NCBI RefSeq assembly: GCF_006345805.1
Contig: NC_043007.1
Coordinates: 42,904,001-42,968,000, forward strand
DNA from: Octopus sinensis
Lineage: Eukaryota
Reading direction: 5' to 3'
Length of the DNA stretch: 64,000 nt
Shown: piece after piece, positions 1 to 64,000 of the stretch
How positions within the stretch are numbered: position 1 is the first letter of the stretch
Layout of the letters: every line of letters starts with the position of its first letter
Translations under genes and position numbers: made by a program
The notes under the pieces: model-generated
The model's database searches: none
Told to the model about the DNA's origin: nothing
Seen by the model: the letters and a program-made list of their open reading frames with translations, nothing else

Positions 1-576
1 TGGAAATATGCTGTGCTTGAGAAGACCCAGTAAACCAAGTGAGACCTCGTGGCCTATACCAGGAGTGTAACCAGCACACTTATGTGTACCTTTCCTTCAT
101 TGGACTCTAAACTCTGCTTGTGAAGACCTGTTGAATGCAAGTAAAATCAAATTCGATGACTAACATCTGTGCTAGTGGAGTGCTAAGAGTATCATCTGAA
201 CATGATCATTGCCAGAGCAAGAAACTGGCTTCTGTGCCGGTGGCACGTAAAAAGGACAATTTGAGCATGATCGTTACCTGCGTTACCTGTGACACATGAA
301 AAAACATTCAAGCGAGGTTGTTGCCAGTGCCACTTGACTGGCTCCTGTGCAGGTGGCACATAAAAAGCATCATTTGCACGTGGCTGTTGCCAGTAGCACG
401 TAAAAGCACCCACTACACTCTCGGAGCGGTTGGCATTAGGAAGGGCATCCAACTGTAGAAACTCTGCCAGATCAGATTCGAGCCTGGTGAAGCCATCTGG
501 GTTGCCAGACCTCAGTCAAATCATCCAACCCATGCGAGCATGGAAAGCAGACGTTAAACGATAATGATGATGATGA
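1..576 (+). mobile_element. 3' tail of RTE-type LINE / related SINE tail
   Basis: same tail as 32460-33040 (gagaagacc..aaaagcacc repeats..ggaagggcatcca..ccatgc-agcatgga) ending in (GAT)n. Confidence 0.85.
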
Positions 577-1928
577 TATATATATATATGTAAATTTGAG
601 TGATGTTTCTTTGTCCATTACATTTTTATGTTCGTTAACTCTTCCTAGACGTTGGTGCAAGGACAACGAAACTTAAAGCAGCAACTCCCCTAATCTCAGG
701 GAATGCCCTGAGGGGGTCTACTTTTTTAAGGGCTGCCTAATTATGGCCCCACTGACCCCCCTATTTTTACTGCATTTTAAACTAAGTACATGGCATTGGT
801 GACCAAATCGGTGCAATGATAATGAATTTCATACCATGAACTCCCAGAGAGTATCATAAGGAGGTTCAATTTCTGAAGGGCCACTTAAATGGGGCCCCAC
901 TGACCTAGCCTATTTTTACTGCATTTACCTCACTCCTATGCTTATTGATTAAACTATGATCAGTATCAGTACTTAGCACATTTGCAGAAATAAGTTTGGG
1001 CATTCTAAATACCTTCATGTATATTCAAATCGAGATAAAAGAGTTATAATAGGTACGTTTCAAGTGTGGTAGTGTGGGTATTTATGTTTTGTAGTTTATG
1101 AAACTTATGCTTAGGTGGAAAATTAATCTTCCTGTTCCAGTTACATATTGGTGCTTGGGCCTTCAGCTCCAGAGTTCTAGAGTTTTTTTTCTACCTGAAT
1201 ACCCTACAAAATTCCCAAAAGCCCTCCTCAGGAGCTAGACTGAATACCACCTGAAGGGCAGCTTCAAGGCTAGAAACTTAGCCTTAAATCAAACTAGAAA
1301 CTAGCTGTATGTCTATCAGCTAAGCTGGCAGAAAGCAGTTCAAGGGTTGATACACCAACACACTGTTACAGAGATGGAATTCATGTTACATATTAAATGG
1401 ACAACAAGTTAAAGGGACATGAAGTTTAGGTATGGGTGCAAGAGAAGTATAGGTATTGAGTGTATGGGTATGAGTGTGTGGGTATATGTCAGGCAGGAAG
1501 CTTGGAATGGGGTATTGGACAATTAATACCAAGAGATATATATATACAATGAATGTGTCTGAGTCCACTACAATACACAAGGGTAAAGAGTCACAAAGCA
1601 GCCCGATAGTGGGGCCAAAGACCCCAAAGGTGCCCTCTGCAGGATTTAGCCTGAATGCTACCCAAAGGGCAGCTTCAAGGCTGGTATATATATATATAAG
1701 TACAAAGTGAGATAGGGGTTATGAGTGTAACCCACTATGGGATATCATTTATCCAATATACTGCCAGTGAAGTACCCAAAAGGCTAATACATAAATGCTT
1801 ACAATTGCAATGCAATTACTTCATTTATTGTATTATATGGGCGAAGGTAAAATGTTTTACCTCAAATTCATAATACAAAATAAGAAAATGGAGGAATAAA
1901 TTCCTTTCAATCATCAATTTATAGATAA

Positions 1929-2313
1929 CTAGCAGTATCGCCCGGCGTTGCTCAGGTTTGTAAGGGAAATAACTATAAAGCATTTTCAGAGAGTTATAGC
2001 CAAAAAATAGCAAAAAAATGGAAAAAAATGATGGCAAATTTTTTTTGAGAGTTAAAAAAGGATAAAGTTGCGTCCCCTAGACAGTTTGTGGTTCGTATTT
2101 CTGATTCTCGACCCCATGTCGAATTTATCGATTTTTTTCAGAACTGGGGGAACTTTTCAAAATTTTCGCTGCGTTAGTTTTGAATTATGACATTGGGCTA
2201 TGTGTGTGTCAAGTTTCATCAGAATCGGTTGAAAGCCGTAGTCAGGGTGAGGGTACAAGCAAACAGACACACAGAAACACGCACAGACAAACTGCCGTTT
2301 ATATATAGAGAGA
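1929..2313 (-). mobile_element. non-autonomous Helitron-like element
   Basis: A|TC 5' end at 2313, CTAG|T 3' end at 1929, subterminal hairpin 1941-1956, internal (ACAG)-like microsatellite. Confidence 0.75.
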
Positions 2314-2769
2314 TACCAATTCATATAATTTATTAACTAATTACTTAGGAACATCCAAACACACTCACACACAAACATATACATAAAATTTTTCTTCTAT
2401 TTGATTATAATGCTATGCCCAGATTTTGTCCACATAATATAATATATATCTTTCAGTAACTGCCTTCTCCATTCCTTTCTTATCTCTTGCTCTTTCTTTT
2501 TGTCTCCCCTTCTCATGCTCTCCCCTCATTCTGTGTTTGATCCTTACTTTTCTCACAAGGACTTCCTGATTTTCTGATTCTAATTCTACACCTATGCAAG
2601 CTTCTTTCTTTCTGAACTTGTATTCACTACCGGTATGTACGTGGAAATGAATGACACCACTTGTATGAGGGTAACATTCATTTACAACTATCACATGATA
2701 TCAAGGCAAGGAGATGCCAGCATGGAAAAACGGATATTAAGTGAGGTTATATATATATATATATATATA

Positions 2770-2905
2770 TATGATGAGTTGGTTTCTGTCAACTAAATCC
2801 ACTCACAAGGCTTTGGCTGAGATTATAATAGGAGACACTTGCCCAAAGAACCAAGCAATGGAACTGAACCCCAAGCCACATGGTGGGAAGCAAACTGGAT
2901 TGTAA
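2770..2905 (-). mobile_element. tRNA-derived SINE fragment (family A)
   Basis: reverse complement of the head/body seen at 54225-54360 and 41070-41220. Confidence 0.7.
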
Positions 2906-3414
2906 GATTGAGAACTCTTACAAAGGTCTATAGTTAATGCATTATTTTCAGATGACGTCTTAAACTGAATACCTCATTAAAAAAACAATGACATTATTTG
3001 AAATTAATTGCTGGAGTACAAAGCCATTAAAGTAAACAAATGTTGACCTATATATTTAAACCAAACCTTGATCTTGATGGAAAATCTAATCAAGCTTTGC
3101 TTTAATTAATTAATTACAAAATGTAAGTAATATATAAAGACTGCTGATTGTTTAGAAATACATTTTCATAAGAAGCGAGTCAGTATTTATTTCTACACCA
3201 AGCTTCTATGTTCGAACCATGGATTTTTATTGTTGTTTAGTAACACGTCAGCCCAGATTTAGTAAACCGTGATAATCCAAAGCATTCCAGCCGTGATACT
3301 TTTTTTTCTTTTTTTAATGTCTATCAAGGTCTACATTATCTAAAGTGCCCTTCCTTTTATAAGATGTAGTGAATGCAACTTGACGGAGATAAATAATGAT
3401 GGTTACTGATATCG

Positions 3415-3770
3415 GCACAGGCCCTATATAACTGAGAAACAGACGATTCAGTGGCATTTTATCGACCCAGGAAGGATGAAAGGCAAAGTTGACTTTGGAG
3501 AAATTTGAAGTCGGAACGTAAAGAACTGTAACGAAATACTACAAAGAATGTTGTCCGACACTCGAACATTTCGGCTACCCCACCATCATAAAACTTATTT
3601 ATTTATTATATAGGCCCAACGCCTGATATTTGGAGAGAGAGACAGTAGATCATATCGGTAAAATTACAGATTATATTTTACCATCATATCGAACTCAGTA
3701 CCTGGATTTATCGATTCTGGAAGAATGAAAGGTATCGATGGCATCCGCGAGATCCGAACTCAGAAAGTAT
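3415..3770 (-). mobile_element. two SINE fragments (family B)
   Basis: ttt-atcgaccc..gaaaggcaaagttgac..gaa-ttg motif shared with 27395-27740 and, inverted, 54968-55140. Confidence 0.65.
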
Positions 3771-4125
3771 AAATAATTAATATGTACAGACTTATAACAT
3801 AATCTAGTAGTAAGTTTACAGAGTACTACATAGAGAATAGATCTCAGCTTTTTGTTGGAACCGTTTCTCTTTTAAAATTCCATAAACAAACACTACTAGA
3901 AATAACAGACAAATCGGACATAACACCTTAAATATTTTAATCAGAGCTCACCTGATTTTGCTCAAAATGTTCAAGTTTTATACTCATAAAAAAATTCATA
4001 TTAGAATGTGTGTGTGTTGGGGGATTATGTAGATGAGTAAAGTCTTACTAATTTATTTTTCTTTGAATGGAATAAGCAAAGTGCGTATATATATATATAT
4101 ATATATACAAACCACACACACACAC

Positions 4126-4156
<31 letters not shown>

Positions 4157-5896
4157 TAGGAGCGAATTGTAGAATTGAGACGTAGTTTTACACAAAAAAA
4201 ATTAGATAAAAGTTAAGAATCTATTAGTAGTACTACTTGATAGCTAGAGAGAGAGGAGGAGAGAGAGTGTGTGTGTGTACAAGAGAGAGTCCATCACCAT
4301 GAAAAAATGGCACATCGGTTAAAGTGTGAGAGACGATCAAGAAAGCAGGACAATACTCAGTAGCTTCAGGTTACAAGAGAGAAACCTAAGCCATTACAAA
4401 AGACGAATATAATTCGGTCTGTGTGTATTTAACAGGTAATCTTAAACAGCATTCCTGTAGCAATACAAATGATATTTACAGAATATAATGAGCCTCTATC
4501 TTGAAGTTTGGGACACTATTTGAGGAACGAGAATTCACCAAAGATCAGATTCTTGTAAATAATGTTTACATCAAAGTCACCAAACTGATTGCAAAATATG
4601 AATACCGTGTGAGGCCAGACTACAAATACCTTTGTTTGCCTACAATACTTCACAGAAGGAAGAGGTGAGATATTGTAAATGTCTATTAAAATATTGTCAA
4701 ACAAAATCAACCTCGATAAGCAGAGAATTGTAGAATTCCACTATATATTAAAGTGAAGTCATTCACTTAAGTTATTTAGAAAATAACTGTCAAATGAAGA
4801 AAAAAAGCAACTGTTACAACACGGAATACAAACAAGCGACTACATTAGTTAAATGAGTTAAAACAATTCGGAAATGGTATTAATAACAATTGGGAGAATA
4901 TTGATTGTAAAAGCTTTTTGATAATGGAAAAGACATATTGCAAATTATTACAATAGAGACTATGAGCTCTCCAGCCGTAAAAAAATAAATAAATAAAATT
5001 TAACTGGCTGGAGAAAGCTAGGCTAAAGGGTGTGTTAGGAAGAGTGACATGTGAGAGTAAGCCATTATAGGATAGTAAAAGGCTTGTCTCTCTACAATGA
5101 TGCAAATGGTAGTTGAACGAGAAAATCGGAGTTACAACTCATACAACTTCGCATTTATACACTTCCTATTTGTGGATATAAGTATATATTACCAAGTTTT
5201 TGTACAAAGCCGCTCATTGAAGGTATGTTAACGAAAGCGTTAACTGATTACTTCATAGTCAAGACAGCGTCGCACAAAGCTAGATACCAAATGTAAACAA
5301 CTAACAATGATTAGCATACAATGATAAATATAGTTACCTGTGTGGCTTTGATGACTTTGATCCCTTGTTCTGGTAAACATGTTGTAAGATGAAGAACGCA
5401 AATAAAGAAGAAAATATAAATGCTATAAAAATTGTTCATTGTTAACATCCTCCTGACGCAACGTCAAAACATGATGTAGTCTCGTAATAAATATTACCCA
5501 GCCCCACACTAACAACGTGTCAGTGAGAATACAAAGAAATAAATAAAGAAAAAAGAGAGCGATAGAATAGTCACATTTATTATATTATAAATAAATAAAA
5601 ATTTTAATTACTATGGCACTACTTAATATGAGAGAATTTGCTGACGAATCATGTTAATTCTACGATATACAGCCAGTATGTAAGTCATGATTTGGTGCGG
5701 AGTTAATAATCAATGTCGGCTGGTTGGCAATCGATCGGCTGCTTACGTGATCAATTATTGCTAGCAAGCTCTTACCTTTACGGCTCAGTATTTCCTCGAC
5801 TACAGTCTCTTTCTAACCTCTTTGCAATTTTCGCTTGCTTCTGTTTGATTTCAGTTATTCGGAAAGTGAGGGAAGTAACCCTCAAAATTATCAGTG

Positions 5897-6028
5897 ATGA
5901 GTTTCCTATGTGGAGCGTTTGTTTTCCTTCTTTTGTCGTTTGTGGTGTCCATTCTAGCTAACTTCAGTCCGTTCATGGACAATGAACTCTTTCTCATTAA
6001 TTGGGCTGGACCGCTGCCCATAGAAAAG
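5897..6028 (+). CDS. ERLEC1: ER lectin 1 (XTP3-B) exon 1, signal peptide
   Basis: ATG 5897; MSFLCGAFVFLLLSFVVSILANFSPFMDNELFLINWAGPLPIEK: hydrophobic leader plus F-x-I-N-W-x-G resembling ERLEC1 FRVNWPG; donor GTAAGT, phase 0. Confidence 0.88.
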
Positions 6029-7494
6029 GTAAGTGGATTCCTCTTTGAGAGTATAATAGTTGTCGGTTTGCAATTTGATGCTTCAGGTATAAAATTAAAA
6101 AAGTCGACCGATCAGTCTACCATCCCGAAACATGGAATATAGGAACTTTCGTTTAATTCTGCTTTCTTTTCTCTAGGTTCGATTCCTTACATTTATAACT
6201 GAGAACAAATGAGATATTGTAACGTTCATTCCGTTTCTCAAGACTATAAATTTCCAAGGTATGACAAGCTAAATGGTTGCAGCAAAAAAATCTAAACTTT
6301 GTCGTTGACTGGTCTTCGTATAAACACGCTCAGCATTTTCTTTATAAATTATGTTAAATACTATTAAATACATTTGTGTTCCGAACCTTACTTCGTGGAG
6401 TCACTTAAGAAAACACTATATTTTAGTTTCTTGCAAGAAATTCTTTTGTGTTAATTTCCTACAAATAAGGAAATCTGAAATTATATATGAGTCTATTTTG
6501 GAAGTTTTTAATGTTGTTATGGATATTTTTCTCTTTTAGGAGTATGTAAACTAATAACAATGTTGCAATTAACAAATACTTTTAAGTTACATAATTTGAT
6601 ACGTAAATAAACACCATAAGGACCTCTTCTACCTTGATAAGGAATGTAAAGAAATGATCCGACGAGATAAAAGATGATTATAAAATGTTGCTGGAATAAC
6701 TGTTAGAGCCAAGTTAAATCTTTAAAATGTTATATATATATATAAATATAGATAGATAGATAGATAATGTTGTTTAATGGAGATGAATGAGAAAGGATTA
6801 CTCAATACATGTAGAGGATACTGTTTTTATTATTGAAACTAAGCTATCAACTTCAGTTTTAAATTCTTTAAAAAAAAAAGTTATTTATAAAATGTTATTT
6901 CATCCTACTCCACAATTTTCATCTATCCTTTGATCATTTTCAGATACTCAGTTCTCATCTGTTGCAGATAACATTCCCAGAAGTGATAGCACCTAATATT
7001 ATTCATTCAATGTCTATAGCCACATTGAATGCACATGCACAGGGAGGGAGAGAGAGAGAGAGAGAGAAAATTAAGTTTTACTTCAAGCTAGTAAAATGGC
7101 TACAAAAAGGTATATGACATAGGAAATATAGTGGGACTGTATTATTTGTGCATGTCAAAACTATACAAATAGACTAAAAAAAACAAAGACTGTTTAAATA
7201 TATACAGAGTGAAAACAATCATCTCCTACAAAACATGTCTGAAATACTTTACTTGGAAATTGTCACACTATATGAAGTAAGGCTATACAATTGACATTTT
7301 AGAGAATTATAAATTCAGTTGACAGCAGAAGTACTGGCTAACATTTACCAATGATATGTATTACAGTCTCTATTGGTCAATGAGTCAATGTACCTGTGTC
7401 AAGTTCTACAAGCAATTATAAATGATACATATAATATGAGACTTCATAAAAAAAATTAGCAAAGAAAAAAGATAAATGCTACAAATATATTCAT

Positions 7495-8714
7495 GTGCAG
7501 GCATGGCTGTGTGATAAGAAGCTTAGTTCCTAATCACATAGTTCTGGGTCCAGTCCCACCATGTAGCACCTTGGTAGATGGACCTAATTGATCTGTAGAA
7601 AAGGTGTAGGTAGAAATTCAATAAGATGTACCCAGTGTAAGAGTTGCTGCAATATCACAGGAAGCTTAACAGGGAAAATAGTTTTTGTACATGGGAGGTG
7701 CACAGGTACAATAAACACTAAAAAAATGTAAAGAAAATAGACTCCATCAAATGCCAGGCAGGCGGGTTGAAAAGCTAGAAGTAGTTGATAGTTTCCATTA
7801 TCTAGATGACCAAGTCAGTAGTGGAGGTGGATGCTTTGAGAGCATAGCTGCTAGAATAAGAATAGGCTAGGCAAAGTTCAGAGAGCTCTTACTTCTGTTG
7901 ATGACTAAGGGCTTATTCCTCAGAGAGAAAGACATTGTATGATGCCTGTGTGCAAACAGTCATGCTACACAGCAGTGAAACAAGGGCTGTGACCACTGAG
8001 GACATGTGTAGGCTTGAAAGAAATGAAGCTAGCATACTTCACTTGATGTGCAATGTCAGTGTGCATGTATGATAGAATATAAGCATCTTGAGAGAAAAGT
8101 TGAGCATAAGAGGAATCAATATGTTGTATAAGAGAGACAACTGCGTTGGTATGGTCTTGTGATACATATGGATGAGGACAGCTGTGTAAAGAAGTGCCAA
8201 TCTCAAACTGTGGAGGGAACCTGTGGAAGGGGTAAACTCAGGAAGTCATGGGATGAGGTGGTGAAGCATGATCTTCAAATGTTGGGCCTCACAAAGGCAT
8301 TGGCAAGTGACCAAGACCTTTGACGATATGCTGTGCTTGAGAAGACCTGTCAAGCCAAGTGAAATTGTAGTTGTGGCCGATGCCATTGTTGTATAACTGG
8401 TACCCATACTGGTGGCACGTAAAAAGCACCATTCAATAACAAGTGACCAATACCTTTGGTGATATGTCATATTTGAAAAGACCCATGAAGTGAAGTGAAA
8501 TCATAGTCATGGCTGATGCTGGTGTCATGTGACTGGCATGTAAAACACCCATTACACTCTGGGAGTGGTTGGCAATAGGAAGGGCATCCAGCCATAGAAA
8601 CCATACTAAATCAGATTGAAACCTGGTGTAGCCCAAGAGCTTACCAGTTTCAGTCAAACCATCTAACCCATGCCAGCATAGAAAGCAGATGCTAAATCAT
8701 GATGATGATGATGA
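7495..8714 (+). mobile_element. SINE head fused to RTE LINE 3' region
   Basis: 7495-7574 SINE family A head; 7575 onward matches RTE post-RT region (GRW-C--CRKGVGRNS) through the (GAT)n tail. Confidence 0.8.
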
Positions 8715-8726
8715 TTTTATATATAT

Positions 8727-8778
<52 letters not shown>

Positions 8779-8837
8779 TTAGAGATAAAACCACTATTAG
8801 GCAATTTTTCCCTGTAAGTTTGGATTTATTCCCTAAT

Positions 8838-8868
<31 letters not shown>

Positions 8869-8873
8869 GTGTG

Positions 8874-8930
<57 letters not shown>

Positions 8931-9711
8931 ATAACAAATAGTGAGGTATTGTCAATCTGGGCAACATACTTCGTAAAATCCCTGTTGGCACACCAGGCTA
9001 ACAATACTAGTCAGATTAGTGAAAAACTCCATGTAATTGTTTGGTAGGGTTCCAAGTTATGGTTCACCACAGTTCTATATTGTAACTTTTGGATGGGCTC
9101 CAGATGGACTGGTTTTTACAGAGTGATATATCAGAAACAAGTTAAAATAATGGTCATTACTTATAATTCTTTTATTGGAGCAAATTTAGCTTACAGCTGT
9201 TTCCAGTAGATCATTATAGGTACATCACAGATACGTTTACTCAATTGGTCTTTTGATAACTGAAGTAAAACCACCTAAGAAAATTAATGCTGCTTTCATC
9301 AGAACCTTTTCTCAAAATTACAAGCAGAGCATTTGAGGAATGGCTATTGTGTAGGAAAGGTGGAGGAAGATTGGGAGATTAAAAGAATAAAACAGGAAAA
9401 ACAAAATAAAATAAAATTTTAACCTTATTTTTTAACTTTCATCCAGTATTGGAATCATTACCCAATTGTAGTTGTTTCCTAATTACCGCACGGTTATTTG
9501 TATTGTTATTTCTGTGATTACTTTGGAAGATTATCTTCTTGTTATTTTATTAGTATTATTCATATTGATATTGATGTTGTTGATGTTGATGTCACCTTCG
9601 TTATAATTGTTTTGGTATAACTTTACTCTGCAATCTGAAAGTATTCTCAGTGAATTACTCTGCAAGATTACTCTAATCCTCTACATCTTAGTTTACTATA
9701 ATGCTTTATTT

Positions 9712-9897
9712 AGAAACTTCAGGGCGACGGTTGAGGAAGTATTGGAGGGCTAAGAGACCATCGTTGTGGGGAATCACTGTGTATAGAGATTTGATGTCCA
9801 AGATGAAGAGGAGGTGTGAGATGCTGAGAGGGAAAAAGAAGGAATTGAAGAGGCGAACGGCGTGATTAGTGTCATGTATGTGGGATGGGAGGGCAGC
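9712..9897 (-). mobile_element. Penelope-like element reverse transcriptase fragment
   Basis: LPSHIHDTNHAVRLFNSF..LFILDIKSLYTVIPHNDGLLALQYFL is the PLE RT motif D-x-x-SLYT-x-IP. Confidence 0.85.
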
Positions 9898-10335
9898 CAC
9901 GTACAGGGACGCTGTCAGTAACGTGAAGGTTGGCAATGAGTACAATGAAAAATTCTGTGTAGAAGTAGGGGTCCACCAAGGATCAGCCCTCAGCTCCCTC
10001 TTATTCATCATAGTCCTCCAGCCAATAACAGAAGAATTCAAGACAGGTTGCCCCTGGGAACTCCTCTATGCTGATGACCTGGCCTTCAGAGCAGAATCAC
10101 TACCAGAACTAGAAAAGAAATTTCAGGTGTGGAAGCAAGGTTTAGAATCGAAGGGCCTTAGAGTCAATGTTGCAAAGACCAAAGTTCTAGTAAGTAGGAA
10201 GGCAAACACTTCAGGTAGGTAGCCCTGCTTAATCTGTAGAAAAGGTGTAGGTAGAAACTCCATCAGATGTACCCAGTGTAAGCTATGGACACATAAGAGG
10301 TGCAGCAACACCAAAGGAAGATTAACTGGGAAGAT
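9898..10335 (+). mobile_element. RTE LINE RT fragment
   Basis: GVHQGSALSSLLFIIVLQ..WELLYADDL..GLRVNVAKTKVL. Confidence 0.92.
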
Positions 10336-10610
10336 TGCTCCTTCATACTACCATTTGTTTTGTAGTTTACAGAATCATTTAGAGGACATTACTTTTGCAA
10401 ACCAGGAGGTCAAAACTGACATTTCAGAGTTCTTGGCTTTGAAACCAAAAGAGTTTTACATTGATGGGATTAAAAAGCTTGTAACTACATGAAAGGAAGT
10501 GATAGATAATTAGGGAAACTACATTGATGATTAAATTTCAATTAAATATAACATTTGATCACTTGTTTTCTTTATTCAAAATTTTGACAGAACTTATGGG
10601 ATGACCTGAT
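10336..10610 (+). mobile_element. mariner transposon 3' fragment with right TIR
   Basis: PSYYHLFCSLQNHL...EFYIDGIKKLV and terminal ttatgggatgacctgata resembling the TIR at 58048-58077. Confidence 0.75.
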
Positions 10611-10653
10611 ATATATATATATATATATATAGATATATATATATGTGTGTGTG

Positions 10654-10687
<34 letters not shown>

Positions 10688-11025
10688 CGCGCGCATATGC
10701 ATAAAAATATTTTAAAATTTCGTTAGACATACTAAAATATTATTAAATTTCATTCAATAATTTCAAAAAAGGTAAAATTGGACAGAGCATATGGCATGAC
10801 CTGATATATATATATGTATATGTATAGATATGTGTATATATATATATATTTATGTATCTATCTATTTATATATATATATATATACACATGTATCTATTAT
10901 ATATATATACACACATGTATCTATTGATATATATATATATGTAGGTCCCGGGTTGATTCGGGTTAACCACAGTAAATAAGGTACTCAATACATAGCAGAG
11001 TAAAATTAATTTATTATATAGAAGG

Positions 11026-11076
11026 AGCTTCTACAGGACTAGAACTGTTTCATTCAAGAGAAATCTTCAGGAAGCT
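11026..11076 (-). ncRNA. type I hammerhead ribozyme motif, mirror copy
   Basis: exact reverse complement of 12388-12438. Confidence 0.7.
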
Positions 11077-12387
11077 AGTTAACAAGAATTGTATTGGCAT
11101 TTATACATTTAGGCAGGTTTAAAGGGGTGTTGGTGGGGGACTTTTTTGGGGGTAGGCATAGCGCAAAAATCATACTTGGGGGAGTGGTCAGGGAGTAGTG
11201 TTAAATTAGATAGGAGAATAAATAAAAAATAAAAAATAAAAATAAAAAATATAAAATATAAAATATAAAATAAAAATAGAAAATAAAAAAATATCAAAAA
11301 TAAAAAATAAAATAAAAAAATAATAAAATAAAAAATAAAAAATAAAATATATATATATATATTATATATATATATATATATAAAGGGGGGGAAAAAGAGT
11401 TTTAGGTAAATAAGGAGATTCTCACTTACCTCTACACATACACACATATATATACAATCACACATACATATACATATCTACACATACACATATATATGTA
11501 TACATACACACACTCACTTGCATACACGTATACACACATGTATAATATACACACACCACGACAACACATACATATACACACAGAAAAATATATATATACA
11601 CATACACCACATCCACTCACATACACGCATACACACACAATATCCATACACACATGCACACACAGCACACTAGTCCCTATATACACATATATACCATACA
11701 CACATATATATACACCCACACATACACACACATGTGTATGTGTATGTATGTGTATGTGTGGGTGTATATATATGTGTGTATGTGTATATATGTGTATATA
11801 GGGACTAGTGTGCTGTGTGTGCATGTGTGTGTATGGATTTTTGTGTGTATGCGTGTATGTGAGTGGATGTGTGTGTATGTGTATATATATATATATTTTT
11901 CTGTGTGCATATGTATGTGTGGTCGTGTGTGTATATATACATGTGTGTATACGTGTATGCAAGTGAGTGTGTGTATGTATACATATATATGTGTATGTGT
12001 AGATATGTATATGTATGTGTGATTGTATATATATATGTGTGTATGTGTAGAGGTATAAGTGAGAATCTCCTTATTTACCTAAAACTCTTTTTCCTCCCCC
12101 CTTTATATATATATATATATATATTTTTTTTTTATTTTTTTTTTTATTATTTTTTTATTTATTTTTTATTTTTTTATATTTTTTTATTTCTATTTTTTAT
12201 TTTTATATTTTTTTATTTTATTTTTTATTTTTTATTTTTTATTTATTCTCCTATCTAATTTAACACTGACTCCCTGACCCTCCCCCAAGTATGATTTTTT
12301 GCGCTATGCCTACCCCCAAAAAAGTCCCCCACCAACACCCCTTTAACCTGCCTAAATGTATAAATGCCAATACAATTCTTGTTAACT

Positions 12388-12438
12388 AGCTTCCTGAAGA
12401 TTTCTCTTGAATGAAACAGTTCTAGTCCTGTAGAAGCT
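12388..12438 (+). ncRNA. type I hammerhead ribozyme motif (PLE-type)
   Basis: agcttc CTGAAGA t-ttc-tctt-gaa-t GAAA cag-ttctagtc-ctg TA gaagct: stem I 6 bp, core CUGANGA/GAAA, stem III, GUA cleavage triplet; U.U at first stem II pair. Confidence 0.7.
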
Positions 12439-12524
12439 CCTTCTATATAATAAATTAAGATATATATATATATATATACACATATGTATCTATAATTACA
12501 TATATAATTATATATTTATGTTCC

Positions 12525-13532
12525 CGCAATGAGGAGGGAACCAGGCTGCTGGAGTTCTGCGATGCAAATGATCTTATGGTTTGCAACACTAACTTCAGGA
12601 AACCTACCAGTCACCTACCGATCAGGCCGACATACCAGCCAAATTGACTACATCCTTGCCAGGAAAAGGGAAAGATGGCTGCTTATAAATGCCAAAACCT
12701 TCCCAGGCGAAGAATGTACCCCACAACATAGACTGGTAGTTAGTGACTTTAGGATCAGGACTAAGAGGACGACCAATATGGAGAAGAAGGATCTGGAAGT
12801 TTAAAGATCCTGTGAATGGATAGAGATTTAGGGACATATTACTTGAAGCCTTTGATGAAGTAGAAGGGGATAGAGCTTCACATGGGGTAGAAGACAACTG
12901 GACGTTTCTAAGGGACAACCTGCTGAGAGCCACTGACCAGATCTGTGGCTGGTGCAAAGTCCCCTCTCGACCCAAAATAACGTGGTGGTGGAACAATGTT
13001 GTAGACAGGGCTATTAGAGAAAAGAGACAGGCTTGGAAGGACTGGAAGAATGATGGTAGCAGGGAATTGTATCAGACTGCCAAAAGAGAAGCTAGGAGAC
13101 AGGTCTATTTAACCAGAGGGGAAGCAGATAAAAAAAATGTGCCAATGTTCTGTGCCATGAGGACCAAAGACTTGAGGTATTTCGTGTTGCAAGACACTGT
13201 GTAAGAGAGAATCGTGATGTGGTAAGAAAGAAATGTGTTCGCATGGATGATGGTTCACTTGCGCCAAATGAGGATGCAAAGAGAGAGGTTTGGAGACACC
13301 ACTATGAAAGGTTGCTGAATAAAGAAAATGAATGGGATAAAGAGAGTCTGCCGAATGTCAACCCAACAGAGGGACCAGCTATCCGAGTTGACAGTTCCTT
13401 GGTAGTTAAGGCAATTAGAAGCATGAAGACAGGGAAAGCCCCAGGTCCATTAGGAATCACTGCAGAGATGCTCAAAATATCTGGTAGTGTCAGCTATAGC
13501 CTAGTCACCCATATAGTTAATCAGGTGATACA
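12525..13532 (+). mobile_element. RTE LINE fragment (APE C-terminus and linker)
   Basis: TYRSGRHTSQIDYIL..PGEECTPQHRLVV and EVWRHHYERLLNKENEW..MKTGKAPGP; frameshifts and stops. Confidence 0.92.
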
Positions 13533-13659
13533 AAGCAACCTTATTTCATTTTTCATTTTTGCTTGTAATTGCGCCATTTATATTGCATTAACTTCCTTAA
13601 CTCCTTTCAACCTTGATTTTTATATTTTTTTATAGTTTATTTTTATAATTTATTTTTTT

Positions 13660-14950
13660 TATTTCTATATACACGCACACATACACACACACATACGTAC
13701 ATATCCACAAACACACATATACCTCCCACACACACCACACATATACAACACACATACATGTACATATACACACACATGCACAAACACACACCCACATACA
13801 CCCATGCGCACACACACATACACACGCACAGGAATGCACAGATACCTATCCCACACAACCCCACGCACATACCTTTATACACACACACGCATACATAAAC
13901 GTACATACACACAACAAAATGCACACATAACCTGACACCCATCTCCATGTTCACACACACATATACACACGCTCACACATACACACAAGCACACACACAC
14001 ATGCACATATACACATGCACATACATACACACACATGCACATATACACACGTAATACACACACACTAGCACATGTTCGCACATATACCTCCAACACACAC
14101 AATACACATACAGACATGCATACAATTACACACACATGGGCACAAACACACATGCACAGACACACATGCACACACATACACTCAGGTACACACATATACA
14201 CCTACACAAACCCCACACACAACTCCCCACACAACCCATGCGCACACACATTCACATACACACACATACATACACTCACAATATATGTACACACACGCAT
14301 ACACATACGCATACACGTGTATATACACAAGCATACACATACACACATGCACATGCAAATGAACCTACACATACCTCCCATACACACACAGCACACACGC
14401 ATACATACATGTACACACACACACATACAAGCACACACGCACACATACACAAAGTACAATTACTCCACACACACACACACACCGCAAACAAAACACACAC
14501 ACATACTTAAAACTACCACTACCTTTTAGTGACCATTCTCCTAAGCACATGTGTAGGTAGACACACAACAGGCAGCCACTCCTACCAAAATTCTTACTAT
14601 GACCTTAAAGGAAACTAAGCCCAACCACACACACACACACACTGGCCTGCGTGAACGCACATACCCACACATACACACACACATACCTCCTTCTGTTGCA
14701 CTCTCCTGTCTTTGAAGAAACTTTTTCTTCACCCATTCCTTTCCCATCATTTCAATATGTGACCGCATGTGTATCGTTGGCGATTTTCTTTCTCCATCTT
14801 CCCTTCCTTGGACTTCTCCTTTTTTCTATATCTCTAAGAGCTCCACTTGAAACGTTAAATCCGCCTTCTTTCTTTCCTTTCCTGAGTGTTCAACAACACT
14901 ATCCTTGTTCCACGTCCTCGCGTTGTTGTGTTTTCTCTTTGTTCATGTTT
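13660..14950 (+). repeat. complex CA-rich microsatellite block followed by pyrimidine-rich PLE-like tail
   Basis: degenerate (CA)/(CATA) array 13660-14690; tail contains aagagctccacttgaaacgtt. Confidence 0.65.
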
Positions 14951-14954
14951 GGAA

Positions 14955-15000
<46 letters not shown>

Positions 15001-15147
15001 ATTATATATATATATATTAATATTATTAATAGTTAGGGAATGTAATAATTTCAAGCTAACAGGGAAAAAAATTTTCAATTTAGCACACTAAATCAAAATT
15101 CACAATATATATATGTGTGTGTGTGTGTGTGTATATATGTATGTATA

Positions 15148-15189
<42 letters not shown>

Positions 15190-15191
<2 letters not shown>

Positions 15192-15613
15192 AAACTGAAA
15201 TGCGAAAAGTTTGTTTGTTTGTTGGTCTGGTTTTGGCATTGAGAACGGGTTAAAGGCCACTAGATCCCGTCGGATTGACTCCAAAATTTACAGGGACATG
15301 TAAAATGAGGTGAGGATGCCAGTGGACTAGGTTAGAAATCCCTATTTTAAAAGGTGTCGTTGCTAGGGCCAAAAACGCCAACCACTCTGTGAGTGTAGTG
15401 GGTGCTTTTTTTCGTGCCACCGGCACAGGTGCCAGGGGGGCTGGCAGCGACCACAATCGATTGGTGCTTTTTACGTGCCACGCACACAGAAGCCAGTCTA
15501 GGCGGCGCTGCAATCGGCCACGTTCGGATGGTGCTTTTTAAGTGCTGAAAGGAAGCAACAGAAAGTAACAACCACACTCTTACCCGCACATAGAGCGAGT
15601 CACCGTAAGCTAG

Positions 15614-15614
<1 letters not shown>
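15190..15614 (+). mobile_element. Helitron-like non-autonomous element with internal RTE-tail fragment
   Basis: (TTTG)n near 5' end, CTAGT 3' end at 15610-15614; about 15373-15545 is reverse-strand RTE tail repeat also seen at 37790-38010. Confidence 0.6.
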
Positions 15615-15645
<31 letters not shown>

Positions 15646-15829
15646 AGAAACAAACCGCTATCTAGAAATTAATTAAATATCTTATAATTATTCTAAAAAC
15701 CTCATATCAAATGTTTTATTTGTTATGAGATTTTTAGAATAATTATAAGATATTTAATTAATTTCTGTGTGGTTATTATAGATAATATCTTTTCATTATT
15801 GATAGAATAACTAAATAGCAGTTTGTCTT

Positions 15830-16515
15830 TAAATTCTATATATATATTTACACACACACACACATATATTTACATAATATATATATATATATATTATATA
15901 TATATAATAATATATATATATATATATATACATATATATAATATTTATATATATACATACATATATATATATTTATATACATACATATATATATATTTAC
16001 ATATATACATACATATATATATACATACATATATATATATTACATATATACATACATATATATATATTCATATTATATATATATATACATACATATATAT
16101 ATATTTATATATATACATATAATATATATTTACATATATACATACATATATATATATTTACATATATACATACATATATATATATTTACATATATACATA
16201 CATATATATATATTTACATATATACATACATATATATATATTTACATATATACATATATATATATTTACATATATACATACATATATATATATTTACATA
16301 TATACATACATATATATATATTTACATATATACATATATATATATTTACATATATACATACATATATATATTTACATATATACATACATATATATATTTA
16401 CATATATACATACATAATATATATATTACATATATACATACATATATATATATAATTACATATATACATACATATATATATATTTACATATATACATACA
16501 TATATATATATTTAC

Positions 16516-16583
<68 letters not shown>

Positions 16584-16595
16584 ATATTTACATAT
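15830..16595. repeat. AT-rich minisatellite (tttacatatatacatacatatatata-type units)
   Basis: roughly 24-28 nt unit reiterated many times from about 16095 to 16595. Confidence 0.9.
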
Positions 16596-16679
16596 ATATG
16601 TTATTTAGAGATAGTAGTCCCCTTCATCACACACAATATATATATATAAATAAATATATATCCATATGCATCGGTATTC

Positions 16680-19105
16680 ATCGTGGCAAGATGTACCTTT
16701 CATACCTCTGGACAGTCAGTAGCCAAAGAAACAGAGTTCAACTCAAACTTGCAGTAACTTTCCTTGTTTTTTGTCCAAGAACTCTTGAATTCTACTATTT
16801 TACTATCATCGGAGGATAAATTTACACAAATTTATATACAACCTGGAGAAACAAATATAAACCAAAACTAAACCCAAGATCAGTTCTAAAACTAGGCCCA
16901 CGTGTACAATTATTTTCTCTTCATTTGTATTAAACACACCACTCATTCTGATTTGTACTAAATACACTGAACTCTCTCACACACACCCAGATATAGCCAC
17001 AGTGCATTCATAATTATACATAAAGTCATAAATAACTGACATACAGTGTATAATACTGTCCTATCCACTGAATATGGCCTAAAACGCCACTGGATAGAAA
17101 ACGAAATCAGTGCACTGATAAACACTTGGTAGACTTACCATAATGATAGTGTAAAATCACTAAAATATTAGTGTCACAATCCTTTTACAGATCTGTAAAA
17201 CAGATCGAAAGCAAAGTGAAAGAAATCACAAGATCGTTTTATACTTTACACATGCATATAATAACACTGGAAGCCATACATGTCAACAGACGTAGCGCAC
17301 CGACTGACCCAATGCGAACAGGTCAGGGGTCACTTCAATGACCCGTTAACTAGCAACAGACAACATCCTCATTGATATCACCATCTGACCTGATTCCACC
17401 CAGCCCCACTGTTGCAAATCAAGTTCCACTGCCGCTACAGCAACAACAACAACAGCCTGCTACTGCTACTACCTTAGGACCACTGAACAATGAGCCTGCC
17501 AATATAGAAAAACCTCTACTATGCCCACGTCAAAAACCCCATCGTTACCATTCTCGAGGTAACTGAAGATTTGGCCCCAGCAGCACCAACAAGGGATGCT
17601 GTGCTTTTTTCCATCCTACCTTATGCCATAGACTTGTTAAGGACACCTGTCCATGTGGTATAATGGGAAAAATCTACCCTCACCTCCACCCCAAATACTG
17701 TCCTAAATACAGAGTCTATGGCCCTGATCCTCAATATAGATGCACAAAAGGCAATGGATGCACCTTCTTTCATCCTAAACTGTGCCGAACTTCTGTGTCA
17801 CTAAGGATGTGCTTGAACCCAGAATGCAACCACCACCATCTGAAGAGCACAAAACGATCGAAAAATAAATATAAACAGCAAGAGAGGAGACCTACGACAA
17901 CAACAAAAACAAAATACAACCACATTTCACCTCCTACAACCAAACAACGAAGATAGAACTATGGAAAAACCATAACACCAAATAACATAAATATGAACTA
18001 TGTATCATCTGACCAAGTGGCAAACTAAAGAGGCAACTCTTTTTTACTTATCTAGAAAATATGAAGGCCAACCTAAGCCAAGAGATCTAACGTGCTATCA
18101 GCAACCATTTATGCAAAACACAAGAAATATACACCCACCACCAACTAGAAAATCATACACACACAGCTCCATACAAAAACTACCGTCACTGCTACCTCTG
18201 TACAACATAAACCATAACAATAAGTTCTTATAACAATGCAAAAATCAAACTACCCTTACCTCGACATTCCTGTTAAATGTACGCGTCATCAACCCATCAC
18301 TCATTGCCCAAAAATGGAAGATCCATCAAGAGTTGGCTTACTGAAACGGCACATTGCTTCCCTTTCTTTATCCTTACTGTGCTCCACCTAAACAGCACAC
18401 ATATGGGTGCCAAGGTGAAAATAAAAGATTTCACCATCTTTCTCCATGACTCCTTTTCAGTTGATGCCAAAGACATATTTTCCAATGGCTATTGTGAATC
18501 AATATCACTATTCAACAAGGCCAAAGACATAAAGCATTTTTGGCTTTTACAGGCCTCCCCAAGCACCTCTAAAGTGCTTTGAAGAGTGCCTCAACAAAAT
18601 CAAGTCCTTCCTTCGAAAATACAACTCTAGAAACATACTTGAGGTGGGTGATTTTAACCTCACTCATATAAACTGGCCCACGAATACTCTGGAGTTAGGC
18701 AAATGCTCTACATCAGATAAAGCAGTGGCAGAATTACTCTTTAATTTAATGTATAAATTCTTCCTGACTCAGCTAGTCCTCGAACCAACAAGAGAGAATA
18801 AGACAATCTTGGATCTAATATTAACCAACCACTCTAGCTACGTTCACAGTATTTCAGTTGGAAAAACTCTCCTCCCAGACCACGACATGATACTCTGAAA
18901 TTTTAATTCCCAGCATATCAAAACCAAACCTGTCAATCCCACTCCACAGCACTTATTTGACAACATAAACTTTTACAAAGCAGACTGAGGAGCAATCAGA
19001 AAAATTGAATCACCCCAGAGGGTACTCACTAAATGAATTAACGGCATGACTGATCTTGATTACTGGGACCACCTTAAAGCCTTGAAACTCTACTCTCTCT
19101 CTATA
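16680..19105 (+). mobile_element. decayed CR1/L2-group LINE: Cys/His zinc-finger ORF1, APE endonuclease, RT deleted
   Basis: ORF1 repeats C-x-F/L-HP-x-x-C (HPKYCPKY..CTFFHPKLCRTS..CLNPECNHHH); APE GDFNLTHINW..PTREN..LDLILTN..DHD; then 3' motif LDYWDHLKALKLYSL. Confidence 0.8.
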
Positions 19106-19193
19106 TATATATATGTATGTATGTATATACCTGAGTAAACACATAAAACAAGGTGAGAAAAAAGTAGTACTCTAATAGTAGAGGTAGAGTAAT

Positions 19194-19342
19194 ATGCTTT
19201 ATTATTAAAACTGCAAAAACATCCCAAAAGTATAAAAAAAAAATCACAAAAAACTTCTCAGAGTTTCACTTTTTCAAACAGGTATATGAAACTTTAAGTA
19301 GCAGTTTTTTGTGATGTTTTTGCAGCTTTAATAATAAAGCAT
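19194..19342. repeat. fold-back (inverted repeat), probably PLE-derived
   Basis: atgctttattattaaaactgcaaaaacatc..gagtttca versus tgaaacttt..gatgtttttgcagctttaataataaagcat; loop about 18 nt. Confidence 0.8.
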
Positions 19343-20199
19343 GTATATATATGAATACGAGTGTAGGCTCGAAACGTTAAAGACTTTTTCAGTTCCCAAG
19401 CGCTATACTAATACATCTGTTTGTTGTCTACTCCACCTGTCTTTATCTTTTGTTTTTTTCTCCCTATATGAATACATATATATCTATAATACATTAAAAG
19501 TCAGTTTGAATCTTGCTTACTTGCAATGTTACTCAGCCAAATTGGCGCATAATGGGAAAATACTATGAATTAAGTTTACCCTGAAATGTTAATATGAAAC
19601 ATTTTTCTTGGTAATTGGTAAAGTGGTTTTTGAGATTTTAGAGATTTTCAGGATATAAATATTTTAATCATTTAGCAATATTTTTAAATGAATGTGATTT
19701 CAAATATGTAAGCTGTTTGTACAGTAAGTATTTATATTTTAGCTTTCTTTAAACAGATATTTTAATGTGAATACCATTACAAAAATTTTTTTTTGGCATA
19801 TTTAAAAAATATTCTAAAGTGAAAATGACTTTAAAATATGGTAAATATTTCCTAAAAGGCCTATTCATAACCTCAGTGCGAAATAGTTTTTTTACCATAG
19901 GATTTTTTCAAGTGTATTCAATGTTTCTCACTTCCAAAAGATTTGGCTGCTATTTCTAGTACACCCTGCTACCATGTAACAGCTATTTGCAATAAAGGAC
20001 CCGAAATACATGTTACATGGTAGCAGGGTGTGCAAGAAATATCAGCCAAATCGTTCCTTTTCTGGGGAAAGGAGCTGTTTACATGTGATTTCGACGTCAC
20101 ATTTGTTGGAAGCATACAAAATATCCTGGAAAAGAAAAACCCACAAAACAAAATTCTGTTGCTGAGAAACTCAGTTTCCCAGTGGGTCATGGGTAGTCT

Positions 20200-20425
<226 letters not shown>

Positions 20426-21103
20426 GTGTGTATGATCTATAACAAGAATAAGAATGAAGAAAATTATGTCTTTAATTAGTGATTAAAAGGGATTCATTAA
20501 CTCCTTTTACTTCTTATTATGTGTATATGTACACATATGTAAACTTAGTGGATGTGACTGAAGGCACATCAAATTAAAGTAGTCATCTATGTATCGTGCT
20601 TAGCGTATATTGATAAGCAAGATTCTTCGATTTTCATCTGAATAACATCTCTTAGAGATGTGCTGTGTTGAAAACAGATCATATACTAGAAGCAGACAAA
20701 AATATCATTCAAGCAGTGAATAATAAGAATGCCAGATGTATTTGAGCCTTTTTAAGGCCTTGCCATTGATGGATACTCACAGACACTTACCTAAACAACA
20801 TCTGTTGCTTCTGATGTATAGGAATCAATGAATTTACTTATTTACTTATACTGCAAATAGTTGTCAGGTTGAAAACCTCAGTGTATGCAATTGAAAGCAC
20901 ATGAAATTAAAATTGCCATCTATGTATCTTACTCAATATATATACACTGTTGACAAGCAAGATCCAAAGCATTAAAGCATGCTTTCTCTCCCTATTGAAG
21001 CAGTAAACAATACTATCCTTGTCAAGCATTTTTCTTGTGTTGTCTTTTTTGATGGTTATTGTCTTTACACTTATATATGTGTGTGTGTGTATTATATATA
21101 TAT

Positions 21104-21137
<34 letters not shown>

Positions 21138-21289
21138 ATACATATATACGTGTTTCAGTCATTTGACTGTGGCTATGTTGGAGTACTGCCTTTTGTCGAA
21201 CAGTTCAACCTCAGAACTTATTCTTTGTAAGTCTAGTACTTATTCTATCAATCAATTTTGCTGAACCACTAAGTTACAGAGATGTAAAC

Positions 21290-21510
21290 ACACCAACATT
21301 GGTTGTCAAGGAATGGTGGGTGGAACAAACACAGACACATACACACATACGACAAGCTTCTTTCAGTTTCCATCTACCAAATCTACTCACAAGGCTTTGG
21401 TCAGCTCAAGGCTATAGTAGAAGACACTCACCCAAGGTGCCATCAGTGAGACTGAATCTAGAACCATGTAGTTGGGAAGCAAGCTTCTTACCACACAATC
21501 ACACCTGCAC
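21290..21510 (-). mobile_element. tRNA-derived SINE (family A)
   Basis: reverse complement of 54225-54430. Confidence 0.8.
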
Positions 21511-21639
21511 CTAGCTAAGCTTGTGCCTACACACACACACACACACATATGTGTGTTTATATTTACATACACACATAAGCATACACTCACACATACATAT
21601 ATATATGTACATACATATATAGTTTAGTGTTCCATTATA

Positions 21640-22020
21640 GGAAGGATCAACAAAGAAGTACACTGTCTAGTAAGAGGTTACTATCATTTAATATACACAA
21701 AAAAGAGCTACTTATAGTCTTCTTTTTGACACATTGATAAAGATAAAGCCACTAAGTTGGTTATCCATGTATGGGTTCTGAAGGTCAACTGCACAGCCCA
21801 TACAATCAAGTGGAGAATCATGGAGAAATTTAAACCCTATATAAATGGATCAAAGAGATGGAAGTTAAGTGTAGCTGAAATATTACACATTCTTTTGAAA
21901 TCCAAGAATTCCACCACACTACTCAACTCTAGATGCAAAATTTTTAGCAAATGCAAGTACAAAGACAAATTTCTTTTGTCAAACTGGAGATATCTCCCTC
22001 TTAAGATTGAGTAGCTATCT
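21640..22020 (+). mobile_element. Penelope-like element GIY-YIG endonuclease C-terminal fragment
   Basis: HVWVLK...IKWRIMEKFKPYINGSKRWKLSVAEILHIL..LLNSRCKIFSKCKYKDKFLLSN follows the PLE pattern W-I-..PY-NGSK-C-LC--EK..LLN-R-E--SKC-H--KF. Confidence 0.82.
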
Positions 22021-24433
22021 CACAGATTTTAACCTGCACTGTTATATTATTCTAGACCAGCTAGATTAATTGTTATTTCTACAATGGGGACAAAAATCTT
22101 GATTTTCGTACTTCTTTTTATTCCACTTTTTGCATCAACCTTCTTCTTGTCCTTCCCATTTTTTCCTCATATTTTCTCACAGACCAGCGTCCTGGTTTTC
22201 ACTAGGTTTCATGGTATGCACTGACTCCAAAAGATTGCTTGGAGACACATGATGTGTTATAAAATATGCCAAATTCTTGTATCTCTACAACATGAAACTA
22301 TTAGTAGCCTTTTTTTGTGTGTGTATTAAATGACACACACACACACAAGGTAGTTGGTATTAGGAAGAGCATCCAGTCATAAAAATCATGGTGCAGTTTT
22401 CTGGCTTGCCAGCTGCTGTCAAACCATCCAACCAATGCCATCATGGAAAACAAACATTGAATGATGATGATGATGACTCATATATATGTGATTACAAATC
22501 CCATAGCATGCTACCTTAGGCAAATGCCTTCTACTCTTTTACTTTAGTCTTGAGGTGATCAATATCATGTGAATAAAATATGGTAGATGGGAACTGTGTA
22601 GAATCCCATTGCATGTGTGTGTGAGAGAGAGAGTTATTTTTGAACTGGTCTAAAAAAGTGTTGTTGCTTATATTGTTATATTTATGACCTATAACTTAGA
22701 GACTCTATCAATAAGGTTTAGTAAAATACATAGCAGACAAAACATTATTTACTAAATGCTTGAATGCAGTGCTCTACTGTGGCTGCAATCCAATGACTGA
22801 AACCAGTAAAAGAATAAATGAATATAACAATATTTTGTGTCAAAATAATGCTCACACTTTATTCTATTCATGCAACAAAATTCTTTTCAGTTATACAATG
22901 TGTTTTTGTATGCTCTTTGACTTGCAGTAAGATATTGGCATTTAATGTAGATGTTGATGGATAAAACAAAACAACATATGATTCACAGAAGCCAAGTTTT
23001 ACATTATGTTGTTCACTGCTTTACAGGGAGCAACATAATGTAAAATATTGATACCTATGGTTAAGTAACTCTGGTTTTATTGATCTAAGAGCAGAGGAAT
23101 GCAAAGTCAACTACTGCAGGACTTGAATATGCACTTATGTTGCACTGGATCAGATATTCTAATATATTTAGGCCATATTATTGGAGCCTAAAATATCGAT
23201 TTCTTTTGTTTAAGCACGATTAATTAATTTTTTTTTTATTAGGAACAGAGAAATGATAACAATGATGTCATTTTTAGAATCTTTCAAGCAACCATTGAAA
23301 GGATTAAACACTTACCAAATGGTTTCTTATCAAAGTAATGTCCTTTAAACTATTGGGGTGTTGAATATTTATGAAAACTTCATCACCATGCTGTGATTCT
23401 TGGGAGAGCCCTGACAGACAAACTAGGAACAATAATTTATGAGCCATGGGTGAGTTTGAGCTCAGGGCTGGAAGCTGAATAAACATCTGTTGATAATACA
23501 GGAACTTGCTACACATAACAGTAGACTGTACCACTTTGATAAAGAATTCTGCCCAAAATGTTTGACTTAACTGCTTCACAACATAGCTTATTCCATTTTT
23601 TGAGTGTTTTGTATTATTACATGGTGACTATTTATCTCTAAGCAGACTAATTCATTGAGAGTTAAGAGCAGCACTGGTAATGGGACATAGGCCTTTGATT
23701 CATTGGTGTGTAGGCTGGCATATGTTCACCTGTCATTTGTTTCTATGGCGATATCTCCATTATTTTAACATCCATTTTTCATGTTTGCACTGGTCAGAGA
23801 AGTGTATGCTGGAGCAGTTGCCTTTCCTGTCATCAGCCACATCTATTTCCAAGCAAGGTATCAATTCTCCAGTCTATCAAACAATGAACAGCCTAGATAT
23901 AGTTATGCAGTGGAAACAAACAGCACCATTTGAACAAGAATTTTGTTTACAAAGATTGCACAGCATGTCAAAAAGCCTGGATATGCCCCTTGTGGTTGAC
24001 TGCAAGCAAAGAATACTGCTTGTATGGTTGTTTATTGTCAACAAACACACATGTAAAGATGAAGAGAAACATGAACTCACTCACAGAAATACGCAATTTC
24101 ACATAAACACATACATAGATATATGATAGGCTTCTCCAGTTTTTGTTAATTTCACTCACAAGGTATGGGGTGACCCGCAGCAATAGCATAGAATGCCAGC
24201 AAATGATTTACTTGCAGCAGGATTGAACCCCTAATCATGTGCTTTTGAAGTGAACTTCTTAACCACACAGCTATGTCTGGCTTTTAATTATGCTAAGTGA
24301 AAGTTGTTGGGTAGGGAAGAGTCTAAGGTAAATTTATGACACTTTCCAATGTCAGTATTACAGTTACTGGCTTAAAGCATATAACTGAATATTTGTTATT
24401 TATTTTCATTATTGTCATTTATTTTCTTTGCAG

Positions 24434-24529
24434 CTCGACTTCCCAAGTTCACGTCTAGTAATGGTGATGACGAACAATAAAGAAAAATACCATTGTATTC
24501 TACCAGAAGAAAGGCTTATTGAAAATAGT
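24434..24529 (+). CDS. ERLEC1: ERLEC1 exon 2
   Basis: ttttctttgcag acceptor; LDFPSSRLVMVMTNNKEKYHCILPEERLIENS resembles MTTAHKEKYKCILP; donor GTCTGT gives the phase 0 needed by exon 3. Confidence 0.85.
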
Positions 24530-26170
24530 GTCTGTATTCTGTATTCTTTACATCTTCTAACAACACATTTATCACTATTCATTTTGCTCCTGTGTTCTAT
24601 GCACTCTCTGTAAATCTACTCAGAGTTCTTATGTTACAATGCCAGTTTACATCTTTATTCTGTAGTCTTCATACATTTCTTATCATGCATCTTGTACTAG
24701 TATCCTAGTAAATGCTTCTAATGTTCCATACTATCTCCAAAAGTTTGAGTAAGATGCTATATTTTTAGAAAAGTGTTGTTTACTTGAAACATAGTGGAAT
24801 ATTAAAAAGAAAAATTGTGATTTAGAAAGCCATAGCAAAGCACTTGGGGAAAGATTAATATGAATTTTTTAAATTACTAAAATTTTATCTTAAATGTATT
24901 TAATATTCTGGTATTTTGGCTAAAGATATCCATTTCCAAGGAGTGAAGAGAATAGGAGAATACATTTGTGTTCTCTGCAGTTTAAAGTCTGTATGGAGGT
25001 GGTAAGTCTACATGTTATTGAACTGTGAAGAAAGTGTTTGTTAAATTTTGGAACATGGGACATGTCTCGAAGTTCTCTGGTTGGGAATCTATTGTGAGTA
25101 GATACAGGAAGAGCCATATGTTTGTGCAGAGAAAGTGGGGTAAAAGTTGTGTTGCATAGGGCTGGTGGAAGGTTTAGATTAGCCAGCAGGTTTCCTTCAA
25201 TTTTAGTCAGTTAAAGAAAATAGCTTCTGTAATCCACAATCCTAATGCGTGGCTCTCATAATAACTATGTTTTTCTGACTCCAGCATTTACCTAAGTCTT
25301 TTTGTCTAATATAGTACATGTGTGGAAGGTTTTATTTTTTTTTATTCAGATGTGAAAATGCTGAATCATGATGCTAATGTAACATTCAAAATGCCAGGTA
25401 CTTGCAGATCAAAGAAGCTAATGTTGTTACCATCAGCTAACACTTGAATAAAATTCATTGGCTAATCTAGCCACCATCACTACCTCATCCTTTCTGTACT
25501 ACACAACTTTTTCCTCATTCTTTCTTTGTAAATGCATAACCCTTATCCTATCTACTGACAAAAGAACTCTGAGACATACTCCATGCAGTGCAATTTACAA
25601 CTCCACATTCTTCACACTTCAACAACACATGGTCTTATCACTCACACAGTCTTCAAGTTGACAAGAATCCAGACTCATTCTCCTAACATGTTTGGGTTCT
25701 TAGCAGAAGCATTCTCATCACTCTTGGACAAAGAATCTTTTCATTCAAAAATCATTCAGATTATTAAAAGCTTTTAGATTAAAGTATAATGTTTTCATAT
25801 ATTTAACCTTTCCCCAACTCTAATGCTGTAGCTTTCTAAATCATAGTTCTTATTTAATACTATATTCTATGTATCTTGTTCACCTAGCTGTGAGAATTAA
25901 GTACCAGAACATCATAAAGAAAGTTATCCGAGTGAAATACACTCTCATCTATTGCTTTATTTGTATCTGTTTAATACTACAGAATGCAAAGTCAAGCATT
26001 GAGCCAGTGTTTCTATGTCATTTATAAGGAACACCACAGCAATATATCACAAATAAACATGGATGACTTCTGCTTTTGTTATAGTTATAAGTGTAAATGA
26101 AGTACAAAACTTATGGATCTACTTACATCATGGTCATATAGAGCAAACAAGTCCTGAAGCTTTTTACCGA

Positions 26171-26564
26171 AGGTGGGCACCATTAATCAAAAAGTTAACT
26201 TCATTAACGGTTAATCTGTTAGCTAAAAAGTTAACCTTGATAACCATAAATCAGTTTATTTCCTAATGTAATGGAAGTTATCAATAAACCGTTAAGGTTA
26301 ATTTTTATTATAGAAAAAAATTAAAAATCGGTTTTTGTTCTAAAAACACCTTTAAAAAGTGCCAAAACTATAAAATCTGTGAACTTCAATTGAATTGAAG
26401 TTAATGGAAGTTAACTCAAGTTGACTTGAGTTAATGGAAGTTAAATGTAACAGAAGTTAATTAATCTGATAATTATTTCTAAAGTTAACTTAAAAATTAA
26501 ATTGTTAATGAAAATGTTAACTTCATTAATTACTGATTAATGGATTAATGGTTTGGTGCCCAGT
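26171..26564. mobile_element. MITE with GGGCACC termini and many AGTTAA/GTTAAC motifs
   Basis: gtgggcaccattaatc left, gattaatggtttggtgcccag right. Confidence 0.6.
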
Positions 26565-27041
26565 TTTACTTATTACCTCCTGGAAAATTTTTAAAAAGGC
26601 CTTTTAAGAGGTGCTTTTTTGTAAATGTTAGAAAAATAATCTCTATTGTCTGATATGATCATGTATCTTACCACTTGTCTTTCTATGTTGGTATGAGTTA
26701 GATGTGACAGTAAATACAAATTTGCCCTAAATGATTCAATGCTTTCATTGGTTCTTACATATGAAATTAGAAAGTTTGTTATTGGTTAGCCTAAGGCCAA
26801 GTCTGACTGAGCAGGTCTATGATCTAAGACATTCCAACTTTGATTGCTGTATCTGATTTTTGAAGAGTACACTATTCAATGTGTCCTATCTTTTTTTTAT
26901 GGTGATTTGAGAGATTTAGCTGCTATTTCTATTAGATCAACTCTCTTGGTTTGTAAATATTATTGTGAACCAGTTGGATAACATTTAATTCAGTTTTTTG
27001 TTGTGGTTTTTGATTTATTTGATAATTATTCTTTTTCTCAG

Positions 27042-27122
27042 ATTTCCGAAAAAGACCAAATGCTGGAATCATCAGAAGAACTCATGCAGAAAATGTTCGA
27101 TAAAAAAATATGTTCATATCGG
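27042..27122 (+). CDS. ERLEC1: ERLEC1 exon 3
   Basis: tttttctcag acceptor; ISEKDQMLESSEELMQKMFDKKICSYR resembles ELLEPLFKQSSCSYR; donor GTAATT. Confidence 0.88.
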
Positions 27123-27394
27123 GTAATTATACCATGATTTTTCATATTATAAGGCTGTGGTGTGAGAAAATATATTTTCTGTGATGCAAAAAAAAAAAAA
27201 TGCAGTTTGACATTCTTTTTGTGAAGTCCTTTGTAAATGAGTATGATATTCACTTGATAGTGAATTACTGGGGACCATAAGTTTAAGATGTCATGGACTG
27301 TTGCACACTTCCCAACATATATAGCAAGGTTTAAGCCCAATGATGATGATGATGCTAATAATAATAATAATAATAATAATTTCAAATTTTGTTA

Positions 27395-27740
27395 GAAGGC
27401 CAGCAATTGTAAGGGATGGTGTAAGTTGATTACATAAACCGCAGTGTGCAACTGGTACTCATTTCATCAACCCTGAAAGGATGAATGGTAAAGTCAACCT
27501 TACTGGAATTTGAACTCAGAATGTAAAGCTGAGAGAAATACTTTTAAGCTTTTTGTCTGACATGCTAATGATTCTGCCAGCTCACCACCTTCAATAATAA
27601 TAATCAGGAGAAGAATTCTTTCCACTATAAGCACAAAGACTGGTACTTAGTTCACTGACCCTGAAAGGAGAAAAGGCAAAGTCAGCTTCAGCAGAATTTG
27701 AACTCAGGACATAAATTCTACTAAGCATTTTGTTAAGCTC
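27395..27740 (-). mobile_element. two adjacent SINE family B copies
   Basis: ctggtact..ccctgaaagga..aaagtca..gaatttgaactcag occurs twice. Confidence 0.7.
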
Positions 27741-28367
27741 AGGAACTGGATCTGAACTGACTGAAATATTACATGACTCTTTTTTCTAGATGAACTATTA
27801 CTTGAGTCTTTGCTATGGCTATGGAAATGTTCTTTGTAGGCCATATGAAGCTGATCAGATTTATGCTGTTGATGTTGTTTCAATATATTTAAGTCAATGA
27901 TTGTCAAAAAAGAAATAAAATGGATAGGAAAGGTATGAGCATAGGGATTAGTGCCAGGCTCAAGGAGGAAGACACAATATGACTGATGAGAGGAAGAGAG
28001 AGACAAATGTGTCAGGTGAGTTCTGGTGGAGGTAGTATGTAGCTATCTAACGCTCTGCAAGCAGAGACAGTTGTAGTAGCAGTAGAAAAGGTAAAGTGTG
28101 AAGACAGCATAATCATGAGCAAGAGGTTCAATATGTTGGTGGATGAATGAGTAAGATTACTTTCTTCTGGAATCACTGCCTAGAAATCAAGAAGTGCAAG
28201 TCAAATTGCATGTGAAATTTATATATTGTTCTCAGTGTAACATGTCACCATATATGTTTCCCCTTCTCCTGTTCAACAACAGCTTGACTTCTTTAAATGT
28301 TCAGCTTCACTCATTAACCTGCATATCAACATATTATTTTGATTGCTAATTTTCTCATCCTTCATAG

Positions 28368-28445
28368 ATTGAAAGTTTCTGGACATATGAACTTTGTCAT
28401 GGGAAATACATGAGGCAATATCACGAAAGCAAAGATTTAGGCAAG
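28368..28445 (+). CDS. ERLEC1: ERLEC1 exon 4 (MRH1 start)
   Basis: [26 protein letters not shown], classic MRH motif; ttcatag / GTAAGT. Confidence 0.95.
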
Positions 28446-28508
28446 GTAAGTGAAAATTTTTGCATCAGAAATTTTTCTATCTCATCTATGGCTTATGGTT
28501 ACAGTGTG

Positions 28509-28697
28509 TGTTGCAATCGCATGTCAGACTGTTATAACGTCCACTCCAGTATAGCAGTACAGTTAGTTAGACAATTAAGATACGACTCTCTATGACTGAC
28601 TACCCTGACTGCTCAATGTCACAGTATTTGTAATGACTAGCACATACCACTCATCACGTGGCGGGAGTATTTCATTATTACTATCATCCCCATAACA
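28509..28697 (-). repeat. 3' LTR (189 bp); PPT at 28698-28708
   Basis: homologous to 34722-34903; preceded on - strand by AAAAGGGGAGA. Confidence 0.9.
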
Positions 28698-28741
28698 TCT
28701 CCCCTTTTAAGTTTTCTTTTTCTTTTTTAGAGAGTGTAATT

Positions 28742-29077
28742 TTATTTATTTCTATTAGCAATAATTTTTACATCATCCCACCTTACATTGTGTATATTGG
28801 GAATATAAATTTGATAGTAATTTACTAATCCCAGGAATGCTTGTAGCATAGTTACATTATTCAGTGTGGGCATATTTTTTATTGCAGTTGCTCTGAATGG
28901 ATCTGGTTTCCGTCTGTTTTTATCTATTATCTGGCCCAAGTAATTAATTTTTTTCAGGAAGAACTCATATTTTTCTTCACTTAACTTAAAACTGTATTCT
29001 CTTATCTTTTCAAATACCCTCTTTATGTGTTCTACATGTTTGTGTGATTCACTTTTTATTAGGATATCATCTAAATA
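28742..29077 (-). pseudogene. C-terminal RT remnant starting at YLDD
   Basis: YLDDILIKS..IKRVFEKIREYSFKL..LGQIID..LQAFLGLVNYY. Confidence 0.9.
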
Positions 29078-32000
29078 CCATAAAAATCCATGTAATTTGT
29101 ACACCCGTGTAATTTACGCAGGTGATTTTCAGGATAAAATTTGTGAAAAAAAGCTTCTACTTATGTAAAATTTGTGCCCAAAAGTTTTCAGAATTGCCGA
29201 TATAGCCAGGGGTAAAAGGTTTTCAGTTTAGTTGTACTTAGCATAATTTCACTTATGATTAGATTTTCTTAAATTTTCATTAAATAAAGATAATTTCTAT
29301 TTAATAGGTATCACATTGAAAGCTATTAAATTACAAAATGTTTGTGTTGCTTATAATAAACTTTATTTTACATTTCTTGCCCACAAGAGATTATGTCCGA
29401 TCTTTAGCATACTGCTGTATGTCTTCTCAAATCACGATCACAGGAAAAGTTCTTGATAAGAATTACTAACAAAAACAAATAAATATGCACAGGTGTTGCA
29501 AATTAAGTTTAATACCAATAAACATCAGCTTGGATGACACTTTACTCAACTGACAAAGGAAAGTGACTAGTCAAACTGATTATGTAAACAGAATTCTTTT
29601 CTGCCTATACTTGTTGGAACCTTTGATACAGAGTGTCAAAATCTTAATCACTTTCACACTTATAAAATGTTAAGTAAATTAAAAAATTTGTCATTACCAT
29701 TACTGTCAGTATGGGCAGAACATATGAATTGTTTACTGTGAAGGAGAAATTAAATATGCTGAATATGCATTTGAATGTGACAACAGAGCTGCCAGAAGGT
29801 ATTTTAACGTTAATGAAGCCAATGTTCAAAATTGGTGTAAACAACTTAAAACTGTGTCAAGTAATAAACAGACAAAAATAGAAACATACAATCAAGATTA
29901 TCCATATCATTACATTTTTTCAGTTAGGAATATTCTTATCACTATGTATGTCAATGCTGCTCCGTTGCAATAGGTAGAAACTGCAAGCAATGTAAAATAT
30001 GGCCCGGACCGTATTTAGCAGCATGAACGTCAGACTTCAAAAAGTAGTTAACCATTTAATGGTTTTAATAAATTTATACGGAAAAAGTAAGCATTATACT
30101 GTCCAGCATAAATAAAAGTCAACTTCATTATATTTAAACCATTATTTTTTCTGTAAAAACCTATTCTGACATTAAATGAGTCAACTTCTAGTGCAAATTT
30201 TTATATTTTGTACGTCTATTTTCAACCCCCCCCCCCACCACCAAAAAAAACAAGGCTATCTGATGAACAGGAAGACTGATTTTATGACACCCTCTTGCAA
30301 ACTACCTTGTCAATGAATGACAGAGACCTTATTTTGTGGCTGGTGACTTCAATGAGAATGTTGGGCAACATACAGGGGGCTTCCATGAGAGATGTATTAC
30401 TTGAAGCTTTTGATGAAATAGAGGCGGATAATGTAGAAGACAACTGGAGATTCCTATGGAACAACTTGTTGAGGGCTACTGACCAGACCTGTGTCCCCTC
30501 TCAACCCAAGGTAACAGGGTGGTGGAACAATGTAGTTTACAGGACCATCAAGGAAAAGAAACAGACATGGAAGAACTGGAAGAACAGTGATAGCAGGGAA
30601 CTGTATCAGATTGCCAGAAGGGAAGCTAGGAGACAGGTTTACTTAGCCAGAGGGGAAGCAGATAAGAAAAAATTGACCAATGTTCTGCATCGTGAGGACC
30701 AAAGACTTGAAGTGTTTCATGTTGCAAGGCAGTGTGTGAGAGAGAATCGTAATGTCATAGGAGAGAAATGTGTCTGCATGGATGAAGGCTCACTTGCATT
30801 TAATGAGTCTGAAAAGAGAGAGACTTGGAGAACCCACTATGAAAGGTTGCTAAATGAAGAGAATGAATGGGAGGAAGAGAGTCTCCCAAGTGTCAACCCA
30901 ACAGAGGGACCAGCTATCCGAATTGACAGTACCTTGGTAGATAAAGCAGGAATCACTGCAGAGATGCTTAAAATATCTAGCGGTGCCAGCTATAGTCTAG
31001 TCACCCGTATAGTCAACTAGGTGATACATGAAGGAGTCATACCCAATGACTGGTGTAGCAGCACCATAGTCAACTGCTACAAAGGTAGAGGTGATGCATT
31101 AGATACAAATAATTACAGAGGTATCAAGTTGTTGGATCAGGTAATGAAGGTTACAGAGAGGGTCATAGCCCAACTAATTAGGGAGAGAGTTAGCTTAAAT
31201 GAGATGCAGTTTGGTTTCGTGCCAGGAAAAAGCACTACTGATGCTATATTTCTGGTAAGTCAGCTGCAGGAGAAATACCTAGTCAAAGACTTGGTTTTTG
31301 TTGACATGGAGAAAGCCTTTGACAGAGTTCCCCGATCCCTTATCTGGTAGTCAATGTGGAAACTAGGGATAGATGAGCAATTAGTAAGCGCTGTACAAGC
31401 CATATACAGGGATGCTGTCAGTAAGGTGAAGTTTGGTAATGAGTATAGTGAAGAATTCTGGGTTGGGGTAGGGGACCACCAAGGATTAGTCCTCAGACCC
31501 CTCTTATTCATCATGGTCCTCCAGGCAATAACAGAAGAATTTAAGACAGCATGCTCCTGGGAGCTTTTCTATGCTGATGATCTTGCTCTAATAGCTGAGT
31601 CACTATCAGAACTAGAGGATAATTTTCAAGTGTAGAAGCAAGGTCTAGAATCGAAGGGCCTTAGAGCCAATCTAACAAAAACCAAAGTTTTAGTAAATAG
31701 GAAGGCAGACAAATTGCCAATCCCTGCTCGATCTGTAGAAAAGGTAGAAACTCCATAAGATGTACCTAGTGTAAGCTATGGGCACATAAGAGGTGCAGCA
31801 ATATCAGAGGAAGGTTAACAGGGAAGATAGTTTTTGTGTGTGGGCAACAGACACTGAAAATATGTGTGGGCAATAAACACTGAAAATGTGGAGAAAACAG
31901 CTTCCATCACATGCTAGGGGGAAAAACTAGAAGTAATTGATAGCTTCTGTTACCTAGGTGACCAAATCAATAGCAGGGATGGATGCCCTGAGAGTGTTTC

Positions 32001-33123
32001 TGTTAGAAAAAGAATAGCTTGGACAAAGTTCAGAGAGCTCCTACCTCTGCTGGTAACAAATGGCCTCTTGCTGAGAGTGAAAGGTAGATTGTATGATGCA
32101 TGTGTGTGAACAGCCATGCTACATGGCAGTGAAACATGGGCTGTGACTGCTGAGGACATGTGTAAGTTTGCAAGAAATGAAGCTAGTATGCTCCACTGGA
32201 TGTGTAATGTCAGTGTGCATACACGACAGTGTAAGTGCCCTGAGAGAAAAGTTGGACATAAGGAGCATCAGATGTGGTGTGCAAGAGAGACGACTGTGCT
32301 GATATGTCATGTGTTGTGTATGGATGAGGACAGTTGTGTGAAAAGTGTCACATCCTAGCAGTAGCAGTAGAGATAACCTGTGGAAGATCCAGGAAGACCT
32401 GGGATGAAGTGGTGAAGCATGACCTTTGGATGTTGGGCCACACAAATGCAATGACAAGTGACCAAGACCTTTCGAGATATGCTGTACTTGAGAAGACCCA
32501 GCAAGCCAAGTGAGACCGTAACTGTGGCCTTATCCAGTGTAGCATAACCGTGTAGTACCTCTCAATCATTGGGCAATGAACTGTGCTTGAGTAGACCTAT
32601 TGAGTAAAGTGAAATCATTGTCATTGCTGATGCCAGTACTTTCTGACTGGCACCCATGCCAGTGGCATGTATAAAGCACCATTCAAGTATATTTGTTGCC
32701 AGTACCCACTGACTGGCATCCGTGCTAGTGGCATGTAAAAGGTACCATTCAAGCATGGTTGTTACTAGTGCTGCCTGACTAGCTCCCGTGCCGGTGACAC
32801 GTAAAGAGTACCATTCAAGTGTGGTCAGTGCCAGTACCACCTGACTGGCCCTTGTGCTGGTGACACATAAAGAACACTCACTACACTCTAGGAGTGGTTG
32901 GTGTTAGGAAGGGCATCCAGCTCTAGAAACCTTGCCAGATCATTTTGGAGCCTGGTGCAGCCTTCTGGCTTGCCAGCCCTCAGTCAAACTGTCCAACCCA
33001 TGCCAGCATGGAAGGTGGACGTTAAACATTGATGATGATGATCTACTCATGTAATTTATGCACCCACTAAAGTTTATTTTTATTTTTGTGGTAAAAATGT
33101 GTAAATTGCATTTGTTTTTACAG
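29078..33123 (+). mobile_element. pogo/Tigger-like DNA transposon remnant nested in the LTR element
   Basis: TA|ccataaaaatccatgtaattt and aaattgcatttgtttttacag|TA degenerate TIRs with TA TSD; 29711-29850 encodes AEYAFECDNRAARRYFNVNEANVQNWCKQ, Brinker-type HTH of pogo transposases. Confidence 0.8.
30250..33042 (+). mobile_element. RTE LINE copy (about 2.8 kb, decayed) nested in the pogo element
   Basis: APE remnant, linker, NYRGIKLL, QFGF-PGKSTTDAIF, FVDMEKAFDRVPR, FYADDL, 3' tail with (GAT)n. Confidence 0.95.
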
Positions 33124-33610
33124 TAGGTGATAGTAAAATTACTGTCCGCCAGCACTGTATCCATTACTTGTTGAAATATGGAAGAGGCCTCTTCTACACC
33201 GAAGGGAAGCTGCTTAAATTTAAATAAGCCAATTAATGGCTAATAAGTGTGAGCATTCCTCTACTTGGATTTGTAAATATGCATCCAAGAGGTCTAATTT
33301 TGAGAAGAATTTCTCTCCATTCAATTTTGCAAACACTTCCTCAAGACTTGGCAATTGTAGTTATGTGAGATGAACTGAATTTTTTAACACATACTTTTGC
33401 TGTTTTCATTTGGTCACGAAATGTCACATCACACACAAATTCAACTACAAAATGCAATCTTTTACCTGTAACACCATGTGCTACTTTTGTATATTTATTT
33501 AATTTTGGCTTATCGATATGCTTCACTTCCAAGTTTCTTCATTCACAATGGTAATATCACTTCCATTGTATAACTACATCTTTACTCTTATATTTTCAAT
33601 TTTCACATTT
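33124..33610 (-). pseudogene. protease and N-terminal RT remnant of the LTR element
   Basis: LYNGSDITIVNEETW (degenerate LDTGSD), FSKLDLLDAYLQI, LPFGV..SSIFQQVMDTVLA..FTITY. Confidence 0.85.
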
Positions 33611-33689
33611 ATTAATTTCCTCTTTGTAACATTACCATTTTCTTTCAACAACATCTTGTTTATTCTTTTCTCTTTGTTCCAACATTTTG

Positions 33690-34611
33690 TCATCTTAGTT
33701 TTACAGCGCACTTTTGCATGTCCAATTTTTCCACAACAGAAACATTCCACTTTCTTAAATGGGTTTTTTTTTCTCAGGTGTAGACCTCCACGTGCACAAC
33801 ATGGGTTTGTTTCCTGATTTTTGTCCTGTTTGTATTGTATTGTATTTTAAGTACACACTTGATTCCTATTCTGCCTGTTTCACACTTGTTTCACTTAGGA
33901 ACAATTATTATGTTCAATTTTCTCTGCATCATTTTTTAATTTTCCAATTCTTTCACACTCTTCTGACACTTGTTGTAAGGTTACAGCTTGGTTTTGTTCC
34001 AGCTTAGTGAGAATTCTTGTTCTTACTTCTGTATCTTTTTCTATAGTTACTCCCTGAGTAAATATCAGGCACTTGAACATATCTGATTTTAATTCATCCA
34101 GTTTGAATTTTTCACATTCTCTGTTAACTCTGCCAGCATATATGATGTAGTCCTCATTGTTCTTTTCCAGGTTCAAATATTTCCAGTGTGTATTGAACAA
34201 CGAGCTTTTCTTGCTAAAATTTTTACACAATATGTCTATTGTATTTTTAAAGTTTATGTCAGAAGGTTTTTTTGGGAGTACATAATTGCTGCAATGCTCA
34301 TGTTCTCCTGCCACTTTTCTTAGGATTAGATGCATTTTCATATCATCGTCCCAGTCTTTGCTCTCTTTATTAAAGATCTGTTTGTATCTTCTATAGTATG
34401 CCTCAAAGGTAACTCCTTCATCTGGTTTATACTTAAATTCTGTTATTGTGTTTACAACATAATCTGGTGAGAACATCTTTTCAGCATTTTTGGATGACTT
34501 ACTATTCATTAATTGTAACGTTCTTTGCTGTAGTAGTAATTGTTGCTGTTGTTCTTTCAGTTGTTGTTGCTGTTTTTGCAACTGGAGCAAACCAGCCAAC
34601 AATTCTTCCAT
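33690..34611 (-). pseudogene. gag remnant with tandem zinc knuckles
   Basis: 238-aa ORF (F-Y-P-EG-TF--YYRRY..SLFN..W..LNL..CLIF-QG) then, in another frame, C--RGGLH and CFCCGKIGHAKVRC. Confidence 0.88.
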
Positions 34612-34721
34612 AATTTTACAATTTTGTATACCATAAAATTTTCACAAAAAACTTTAGTGAGTTTCGTAACTCCTTGTGAATTTGTTTATTCCTACTGAGT
34701 TTGCTAATTCCTCATCACCAC

Positions 34722-34903
34722 TGTTGTAATCTCACATCAGACTGTTATAATGTCCACTCTGGTATAGCAATGTAGTTAAACAAGTAAGATACAACCATCT
34801 ATGACCAACTACCCCGACTGCTCAATGTCACAGTATTTGTGACTATCACATACCACTCATCACATGGGAGAGATGTTCCATTATTACTATTATCCCCATA
34901 ACA
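34722..34903 (-). repeat. 5' LTR (182 bp); PBS at 34710-34720
   Basis: TGT..ACA ends; followed on - strand by TGGTGATGAGG. Confidence 0.9.
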
Positions 34904-36535
34904 GTATGTGTCGAGCAGAAGTCATTTGGGCTGCTCTTAAACATATCTGTATTCACACTACAAAAACTCATAATGCTGATACTCAACTCCAGTTTTTGCA
35001 GTATTACGCAAACTCTTTACCTGGTCAAATCTGTTGACAGTAGCTTTTCTTGTGGCAGGAGTTGAATTCAGCAGTGTAAGTGAATGAAATGTTGTGTTAT
35101 TGCTATAGCTTACAATTGATAACTATATCATCTGTGATACTTACTTATAGTTTGGTGAGCCAACCAGGGAGCTTCTTCACAGTCATTTGATATGCTACAA
35201 AATAGCAACCAAATTTCCTTTAAATTGCTCTTTCTCATTTTAGATAATCTATGTCTGAATAAAAGATTGAGGTGAGGTAATGGCTGAAATGTTTTTGCTC
35301 ATAGTTCAGGGCTATACTAGGTTCAACAGCAAATCTTTATTATTCACCTCTGAAAATTTTAAATGTTCATAGATACAATGCAACACCAGTGTCATGACTG
35401 AACTGCTAATGTCTTGGCACCCTGATGAGTCAAAAGTTTTTCAATGAGTCACTCACCAACCTAAAAATACATCAAAAGTGTATGCTCTGAGTTCAAATAT
35501 CAACTAGGTCAACTTTGTTTCTTCTTCCAAGGTTGATAAAATAAATACCACATGTTCCGGGGTTGATATAATCAACTAAAACCTTTAAGGTGGTACCCCT
35601 ATGTAGTCACAATACAATCACTGAAACAAGTGAATGAATAAAAGAATTTATTCTATATATGGAATGTGTTACACATAAATCTTAAAATAGTGAAAACTCT
35701 TTCATTGACTTCTTATCATGGCTTTACAATTTTTGATAGTTTTAAAATTATTTATTTTGCACTCCAATCTTATAAATCTCCTTGTACACATGCATCCACG
35801 TACATGCATGTACACTTGCACACACACACACACACATGTGCATGTGCACACTATAAGTTCTTGGCTGTTGAAAGAGCAAGACAGCAACTGTATGTAACTG
35901 AAAAGTCATGAGACATATTTTTGAGTGGAAGAGCTCAGTGTCTCCTTCACATCTGATTGTGCTTCTTGTGTGGGAAGGTCTAAGAATTCCAAGGTGGAGC
36001 CTTTCATCTTCTGATTAACTAATAATGTAATAATGCCTTTCACACTGCAAGTTTTCTGTTGTGTCTCTTAACTGGACACTTAATTCCATATGCTTCAGTG
36101 TACCAAACCTTCAGGAAACCTTTTCATCAGAACACTAGTAACTTAACCAAGGGCAAAATTGTCTCTCATGATTTGTAACCTGTTGTACATAATAACTCTA
36201 TGAAACCTCTTAGTCTTTTATAAAAGGTTGTATAAACATTGTCATTATCATGGTAAAACAGGCTTCAAGCTAATAAAAGATCCTTTGAATTCTAATGTAC
36301 CTACTTAAAATTGGAGGAATGTTTTGAATAAAGTAATCCTGAATATAAATTAAAATTGTTTATTTGGAACTGGTCCTGGGCCTCACAACTGTTAGACTTT
36401 ACTAAAAAAATTAAGTTCTATTACTTTTTATGAATTTTTATATATTTGATCTAAAGGTTCAAGTTATAACCATTGATGACCGATTCACCACTTTGTTAAT
36501 TCAATGTTTTTTTTTCCAATTCCTTGTTTTTACAG

Positions 36536-36599
36536 AAACGGCAGATACAGGAATATTTCCTTGGTTACAATAAAGGATCAAATTTAGAAAGGTCTGGAT
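36536..36599 (+). CDS. ERLEC1: ERLEC1 exon 5
   Basis: tttttacag acceptor; KRQIQEYFLGYNKGSNLERSG resembles IHEYYLG; donor GTAAGT, phase 1. Confidence 0.88.
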
Positions 36600-37669
36600 G
36601 TAAGTCAGGCTGCTTTTTTTTTCTTTCTTTTTCTTTTCTTTTTAAAATTCATATTTTGTTTCTTTGTGGTTAAAAATTCAATTCACAAACGTGTGGTTCT
36701 GGGGTTCAGTCCCACTGCATAAAAGATTACATAAGTGTCTTCTACAATAGCCCCTGACCAACCATTGACTTGTGAGTGATGGAAACTATATGGAAGCCTG
36801 TCATATATGTGTGTGTATTATGTGAATGGTTACAGTCTTAGATACCTTCACATGAAATTGTTCAAGTAAAAGCCATGAGAGTATGTTGACAATTCCGTCA
36901 ACAAATCACCCACCCTATTGCTCAGTGTTTTCAAAGACAAATTAAAATCTACTAGAAAAACTGGAATGGGTTAGTGACACTCAGCTACTGTAAAACATTG
37001 CCTCAGTAATGTATTTGTCCCAGCTTATGCTAGCATGGAATAACCGTTAAACGAATTGATAAACAAACAAAATGAACTCGGTTCCATTGTGGTTGTTTAG
37101 CCCCTAGTCAACCACGAACAAGCAAACTTTTGATCAAAAGCCTTCCAGCTGGATATATTATATATATTTCAGATATAATATATTCAGAACTATATGATCT
37201 ATGGCTTTAATTTTTTTTAAATGTTATAATGTGATTTGGGGGAGATTTAGCTACTATATCTAACAAGTCAAGTAACCTCATTGGCTCACTTTTGTAATTG
37301 CCTTTGTCATCATTTTTATCAACCATTGTCATTATTATTATTATTATTGTACCTGTCGTGATTATTATCACCACTACCATCATCATCATCATCATCATCA
37401 TGTTCATTATATTGGCTTTAATTTATAGTATCACTAAATCATTGTTTTTGTTATTATCATCATTATCATTTTTTGTTATTTTTTTATTATTGTTACCAAT
37501 ATCATGTTGACTCCTCCTCATTAGTATCATTAATATCACCATTCTATCATTGGTATCACCATTCCTTCAACCTTAAGCATCATTATCAACTTTTGTCACT
37601 ATTATCACCACCATTCACTACACAAATATACCTCCTTTGTGATCATCCCATTTCATCATCATTATCATC

Positions 37670-38170
37670 GTTTAGCGTCCGCTTTCTATGCTAGCATGGG
37701 TTGGACGGTTCAACTGGGGTCTGGGAAGCCAGAAAGCTGCACCAGGCCCAGTCTGATTTGGCAATGTTTCTACGGCTGGATGCCCTTCCTAATGCCAACC
37801 ACTCCATGAGTGTGGTGAGTGCTTTTTACATGCCACTGGTACAGGTGCCAGATGAGGCTGGCAAACGGCCACGATCGGATGGTGCTTTTTAAATGCTACT
37901 GGCACAGGGGCCAGGCAAGGCTGGCACCGGCCACGATCAGATGGTGCTTTTTACATGCCACCAGCACGAGGCCAGTCGGGGCGGCGCTGGCAACGGCCAC
38001 GTTCGGATGGTTCTCTTACGTACCACCGGCACTGGTATCACAGCTGCAATTTCCATTGATGTTGATCGATTTCGATTTTCACTTGCCCCAACAGGTCTTC
38101 ACAAATAGAGTTTTGTGTCCCAAGAAGGAAAGGTATGCATAAGTGGACTGGCTACATCCCATGTAAAGGC
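37670..38170 (-). mobile_element. RTE 3' tail with tandem subrepeats
   Basis: reverse complement of tail at 1-576 and 32460-33040. Confidence 0.88.
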
Positions 38171-39169
38171 AACGGGTTTAAAAGTACTATCATGAGCCAA
38201 TGAAGAAGCTACTAGAAATAACAGCTAAATATCCCTCGAATCATATTTTCATGCCTTAAAAAGAGAATGAGATATAGACAAAGAATTATGTGGTCCTTGA
38301 TATATAGTTAAGAGACCAAGGCTTGAAAAACTTTGATCATAGGTCTACCCAATCAGGGAACATCAGCAACAAACCTTACTATCAGTCCATTACAAACAAC
38401 ACCATCTTCTCTAGCATCTGCCACCATGATTCACTGAAGGAGCCTCTTTGCTGTCATTCAGCCTGCTTGAAATAGCAGTCAAACCTTTCTCAAATAACTA
38501 ATATCCCACAGTCTTAAAAAGAAAAAGATATACTTAGATAATGTAGACCTGAAATAAAGACAGGATAGTCACAACTTAAATGACTTATACCTTTGCTCGA
38601 TCAACCACAATGCTACTGTTAGCAGCATTTGTATCCATTTTCATGAGGAAATATTACCCTACCTTACTTAGAAACAGCTGAACGTTAGCAACAGAAAGAG
38701 CATCCAGCCATAGAAAATTCACTTCCACAAATTCTATATGACCCAGGAAAGTGGATATTTTAAATGATGATGAAACAGTGACATAAACTCTAAAATTCAG
38801 TTAGTTCATTGGTAGATTATTGTATTAACCCCTTTGGTGGAATGACAGACAAAGCTGACTGTAGTGGGATTTGAACACAGGCATCAATAAATACTACAAC
38901 ACTTTTTATCCATTGCTTTTCTAATGCTGACTCTATTTCTCCACTGTTGTCTTTGTCTTACTCAAATAACAGCTTAACTTTGGACAATGCTTGTCACAAC
39001 TGAAGTTTGAAACTGTTGGCCTGATGTAAGAAAGTTATCTATACAACCATCTTTATGCTTCTTTAATTGCTCACTCGATGATTTCCAAGAATAACATGAA
39101 TTTTGTGTTGCTTTTTAGTGAAACAGAATTAAATTGTTCCTCTTCTTTTTATTGTTTCCAAAGTATTTT

Positions 39170-40240
39170 TATCCCCCTTGATACAACCCCTTAAGACCAA
39201 CCCTGTTTCAGTGACAAAGTTTTTTTATTTTAAAGTGATCCAAATTGAAACTTTCCTTCAAAATTTCACATTAATTTGTTGTAAACTCCAGCTTAATAAT
39301 TGCAAAAATTATTTTACTAAATTCTTCATTACTTTCAAAATTTAATTGAAACAAAATAAAGTATTCAGAGATATGGTAACGAAAGGGTTAAAGTGATCTA
39401 AATTAATACCTTCTTATATCAGAATTTCATGTTAATTTATGTTTTAAATACCAGGTTAATAATGACAGTTATTTTACTAAATTATTCATTATTTTCAAAA
39501 TTAACTGAATCAAAGGCAGTGTATTTTAACAGAAATATGGTAACAAAAGGGTTAATACACCATTCAGATATTAGAGTCGATACTATTGACTCCTCTCAAG
39601 ACTGTTGGTCTTGTACCTAAACCTCTCTCTCTCTCTCTCTCCCCACACACACTGAGCAACAATGAAACTGAATATTCTTGAAATTTCTAACAAATGTTTT
39701 AAAATGCCTGAGATAAATTGTTCTAATTAGACTATGATTTTAAAAACTAATTAACTTCATATTAATCCTTTTGATACCATTCTACGTAGAACTGCCTCTG
39801 GTTCTATGATACAAAGTTTCTGTTTTAAAGTGACCTAGATTTAAATCTAAATTTCATGTTCGTTTAGACAATTTATTAATTTATGTTTTGAATACCAGGT
39901 TAATAACGACAAAGTTATTTTATTAAATTCTTCATTATTTTCAAAATTAAATAAACAAAACCAGTGTATTTTAAAAGAAATATAGTAAGTAAAGATTTAT
40001 ATTTTCTACCATCTTGGAAGTGATGATAAAAAGAACCAGTTTTGTCTTATCCGTTTTGATACCATCCATCTTAGACCACTCCTAGGTCCACAATACAAAA
40101 CTTCCTATGTTAAAGTAATCTAAATAAAATCCTTCTGTCAAAATTTCATATCAGTTTATTTTCCAAGCTCCAGATTAATAATGACAAAGTTATTTTACTA
40201 AATTCTTTATAATTTCCAAAACTAATTGAAAGAAGGCTTG
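39170..40240. mobile_element. cluster of about four piggyBac-like MITE copies
   Basis: aaaggg|TTAA ends at 39391 and 39555, TTAA|tcctttt at 39762, shared ttattttactaaattcttcatt body; another copy at about 47505-47735. Confidence 0.6.
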
Positions 40241-40887
40241 TGCTTTGTGAGGCCACCCTGACACCTTATGCTATTATTTATCTCTTACAACTCCTACTGA
40301 TCGTTTCTTCTTTCTCTTTCTTCCCCTCCCCTAATAGATGTGAGTTGCCCTACAGAAGCCTTTACAGGAACCTACTCTATCCCCAACCTTTCGTAGTATT
40401 CCCCTTGTCCCCTAGCATGATACTGATCCTCCTACCTCTCCCAGGGTCCTTAGTCCTGTGAGTTGCATGACAATCCCAATAGTGCAGGTGGCACAAAAAA
40501 CACCCAGTCTATGCTGTAAAGTGGTAGGCATTAGGAAGGGTATCCAACTGTAGAAGCCATGCCAAAGCTGACATTGAAGCTTGATTTAACCCTGGGACTC
40601 ATCAGATCCTATCAATCCATCCAACCCATGCCAGCTTGGAACATGGATGTTAAATGATAATGATGAATGGTGAATTCCCCAAACAGTCAGAGAAGGTTAA
40701 ATGTAAATGTAATTGAGAATTTCAGTAAAAACTGTCTCCCACTTTTAATCATTGATCAAAGTAATTATTTAAACAAAGATGATTGATATAACAGTCTTTA
40801 CAAGCTAATTTGATAATCTCATTTCTAACATGTCAGTGTCCATTGAATAAGTTGTTAACCAGATTCTCTGATTTTTTTTATTCGCAG

Positions 40888-40925
40888 CTTCAAAAGTTAG
40901 TGCCTCATCAGTAGGAAATCCACCA
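40888..40925 (+). CDS. ERLEC1: ERLEC1 exon 6 (38-nt exon)
   Basis: ttttttattcgcag / GTAAGT; SSKVSASSVGNPP; converts phase 1 to phase 0 exactly as the flanking exons require. Confidence 0.75.
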
Positions 40926-42282
40926 GTAAGTATCAAAAGACATACTAAAGTATCTAATTCTGTTTGTTTCTGTGTTAGGGTGTTACACATCCAGCATAAT
41001 TCTTAAACACATTGCTTTTATATAAGAAAGAATGTGTGGAATGTTTTTTTTTTTATCCACTTCTTTATTCTTGCATGGCTGTGTGCTGAAGAAGCTTGCT
41101 TCTTAGCAATGTGGTTCCAGGTTCAGTACCACAGCATAGAATCTTGGGCAAGTGTCTTCTACAATAGCCCCAAACCAGCCAAAATCTTATGACTGAATTT
41201 GATACACAGAAACTAAGAAGCCTAGTGTGTGTATATGTGTGTGTGTGTCATTTAGTAAATACTGGATTTAAATATGAGCAACTATAAGTATCATGCTCCT
41301 ATAGTACTGTAATCAGATGAGCTTGTATAACCATGTATTATCCTATAATATTCCAAGCTCAAAGCACATAATATGAGGTCATCTCATTAATCCACCATCA
41401 GAGTATGAAACTTATTGTAGCTTGCATATAAATCCTGTGCTTATTGAGATATTAATCTCTTATTGAATGGAATATTTTTGGTGTTGATCCTATCAATAAC
41501 AGAACAGTGCCTTATACAAGCATGTATATAATTTAGTTGTCTAAGAATCTATGGATCAGATGAATTTATGAAACATTCTATATATATATTCTTAATATAT
41601 ATTATCATCATTTAGCATCCCTTTTCCTGTGAGGGCATGGGTCAAGCCATTCGACAAGAAAAGATGTGCTAGGTTTTATTTCTACTTTGGTATGGTTTCT
41701 GCTGCTGGATGCAGAAAAAGAGAGATGTGAGGTCAAGGTACAAGGTGAATATAAGAGACAGAATAGGATAAATTAATGTGACAGATGATCAGAGATAGGG
41801 AATAAGTTGAACGTGGAAAATATCAGCTCGCTGAGGTGAAGTGAAGGAAGTAAGTAGGTTAACATGGAAGATTGATGGAAAAGGGGGTGCTAGAAGATGA
41901 GCTAAATGCTTTAAATAAGGTCAAAAAAGTGCCTTTGAATGCAAACTTTAGAAACTTCATGGCAATAATTTATTATTTTACATTTTGAAAAAGTGGATGA
42001 TAGTATTTTCTATGGAAGAACTATTGAACTACCAATATATACAAAAATGAATTGTACAAGTCAATAGTTGTCACCTAGTCCAATCAGTGTTTGGCCTCTC
42101 ATTGCTAATGTAACCATTGTTTAGTTTCCTTGGAATTTATCTTTATGTGAAAGACTCTGTACTCATCATTACCATTACTGTTATTGTCATCATCTGTTTG
42201 TTTGCTAACCACTCTACTAATTTCTTATTCCATGAACCTTGTGGCTGTTGATTGATAGTTGCTTATTTTGTTCTCATTCTAG

Positions 42283-42501
42283 GTACACACACGAAAAGTT
42301 GATGGTCTTGACTTACCTTACTTCCAAGTAAACATAACTGATGGTACAGTTTGTGACCTGACTGGAGGACCAAGACAGGCAGCTATTCTTTATGTGTGCC
42401 AACCAGAAGGCCGAGGGGAAATCTTTGAAATGAAAGAAGTATCCACATGTGAATATGAAATTATTGTGCTCACATCAGTTCTCTGTAGCCACCCAGATTT
42501 T

Positions 42502-42503
<2 letters not shown>
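42283..42503 (+). CDS. ERLEC1: ERLEC1 exon 7 (MRH1 C-terminal half)
   Basis: VHTRKVDGLDLPYFQVNITDGTVCDLTGGPRQAAILYVCQPEGRGEIFEMKEVSTCEYEIIVLTSVLCSHPDF; cattctag / GTAAGT, phase 2. Confidence 0.96.
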
Positions 42504-42535
<32 letters not shown>

Positions 42536-43251
42536 TCTTCCTCCCTCCCCGAAAGAATATGACTATGTCAATAAGGTTCTGAACTACAGCATATGAAGTT
42601 GGTGGTTTGAATTGCAGTCATCATTGTTGCATATATGAGTGTTTGTCTTTATCCAACACTTTTCTCTCCATCGTTATCATAATTTTGACATCCACTTTTC
42701 CATGCTTGCATGGATCAGATGGAATTCATTGAGGCAGACTTTTTTATGGCTAAGACGCCTTTCTTGTCACCAACTTTTACCTGCTTCCAAGAAAAGTTAT
42801 ATTTCCTCATGGCCTGACATGTTTTTCACCAAAGATTGAAAATGTGCAATGTCTGTATCACAGTTGCTCATTCACAGCCATCACAAAATATCAAGGCAAG
42901 AATACACAACAGCTGAAACCAGTTAAAGAATATATAAAATTCTAAATAATTAATAGCTTTCTTTTCTAACACCAGAACTCGTCTGTGTCTTTTACAAATT
43001 ACCACTTGAGACTTAACTGAAACAAGACAGTAAAAATGAAGTAAAGGATGAAAAAGAGAGACAGGAAAAAAAGTGGAATAATACAGCATAAAATGACAAT
43101 ATGTGTGTGTGTGTTTCTGTTTTAGTAAACACAGAATGCAACCAGCTAGATTTAATCTCTGGTTCATCTACAATAAGTTAAAATATTCTCTCTCTTGCTC
43201 TCTCTCTCTCTCTCAAAACTATAATTCTGTATTCCTGTTATTCAATTCTAG

Positions 43252-43378
43252 ACCCAAGAATCCACATATTGGCAAGATAAATTGCCATTCTGTTGAAGGT
43301 GCTCCAGTGCGTCCTGTAAATATGGACCGTTTGGCTGAGGAAAATCGATATGGTCTTCCTTTTGAAGATGAAGCTAAT
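43252..43378 (+). CDS. ERLEC1: ERLEC1 exon 8
   Basis: PKNPHIGKINCHSVEGAPVRPVNMDRLAEENRYGLPFEDEAN resembles VNDIFCQSLPGSPFKP; caattctag / GTAAGC. Confidence 0.9.
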
Positions 43379-43544
43379 GTAAGCAAGGCATTAACCTTTT
43401 TTATGTAATTTCTTTTGCTTCCAAATTAATGATCTTCCTTTGACCCACTTGTCTGCAACAACTGAGTTTAACCCTTTAGTATTCAGATTACTGTCAAAGG
43501 TAATGTTTATTTGTTCATATTGTTTTGAATGATCGTGGGATTGC

Positions 43545-43810
43545 ACCTAGAAATTTTCCCTCCAAGACACAAGGTTGTTTATGGAAGACCAGCAATCATC
43601 CATGCATACCACCCTCTCCTCTCCATGATGCTGATGTTATCCAAGGGAAAGGCAAAGGCTGGTACAGCTTGGCACCAATGACATGACAAGTCATTTCTAC
43701 AGCTGAGTGAACTGAAGCAATGTGAAATAAAGTGTCTTGTTCAAGGACACAACACACAGCTCAATTCAGGAATCAAACTCACAACCTCAAACCACTGAGC
43801 CATGCACCCT
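43545..43810 (-). mobile_element. tRNA-derived SINE (family C)
   Basis: - strand B-box-like ggttgtgagtttgattcc followed by tgtgtccttgaacaagacactttatttcac central domain. Confidence 0.65.
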
Positions 43811-44119
43811 GAATTAATCATGCTTTATGTTGTAGCTTCAAGATTTTGAAGAGGAGATCATTCATTTTTAGAATGACATTGTAGAGTAAGTGTGAGAGGC
43901 TGGATCTGGCCAATTTGAACATAAAACAGGTAGAATATTTGGGTCTGTTATGGCTAAGGGTCAAACTCTAAAATCACATAATTATCCCTACACTTCTTAT
44001 TGAAAGACGACTGACACATAGTCACAGTTACATATAAACATATATGCTTTGGGTCAATCCAAGTCTTATAAGTGAAATTGAGTAGATGGAAACTATGTAG
44101 AAGGCCATATCCCTCCATC

Positions 44120-44370
44120 CTATACTGCACTCAGTAGAGGAGTTTTATCTTGCAGGTACTTAGTGACCTCACGGGTACTGGGACCACATAAAAAGCACCC
44201 AGTACACTCTGTTAAGTAGTTGACTGTAGGAAAGCCGTCCATTTGAAGAAACCATACCAAAGCAGATGTAAAACCTGGTGTAGCCCTCTGGCTCATCTGT
44301 TCTTGTTGAACTGTCCAACCCATGCCAGCATGGAAGAGGGAACATTAAATGATGATGATGATGATGATGA
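44120..44370 (+). mobile_element. SINE/RTE-tail copy
   Basis: aaaaagcaccc..ccaacccatgccagcatggaa..(GAT)n; similar copies at 22350-22475, 40480-40645, 47040-47400. Confidence 0.75.
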
Positions 44371-46415
44371 CAATAATGTGTCTGCGGAATGATAAACCAC
44401 TTATATGCCAATTCAATTGTTGAAAACAGTGGATATCTAGTTTTACACATTTATATATCTGTGTGAGTGTGTGCATGCATACTGATGTATATACATAAAT
44501 ACACACAATATATATATATCCATACACATATATAAACATATACAAATGCATTTACTCACATATACATATGTTACAAAGAAGAACACTGAAATCTGTTTGA
44601 GATTTTTTATGAAAAAATATTTATTCTTATCATAAACAAGATGTTAATAAGAACAACAGAACACTGAGAGTGTTTGATGATTATTATTTGTGGATTGGTG
44701 TAATTGTGGCAGCAGTTAAAATTTTAGTTGGTCCTTGTGTTACTGTTACCATTCATCCATTGTGGTTAGCTGTTGATTGTGCTACTGTCTTCTGATGTCT
44801 CTGATTTACTGTCTGTTTATTGTTTTTGTGTTGATCCAGTGTTTGGTAAACCATCTGTGTACTGCAATCCTTTATGATTGGTCTTATGTCTACCATCCAC
44901 TGTTTGTCATAGTAGTTAGGGTGCACTGGATATGTAGTGATGGTTAGGCTCAGAAAGATGCATGCCAAAAATGTAATTGTTGTTGGAGCCAATTCCACAT
45001 GAAGTCTTGATTGGTCTGATTTGTTTTTATGATATAGGTAATATTGTAGCAAATCACAACCTCAGCTATAGTGATCTGATTGCTAAATATTCCTGTTACA
45101 TGACTCTCCTGCCAATGAAAATGTTCATTCACAATGAATCGAATGAAATGATGAGAACAATGCAGGAATTGCAGATGTGAAGTATTGAAAGGAGCATGCA
45201 TTAGAAAAGGATGAATGCAAGACTAAAAATGTTGGTTGAGTTGCATAGGTGGGGAGCAGCTCATCTAGCTGAAAAGAGCTAGAGCACTATCAGAAGATAT
45301 TTTTCATGCACAATGCAGTGCTGTCTTGTGCACGAAGTACTTGTACAAGCATGTGCTGTAAAAACCAGTTATTTGAAATAAACTCAAAATGAATGCTATG
45401 CAAGAGAAATCAGAAATGTTAAATGTTAGCCCAGAGTATAATTATAAAAGTACTAAGAAAGATGATCTGAAGAGGATATGTGTATGTATGTGAGCCAGAT
45501 GAGTGCAGCTAAATGTGTAACTGAGTGAGTGACTCATACATAGACATGTGCATGTACACTGGTGAGTCAGTGTAGTGTCTACCAGTGGGTCAGCAGTTGC
45601 ATATTCATGTGCATTTGAGCATGTGCATTTGCATTGAAATCTACTGATTTGGTATTGTGAACCTGTTCAGCTATTTCCAAGCTTAGAGACATAAGCAGCT
45701 GAAGTAGGTTGGCATCTTCTAACCATAGTAATTTTATGTCTACTGCTAGCAATGTGTTTGTAAGTGTTTGTGTGCATGCTATGCATTTTATAGTGTGTGC
45801 AATGTAAATGTATTCAGATGTACGTATGGGATGCACATTTATGTGTTTAGTAGTGTATGAACAGAGAAGAAAGAAAGAGCAAATATGTAAAGTCAGTGTA
45901 GCATCGACAGACCAAGCATATGCAAATGTATGTGCAGGCCTGGGCAAGAATTTTTGAGGAAGACTAGCAGTTACCCATGCAGGCAAGTTTCCCTTCTCCA
46001 CATCACCAATCTTTATCCAAAAGAAAAGCTACCAACTTGGGTGAATACAGCTTGGCATCAGTGTCATCACAGGTGTTACTGTCTGAATGTAATTAGCCAG
46101 AACAGATTCTGTAAGGAATATTGCTTGACCCTCTAACAATCTTAACTATTCACTTTGGAAAAATTTGGACTCGGTACAGAGTCAGAATTAATAATACTGC
46201 ATGGCAATCTATCCAACAATCTAATGACTCCACCAATGTGCCATCTTGTGATTGAGACTTGGTAGATGAAAACTGTGCAAAAACCATTGTATATCATCAT
46301 AATTTTATGTCCAATTTCTCTACTGATATGATCTGAATCATCATGATTAATTTTGGGGACCACATTTCACTTGTACTTTGTATGATATCATTATATAATT
46401 TTTTTGTTTGTTCAG

Positions 46416-46598
46416 GTATTTGACAAATCAAGCCTCTTCAAGATAAATTTACATGACAAAAGGAAATTCACACAGAAAACTGAGGTGTATGATCAGAAAA
46501 CAAAGATAACCATGTCGACAGGAAATGGTGGTATAGGACTAGCTACAGATGAACAGACCATCAGAGATTTCCTCAGTGGAACAGATTGTCTGAAAGGT
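46416..46598 (+). CDS. ERLEC1: ERLEC1 exon 9
   Basis: ends TDEQTIRDFLSGTDCLKG, resembling TDDQLIKEFLSGSYCFRG; tttgttcag / GTATGT. Confidence 0.92.
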
Positions 46599-47830
46599 GT
46601 ATGTAAAACATTTAATTCTTTACAATGCTTCAAATATATTCACATTTCTGATCACAGCTCTTGTCTTGGCAAACTGACTTTAATATAAACAAGATTCAGA
46701 AGAAAGTTAATGGATTGTTTTAAGCTGTGCCTTACCAAAAATCTTTACTCTTTGGGTTATTACAATACTATGTCTTCTCCAATTCATTTGTTATACTATT
46801 TCATCAATGCAGTTTTATACTAATCTCTTCAAATTTGAGTCATTATTAGAAATAGGCACCAGATCATAAATCAAGTGTTTGCTCTATCTTACTACTCTGC
46901 ACTATCTTCAGTACATTCTGACAAGTTATTTCTCATTATAATTATCTCCAATACAATGCTTATCATTGTCATATTCATCACTATCTCTGTCAACATCGTT
47001 AGGATCATTATTATCATCAATATCCCGTTCTGGTGGCCCATAAAAAGCACCTTTCAAGTGTTGGGCTTCACAGAGGCTATGTAGCTGATGCTGGTGTCAT
47101 GTAACTAGAACCTATGTAAAAAGCACCTTCTGAACACCAGGCCTCACAGAGGCAATGACAAATGATATGCTTGAGAAGAAGACCCATCAAGCTAAGTGAA
47201 ATCATAGTTGTGGCAGATACTGGTCTTATGCCAACTGACATCCATTACACTCATGGAGTGGTTGGTGTTAGGAAGGACATCCACCTGTAAAAACAATGCC
47301 AAATCAAACTAGAGTCTGGTGCAGTACCTCAGCTTACTAGCCCTGGTCAAACTGTCCAACCCATGCCAGCATGGAGAAGGGATATTAAATGATGATGATG
47401 AATAGTCTAATGTTCCGCTTTTGATTTGTCCATTGTCATTGGATGTTCAAGTCCAAACCAGTTGACTAGTCTCCCTCTCACAGTATTTATTTTTTACCAA
47501 AGCTTAACTGTTTTGATACCAGCCTACCCTCAGGGACCACCTGTGGTTCTATGAAACAAAACTACCTATATTAAAATTATCATATTTAAATTAAAATCTT
47601 CCTCCATAATTTTATGTGAACTCCTTTAGCTAAGTTGATTTCCAAACACCATTTTAATAAAATGTCTCTTTAAATTTTTTTCATTCTTTTCATAATTAAT
47701 AATTAAAATATAAGTACAAAAGGGTTTAGTATAGATTTTTTTATCAACTGGTCTATCTATTTGTCCTAAAGTAGAAATACATTAGATGTTTCGCTATACT
47801 TCATCTGAAACTATTCTCATTATTTCACAG

Positions 47831-47890
47831 GGTGCTGGATGGTGGAAACATGAATTTTGTTATGGCAAATATGTTCGGCAATATCATGAC
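47831..47890 (+). CDS. ERLEC1: ERLEC1 exon 10 (MRH2 start)
   Basis: GAGWWKHEFCYGKYVRQYHD; tttcacag / GTAAGT. Confidence 0.96.
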
Positions 47891-48119
47891 GTAAGTTTGT
47901 TCCTGCCATCCTATTCTGTCTTCTGCTTTATAAGCTCCTCATTTTGTGCTTTTGTCTTCTTTTATATTTTACCTTTCCTTCTCTCACTTTTTCTCATTTA
48001 ACATTTATTTTATTTTTCTACTTTTTCATCTTTACTTTTCTACTATCTTGTTTCTATAACATTGTTGCCATTGGTAAAAAGTATTTGACTTATACTGTAT
48101 TAATTCTTCTTTAATATAG

Positions 48120-48229
48120 GGCAATGATGGACGTACTGTTATAACTCTTGGTCACTGGAGGCTTGACAAACATTTACAGTGGTTGCATGCTAATCCTTTA
48201 AAAAAACCAAAACCAATAGGAAAGAGAAG
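48120..48229 (+). CDS. ERLEC1: ERLEC1 exon 11
   Basis: GNDGRTVITLGHWRLDKHLQWLHANPLKKPKPIGKR resembles GKTSVVVGTWNQEEHIEW; taatatag / GTGATT, phase 2. Confidence 0.9.
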
Positions 48230-48679
48230 GTGATTCCACTTCAAAACACATTTTGGAAATTTTTAACTAAAATAAAGTTCTTTACTTTTGTAGAGATCTG
48301 TTTATTTTTATCAATAAAATATTTTAAGGGTTGAAACATAGAAAGTAAATGACCCTACACATTCTTTGTCATCCATGCTGCACCTATTCTACACATCATA
48401 CCATGCCTGTTACAAAACAGTTTTAAAAGCATTTAATTTTTACACAATACACACACATTCCACTCTATATGCATCTTAAGCCAATAATGAAATTTCTATG
48501 CTCAATGTGCTAGAAATAGCAGTCAAATCTCAATCTCCTTCAAACTACTGTCTTAAAACAGGATAGATACATTGGATAACATAGTCCTATATGTACTATG
48601 TCTAAAGACAAAGGACAGGATTGCTGAACTGGAATAATTAGTAGGTCTGTTCATTCAGTTAACTTGGGATTAAACATCA

Positions 48680-48728
<49 letters not shown>

Positions 48729-50013
48729 GCTTCTCAAGCTGCACTGTAGTAGTCAAGGTGTGTTGTGTGGAATATATATATATTACTTTCACAGTACACA
48801 ACACAACATTCTGTGACTTACATAATAGCCAATTTACTGCTAACTTCTCAAGCATAATCAAGGCAAAACCAGTGGCATAGAATGGGGTGTGTAAGCCACA
48901 CAGGGTCTCCATTTTATAAATGTGTTTACTATGATGAAAAGTATGTTGCATTTAAGTGAGGGGGTGGCCAATATGGCTACTATACAGGGTGATCAAAACT
49001 TGTGCTATGCCACTGGCATGATCTGTTTTAAAGCAAAGTAGAGCTATATTACTTATACAAAGTTATAAGCAATGGTTTTGCAAGATTTGTTCTCATGATA
49101 GTAGTGTTCTGGTTTGATTTATTTGGCTGGATAAAGAATATACTCAATGCTGACATAACAGTATTCACCCAAAGCAAAACAAGCTAGTAGTATATATCAC
49201 TGGATTTCTCAACTTGAAATAATATATGTGTATATTTGTGTATATATTATTATTATTTTACATATAGCAAGCACTGATGATCAGTTCCTTCATCAGCTGT
49301 TGACTGGCAGTCACAATAATTTCAATATTTATCTAAACAAACAGTGATTTATGAGTGCTAAAGAGTACCTCATTTACTGTTAAAGAAGCCAATATATTTC
49401 AAGAAAACTTCAGCCTTGGTTATGATTAAATTCTCCGGAGAGCTTAGTCTCAGAGTAGTGTTCAGTCTTTTGTTTTTGATAGTAAAGTGATAAACAAGAT
49501 GTAGGAACAGCAGTAGTAGATGTACCTACTGCCCTTCATCTATACATGCTCTCATCTTGTAATTTAATATTGCTACTATTTGTTATTCACAGAGTACTGA
49601 TAACTGACAACTATATGAGAAGTTAAAGATTCATATCCTTTACTTCCACTGAATTATGTCTTTGACCTAAGAAATTTAATTCTTTGAAGGTGAAATCTAC
49701 TTTTCTCTGAGTTTTAAAAAGTACAGTAGACTGTTGCAGACAGCAACTGCATTGTAAAATTGCAAAAATTGTTTGGTACCATGTTGTGGTTGGTTCACTT
49801 CCTCTTAGAGGGAAGAATATGAGTCCTATTCAGGAGCACATTTATCTCTGATTTGTTTAATGCTGTAGAAAAGCATGATATACACCAATTCAGTGTATTA
49901 TTAAGATGAGAGAAAGGATTATCTAATTGTTTCTGATATTCATTGCTGTTTCTTTTCTCTGCTTTATTCAGTTTCTTTATCACAGGAGTGTTTCTTCTCT
50001 CTTCTATTCATAG

Positions 50014-50091
50014 GAGTATTTCCCTACTCTATACTGACGGAGACTTCTGTGAAGCCAATGGAAAGAAGAGAATTGTTGAAGTTAAATTAAA
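50014..50091 (+). CDS. ERLEC1: ERLEC1 exon 12
   Basis: SISLLYTDGDFCEANGKKRIVEVKL resembles [24 protein letters not shown]; attcatag / GTAAGT. Confidence 0.93.
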
Positions 50092-50199
50092 GTAAGTTAT
50101 TTTTCAAAATATATCAATGATACAGCTTCATAAAACTTTTTTTTTTGCCAAGGACGTTTTCTATTTTTTATCAAGCATTGTTATTCATTTGAAATTGAG

Positions 50200-50650
50200 A
50201 TTAGAGAGGATATACCAAGCATGGAAGCAAAAACCTAGTATCAAGAGGTCTTAAGGTAAATTTAGCAAAGACAAAAGTTTTAGTAAGTGGGAAAGAAGAC
50301 AGGACTCTGGTGTCTTAGGGGAAACGATCTTGCTCAATATGCAGATAAGGATTCCATACACTGAGCCCAATGTAAGCTATGAATACACAAGGGATGCAGC
50401 AAAATCCCAGGCAAACTAAGAGAAAACATAAGCTTCATATATGATAAATGCACTGGAGCAAACCAGAAATAGATTCTCTTAAATGCCCAGATGGCTCATT
50501 AGAAGTAGCTGATAGCTTTAGTTAACAAGGAGACATGATTGGCTAGGGAAGTGGCTGCTCTGAAAGCATAGTAGCCAGAATAAGAATGGGTTGGAGAAAG
50601 TCCATGGAGCCACTGCCTCTTGGTGACAAAAGTCTTTTCCCTCAGTGTGA
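50200..50650 (+). mobile_element. old RTE fragment (post-RT region)
   Basis: WKQNLVSRGLKVNLAKTKVLVS.. with many stops. Confidence 0.7.
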
Positions 50651-50960
50651 GTAGTAGTCTTAATCTGTCACTTTGTTTAACACCATAATTTGGCTATTTA
50701 ATTCTTTTAATACAGTCTACTCTGTTCTAATCATTTAGATTAGGTTTGAAGATATTCATCCATTTCTGCTACTAGTCTCAGGGGTAAAAAGGTCATGGGC
50801 AGTTCTTCTGACTAAACCCTGAAAACAACAATAAAAATATGATTTTGCTTCACTATTATTTCATGTGCTTTTTTAAAAATTATCTCTCTAATATGCCTGT
50901 CATGTAAGACACACTGGCAGTTACATCATCAAAGTTCTACATTTTTACTATTTTACTCAG

Positions 50961-51039
50961 GTGCATTGAAGATTTAAGCAGATCACATTCTTTTGCATTA
51001 TACATCATGGAACCCAAAACTTGCGAATACATTTTAAAT
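50961..51039 (+). CDS. ERLEC1: ERLEC1 exon 13
   Basis: CIEDLSRSHSFALYIMEPKTCEYILN; ttttactcag / GTAAGT. Confidence 0.94.
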
Positions 51040-51609
51040 GTAAGTAAATTAATCTGTTTCCAATGTGTACCTGCTATTCATTTATAAAGATAATAAGTGG
51101 GACATTTTGCAACAATTAACATTCACTGTGTCCCTATATTAACACACAGTTAACATAGGGAGACAGAATTTGATAACAGTGACATTTTGTTGTAGTTATT
51201 GTTCTTTAGCCCTAGACCACCTCTTGTCAACCAGAACTATGAACAAAAACATTCCATCATGCTATTTATGATATTCCCATCTTTGTTATGGTTTTCCCCC
51301 AGATATATTATAATCCAACATGTCCCCCAGATATAACATTATCTAACATATTAAAACAATATGTTGTAATTTGGTTGCTATTTTTTGCATGTTGAGCACT
51401 AATATTGAAGATACCTCATTGGCTTGTGAAATATTTTGTTATAGAACATGGTGGTCGACAAGAAAATAAAGATAAATATGTAATGCAAATGACTTGATAA
51501 ATTTAATTTTTGGCAGGATTTTATATTTTAACAGAAAAATTAATAAAGACTGACAAAATACAGATGGAGGAAAGTTAGGTTTTTTTCCTCTGCACTATTC
51601 CTATACTTG

Positions 51610-51790
51610 TTCACACTGGTGTGCTGTTCACATCAGGTGTACTGTTGACGAATTTCAGGAAGCATGTAGTGTCCTGACAGCTAACAACTGATGTGGGTAG
51701 TTTATTCCATGCTTCAACAATTCTGAGTATGAAAAATGCATCTCTGCTGTCGTATGTATGACACAGTATCTTATGTGCATTTTCTTTATT
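51610..51790 (-). mobile_element. CR1/L2-type LINE 3' end fragment
   Basis: FFILRIVEAWNKLPTSVV, the conserved FF--RV---WN-LP C-terminal motif. Confidence 0.75.
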
Positions 51791-54041
51791 TAAGACAATA
51801 GAAAGTAATCTAAGAACATCTGCATGGTCACATGACCTGCTGGAAATACCTACCAACTATCTCTCAAATCATGTCCTCCATCTTAAATAAAGATTTTGAC
51901 ATACACCTAACTATATGAGATGATCGTGGTCAGAATATCTTTGTAGGTCTTCTCTATTGAGGCTGACTTAGAGCTATGCAATAACAATCTATTGTTGCAC
52001 CTAGTGCCTCCATGGCTGGATTTTACTGGTCTGTATTGATTTTGTTTAACTGCTATGGCTGTGCTAAAATTATAGATTTGGATACTGTTAGCACAAATGC
52101 CTTTTACCAACTGAAGGAGAAACATCAGCTTTGTTTGGGGCTTTTTTTTTCTTCTTTTGCTGGTCAGCCAGAATTATGTACCTTGTTTGTGTGACTAACA
52201 TAACTTTTGCCCACAACATTTTTTTTCTTCTACATTCTGTTTTTATGCTTGCAAAGATAGTATGGTATAGTATACCATTCACTAGGTGTGAAACTATTTT
52301 TTTTTTCAGTCAAATAATCACATGAATAAGCAAATTATGTGATTTCACAACTGCTGAATGCAACAGCTGCGATCAATAACATAAGACATTGTTTTCACAA
52401 TTATTGATTTTTTACCAATGGTGGTAGTTTTTTTAACAGTGGTTGATAAAGCAGTCAGGTAATCATGAACAAGCAAAATTTTTTGACTTTTTCAATAACT
52501 GAATACAACAGCTGCAATGACCACCACCACCATCATCATCATCTGGAACAATTGGTTTTTTTTATTATTGCAAGTAGCAGTTGTTTAACTTCAGGTTAGC
52601 CCTGATAAAGTAGATCTATGATCAAGTGTGTTCCAGCTGTCACCAAGTCATCCAAATTTAGACAGTGTATTTAGGACTACATTTCTGTTTTAAGAGAGTA
52701 GGGTGTGATTTGAGAAAGATTTGTTTGCTTTTTCTTACAGATTGAACAATTGTGTAGAGCAGTGCTCAGGATTGTCTTACCATCATTATAGGTCCATAGG
52801 CTAATTAATGCACTGAACCCAATAGTAAATATTTATTGACAGCAAACCAGAGTATTTACAGATTAGAATTGGACCCCTAGACCTGTGAGGACCTGGGCAA
52901 CTGTCCAGTGTGCCCATGCTTAAAGACAGTACAGGCATTATTTCTTAAATGATGTACCACTATACAGAGGTATGTGGGCAAGGAATACTCCTAAGTGCAG
53001 AAAGTTAAGGAAGAGAGAAAGGTGGCATTATCTTCATAAAAATTGCTATTATTTGCATAAATTGGATGTTACAATAAAAAAGTGATTGAGGTATTAAAAA
53101 GAATGTGGGAGATTGGAACATGTTAAAGTTGATAGTACTGAATGGAGAGAACTGTGTCAACACACTCCACTGGAGCAAAATGTTTGACAGGTAATTTCCA
53201 ATGTGAAAAATACAAAATGAATGGAGCCCATTGTAAGCAATATAACCAGCAGGTTCTCATGCCAGATATGCATTTCAAAACTGTTGCTTATGTGAAGGGT
53301 TATAGCATTGTTTTTTCCAAAGTTCTCAAGTGCAAGACACCTCCAATGCCTTATGTTGGAGAGCAAGAGTTGACAGATCTAGCATTATAGAAACAGTACC
53401 GAGGAAGAAGAGTGATAACGGAAGTGATTGATAGTGGCAAGTTTGATAGGTCAGTAGTTGTCATGGTCAAATAGAATGGACTTCATGAGTATGGGATATA
53501 TTGTAGCAATGGCTCCATAGATTTACCTAGATTCTGTTATATCTGAAGAACAGCTGCTAGCTATGAAAGTAATAGGGGAGAGACTGTTGGGACTAGTTGC
53601 TTTGTTGGGTCAGAGTGATAAGAGAATTCTTCATGTATATTTTCTGATATTTCTTGCAAGTTATGTGTTCATGTAGAAGTTCCTTCATATGCCTGTAGGT
53701 TCATATGTTGAATGAGAGAAGGAAAGTGTGGATGAATTTTGTTTTGTGTGTGTAATGTGAAGTTGGAAGCACAGTGATATCAAACGTAGTGGCTTAAATT
53801 ATAGGGCTGCTTCTGATGAAAAGTCAAGGGTAGGTTCAATTCAGCAAAGTTTCTGGAGTCCCTTTTGGCAAGTAACTTGAAGGTTCAGCTGCTGAACTTT
53901 GTTTAAAAAAGTAAATAAATGAAATGAGACAAATTTTTTTTTCTTGAAAGAAGTTCTACAAATAATAGATGTGTACAAACAATTCCAGCAACAAAATTCT
54001 TGATAAAAATTGTAAACTTTTCATTTTGTTTTTTGTTTCAG

Positions 54042-54116
54042 ATTGAATCAACTATGTTCTGCTCTCTATTAGATAAAGCTGATGAATATGGAGTGATGCC
54101 AGTTTCTGCAGATTGA
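54042..54116 (+). CDS. ERLEC1: ERLEC1 exon 14 (terminal)
   Basis: IESTMFCSLLDKADEYGVMPVSAD-stop resembles VESPVICKILDTADENGLL; joined CDS 1422 nt = 473 aa + stop, no KDEL-type signal. Confidence 0.94.
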   Translation: MESTMFCSLLDKADEYGVMPVSAD

Positions 54117-54224
54117 AGCAGTATTATTAGTGTTGGAAACTAAAATATTTTTATACATTAAAAAAAAAATCTATAAAAACGATGTATTGTTTCATTTTAT
54201 TTGCATTACATAGATACATAAGGG

Positions 54225-54520
54225 CATGGCTATGTGGTAAGAAGTTTGCCTCTCAACAACATGGTTCCAGGTACAGTCCCTCTGTGTGGCGCTTTGGATA
54301 GGTGTCTTCTACTATAACCTTGGGCCAACTAAAGCCTTTTGAATGGATTTGGTAGATGAAAGAAGCCTATTATGTATATGTATGTGTATGTGTGTTTGTC
54401 TCTAACCAGTGTTGGTGTGTCCCCATAACTTAGCAGTTCAACAAAAGAGACTGATAGAATAAGTACCAGGCTTTACAAAATAAGTATTGGGATTGAGTCG
54501 TTCAACTAGAATTCTTCAAG
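54225..54520 (+). mobile_element. tRNA-derived SINE (family A)
   Basis: ggcatggctatgtggtaagaag..ggttccaggtacagtccc..gtcttctactata..ggatttggtagatg. Confidence 0.8.
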
Positions 54521-54967
54521 TAAATGATTTTTCTAAGTTATACTTCTAGCATCTCTTTCTAGGAGTGATGTATGTAACAGTGAATTCTGAGAGCTCACTA
54601 CCACAAAGCATCACCAAGAAATATGATGCTTTGTGGTAGTGAAACTTTGACAGTGAAATCTCTTTGTTTAGTTCCATGTCAGCCTTGGTCAAGCAGATCT
54701 ATTATTAGAAGTATTCTAACTGTGACTATCCTTTCTTTTTATGATATCTAGGACTATATTATCCAATATGTCCTGTCCATTTTCTGATATTTCTTACAAG
54801 TTATGTGTTCATGTAGAAGTTCCTTCATATGCCTGTAGGTTCATGGTGGTCACAGAAGAAGTGGGCTAGGTGAACTCAGTTGGAACAAGACAATTGCTGT
54901 TTTGGTGCACTTATGTTTAGTGGTGTAGATCCCAACAATATTTGGGGCTAATATGAATATTAAAACT

Positions 54968-55140
54968 TGGGTGGCAAGCTGGCATAATCATGCTGAGCAG
55001 AATTTCATCCATCTTTACATTCTGAGTTCAAATTCCACTGAGGTCGACTTTACCTTTCATTTTGGGGTCAATTGAACATTGAGGTCAGTGTAATCGACTT
55101 AACTCTGAAACTGCTGGTCTTATGCCAAAATTTGAAACCA
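54968..55140 (+). mobile_element. tRNA-derived SINE (family B)
   Basis: ggtggcaagctggca..ctgagttcaaattcc..gaggtcgacttt-cctttcat. Confidence 0.75.
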
Positions 55141-55758
55141 ATATGAATATTGAGACTGCTGGGATAGTTTCAATATAATGACATTGTAATAATATTCCTG
55201 AGTGTTCAAGACCCTGTTTGGGGTAATTAAACATGGAATGTAGATTACAGCCTAAAGTCAACCCTAATTAAGAAAACTGATGACTAAAGTATTAAAATAA
55301 TTACTGAGATTAGCAAAACACTGGCATTATACTAAATTCCAAAAATATGAGGTTTTTTTTTCACAGAGTAGTAGGAATTTATGTATCCCTGACTCTTTAT
55401 TAATATGTCCACATCCTCCCAGTGTGGTACTAATAATAAACATTATGTACAAACCTAGACACATCTTGATATGTCTTCTAAAAGGGTGGTGATTCAACTG
55501 AAATTACGACATATAAACTGATATATCCCGTTTGTTTTATCACTTCATACTTGACTGTGTAGCATTGTAAATATGCAAGCTTGGCTGTGTGGCTAAGAAT
55601 TTCATTTTGCAACTACATAGTTCCAGATTCAATCTCACTGCATAGCACATCAGATGTCTTCCACCATTGCCTTATGCAATACATATATAAATGTGAACGT
55701 AAAACAAATTGTTCACTTTTTTGAGAGATGACTAAAAAGAAAGTACCTTATTTCAGTT

Positions 55759-56866
55759 TAGAGGTGTTATCAAAAAGTTCCCGGACTAGTTCTGTAGTGT
55801 GTCAAGTCACTCAGTTGCATGTATAGTGAGAGCTTCTAGTAACCTTCATGAGGCAGTGTACTGAGTGACATTGCTGTGTTTACTTCACAAGTTGCGAAAT
55901 TTGTGATCACATGTATGCTGTAGTCTTTGATTTTTGTCATGGACAGAAAGTTGGAACACAGAGCCAACGTGAAATTTTGTTAAACTTGGGAAGTCTGCTA
56001 GAGACATTGAGCATGCGTATGGTGATGAAGCAGCAGTCATCACAATCAAAGAGCTTTTCATCTTCATGACTGAAGAAGGCACAAAAGAGTCACAGCTCAA
56101 TCAAGTGCATGCTCATCATTTTTTTTTATAAATGCGGTGTAGTGCATCAAGAATTTGTCCCTCAGGACCAGATCGTCAATCAAGGGTACCACTGCAACAT
56201 TTTGAAGAGTTTGGGGGAAGATATTTGGTGAAAGCAACCGGATTTGTGGAGCATGAAGATTTAGATTCTTCATGATGACAATGGACCCTGTCAGAGCTCT
56301 CCTCACCAAAAACATGGTATTACTTCCACACCCACCCTCTTCACCAGATTTAGCACCTGCAGACTTCCATCACTTTCCCAAGAAGAAAATGCAGCTAAAA
56401 AGTTGCCATTCTTCTTCAGGCTCTTTATGAGTTCAATTTCCCTTCCCAGGGAGGAAATTTGAACTTATAAAAGCATTAGGGCTGATGTAATCGAATTGCT
56501 CCTCCCCATAAAATTTCAGGCCTTGCCCCTACAGTAGAAAGTGCACCTGCTTTACGGACACCTCAGGTTACAGGATTTCATGCTTAGCGAAATTGCAAAG
56601 TATGACCATTAATTCTGGGATACGGTCTGTAATTTCGCTCTTGCGGAGACTCGTATTGCGTTGTTTTAAATTAACACTGTTGTCGAGATCCAGAGTGTAT
56701 CATAAAAGATCCTCAACTTCCAGGACAGATTCCAAAAGTGGCAGGAACCCTGGGACTGGTGTATTGTTGTGCAAGGTGACTATTTCAAAGGGGATGATGT
56801 TAAAACTTAGGTAAATAAGTTTTTTTTTTTTATTAAACACTAATCCAGGAACTTTTTGATACATGT
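55759..56866 (+). mobile_element. decayed mariner transposon
   Basis: TIRs atcaaaaagttcccggact / aatccaggaactttttgat; MDRKLEHRANVKF, HPPSSPDLAPADF, FQKWQEPWDWCIVVQGDYF. Confidence 0.9.
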
Positions 56867-56900
56867 CTGATTTTTAATATTGCACATGCACTAGATTACA

Positions 56901-58077
56901 TATTAGGAGTCATCCCATATATAATGCATTTTTTTTACACTTATTTTTCAAAATTAAGATAAAGTCCTTTTTTTAATCTAAAATATACTCTCCTTCATTT
57001 TCTACAATGCTCTTCTATATATCTGGTAGACTTGTAAGGGCCCTCTTCCAAAATTCCCTTGTTCATGACGGAAAATACTCCTACAGTACTGTTCTGACCT
57101 TATCAACAGAATTCAGTTTTTTCCATCCAAATGATAATCAGATGGGGCAATGTCCAGCAAATATGGTGGGTGGGACATCATTTCCCATTTAAACTGCTCC
57201 AGCCTTTGGAATGTCATCCTTGCTTGTATGTGGCTGAGCATTATCCTGATGGAAGAACACCTTTTGTATTAAAACCAAAGATGGTAATTTTCTTTCTAGT
57301 GCTGACTTAAGCCGCTCACAGTAGATCTCCTTTGTTATCATTAGGTTTGGGTTTAAAAGTTCAGTGAACTAAACCAAACGTGGGTAAAAACCCTTCTTTA
57401 ACCTGGGGTTTCTCCTTTCCCTACCCACTATCTTCAGCACTCAACATTTTTATTGAGAACCCATTTCTAATAACCAGTCACTATTTGGTCCAAAAAACGT
57501 TCATTCATGAGGTGTGACAGCAAAGAAGAGCACTCATTCACTCTCTGCATGTGATTAGGCTCAGCAAGTTTATAAGGAACCCATTGACCCAAATTGCTGA
57601 CTTTTCTGACAGCACACAGGCATTGATGAATGGTTGAATGACCAAATCCAAGCTTCTCTGCTAGTTCCCCTACAGTTACAATGGGATTTTGTTCCACCAG
57701 GGTTTGCAGAACGTCCTCAAGCTCGACAGATCTTCCAGGATGAGGCTCATCTTCTAAGCTGTAGTTTCTGGAACCACTGTTGGCACTGGCTTACGTTTAT
57801 TGTCTGATCCCCATATACTGCATTAATATTCCTTGCACTTCCATTGTGTTGTTGCCTTTATTGAACTCATAAAGCACAATATGCTCCTTTGTCACTTCTA
57901 TTATAGCTTTGGAAAAATAACCATTAAAAGCAAACTGCACTCTTCAAAACTTGCATTAAGAATAAGTACAAAGTATAATTACTACCTGCTTTCATAGTAA
58001 GTTGCAGGTTATCCCATCCCCCTCTGACTTTTAGTTCATGCAATTGAAAAAAACCACATTTATGGGACGACCCAATA
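56901..58077 (-). mobile_element. decayed mariner transposon (second family)
   Basis: TIRs tattaggagtcatcccata / tatgggacgacccaata; GQWVPYKL, DQIVTG, FHQDNAQPH, HPPYLLDIAPSDYHL. Confidence 0.92.
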
Positions 58078-58344
58078 TGCGTGTGTATATGTATATATAA
58101 TTTAGTTGTCGCTAATTGTGACTATGTGCTAGAAACAAAGAGTTAAACTACTTACAGCTGCATAAAAGTACATTTCCATATACTGACAGGGTAGATAACT
58201 GTTCCATGAGCAAAGCAAAGCTAGAACAATGGACTACATTGTTTCATCCTAATGGGAATTGCCAACAGTGGAGCCTGTATTGCTTCCATAGAACTAATTT
58301 TCTCTGTCAGTATATATATTTATGGCTGAATTAGAAAAATGTCA

Positions 58345-58830
58345 ACAAGATGGTGGAATAGTGAAGACAGTACCACAGAGGAAAGAAACAGACATGGGAG
58401 GACTGGAAGAATGGGGCATAGCAGCGAACTATAGGTAGCTAAAAGAGAAACTAGGAAACAAGTATATTTAGCTAAAGGAAAAGCATAAAAGAAGATTGCC
58501 CATGTTCTGTGGTATGAGGTGTCCTGGATTGCAAGACAGTGTATCAGAGAGAAGTATGTCCAGATGGATGATAGTACACTTGCATTTAGTGACTCTGAAA
58601 AGAAAGAGGCATAAAAGTGTCCCTATGAAAGACTGCTAAATGTGGAGAATATATGGTAAAAGGATAGTCTTCCTAATATGGACCCAACAGAGGCATTGGC
58701 TATCAGAGTTGACAGCTGTATTGTAGATAAGGCTATTAAGGATATGGACACAGAAAGCCTCTGGCTCATCAGGAACTACTGCCGAGATGCTTGAAATATC
58801 TGTTGAGTGGGACATGACCTAGTCTATACG
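58345..58830 (+). mobile_element. old RTE linker fragment
   Basis: similar to 12985-13500 and 30520-31000. Confidence 0.75.
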
Positions 58831-58834
58831 TAAT

Positions 58835-58975
58835 GAGGTTCTTGATGAAAGTTGACGCTCTGAAAACGGGTTTATTTATGGATGGATAAAATTCTGTAAC
58901 ATCAAATGGAGTCAATTTGTAGCTGTTTGTCAAAATACTGCTAAAGTATTTCATTATGGATATACTATTGTTCAA
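58835..58975 (-). mobile_element. Penelope-like RT fragment
   Basis: FDVTEFYPSI, the PLE RT motif FD-x-x-FYPSI. Confidence 0.6.
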
Positions 58976-59080
58976 AATTTGATTGTAAAAAATAAAATTA
59001 CATCTTTTGTGAATGAAACTAATATAATAGCATAAATTATTTTATAAAATAAAAAGCTGAAAACTTCAAAATAAAATGTA

Positions 59081-59086
59081 TTTATT
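59081..59086 (-). promoter_or_regulatory. candidate polyadenylation signal of TRMT61A
   Basis: AATAAA about 20 nt after the stop codon on the - strand; AT-rich context weakens the call. Confidence 0.4.
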
Positions 59087-59104
59087 TTAGTATATGCATA
59101 TATG

Positions 59105-59535
59105 TCATAGATAGAGAGAAGCAAATGTTAGATATCCTGTATGGCCTGGCATCGTAGTTGGAGGTACACCACTTTTGACCTGGAAATAATCTTTTGTTTT
59201 ACGTCCAACCAAATCATAACTGTAAAAAGTATCGTTATTATCTGCACTTTTACATTCTTTATCAGTCTGTTGTTTTTCAAGTTCATTATTTTCTTGTAAA
59301 CTGTTTTCTAAACATTTGATCTTATTTTCTGTAGTACTCTCACTTTTGTTTGTTAACATGGTGTTTTCATCTTCTATACCGCCAAGACAAGGTATTGGAA
59401 TGTTTATTGTTCGAACATCAAAATTCCGTACCAGACATTCAACAGTTGAACAGTCTTCAAAACCATTTTCTCTTAATACTTCATGTGACTTTTGGACTTG
59501 CTCAATACATGGAGAAAATGTACATATTCTTCCAC
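59105..59535 (-). CDS. TRMT61A: TRMT61A coding exon 3 (terminal)
   Basis: GGRICTFSPCIEQVQKS...MPGHTGYLTFASLYL-stop; joined CDS 1026 nt = 341 aa + stop. Confidence 0.95.
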
Positions 59536-60126
59536 CTAAATAAATATAAAAGCAGAAATTCAGAAACTCTAAGAATAAACATTATTCATATATACATGCA
59601 TGTATACATGTTTAGCAGGAAATTTTATATATAATACCAAGTTACATCTGGTTAAGTGTATTAAGAGATAAGATATTAAACATTTATTCATTTTTGATTC
59701 TGCTTCTGATGTTACACACACTTTGAAAAAGAACATTTAATTCTTAAATATTTCAGTAATTCATCCTGCATTGATCTCTCCCTATTCTAACAATTGAATT
59801 CAACACTGAAAGCTAAAAATTGTCTTGAATCAATATTTTTTTAATAGTTGTCAAATTGTATAACTACATGATCTTGGTAGAACCTGAGAAACAGGTGATG
59901 GAAGTGATGATGGGAAGTACAGTCAGAAGAACACAAACTGTAACTTGAGTGCATTCAAGGCTGAAATATTTGAAGAACAAGTTCAGTCCACCCAAAAGGC
60001 TTGTGTTGTTTTCATCTTTCAATTTCATTCAGATTGCAGCATATAGAACATAAATACCCAAAGTATCATGCAGTGGAAACAAACCCGTGACTACATGATC
60101 ATGAAGCAAACTTCTTACCTACACTA

Positions 60127-60597
<471 letters not shown>

Positions 60598-62436
60598 TTA
60601 CTTATTGAATTAGAATAAATGGCTGAGTATTCCACAGCAATTATACAGCTAAAGTAAACCTTGGGAAAATCAGAATTACAAGTGAAGTCTATTCTTTGGG
60701 CTTCCACAGTTTCCATTTACCTAATTTTACTCAGGAGTTTGGAGTCAATCTGAATCTAAGGTAGAAAACACTTACCCAAGACGGCAAAATCCTTGAAGCC
60801 AGTGCCCCTGCCTAGTTACAGCAAATGTCAGTATGGTGAATCTTACACATTTTTGCTATATAGACTACATTATGTGGGAGCCACAAAATCCAGAGTTTGA
60901 TGTAATATACCCATCAGCTTGTCAATTTTTTAAAATTACTTACTGGATGAATATATTATTTAATTATTGAAAATATGCCTCTTCTGTTATAGGCAAGATT
61001 AATCAGAAAGGATGTCAACCATAGTATTTACATGGGATCAGTCACTACTTAAACCAGTTATGAGCAAACCGTGGACCACAGGACTTTATGACTAGTAACC
61101 TAACGAATACTTGAATTTTTTTAGTAGTGCAGTCTACTCGATGATGAGCCTTGTCTCGTATGGCCTGCTTTTCAAAAAAGGTTACCCCATGTCATTGGCA
61201 TCTCAAAGCTAAGAGAAGATACATGATTAATTCAAAACAACGTGAATAAATATTACATTTGATTAATCCTGATGTTGATTTTTCTTCTCTAGAAAAAAAA
61301 ATTCTAGCAGATAAGCGCTTCAGAAAGGTTAATTGTATTGCTGTGGCTGTTTAGTCTCAAGACCTAAGATCAAAGACATTCATTCGACTTTTAAATATAA
61401 ACGGAAACTACATTGTTTTTACTTGAAACTGATTTGCTTATCTACTTAATACTTTATATTACTGTTGTTGTTTGAGTTCGTGTTGATGACAGAAAATAGT
61501 TTTTCAAATCCTTAACTATACACTTTGATCTTAACTAAAACGCGAGTGGCCATTGAACTATGAAGAAAGTGTAGTTTTAAATTGTTAACAATTTAAAACA
61601 ATGCAATACGAGTTTCCGCAAGAGCGAAATTATAAACCGTATCTCAGAATTAGTGGTCATACTTTGCAATTTCGCTAAGCATGAAATCCTGTAACCTGAG
61701 GTGTCCGCAAAGCAGGTACACTTCCTACTGTAGGGGCAAGGCCTGAAATTTTATGGGGAGGAGCAATTCGATTACATCAGCCCTAATGCTTTTATAAGTT
61801 CAAATTTCCTCCCTGGGAAGGGAAATTGAACTCATAAAAAGCCTGAAGAAGTGCTGCTAAGCATTTTGTCCAATGTACTTAATAAATAACGGCAGTGAAA
61901 TACTAAATGGGTTTCGCTTATCGAAACCAGTTCCAGGACTCAGTTGAAAAATTTGAATTCTAATTTACCGATGATAATTTCTGGGCATTTTTATTGTTAT
62001 TTTTCTAAGTTTTCAACAGTGACATTACCGGATGGAGCAAAATATATTTTAGCGGCATAAAATCTTCATTGTAGCTTCAAGCCGTTTTTCTTTTGATAGG
62101 GTCAAGTCTTTCGTACATAAGTTTTAGATTTGTATTAGGTTTTCTACATCTAACATAGGAATAGGTCCCTACAACTTAGGGTAAATTTTTTATTAACTTA
62201 AATTCAGAACTTAAAAAATCCTAAATGTCCGATGCTGAAGCGATTTTGCCAACTAAATATCCCTTTTAATATCTCTCCACCTTTTTATTTCATACATTAA
62301 AAATTCGCCAAGGCACTGGTAGTGGCAAAAGAAAAACAAGAAAGACTCTAGGACGCTACAATAGCCAGCTGCTTATTTTACTTACCTTAAAAGTATGAAA
62401 AGTTCAACTAGATTGCGTTAGGATTTTAATTTTTCA

Positions 62437-62937
<501 letters not shown>

Positions 62938-63184
62938 TTACAACCGATATAGTAAAAGTAATTACATTTCTCATCAATCAAAAATTACCACTAATTCTAC
63001 CGTAAACGGACAACGCTGACGGAATTTACCAAACAGAAGCTGAGTATAATTGTACGCTGTACATATGGGTTGCTCTGAAGTGTCTGATTGTGCTGCACTG
63101 TCTGAGGTGATCAATAAACACTAAATTCTATTTTCATACATAGCATATAAACATATACAGGCAATCTTTCGTCTCTAGTAGACC

Positions 63185-63871
63185 TTTCCGTCGATTTCCG
63201 TAAAATTTTTTTTTTTTTTACATATGAGCTTGCGGGAACTTTTGAAGTAATGAGAGCGAAAGAGACTAAGAGAAAGCGATTGTATGACGAGGGAAGTTCT
63301 TTTGAAGTTACCGTGCATGTGAAGCATTGATGTACATGTGTGTGTGTGTGTGTGTTTGATGGGGTGTGGGAGACAGACAGTATGTTGTGTAAGTGAAGTG
63401 CTTCTGTTAGTGTGTGTGAAGAGATAGAGTAATGTGTGAAAAAAAGAGATAACTGAAATTTTTTACTCGGTGTATGTGTATATGGGCGAAGTTTCGCATG
63501 TCGTAGCACAGATTTCCGTCGATTTCCGTAAAAAACTTTTATTTTTTTACATAAGTAATGAGAGCGAAAGAGACTAAGAGGAAGCGATTTTACGACGAGA
63601 AGGTTTCTCTTTGAAATCGGCCTGTGTGTGTTTGATGGGGTGTGGGAGACAGACAGTATGTTGTGTAAGTGAAGTGCTTCTGTTAGTGTGTGCGAAGAGA
63701 CAGAGAGAGTAATGTGTGAAAGAGAGAGATAACTGATTTTTTACTCGGTGTATGTGTATATGTATGTATGCATGTATGTGTGTGTGTGTGTATGTATCTA
63801 TGTATGTGTGTGTGTATGTATGTATATTACTTCAAAAGTTCCCGCAAGCCCATATGTAAAAAAAAAAAATT
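63185..63871. mobile_element. MITE/fold-back element with internal tandem duplication upstream of TRMT61A
   Basis: about 46-bp inverted repeats 63204-63251 / 63826-63871; direct units 63185-63484 and 63513-63762. Confidence 0.75.
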
Positions 63872-64000
63872 GTTTACATTGTCATAAGATTTTACTTGCA
63901 AATCCTTAAATTAAATTAAATTCTTGGTTAATGTTTACATCTTGACCCGGAAATGAAAATCTCCCTCCACCCCAAATATACTGGAATGGGTGTAAAACAA

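What the first reader, a model, noticed from the sequence alone, without database searches (positions are those of the whole stretch)
11026..12438. Two outward-facing hammerhead ribozymes at the ends of an intronic palindrome; the sense copy could cut ERLEC1 pre-mRNA
Seen: 12388-12438 folds as a type I hammerhead (stem I agcttc/gaagct, CUGAAGA, short stem II ttc/gaa, GAAA, stem III cag/ctg, GUA site after 12432), with an exact mirror at 11076-11026. Established: Penelope-like elements carry minimal type I hammerheads in their pseudo-LTRs. Inference: in ERLEC1 intron 1 the left arm is transcribed first, so the sense ribozyme emerges next to its perfect antisense partner. Self-cleavage and long-duplex formation would be mutually exclusive folds, giving a possible switch on intron 1 processing. 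The U.U pair at the base of stem II may reduce activity or require dimerisation.
Basis: partly seen in the sequence, partly recalled or inferred. Interest (0 to 1): 0.85.

Follow-up and report, generated by a model that had tools for sequence, protein, structure and literature searches.

The report
Young Penelope-like retroelement insertion with hammerhead motif
The two "ribozymes" are one hammerhead-like motif copied twice by a recent mobile-element insertion in intron 1 of the Octopus sinensis ERLEC1 gene, and nothing suggests that it regulates the gene.

Summary
The motif is in the sequence exactly as described. At 12388-12438 (+) there is a 6-bp stem I, CUGAAGA, a 3-bp stem II above a U.U, GAAA, a 4-bp stem III and a GUA site. 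An identical mirror lies at 11076-11026 (-). A match of this quality is expected about 4e-4 times per 64 kb. No Rfam hammerhead model reports it, even at E<=10.

The window is Octopus sinensis, and the site is in ERLEC1 intron 1 (6029-24433). The orthologous O. vulgaris locus has an empty site. The palindrome is therefore part of a 1,518-bp lineage-specific insertion (10941-12458). It sits in a (TA)n tract and is flanked by a 15-bp target-site duplication.

The insertion is two 5'-truncated copies joined head to head, 3' ends outward, with a 65-nt tail at one end only. The motif is on the element's sense strand, 26 and 91 nt from the ends. This matches the published signature of Penelope-like element integration. 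No reverse transcriptase/endonuclease ORF and no second family copy could be found.

The ERLEC1 switch idea is not supported. The hammerhead fold is a minor conformer, while the palindrome folds at -1060 kcal/mol with the motif fully paired. Verdict: a new member of a known kind, of modest interest.

The parts
10926..10940 (.). Left copy of the 15-bp target-site duplication, GATATATATATATAT
   Evidence: The O. vulgaris empty site has a single copy.
10941..11005 (-). 65-nt tail present at the left end only. It is the 3'-most part of the inferred element RNA and ends in an A/C-rich stem-loop, CCCG-AAUCAACC-CGGG.
   Evidence: It has no inverted counterpart at the right end.
11006..11735 (-). Left arm: a 5'-truncated element copy whose sense strand is the - strand. 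It holds unique sequence, an A-rich minisatellite, (TA)n and a CA-rich tract.
11026..11076 (-). Hammerhead-like motif, left copy. The predicted cut is between 11032 and 11031, which is 26 nt from the arm end and 91 nt from the insertion end.
11736..12458 (+). Right arm: an inverted copy of the left arm whose sense strand is the + strand. The centre is a CATG palindrome in CA/TG repeats.
   Evidence: 9 substitutions and 55 gap columns in 754, nearly all in low-complexity tracts.
12388..12438 (+). Hammerhead-like motif, right copy, in ERLEC1 sense. The predicted cut is after 12432, 26 nt from the insertion end.
12459..12473 (.). Right copy of the 15-bp target-site duplication
5897..6028 (+). ERLEC1 exon 1, followed by a GTAAGT donor
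24434..24526 (+). ERLEC1 exon 2, preceded by a TTTGCAG acceptor. Intron 1 is 6029-24433. The exon's 3' end is approximate.

Best explanation
Window 10941-12458 is a recent retrotransposition product in Octopus sinensis that is absent from O. vulgaris. It was most likely made by Penelope-like element (PLE) machinery.

Shown:
- A 1,518-bp insertion sits in a (TA)n tract and is flanked by a 15-bp target-site duplication.
- It consists of two copies of the same roughly 730-790-nt non-coding sequence joined head to head.
- One end carries a 65-nt extension that the other lacks.

Inferred:
- Both strands of the staggered target cut primed reverse transcription of the same RNA species, at two start sites 65 nt apart.
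- The two cDNAs then joined at a CATG microhomology. On this geometry the outward-reading strand of each arm is the RNA sense strand.
- That strand carries a type I hammerhead-like motif 26 nt (short end) or 91 nt (long end) from the RNA 3' end. This is where PLE hammerheads lie.
- The motif belongs to the element's own biology, where it would act as a dimer or with protein help if it acts at all. It is not part of ERLEC1 biology.
- In ERLEC1 pre-mRNA the insert should zip into a roughly 720-bp hairpin that buries the sense motif. The likely consequence is long double-stranded RNA, which is a substrate for ADAR (adenosine deaminase acting on RNA) or for small-RNA pathways, rather than self-cleavage.
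For: Species and locus:
- The window equals O. sinensis CM016869.1 at 100% identity.
- The O. vulgaris orthologue L001 skips window 10941-12461 with a 14-bp overlap.
- Joining the flanks with one copy of the duplication reproduces O. vulgaris at 99.5% identity.
- The target-site duplication and the tail are shown, and the arm alignment.

Published PLE signature:
- The Anolis element PAc cleaves and extends both DNA strands. It starts reverse transcription at two internal sites in an AC-rich stem-loop, and the tail is the stretch between them.
- In PAc the hammerhead cut is at +26 and the start sites at +111-118 of the ORF, that is 85-92 nt downstream. Here the distance is 91 nt (PMC11167929).
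- O. vulgaris has 31 PLE families with 336 recently active insertions (PMC13282606).

The motif:
- It is rare by chance.
- The central CUAG of loop 3 is palindromic, and a two-copy cofold at -27 kcal/mol forms an extended helix III. A palindromic loop 3 is a listed trait of real animal hammerheads (PMC4209133).
- Axolotl HHR_Amex2 has a U.U at the base of helix II, reaches 22% cleavage per hour and cleaves better as a dimer (PMC7229834).

Masking:
- In the -1060 kcal/mol fold of the palindrome, all 51 nt pair with the left arm.
Against: - No reverse transcriptase or GIY-YIG endonuclease coding sequence lies in or near the insert.
- No second copy of the arms was found in the window or in L001. 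Nothing turned up through protein-space searches or in viral or metagenome contigs. Family membership and covariation are therefore untested.
- The tail is 65 nt, not 30-40 nt.
- The motif lacks G10.1-C11.1 and the long helix II of PLE minimal hammerheads (PMC4209133), and Rfam models do not report it.
- Stem II pairs have only 5-7% probability, against about 40% for a competing AAGA/UCUU helix. A UAGAAG/CUUCUA hairpin also competes for stem I.
- The arms meet at nearly the same truncation point, which also fits snap-back copying.
- Other insertions that differ between the two species at this locus show 12-18-bp overlaps at their junctions. The LINE (long interspersed element) machinery active in these genomes can therefore make such duplications too.
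Confidence: 0.6

Rival explanations
1. This is a LINE-mediated insertion (RTE, CR1 or Dong type) of a non-PLE transcript. The transcript became palindromic through snap-back of the cDNA, or through twin priming, in the CA/TG tract. The hammerhead-like motif is a chance match.
For: - A 15-bp target-site duplication is typical of target-primed reverse transcription in general.
- Other lineage-specific insertions at this locus have 12-18-bp overlaps.
- The arms are symmetric to within about 8 nt around a CATG centre.
- There is no PLE ORF.
- About 17 chance motifs of this quality are expected per genome.
- Rfam is negative.
Against: - The chance expectation for this window is about 4e-4.
- The motif falls on the inferred sense strand, within 26 or 91 nt of the 3' ends.
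- Classical twin priming gives adjacent, non-overlapping segments, not two full copies.
- The one-sided tail and the (TA)n target match the PLE signature (PMC8557442, PMC11167929).
- The arms show no similarity to LINE fragments in the window.
Confidence: 0.25
2. One reading: the sense hammerhead and the long duplex are alternative folds that act as a switch on ERLEC1 intron 1 processing.
For: The geometry is right. The motif is sense to ERLEC1, lies in intron 1 and is transcribed after its antisense partner. The core nucleotides are intact.
Against: - The insertion is absent from O. vulgaris ERLEC1, so the gene works without it.
- The hammerhead fold is -7.3 kcal/mol with about 2% occupancy in isolation, and is 4.4-5.3 kcal/mol above the MFE in arm context.
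- The competing duplex is -92.7 kcal/mol for the 51-mer and -1060 kcal/mol for the hairpin. The complement is held adjacent by the already zipped stem.
- Retrozyme hammerheads are depleted from introns in Xenopus (bioRxiv 10.64898/2026.07.22.740005).
Confidence: 0.03
3. The palindrome is an artefact of the long-read assembly, for example a fold-back chimeric read.
For: The arms differ mainly by indels (55 gap columns against 9 substitutions). In the unique outer 260 nt there are only four 1-nt indels, which looks like long-read error.
Against: - A fold-back read would mirror the local flank. Here the right arm stops 65 nt short of the left and joins directly to a second copy of the 15-bp target sequence, followed by the correct downstream flank.
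- The inserted sequence is foreign to the locus.
Confidence: 0.05

Closest known systems
Penelope-like element (PLE) insertions and their pseudo-LTR hammerheads (Cervera & De la Pena 2014, PMC4209133; Craig et al. 2021, PMC8557442; Frangieh et al. 2024, PMC11167929)
   Same: It shares the inverted 5'-truncated dimer, the tail at one end, the (TA)n/AT-rich target and a sense-strand type I hammerhead-like motif near the 3' end. The cut-to-end distance of 91 nt compares with 85-92 nt in PAc. Loop 3 is palindromic, which suggests action as a dimer.
   Different: There is no RT/GIY-YIG ORF. The tail is 65 nt, not 30-40 nt. Helix II has 3 bp plus a U.U instead of 6-8 bp with G10.1-C11.1. Helix III has 4 bp and an 8-nt loop instead of 0-2 bp.
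Animal non-LTR retrozymes with canonical type I hammerheads, for example axolotl HHR_Amex2 (PMC7229834). A preprint argues that they are non-autonomous PLE derivatives (bioRxiv 10.64898/2026.07.22.740005).
   Same: It is non-coding. Helix I has 6 bp and helix II spans four positions with a U.U at its base. Activity as a dimer is likely, and PLE machinery probably mobilises it.
   Different: It is not a 170-400-nt tandem repeat. Only two copies exist here and they are inverted. No circular RNA evidence is available.
Intronic hammerheads of amniotes, HH9 and HH10 (Rfam families; de la Pena & Garcia-Robles 2010, from my own knowledge)
   Same: It is a type I hammerhead-like motif in the sense strand of an intron of a protein-coding gene.
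   Different: HH9 and HH10 are conserved across species and cleave efficiently. This motif is lineage-specific, gives no Rfam match and is masked by a perfect antisense copy.
L1 twin-priming inversions (Ostertag & Kazazian 2001, from my own knowledge)
   Same: Both target strands prime reverse transcription, which produces an inverted segment flanked by a target-site duplication.
   Different: Twin priming yields two different, adjacent parts of one RNA. Here both arms copy the same roughly 730 nt.

Membership tests
Hammerhead ribozyme, type I | Conserved core C3-U4-G5-A6-N7-G8-A9, G12-A13-A14, A15.1-U16.1 and H17 | tested here: met
   CUGAAGA, GAAA and GUA are all in register.
Hammerhead ribozyme, type I | Three helices around the core, with helix I open-ended | tested here: met
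   Helix I has 6 bp, helix II 3 bp plus a U.U, and helix III 4 bp. The fold is -7.3 kcal/mol against an MFE of -8.5, and the z-score against shuffles is 0.17.
Hammerhead ribozyme, type I | G10.1-C11.1 closing pair of helix II | tested here: not met
   The pair is U.U. Axolotl HHR_Amex2 is a natural active precedent (PMC7229834).
Hammerhead ribozyme, type I | Reaches the gathering score of an Rfam hammerhead covariance model (the hammerhead families are among the 4227 searched) | tested here: not met
   No hit at gathering score, nor at E<=10 on 1.5 kb or on 86 nt.
Hammerhead ribozyme, type I | Covariation in helices I-III among homologues | not testable with these tools
   Only the two identical palindrome copies are available. 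No other copy was found.
Hammerhead ribozyme, type I | Site-specific self-cleavage | not testable with these tools
   This needs an in vitro transcription and cleavage assay.
PLE minimal hammerhead (PMC4209133) | Helix II of 6-8 bp and helix I of 4-5 bp | tested here: not met
   Helix II has 3 bp and helix I has 6 bp.
PLE minimal hammerhead (PMC4209133) | Helix III absent or 1-2 bp, with palindromic 15.2-16.2 and loop 3 | tested here: inconclusive
   Helix III has 4 bp, but loop 3 (UUCUAGUC) has a central CUAG palindrome. The dimer cofold extends helix III.
PLE minimal hammerhead (PMC4209133) | [quoted passage not shown] | tested here: inconclusive
   The U after A9 can be read as a bulge, but that leaves an extra U before G12.
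Penelope-like element insertion | An inverted 5'-truncated copy adjoining another copy, with 3' ends outward | tested here: met
   Polarity is inferred from the geometry of the target-site duplication.
Penelope-like element insertion | An optional tail extension at one end only | tested here: met
   A 65-nt tail lies at the left end only. It is longer than the published 30-40 bp.
Penelope-like element insertion | A microsatellite or AT-rich target | tested here: met
   The insert lies in G(AT)n, and the empty site is seen in O. vulgaris.
Penelope-like element insertion | An RT plus GIY-YIG ORF, or homology to the pseudo-LTR of an element that has one | tested here: not met
   No GIY-YIG signature was found in the window, L001 or L002, and the arms are non-coding. 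Pseudo-LTR homology cannot be tested without the Octopus genome or its repeat library.
Non-LTR retrozyme | Head-to-tail tandem repeats of 170-400 nt, each with a hammerhead | tested here: not met
   There are only two motif copies and they are inverted.

The most novel reading that the evidence does not exclude
The inverted-dimer insertion acts as a self-masked intronic ribozyme. The antisense arm normally silences the sense hammerhead. Heavy A-to-I editing or helicase unwinding of the hairpin, both plausible in an octopus, would release it. Cleavage of ERLEC1 pre-mRNA would then depend on editing, in O. sinensis only.
Probability: 0.02. Interest if true: 0.7.

Novelty: new member of a known kind. 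Interest (0 to 1): 0.3.

Why it matters
If the Penelope-like assignment holds, this is a dated insertion, present in one of two sister octopus species, that preserves the whole integration intermediate. It shows the target-site duplication, both reverse-transcription start sites, the tail and the cDNA-cDNA junction.

That would be in vivo evidence for the dual-strand priming seen in vitro for the Anolis element. It would also point to a cephalopod hammerhead variant with a U.U at the base of helix II.

For ERLEC1 itself the insertion probably matters little. The most likely effects are a long intronic RNA duplex and a cluster of AATAAA hexamers.

Tried and rejected
- Rfam search of the whole window at gathering score, and of 1.5 kb and 86 nt at E<=10: no hammerhead or other ribozyme family. 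The only hits were sub-threshold miRNA-like matches to the CA/TG hairpin.
- DNA transposon or foldback element: rejected. The two ends are not inverted repeats of each other because of the 65-nt tail. A 15-bp target-site duplication also exceeds those of the cut-and-paste superfamilies I know of.
- tRNA-derived SINE head in the tail (GGTCCCGGGTTGATTCGGG): ARAGORN finds no tRNA. That orientation would also put the RNA 3' end at the palindrome centre, which does not fit target-primed insertion.
- Assembly artefact: rejected on junction structure.
- Search for further family copies. I ran blastn of the arm against the window and L001. I used a translated-ORF trick in the 5.8-billion-protein index and HMMER against 1.84 billion representatives (one chance hit at E=8.5e-4). 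I also scanned viral contigs and ran a skeleton scan of metagenome contigs (8 chance hits without stems). All were empty.
- Exact look-ups of two ORFs in or near the insert, to find independent assemblies: not on record.
- O. bimaculoides orthologue as an outgroup: the gene range was too long or not on record.
- A LINE ORF query to sample more Octopus DNA: only one short hit.
- Minimal-hammerhead descriptor on the window and L001: no hits.
- No PLE protein was available to retrieve Octopus PLE loci.

Full report
**Observation.** The motif is in the sequence exactly as reported. It reads AGCUUC / CUGAAGA / U-UUC-UCUU-GAA-U / GAAA / CAG-UUCUAGUC-CUG / UA / GAAGCU at 12388-12438 (+). An identical reverse complement lies at 11026-11076. 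All invariant hammerhead core positions are present. The closing pair of helix II (positions 10.1/11.1) is U.U instead of G-C.

**Chance.** My own descriptor finds only these two hits in the window. In 320 Mb of Markov-1 sequence with the window's composition, 771 sites had the core plus stems II and III. Only 2 of them also had a 6-bp stem I. That gives about 4e-4 per 64 kb, and about 17 chance motifs of this quality per 2.7-Gb genome. Eight exact matches to the 19 fixed bases in the metagenome collection all lack stems I and II. No Rfam hammerhead family, and no other ribozyme family, reports the motif at gathering score or at E<=10, even when only 86 nt are searched.

**The two copies are one event.** The palindrome spans 11006-12458 with its centre near 11735. 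The arms differ at 9 substitutions and 55 gap columns out of 754, almost all in low-complexity tracts. The outer 112 nt, which include the motif, are 100% identical. The "exact mirror" therefore adds no evidence of conservation.

**Where the window comes from.**
- ERLEC1 exons lie on the + strand.
- The window is 100% identical to Octopus sinensis GCA_006345805.1, CM016869.1.
- Exon 1 is 5897-6028 with a GTAAGT donor, and exon 2 begins at 24434 after a CAG acceptor.

**The key result: an empty site in the sister species.** The orthologous locus of O. vulgaris (L001, GCA_951406725.2) is 98-99.5% identical. It skips window 10941-12461, with a 14-bp overlap at the junction. Joining the O. sinensis flanks with one copy of the repeat reproduces the O. 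vulgaris sequence at 99.5% identity. The insertion is 10941-12458 (1,518 bp). It lies in a G(AT)n tract and is flanked by the 15-bp duplication GATATATATATATAT at 10926-10940 and 12459-12473. It consists of a 65-nt segment present only at the left end (10941-11005) followed by the 1,453-bp palindrome.

**What the architecture implies.**
- A 15-bp target-site duplication indicates target-primed reverse transcription from staggered nicks.
- With that geometry, the strand that runs 5'->3' from each flank into the insert is cDNA.
- The RNA sense strand is therefore the outward-reading strand of each arm: - on the left and + on the right.
- That is the strand carrying the hammerhead-like motif. Its predicted cut site is 26 nt from the right end and 26+65 = 91 nt from the left end.
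- The two arms meet at a CATG within CA/TG repeats. This fits two cDNAs of the same RNA species joined at a 4-nt self-complementary microhomology. Snap-back copying is the alternative.

**Comparison with Penelope-like elements (PLEs).**
- Craig et al. report that PLE insertions are heavily 5'-truncated. They often carry an adjacent inverted 5'-truncated copy and a 30-40-bp tail at one end only. They prefer microsatellites, including (TA)n, and bear hammerheads near their 3' ends (PMC8557442).
- Frangieh et al. show that the Anolis element PAc cleaves and extends both DNA strands. It initiates reverse transcription at two internal sites in an AC-rich stem-loop, and the tail is the sequence between those sites.
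- In PAc the hammerhead cut site is at +26 and the initiation sites at +111-118 of the ORF, which is 85-92 nt downstream (PMC11167929).
- Here the long end is 91 nt downstream of the predicted cut and falls in an A/C-rich stem-loop. The short end defines a 65-nt tail.
- PLEs are recently active in this lineage. O. vulgaris has 31 families with 336 recent insertions (PMC13282606).
- This architecture was worked out without reference to the motif, so the two lines of evidence are independent. That is why I favour a PLE-type origin.

**What is missing.**
- There is no RT/GIY-YIG coding sequence in the insert or elsewhere in the window, L001 or L002.
- No second family copy could be found with any available route.
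- The tail is about twice the published length.
- Other insertions at this locus that differ between the two species have 12-18-bp junction overlaps. LINE machinery could therefore produce the same duplication length.
- A LINE-mediated event with a fortuitous motif remains a real rival (about 0.25).

**The motif as a ribozyme.**
- It is not the PLE "minimal" hammerhead. That type has a 6-8-bp helix II, a conserved G10.1-C11.1 and little or no helix III (PMC4209133).
- Its geometry is closer to canonical animal type I hammerheads, with a 6-bp helix I and a four-position helix II.
- The central CUAG of loop 3 is palindromic, and two copies cofold at -27 kcal/mol with an extended helix III. This is typical of hammerheads that act as dimers.
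- The U.U at the base of helix II has a natural precedent. Axolotl HHR_Amex2 reaches 22% cleavage per hour as a monomer and more as a dimer (PMC7229834).
- Thermodynamic support is weak. The hammerhead fold is -7.3 kcal/mol against an MFE of -8.5. Stem II pairs have 5-7% probability, against about 40% for a competing AAGA/UCUU helix that sequesters A6-A9.
- The z-score against shuffles is about 0.
- In 120-210 nt of arm context the hammerhead fold lies 4.4-5.3 kcal/mol above the MFE. A UAGAAG/CUUCUA hairpin competes for the 3' strand of stem I.

**The ERLEC1 switch.**
- In the pre-mRNA the antisense copy is transcribed 1.3 kb earlier.
- The 51-mer duplex is -92.7 kcal/mol. The whole palindrome folds at -1060 kcal/mol with every motif nucleotide paired to the left arm.
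- Because the inner stem zips first, the complement is already held in place when the motif emerges.
- The insertion is absent from O. vulgaris ERLEC1, so it is not a conserved regulatory feature.
- The left-arm copy is on the - strand, where no annotated transcript runs. The TMEM87-like gene on that strand ends upstream of ERLEC1 exon 1.
- By inference, the more likely effect is a long intronic RNA duplex open to ADAR editing or small-RNA processing.

**Verdict.**
- The Penelope link is plausible and gains independent support.
- "Two ribozymes" is really one motif duplicated by one event.
- The regulatory switch is unsupported.
- This is a new member of a known kind, of modest interest.

Noticed in passing
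window 1929-2300; window 63485-63804; L001 12887-13903; window 13533-16301 vs L001 20282-22401: Several other TE-sized differences separate O. sinensis from O. vulgaris at this locus. Two are 372-bp and 320-bp insertions in O. sinensis and one is a 1,017-bp insertion in O. vulgaris, all with 12-18-bp junction overlaps. One block is rearranged. The hammerhead-bearing insertion is therefore one of several recent insertions here.
   Followed up: partly
window 11217-11341 (+): The A-rich minisatellite of the left arm puts 11 AATAAA hexamers on the ERLEC1 sense strand inside intron 1. These are potential premature polyadenylation signals, although they too lie within the hairpin.
   Followed up: no
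window 11657-11821, both strands: Sub-threshold Rfam matches to miRNA precursor families lie at the palindrome centre (mir-3149 at 73 bits against 100 required, mir-5014 at 71 against 101, and others). They reflect the CA/TG hairpin, not miRNA genes.
   Followed up: yes
window 10380-10606 and 10774-10802: A mariner-like transposase C-terminus (KEFYIDGIKKLV) and two similar terminal sequences ending in ...ATGGGATGACCTGA / ...ATGGCATGACCTGA are each followed by expanded TA/TG microsatellites.
   Followed up: no
window 9700-10340, 12521-13635, 30295-31020: LINE fragments (endonuclease and reverse-transcriptase pieces, about 82% identical to one another) flank the insertion. A protein search with one ORF found only a single short ENA hit, so Octopus TE proteins are nearly absent from the protein index.
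   Followed up: partly
window about 5448-5897 and 59105-62781: ERLEC1 (+) lies head to head with a TMEM87-like gene (-), about 450 bp apart. A GCD14/TRMT61A-like gene lies on the - strand downstream.
   Followed up: no
window 5912-5914: The ERLEC1 signal peptide differs at residue 6 between O. sinensis (Gly) and the O. vulgaris protein P0001 (Glu).
   Followed up: no
window 12430-12447 (+): A local UAGAAG/CUUCUA hairpin overlaps the 3' strand of stem I. It appears in the MFE of the 140-nt 3' region instead of the hammerhead fold.
   Followed up: partly

What the first reader, a model, noticed from the sequence alone, without database searches (positions are those of the whole stretch)
28509..34903. 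Three-layer transposon nest in which a pogo element landed in the TA of the YLDD catalytic tyrosine
Seen: on the - strand the LTR element's RT reads QVMDTVLADSNFTIT-TA up to 33124, and resumes TA-T-TTA-GAT-GAT (YLDD) at 29077. Removing 29078-33123 plus one TA restores ...FTITYLDDILIK in frame. The intervening DNA has degenerate TIRs (ccataaaaa / tttttacag, consistent with opposite-strand CpG decay of ccgtaaaaa) and a Brinker-type HTH remnant, and itself contains a 2.8-kb RTE. This gives a relative chronology LTR, then pogo, then RTE, beginning only 63 bp past the ERLEC1 exon 4 donor.
Basis: seen in the sequence. Interest (0 to 1): 0.7.

Follow-up and report, generated by a model that had tools for sequence, protein, structure and literature searches.

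The report
Ordinary three-layer transposon nest in intron
Inside an intron of an ERLEC1-like gene, probably in an octopus genome, a decayed LTR retrotransposon was split exactly at the tyrosine codon of its YLDD motif by a pogo-like DNA transposon that itself carries a truncated LINE, which is a clean but ordinary example of nested junk DNA.

Summary
A 6.4-kb LTR element lies on the minus strand (LTRs 28509-28697 and 34722-34903). Its reverse transcriptase stops at ...FTIT-TA (33124) and resumes at TAT-TTA-GAT-GAT (29077). Octopus proteins of the same family map consecutive residues across the break, and the rejoined piece aligns without a gap to Ty3 RT.

The 4,046-bp insert has TA on both sides and an anchored terminal inverted repeat of 18/26. 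An independent copy (73% identical) loses homology exactly at TA|CCAT. The insert's only coding remnant is a Brinker-type helix-turn-helix, typical of the Passer family of pogo. Neither copy has a DDE domain, so "pogo-like" is probable, not proven.

Inside the insert lies a 5'-truncated non-LTR retrotransposon of about 2.85 kb with a (GAT)n tail. The RTE clade was not tested.

Corrections:
- Both host elements are deleted derivatives. The LTR element lacks RNase H and integrase. The DNA transposon is about 1.2 kb.
- The CpG-decay account of the TIR mismatch gains no support.
- The Tyr of YLDD is not the catalytic residue.
- The order pogo then LINE is likely but not proven.

Biologically it is ordinary.

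The parts
28368..28445 (+). ERLEC1-like exon ([26 protein letters not shown]); the donor GT is at 28446-28447, 63 bp before the LTR
   Evidence: The tblastn E-value is 1.4e-8 with a human ERLEC1 sequence recalled from memory, so the gene name is a lead. The exon number was not verified.
28504..28508 (.). Target-site duplication of the LTR element, left copy (GTGTG)
   Evidence: matches GTATG at 34904-34908 in 4 of 5 positions
28509..28697 (-). 3' LTR of the element (TG...CA)
   Evidence: 85% identity to 34722-34903, K2P 0.171
28698..28728 (-). Polypurine tract next to the 3' LTR (AAAAAAGAAAAAGAAAACTTAAAAGGGGAGA on the - strand)
   Evidence: Read directly
28745..29077 (-). C-terminal half of the RT (YLDD through the LQAFLGLVNYY thumb segment); 29076-29077 is one copy of the TA duplication
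   Evidence: (RVT_1 profile 152-205, 1.7e-8)
29078..30195 (+). Left part of the pogo-like DNA transposon; the right edge is approximate (30190-30225)
   Evidence: 73% identity to the independent copy L001 from 29076 to 29843, with homology starting at TA|CCAT
29078..29103 (+). Left terminal inverted repeat (CCATAAAAATCCATGTAATTTGTACA)
29712..29871 (+). Remnant of the transposase N-terminus: ATG at 29712, one frameshift, Brinker-type HTH at 29749-29844
   Evidence: P0005 is 85% identical over 27 aa. BrkDBD scores 21.1 bits, below the Pfam cutoff.
30196..33043 (+). 5'-truncated non-LTR retrotransposon (RTE-like). Endonuclease remnant FVAGDFNENVG at 30333-30395, RT domain about 31105-31695, 66-bp tandem array at 32631-32849, (GAT)4 tail at 33031-33042
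   Evidence: searches (RVT_1 1.2e-24; closest solved RTs are L1 ORF2p and R2), 56, and 10 and 48 (many tail copies in the window)
33044..33123 (+). Right end of the pogo-like element, 80 bp, with the right TIR at 33098-33123 (...GTTTTTACAG)
33124..33354 (-). N-terminal half of the RT (LPSLEEVFAKLNGEKFFSKLDL ... FTIT), with one frameshift near 33230; 33124-33125 is the second copy of the TA duplication
33443..33579 (-). Protease remnant (M*LYNGSDITIVNEETWK / KHIDKPKLNKYTKVAHGVTGKRLHFVV), with a stop codon and a frameshift
   Evidence: P0021 residues 1-44
33574..33750 (-). CCHC zinc-knuckle region of gag (ECFCCGKIGHAKVRC)
   Evidence: read in the translation
33895..34611 (-). Open 238-aa N-terminal stretch of gag (DUF7083)
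   Evidence: (PF23309, 8.9e-15)
34704..34721 (-). Primer-binding-site region next to the 5' LTR (G-TGGTGATGAGGAATTAG on the - strand)
   Evidence: Read directly; the tRNA was not identified
34722..34903 (-). 5' LTR
34904..34908 (.). Target-site duplication of the LTR element, right copy (GTATG)

Best explanation
Three successive transposon insertions lie in the intron after the 28368-28445 exon of an ERLEC1-like gene, probably in an octopod genome.

Step 1. A Ty3/Gypsy-type LTR retroelement integrated antisense to the gene, 63 bp past the splice donor, and made a 5-bp duplication. The copy is defective, either at insertion or through later deletion. It has gag, a zinc knuckle, a protease remnant and RT. 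A polypurine tract and the 3' LTR follow directly after the RT thumb, so RNase H and integrase are missing.

Step 2. A cut-and-paste DNA transposon of the IS630-Tc1-mariner group then integrated at a TA dinucleotide and duplicated it. It is most likely pogo superfamily, Passer-like. The TA happened to be the first two bases of the TAT (Tyr) codon of the RT's YLDD motif. This copy keeps about 630 bp of 5' leader, the start of the transposase (Brinker-type HTH) and 80 bp of the 3' end. It has no catalytic domain, so it could move only with a transposase supplied in trans.

Step 3. A non-LTR retrotransposon (RTE-like) was copied into that element by target-primed reverse transcription. This left the usual 5'-truncated copy, which starts inside the endonuclease domain and ends in (GAT)n.

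All three elements are dead and decaying. No function for the host is implied.

Shown: the boundaries, both duplications, RT colinearity and the family terminus at 29078. Inferred: the superfamily of the DNA transposon, the LINE clade, and that the LINE arrived after the DNA transposon had landed here.
For: LTR element:
- LTR pair with TG...CA ends, K2P 0.171.
- Flanking GTGTG/GTATG, a polypurine tract and a TGG primer-binding site.
- gag DUF7083 at 8.9e-15 and RVT_1 at 2e-15.
- Ty3 RT match at 2.4e-19.
- The relatives are 'K02A2.6-like' RT fragments of Octopus bimaculoides and O. sinensis.

The break:
- Consecutive residues of the family proteins map to 33126 and 29077.
- The family reads FAIGYLDDILIKSES straight through.

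DNA transposon:
- TA on both sides.
- Anchored TIR of 18/26, reached by 162 of 500,000 random pairs.
- The only two TA-flanked CYRTAAAAA sites in the 64 kb are the two termini.
- The independent copy L001 is 73% identical over about 770 bp (an 820-column alignment), and its homology starts at TA|CCAT with an unrelated flank.
- The N-terminal ORF is homologous to P0005 and to proteins built of BrkDBD + HTH_Tnp_Tc5 pairs.
- BrkDBD + HTH_Tnp_Tc5, a TA duplication and TIRs of 40 bp or less describe the Passer family of pogo (PMC7386202).

LINE:
- RVT_1 at 1.2e-24.
- The closest solved RTs are L1 ORF2p and R2.
- A GDFN endonuclease remnant lies at its 5' edge.
- It has a (GAT)4 tail, and the tail is repeated many times in the window.
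Against: - No DDE_1 catalytic domain, and no significant HTH_Tnp_Tc5, is detectable in the window copy. The independent copy gives only a faint Tc5 start, E 0.015.
- The BrkDBD hit stays under Pfam's cutoff.
- The right terminus at 33123 has no second copy to confirm it.
- No target duplication was found for the LINE, and its 5' edge is uncertain by about 30 bp.
- The LINE tail is about 0.126 from a rough 7-copy consensus, against 0.085 for half the LTR-LTR distance. Divergence therefore does not corroborate that the LINE is the youngest layer, although the difference is within error.
Confidence: 0.85

Rival explanations
1. The parts are the same but the history differs. The LINE inserted into the DNA transposon at another locus, and the 4-kb composite, still bearing both TIRs, was then mobilised in trans and landed in the RT as one unit. 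The order would be LTR element, then arrival of a transposon that already contained the LINE. The LINE insertion could even predate the LTR insertion.
For: Both TIRs and the TA duplication are intact around the whole 4,046-bp block. The LINE tail's distance to a rough consensus (0.126) is not smaller than half the LTR-LTR distance (0.085). No LINE target duplication was found to date the event locally.
Against: Cut-and-paste mobilisation usually becomes less efficient as an element grows, which is general knowledge about Tc1/mariner elements. No second composite copy is known. The independent copy L001 has no LINE where the window copy does. The divergence difference is within sampling error, and the consensus mixes subfamilies.
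Confidence: 0.1
2. The middle element belongs to another TA-duplicating lineage of the IS630-Tc1-mariner group (Tc1, mariner or similar) rather than pogo, or it is a non-autonomous element that merely captured an HTH-coding fragment.
For: No catalytic domain survives to classify it. The BrkDBD score is below the Pfam cutoff. None of the database proteins that share the HTH has a DDE_1 domain either.
Against: The HTH sits right after an ATG that is conserved in the independent copy (MGRTY...), where a transposase N-terminus would be. Its homologues pair BrkDBD with HTH_Tnp_Tc5, an architecture reported for pogo/Passer and POGK and not for Tc1 or mariner (PMC7386202). L001 continues into a faint Tc5-type start.
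Confidence: 0.1
3. The apparent nest is a coincidence or a rearrangement. The two RT halves would come from different LTR-element copies brought together by deletion or recombination, and the 'TIRs' would be chance AT-rich similarity.
For: The TIR is short and AT-rich, with 8 mismatches in 26. A TA dinucleotide is common in DNA of 35% GC.
Against: The two halves abut to the exact nucleotide once one TA is removed. Family proteins map consecutive residues across the break. The two LTRs flank the whole with a matching 5-bp duplication. An independent copy ends at the same base as the left terminus.
Confidence: 0.02

Closest known systems
Passer family of the pogo superfamily (IS630-Tc1-mariner), the source of vertebrate POGK (Gao et al. 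2020, PMC7386202)
   Same: TA target duplication, short TIRs of 40 bp or less, and an N-terminal Brinker-type HTH whose homologues pair it with HTH_Tnp_Tc5.
   Different: No DDE_1 catalytic domain and no significant Tc5 HTH remain. The copy is about 1.2 kb and non-autonomous. The terminal bases are CCAT and CTGT, so the TIR is imperfect at positions 2-3. Family placement by phylogeny is impossible from this remnant.
Ty3/Gypsy (Metaviridae) LTR retrotransposons; nearest annotated relatives are octopus 'uncharacterized protein K02A2.6-like' fragments
   Same: TG...CA LTRs, a 5-bp duplication, a primer-binding site and polypurine tract, gag-CCHC-protease-RT order, and an RT with YLDD that aligns to Ty3 RT.
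   Different: RNase H and integrase are absent, because the polypurine tract follows the RT thumb directly. The RT N-terminus carries a deletion of about 30 aa plus frameshifts. Without the insert the element is only about 2.35 kb.
RTE-clade LINEs of octopus, such as RTE-2_OV (Petrosino et al. 2022, PMC9115989)
   Same: A non-LTR RT preceded by an AP-endonuclease-type remnant (GDFN), 5' truncation, no poly(A) and a short tandem-repeat tail. RTE families are abundant in octopus genomes.
   Different: The clade was not established here. Octopus genomes also hold CR1, L1-Tx1 and Dong-R4 LINEs. This copy is dead, with many stops and frameshifts, and it has a 66-bp tandem array in its 3' UTR.
Nested transposon insertions in general, such as the layered LTR nests of maize intergenic DNA and TE-in-TE dating used in many genomes (general knowledge)
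   Same: Younger elements interrupt older ones, and the topology gives a relative chronology.
   Different: Nothing differs in principle. The only special feature is that the break falls in a recognisable catalytic motif, so the empty site can be read at the protein level.

Membership tests
Ty3/Gypsy LTR retrotransposon | Two direct LTRs ending TG...CA, flanked by a 4-6 bp target duplication | tested here: met
   LTRs at 28509-28697 and 34722-34903, 85% identical. Flanks are GTGTG and GTATG, matching 4 of 5.
Ty3/Gypsy LTR retrotransposon | Primer-binding site after the 5' LTR and a polypurine tract before the 3' LTR | tested here: met
   The polypurine tract at 28698-28728 and TGGTGATGAGG one base after the 5' LTR were read directly. 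The priming tRNA was not identified.
Ty3/Gypsy LTR retrotransposon | RT of the Ty3/Gypsy type with a YXDD box, downstream of gag and protease | tested here: met
   RVT_1 at 2e-15; Ty3 RT 4ol8 at 2.4e-19; gag DUF7083; protease and RT mapped with octopus family proteins.
Ty3/Gypsy LTR retrotransposon | RNase H and integrase downstream of the RT (the order RT-RH-IN separates Gypsy from Copia) | tested here: not met
   Homology ends at about 28781, the stop codon is at 28742-28744, and the polypurine tract starts at 28728. There is no room for RH or IN. This copy is a deleted derivative, so its placement rests on RT similarity alone.
Mag clade of Ty3/Gypsy | Phylogenetic placement of the RT among reference Gypsy clades | not tested
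The 'K02A2.6-like' names are automatic annotation, not a clade test.
pogo superfamily (IS630-Tc1-mariner) | TA target-site duplication | tested here: met
   TA at 29076-29077 and at 33124-33125. Removing one copy restores the RT frame. The independent copy is also TA-flanked at its left end.
pogo superfamily (IS630-Tc1-mariner) | Short terminal inverted repeats | tested here: met
   18 of 26 anchored matches, reached by 162 of 500,000 random pairs.
pogo superfamily (IS630-Tc1-mariner) | N-terminal DNA-binding domain of the CENP-B_N/BrkDBD/psq type followed by HTH_Tnp_Tc5 | tested here: inconclusive
   BrkDBD scores 21.1 bits against a cutoff of 23.4. HMMER homologues are BrkDBD + Tc5 proteins. 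The Tc5 HTH is not detectable in the window and is faint in L001 (E 0.015).
pogo superfamily (IS630-Tc1-mariner) | DDE_1 catalytic domain with the DDxD triad | tested here: not met
   No hit in any of the six frames of 29078-30320 or in L001. The region is deleted or replaced, so membership cannot be proven from this copy.
pogo superfamily (IS630-Tc1-mariner) | The termini are those of a dispersed family | tested here: met
   Met for the left terminus only. L001:261-1028 matches window 29076-29843 at 73% identity, with unrelated flanks. L001 to L010 are one locus, so this counts as a single extra copy. The right terminus was not seen elsewhere.
RTE-clade LINE | Non-LTR reverse transcriptase | tested here: met
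   RVT_1 at 1.2e-24. The closest solved structures are L1 ORF2p and R2.
RTE-clade LINE | AP-type endonuclease N-terminal to the RT | tested here: inconclusive
   A GDFN-containing remnant at 30333-30395 is seen by eye. There is no Pfam hit because only the C-terminal end of the domain is left.
RTE-clade LINE | 3' end without poly(A), finishing in short tandem repeats | tested here: met
   The element ends in (GAT)4 at 33031-33042. The same tail closes at least seven other copies in the window.
RTE-clade LINE | Phylogenetic placement of the RT in the RTE clade rather than CR1, L2 or L1-Tx1 | not tested
   No named references were reachable. The C-terminal GRSRKTWDEVVKHDL motif resembles RTE/BovB as recalled from memory, which is a lead only.

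The most novel reading that the evidence does not exclude
The LTR layer may be more than random wreckage. It could belong to a non-autonomous gag-protease-RT family that lacks RNase H and integrase and spreads in trans in octopods. Alternatively, its 238-aa open gag stretch (DUF7083) may have been kept open by selection, as happened for Arc-like domesticated Gypsy gag genes. At the age implied by the LTRs, the chance that 238 codons stay free of stops is about 0.09, and the chance that they stay free of frameshifts is about 0.07-0.4.
Probability: 0.04. Interest if true: 0.45.

Novelty: already known. Interest (0 to 1): 0.1.

Why it matters
It matters little beyond annotation. Nested transposons are the normal state of repeat-rich genomes. 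About two thirds of the Octopus vulgaris genome is repeats (PMC13282606).

The case has three modest uses:
- It is a worked example in which an empty site can be read at the protein level.
- It gives a relative-age anchor (LTR K2P 0.17) for one pogo-like family and one LINE family.
- It shows that a splice donor tolerates 6.4 kb of nested repeats starting 63 bp away.

It opens no new question.

Tried and rejected
Steps that led nowhere:
1. A word-indexed homologue search with the decayed transposase remnant found nothing. The exhaustive HMMER search was needed.
2. I looked for an orthologous empty site. The ERLEC1-like query returned only two short Logan fragments. The one contig fetched covers a different exon. 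Look-ups work by exact sequence and cannot reach orthologues, so filled or empty sites in related species could not be examined.
3. The window's gag ORF is not on record, and the run accession of the related contigs appears in no paper. The source species therefore stays inferred.
4. The Tc5-type HTH and the DDE domain of the DNA transposon were not found in six frames of the window copy, nor in the three forward frames downstream of the HTH in L001.
5. No exact match of 6 bp or more for a LINE target duplication was found. The LINE's 5' edge could not be fixed, because no other copy in the window keeps the endonuclease part.
6. Dating by divergence gave LINE tail to rough consensus 0.126, against LTR/2 of 0.085. 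This is uninformative within error.
7. The internal CTGTAAAAAC at 30151 looked like a stray TIR. The 10-mer occurs six times in the window and the similarity does not extend, so I rejected it as chance.

Rejected idea: that the break is a rearrangement artefact (refuted).

Full report
**What is there**

The window is AT-rich (35% GC) and strongly CpG-depleted (o/e 0.29). On the + strand it carries exons of an ERLEC1-like gene in colinear order: 24458-24505, 27048-27125, 28368-28445, 42283-42504, 47831-47890, 50012-50092, 50947-51057 and 54030-54098. The query for that mapping was the human sequence recalled from memory, so the gene name is a lead and not a database result.

The exon [26 protein letters not shown] ends at 28445 and is followed by GTAAGT. 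Sixty-three bases later, at 28509, a block of 6,395 bp of nested repeats begins.

**Layer 1: the LTR element (- strand)**

Direct repeats at 28509-28697 and 34722-34903 begin with TG and end with CA. They are 85% identical (27 differences in 182 aligned sites: 22 transitions, 5 transversions, two indels; K2P 0.171). The flanks are GTGTG and GTATG, a 5-bp duplication with one later change. A polypurine tract abuts the 3' LTR, and G-TGGTGATGAGG follows the 5' LTR.

Reading down the - strand, the interior holds:
- an open 238-aa gag stretch (34611-33895; DUF7083, 8.9e-15);
- a CCHC knuckle;
- a protease remnant with a stop codon and a frameshift;
- an RT.

The nearest relatives are RT fragments annotated 'uncharacterized protein K02A2.6-like' in Octopus bimaculoides and O. 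sinensis, at 50-70% identity. This is the basis for calling the window octopod.

Homology to those proteins ends near 28781, the stop is at 28742-28744, and the polypurine tract starts at 28728. RNase H and integrase are therefore absent. About 30 residues of the RT N-terminus are also missing relative to P0021. Without the insert the element is only about 2.35 kb, so it is a deleted, non-autonomous copy.

**The break**

The - strand reads ...AATTTTACTATCACC-TA at 33124 and TA-T-TTA-GAT-GAT from 29077. I joined only the short flanks.
- Removing 29078-33123 and one TA gives ...NFTITYLDDILIKSESH... Other offsets break the frame.
- The joined 145-aa piece hits RVT_1 in a single stretch (profile 114-205, 2e-15). 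The halves alone cover 114-140 and 152-205.
- It aligns with no gap at the junction to Ty3 RT (4ol8, 2.4e-19...FVNVYLDDILI...).
- It also aligns to its own family (...FAIGYLDDILIKSES...).

The cleanest evidence needs no joining. In piecewise tblastn, P0011 residues 66-99 map to 33227-33126 and residues 100-199 to 29077-28781. The same holds for P0012, P0015, P0016 and P0021. The insertion therefore removed nothing and added only TA.

One correction of wording: in the YXDD box the two aspartates bind the catalytic metals. The tyrosine is not the catalytic residue (established RT biochemistry).

**Layer 2: the TA-flanked DNA transposon (29078-33123, 4,046 bp)**

The ends are CCATAAAAATCCATGTAATTTGTACA and, in reverse complement, CTGTAAAAACAAATGCAATTTACACA. 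They share 18 of 26 anchored matches, a level reached by 162 of 500,000 random anchored pairs from the window. The pattern TA+CYRTAAAAA occurs only at these two places in the 64 kb. The window holds no second copy.

The only coding trace is on the + strand. An ATG at 29712 (MGRTYELFTVKEKLNM) is followed by one frameshift and then YAFECDNRAARRYFNVNEANVQNWCKQ. Pfam gives BrkDBD at E 0.019 raw and at 2.9e-4 (21.1 bits, cutoff 23.4) after stitching the frameshift.

An exhaustive HMMER search of 1.84 billion representatives found eight proteins.
- P0005 is a 64-aa ORF (MGRTYSFTVKKKLNTVGYAFEHGNRAARRHFNVNEANIQNWCKQ...). It is 85% identical over the HTH.
- Four hits (P0003, P0004, P0008, P0010) are built of BrkDBD + HTH_Tnp_Tc5 pairs. 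A fifth, P0009, is an array of CENP-B_N-type HTH domains, and the other two are unrelated.

According to Gao et al. 2020 (PMC7386202), that double DNA-binding domain characterises the Passer family of the pogo superfamily and the derived gene POGK. The same paper gives TA duplications and TIRs of 40 bp or less as typical.

The DNA encoding P0005 was retrieved as ten Logan contigs. They are one locus (99.4-99.9% identical). Its homology to the window runs from L001:261 to 1028, matching 29076-29843 at 73% identity. It begins at ...GAATTAC-TA-CCATTAAAAACCATGTAATTTGCA..., and the upstream flank is unrelated.

Limits of the evidence:
- The right terminus has no second witness.
- No DDE_1 domain and no significant Tc5 HTH are found in either copy.
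- 'Pogo-like' is therefore probable (about 0.85) but not proven.

The independent copy also carries CCAT at the left end. That idea gains no support, though it is not excluded in this CpG-depleted genome.

Excluding the LINE, the element is about 1.2 kb: about 1,118 bp on the left and 80 bp on the right. It is an internally deleted, non-autonomous copy. Whether the deletion preceded the LINE insertion or accompanied it cannot be told.

**Layer 3: the LINE (+ strand, about 30196-33043)**

The three forward frames together give the following:
- the end of an AP-endonuclease-like domain (...EQED*FYDTL... FVAGDFNENVG at 30333-30395);
- an RT (RVT_1 1.2e-24, about 31105-31695, with a YADD box);
- the usual post-RT region;
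- a C-terminal ...GRSRKTWDEVVKHDL... motif.

Many stops and frameshifts interrupt them. The closest solved RTs are L1 ORF2p and R2, so this is a non-LTR element.

The 3' UTR holds 3.3 copies of a 66-bp unit (32631-32849) and ends in (GAT)4 at 33042. The last 180 bp or so recur at least seven times in the window. No target duplication was found, and the 5' edge is uncertain between about 30190 and 30225.

The RTE label fits the (GAT)n tail, the C-terminal motif as I recall it for RTE/BovB, and the abundance of RTE families in octopus (PMC9115989, PMC13282606). Those genomes also carry CR1, L1-Tx1 and Dong-R4 LINEs, and I could not run a clade test.

**Chronology**

LTR element before DNA transposon follows from topology, because the RT is split and exactly restorable. 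DNA transposon before LINE at this locus is the simplest reading. A composite that already contained the LINE could still have been mobilised through its intact TIRs.

Divergence does not help. The LINE tail lies 0.126 from a rough seven-copy consensus, against 0.085 for half the LTR-LTR distance. Both figures have standard errors of roughly 0.02-0.03, and the consensus mixes subfamilies. I put the composite scenario at about 0.1.

**Comparison and verdict**

Each layer is a member of a well-known kind of element, and nesting of this sort is routine in repeat-rich genomes. The arrangement has no indicated function. Its one attraction is didactic: the TA target fell in a codon of a universally recognisable motif. 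Interest is low.

**Left out on purpose**

See the referred steps.

Noticed in passing
window 33895-34611 (- strand): The N-terminal 238 codons of gag are still open although the LTRs differ by K2P 0.17. Simulation gives about 0.09 for no new stop and about 0.07-0.4 for no frameshift. This is mildly unusual, but it was selected after the fact. The ancestral gag clearly ran on through the CCHC knuckle, which is now in another frame.
   Followed up: partly
window 32631-32849 and 37655-38032: The LINE's 3' UTR carries 3.3 copies of a 66-bp tandem unit. An inverted partial copy of the same LINE tail, about 4.6 kb downstream, carries a related 63-bp array of 3.4 copies. The copy number of this minisatellite appears to vary between LINE copies.
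   Followed up: partly
window 3-574, 8544-8712, 22389-22476, 40482-40666, 44185-44365, 47243-47401; also 7590-8397, 9895-10335, 12837-13532, 50205-50630, 58344-58801: Many further fragments of the same or related LINE families lie in the window, and most of the tail fragments end in (GAT)n or (ATG)n. The pieces at 7.6-13.5 kb may be one LINE broken up by later insertions, which would be a second nest.
   Followed up: no
window 33048-33061 versus 29089-29102: The subterminal motif CATGTAATTT(G/A)T(A/G)C of the DNA transposon's left end recurs in direct, not inverted, orientation immediately after the LINE tail. The longer stretch matches in about 17 of 20 positions by eye. It may be a second transposase-binding repeat, or a sign that the right-end fragment has a more complex history.
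   Followed up: partly
L001 about 1090-1300: Downstream of its HTH, the independent copy of the DNA transposon first reads like the start of a Tc5-type HTH (PELETELYHWICDKRDEGFGVS). It then shows strings that look hAT-like to me (ACATDGALTMIG, VHCRIHKQHL). Pfam finds nothing significant. The copy may be chimeric or nested.
   Followed up: partly
proteins P0003 (2,283 aa) and P0004 (679 aa): These proteins of unknown origin consist of up to nine tandem BrkDBD + HTH_Tnp_Tc5 pairs with no DDE domain. They could be arrays of pogo-type DNA-binding modules, domesticated genes, or gene-model artefacts over clustered transposon remnants.
   Followed up: no
whole window: CpG observed/expected is 0.29 at 35% GC. 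LTR differences are 22 transitions to 5 transversions, and 4 of them are CpG to TpG or CpA changes. This is consistent with methylation-driven decay of these repeats.
   Followed up: partly
window 31837-31887: A 26-bp tandem duplication (2 copies, 92% match) lies inside the LINE coding region, downstream of the RT domain.
   Followed up: no
The protein collection holds octopus RT fragments from NCBI and EukProt. It nevertheless returned no octopus ERLEC1 for a 162-aa query made of this window's exons, and the best hit was a Logan fragment at 64% identity. Either the gene is missing from those proteomes or the window comes from a lineage less close to Octopus than the repeats suggest.
   Followed up: no
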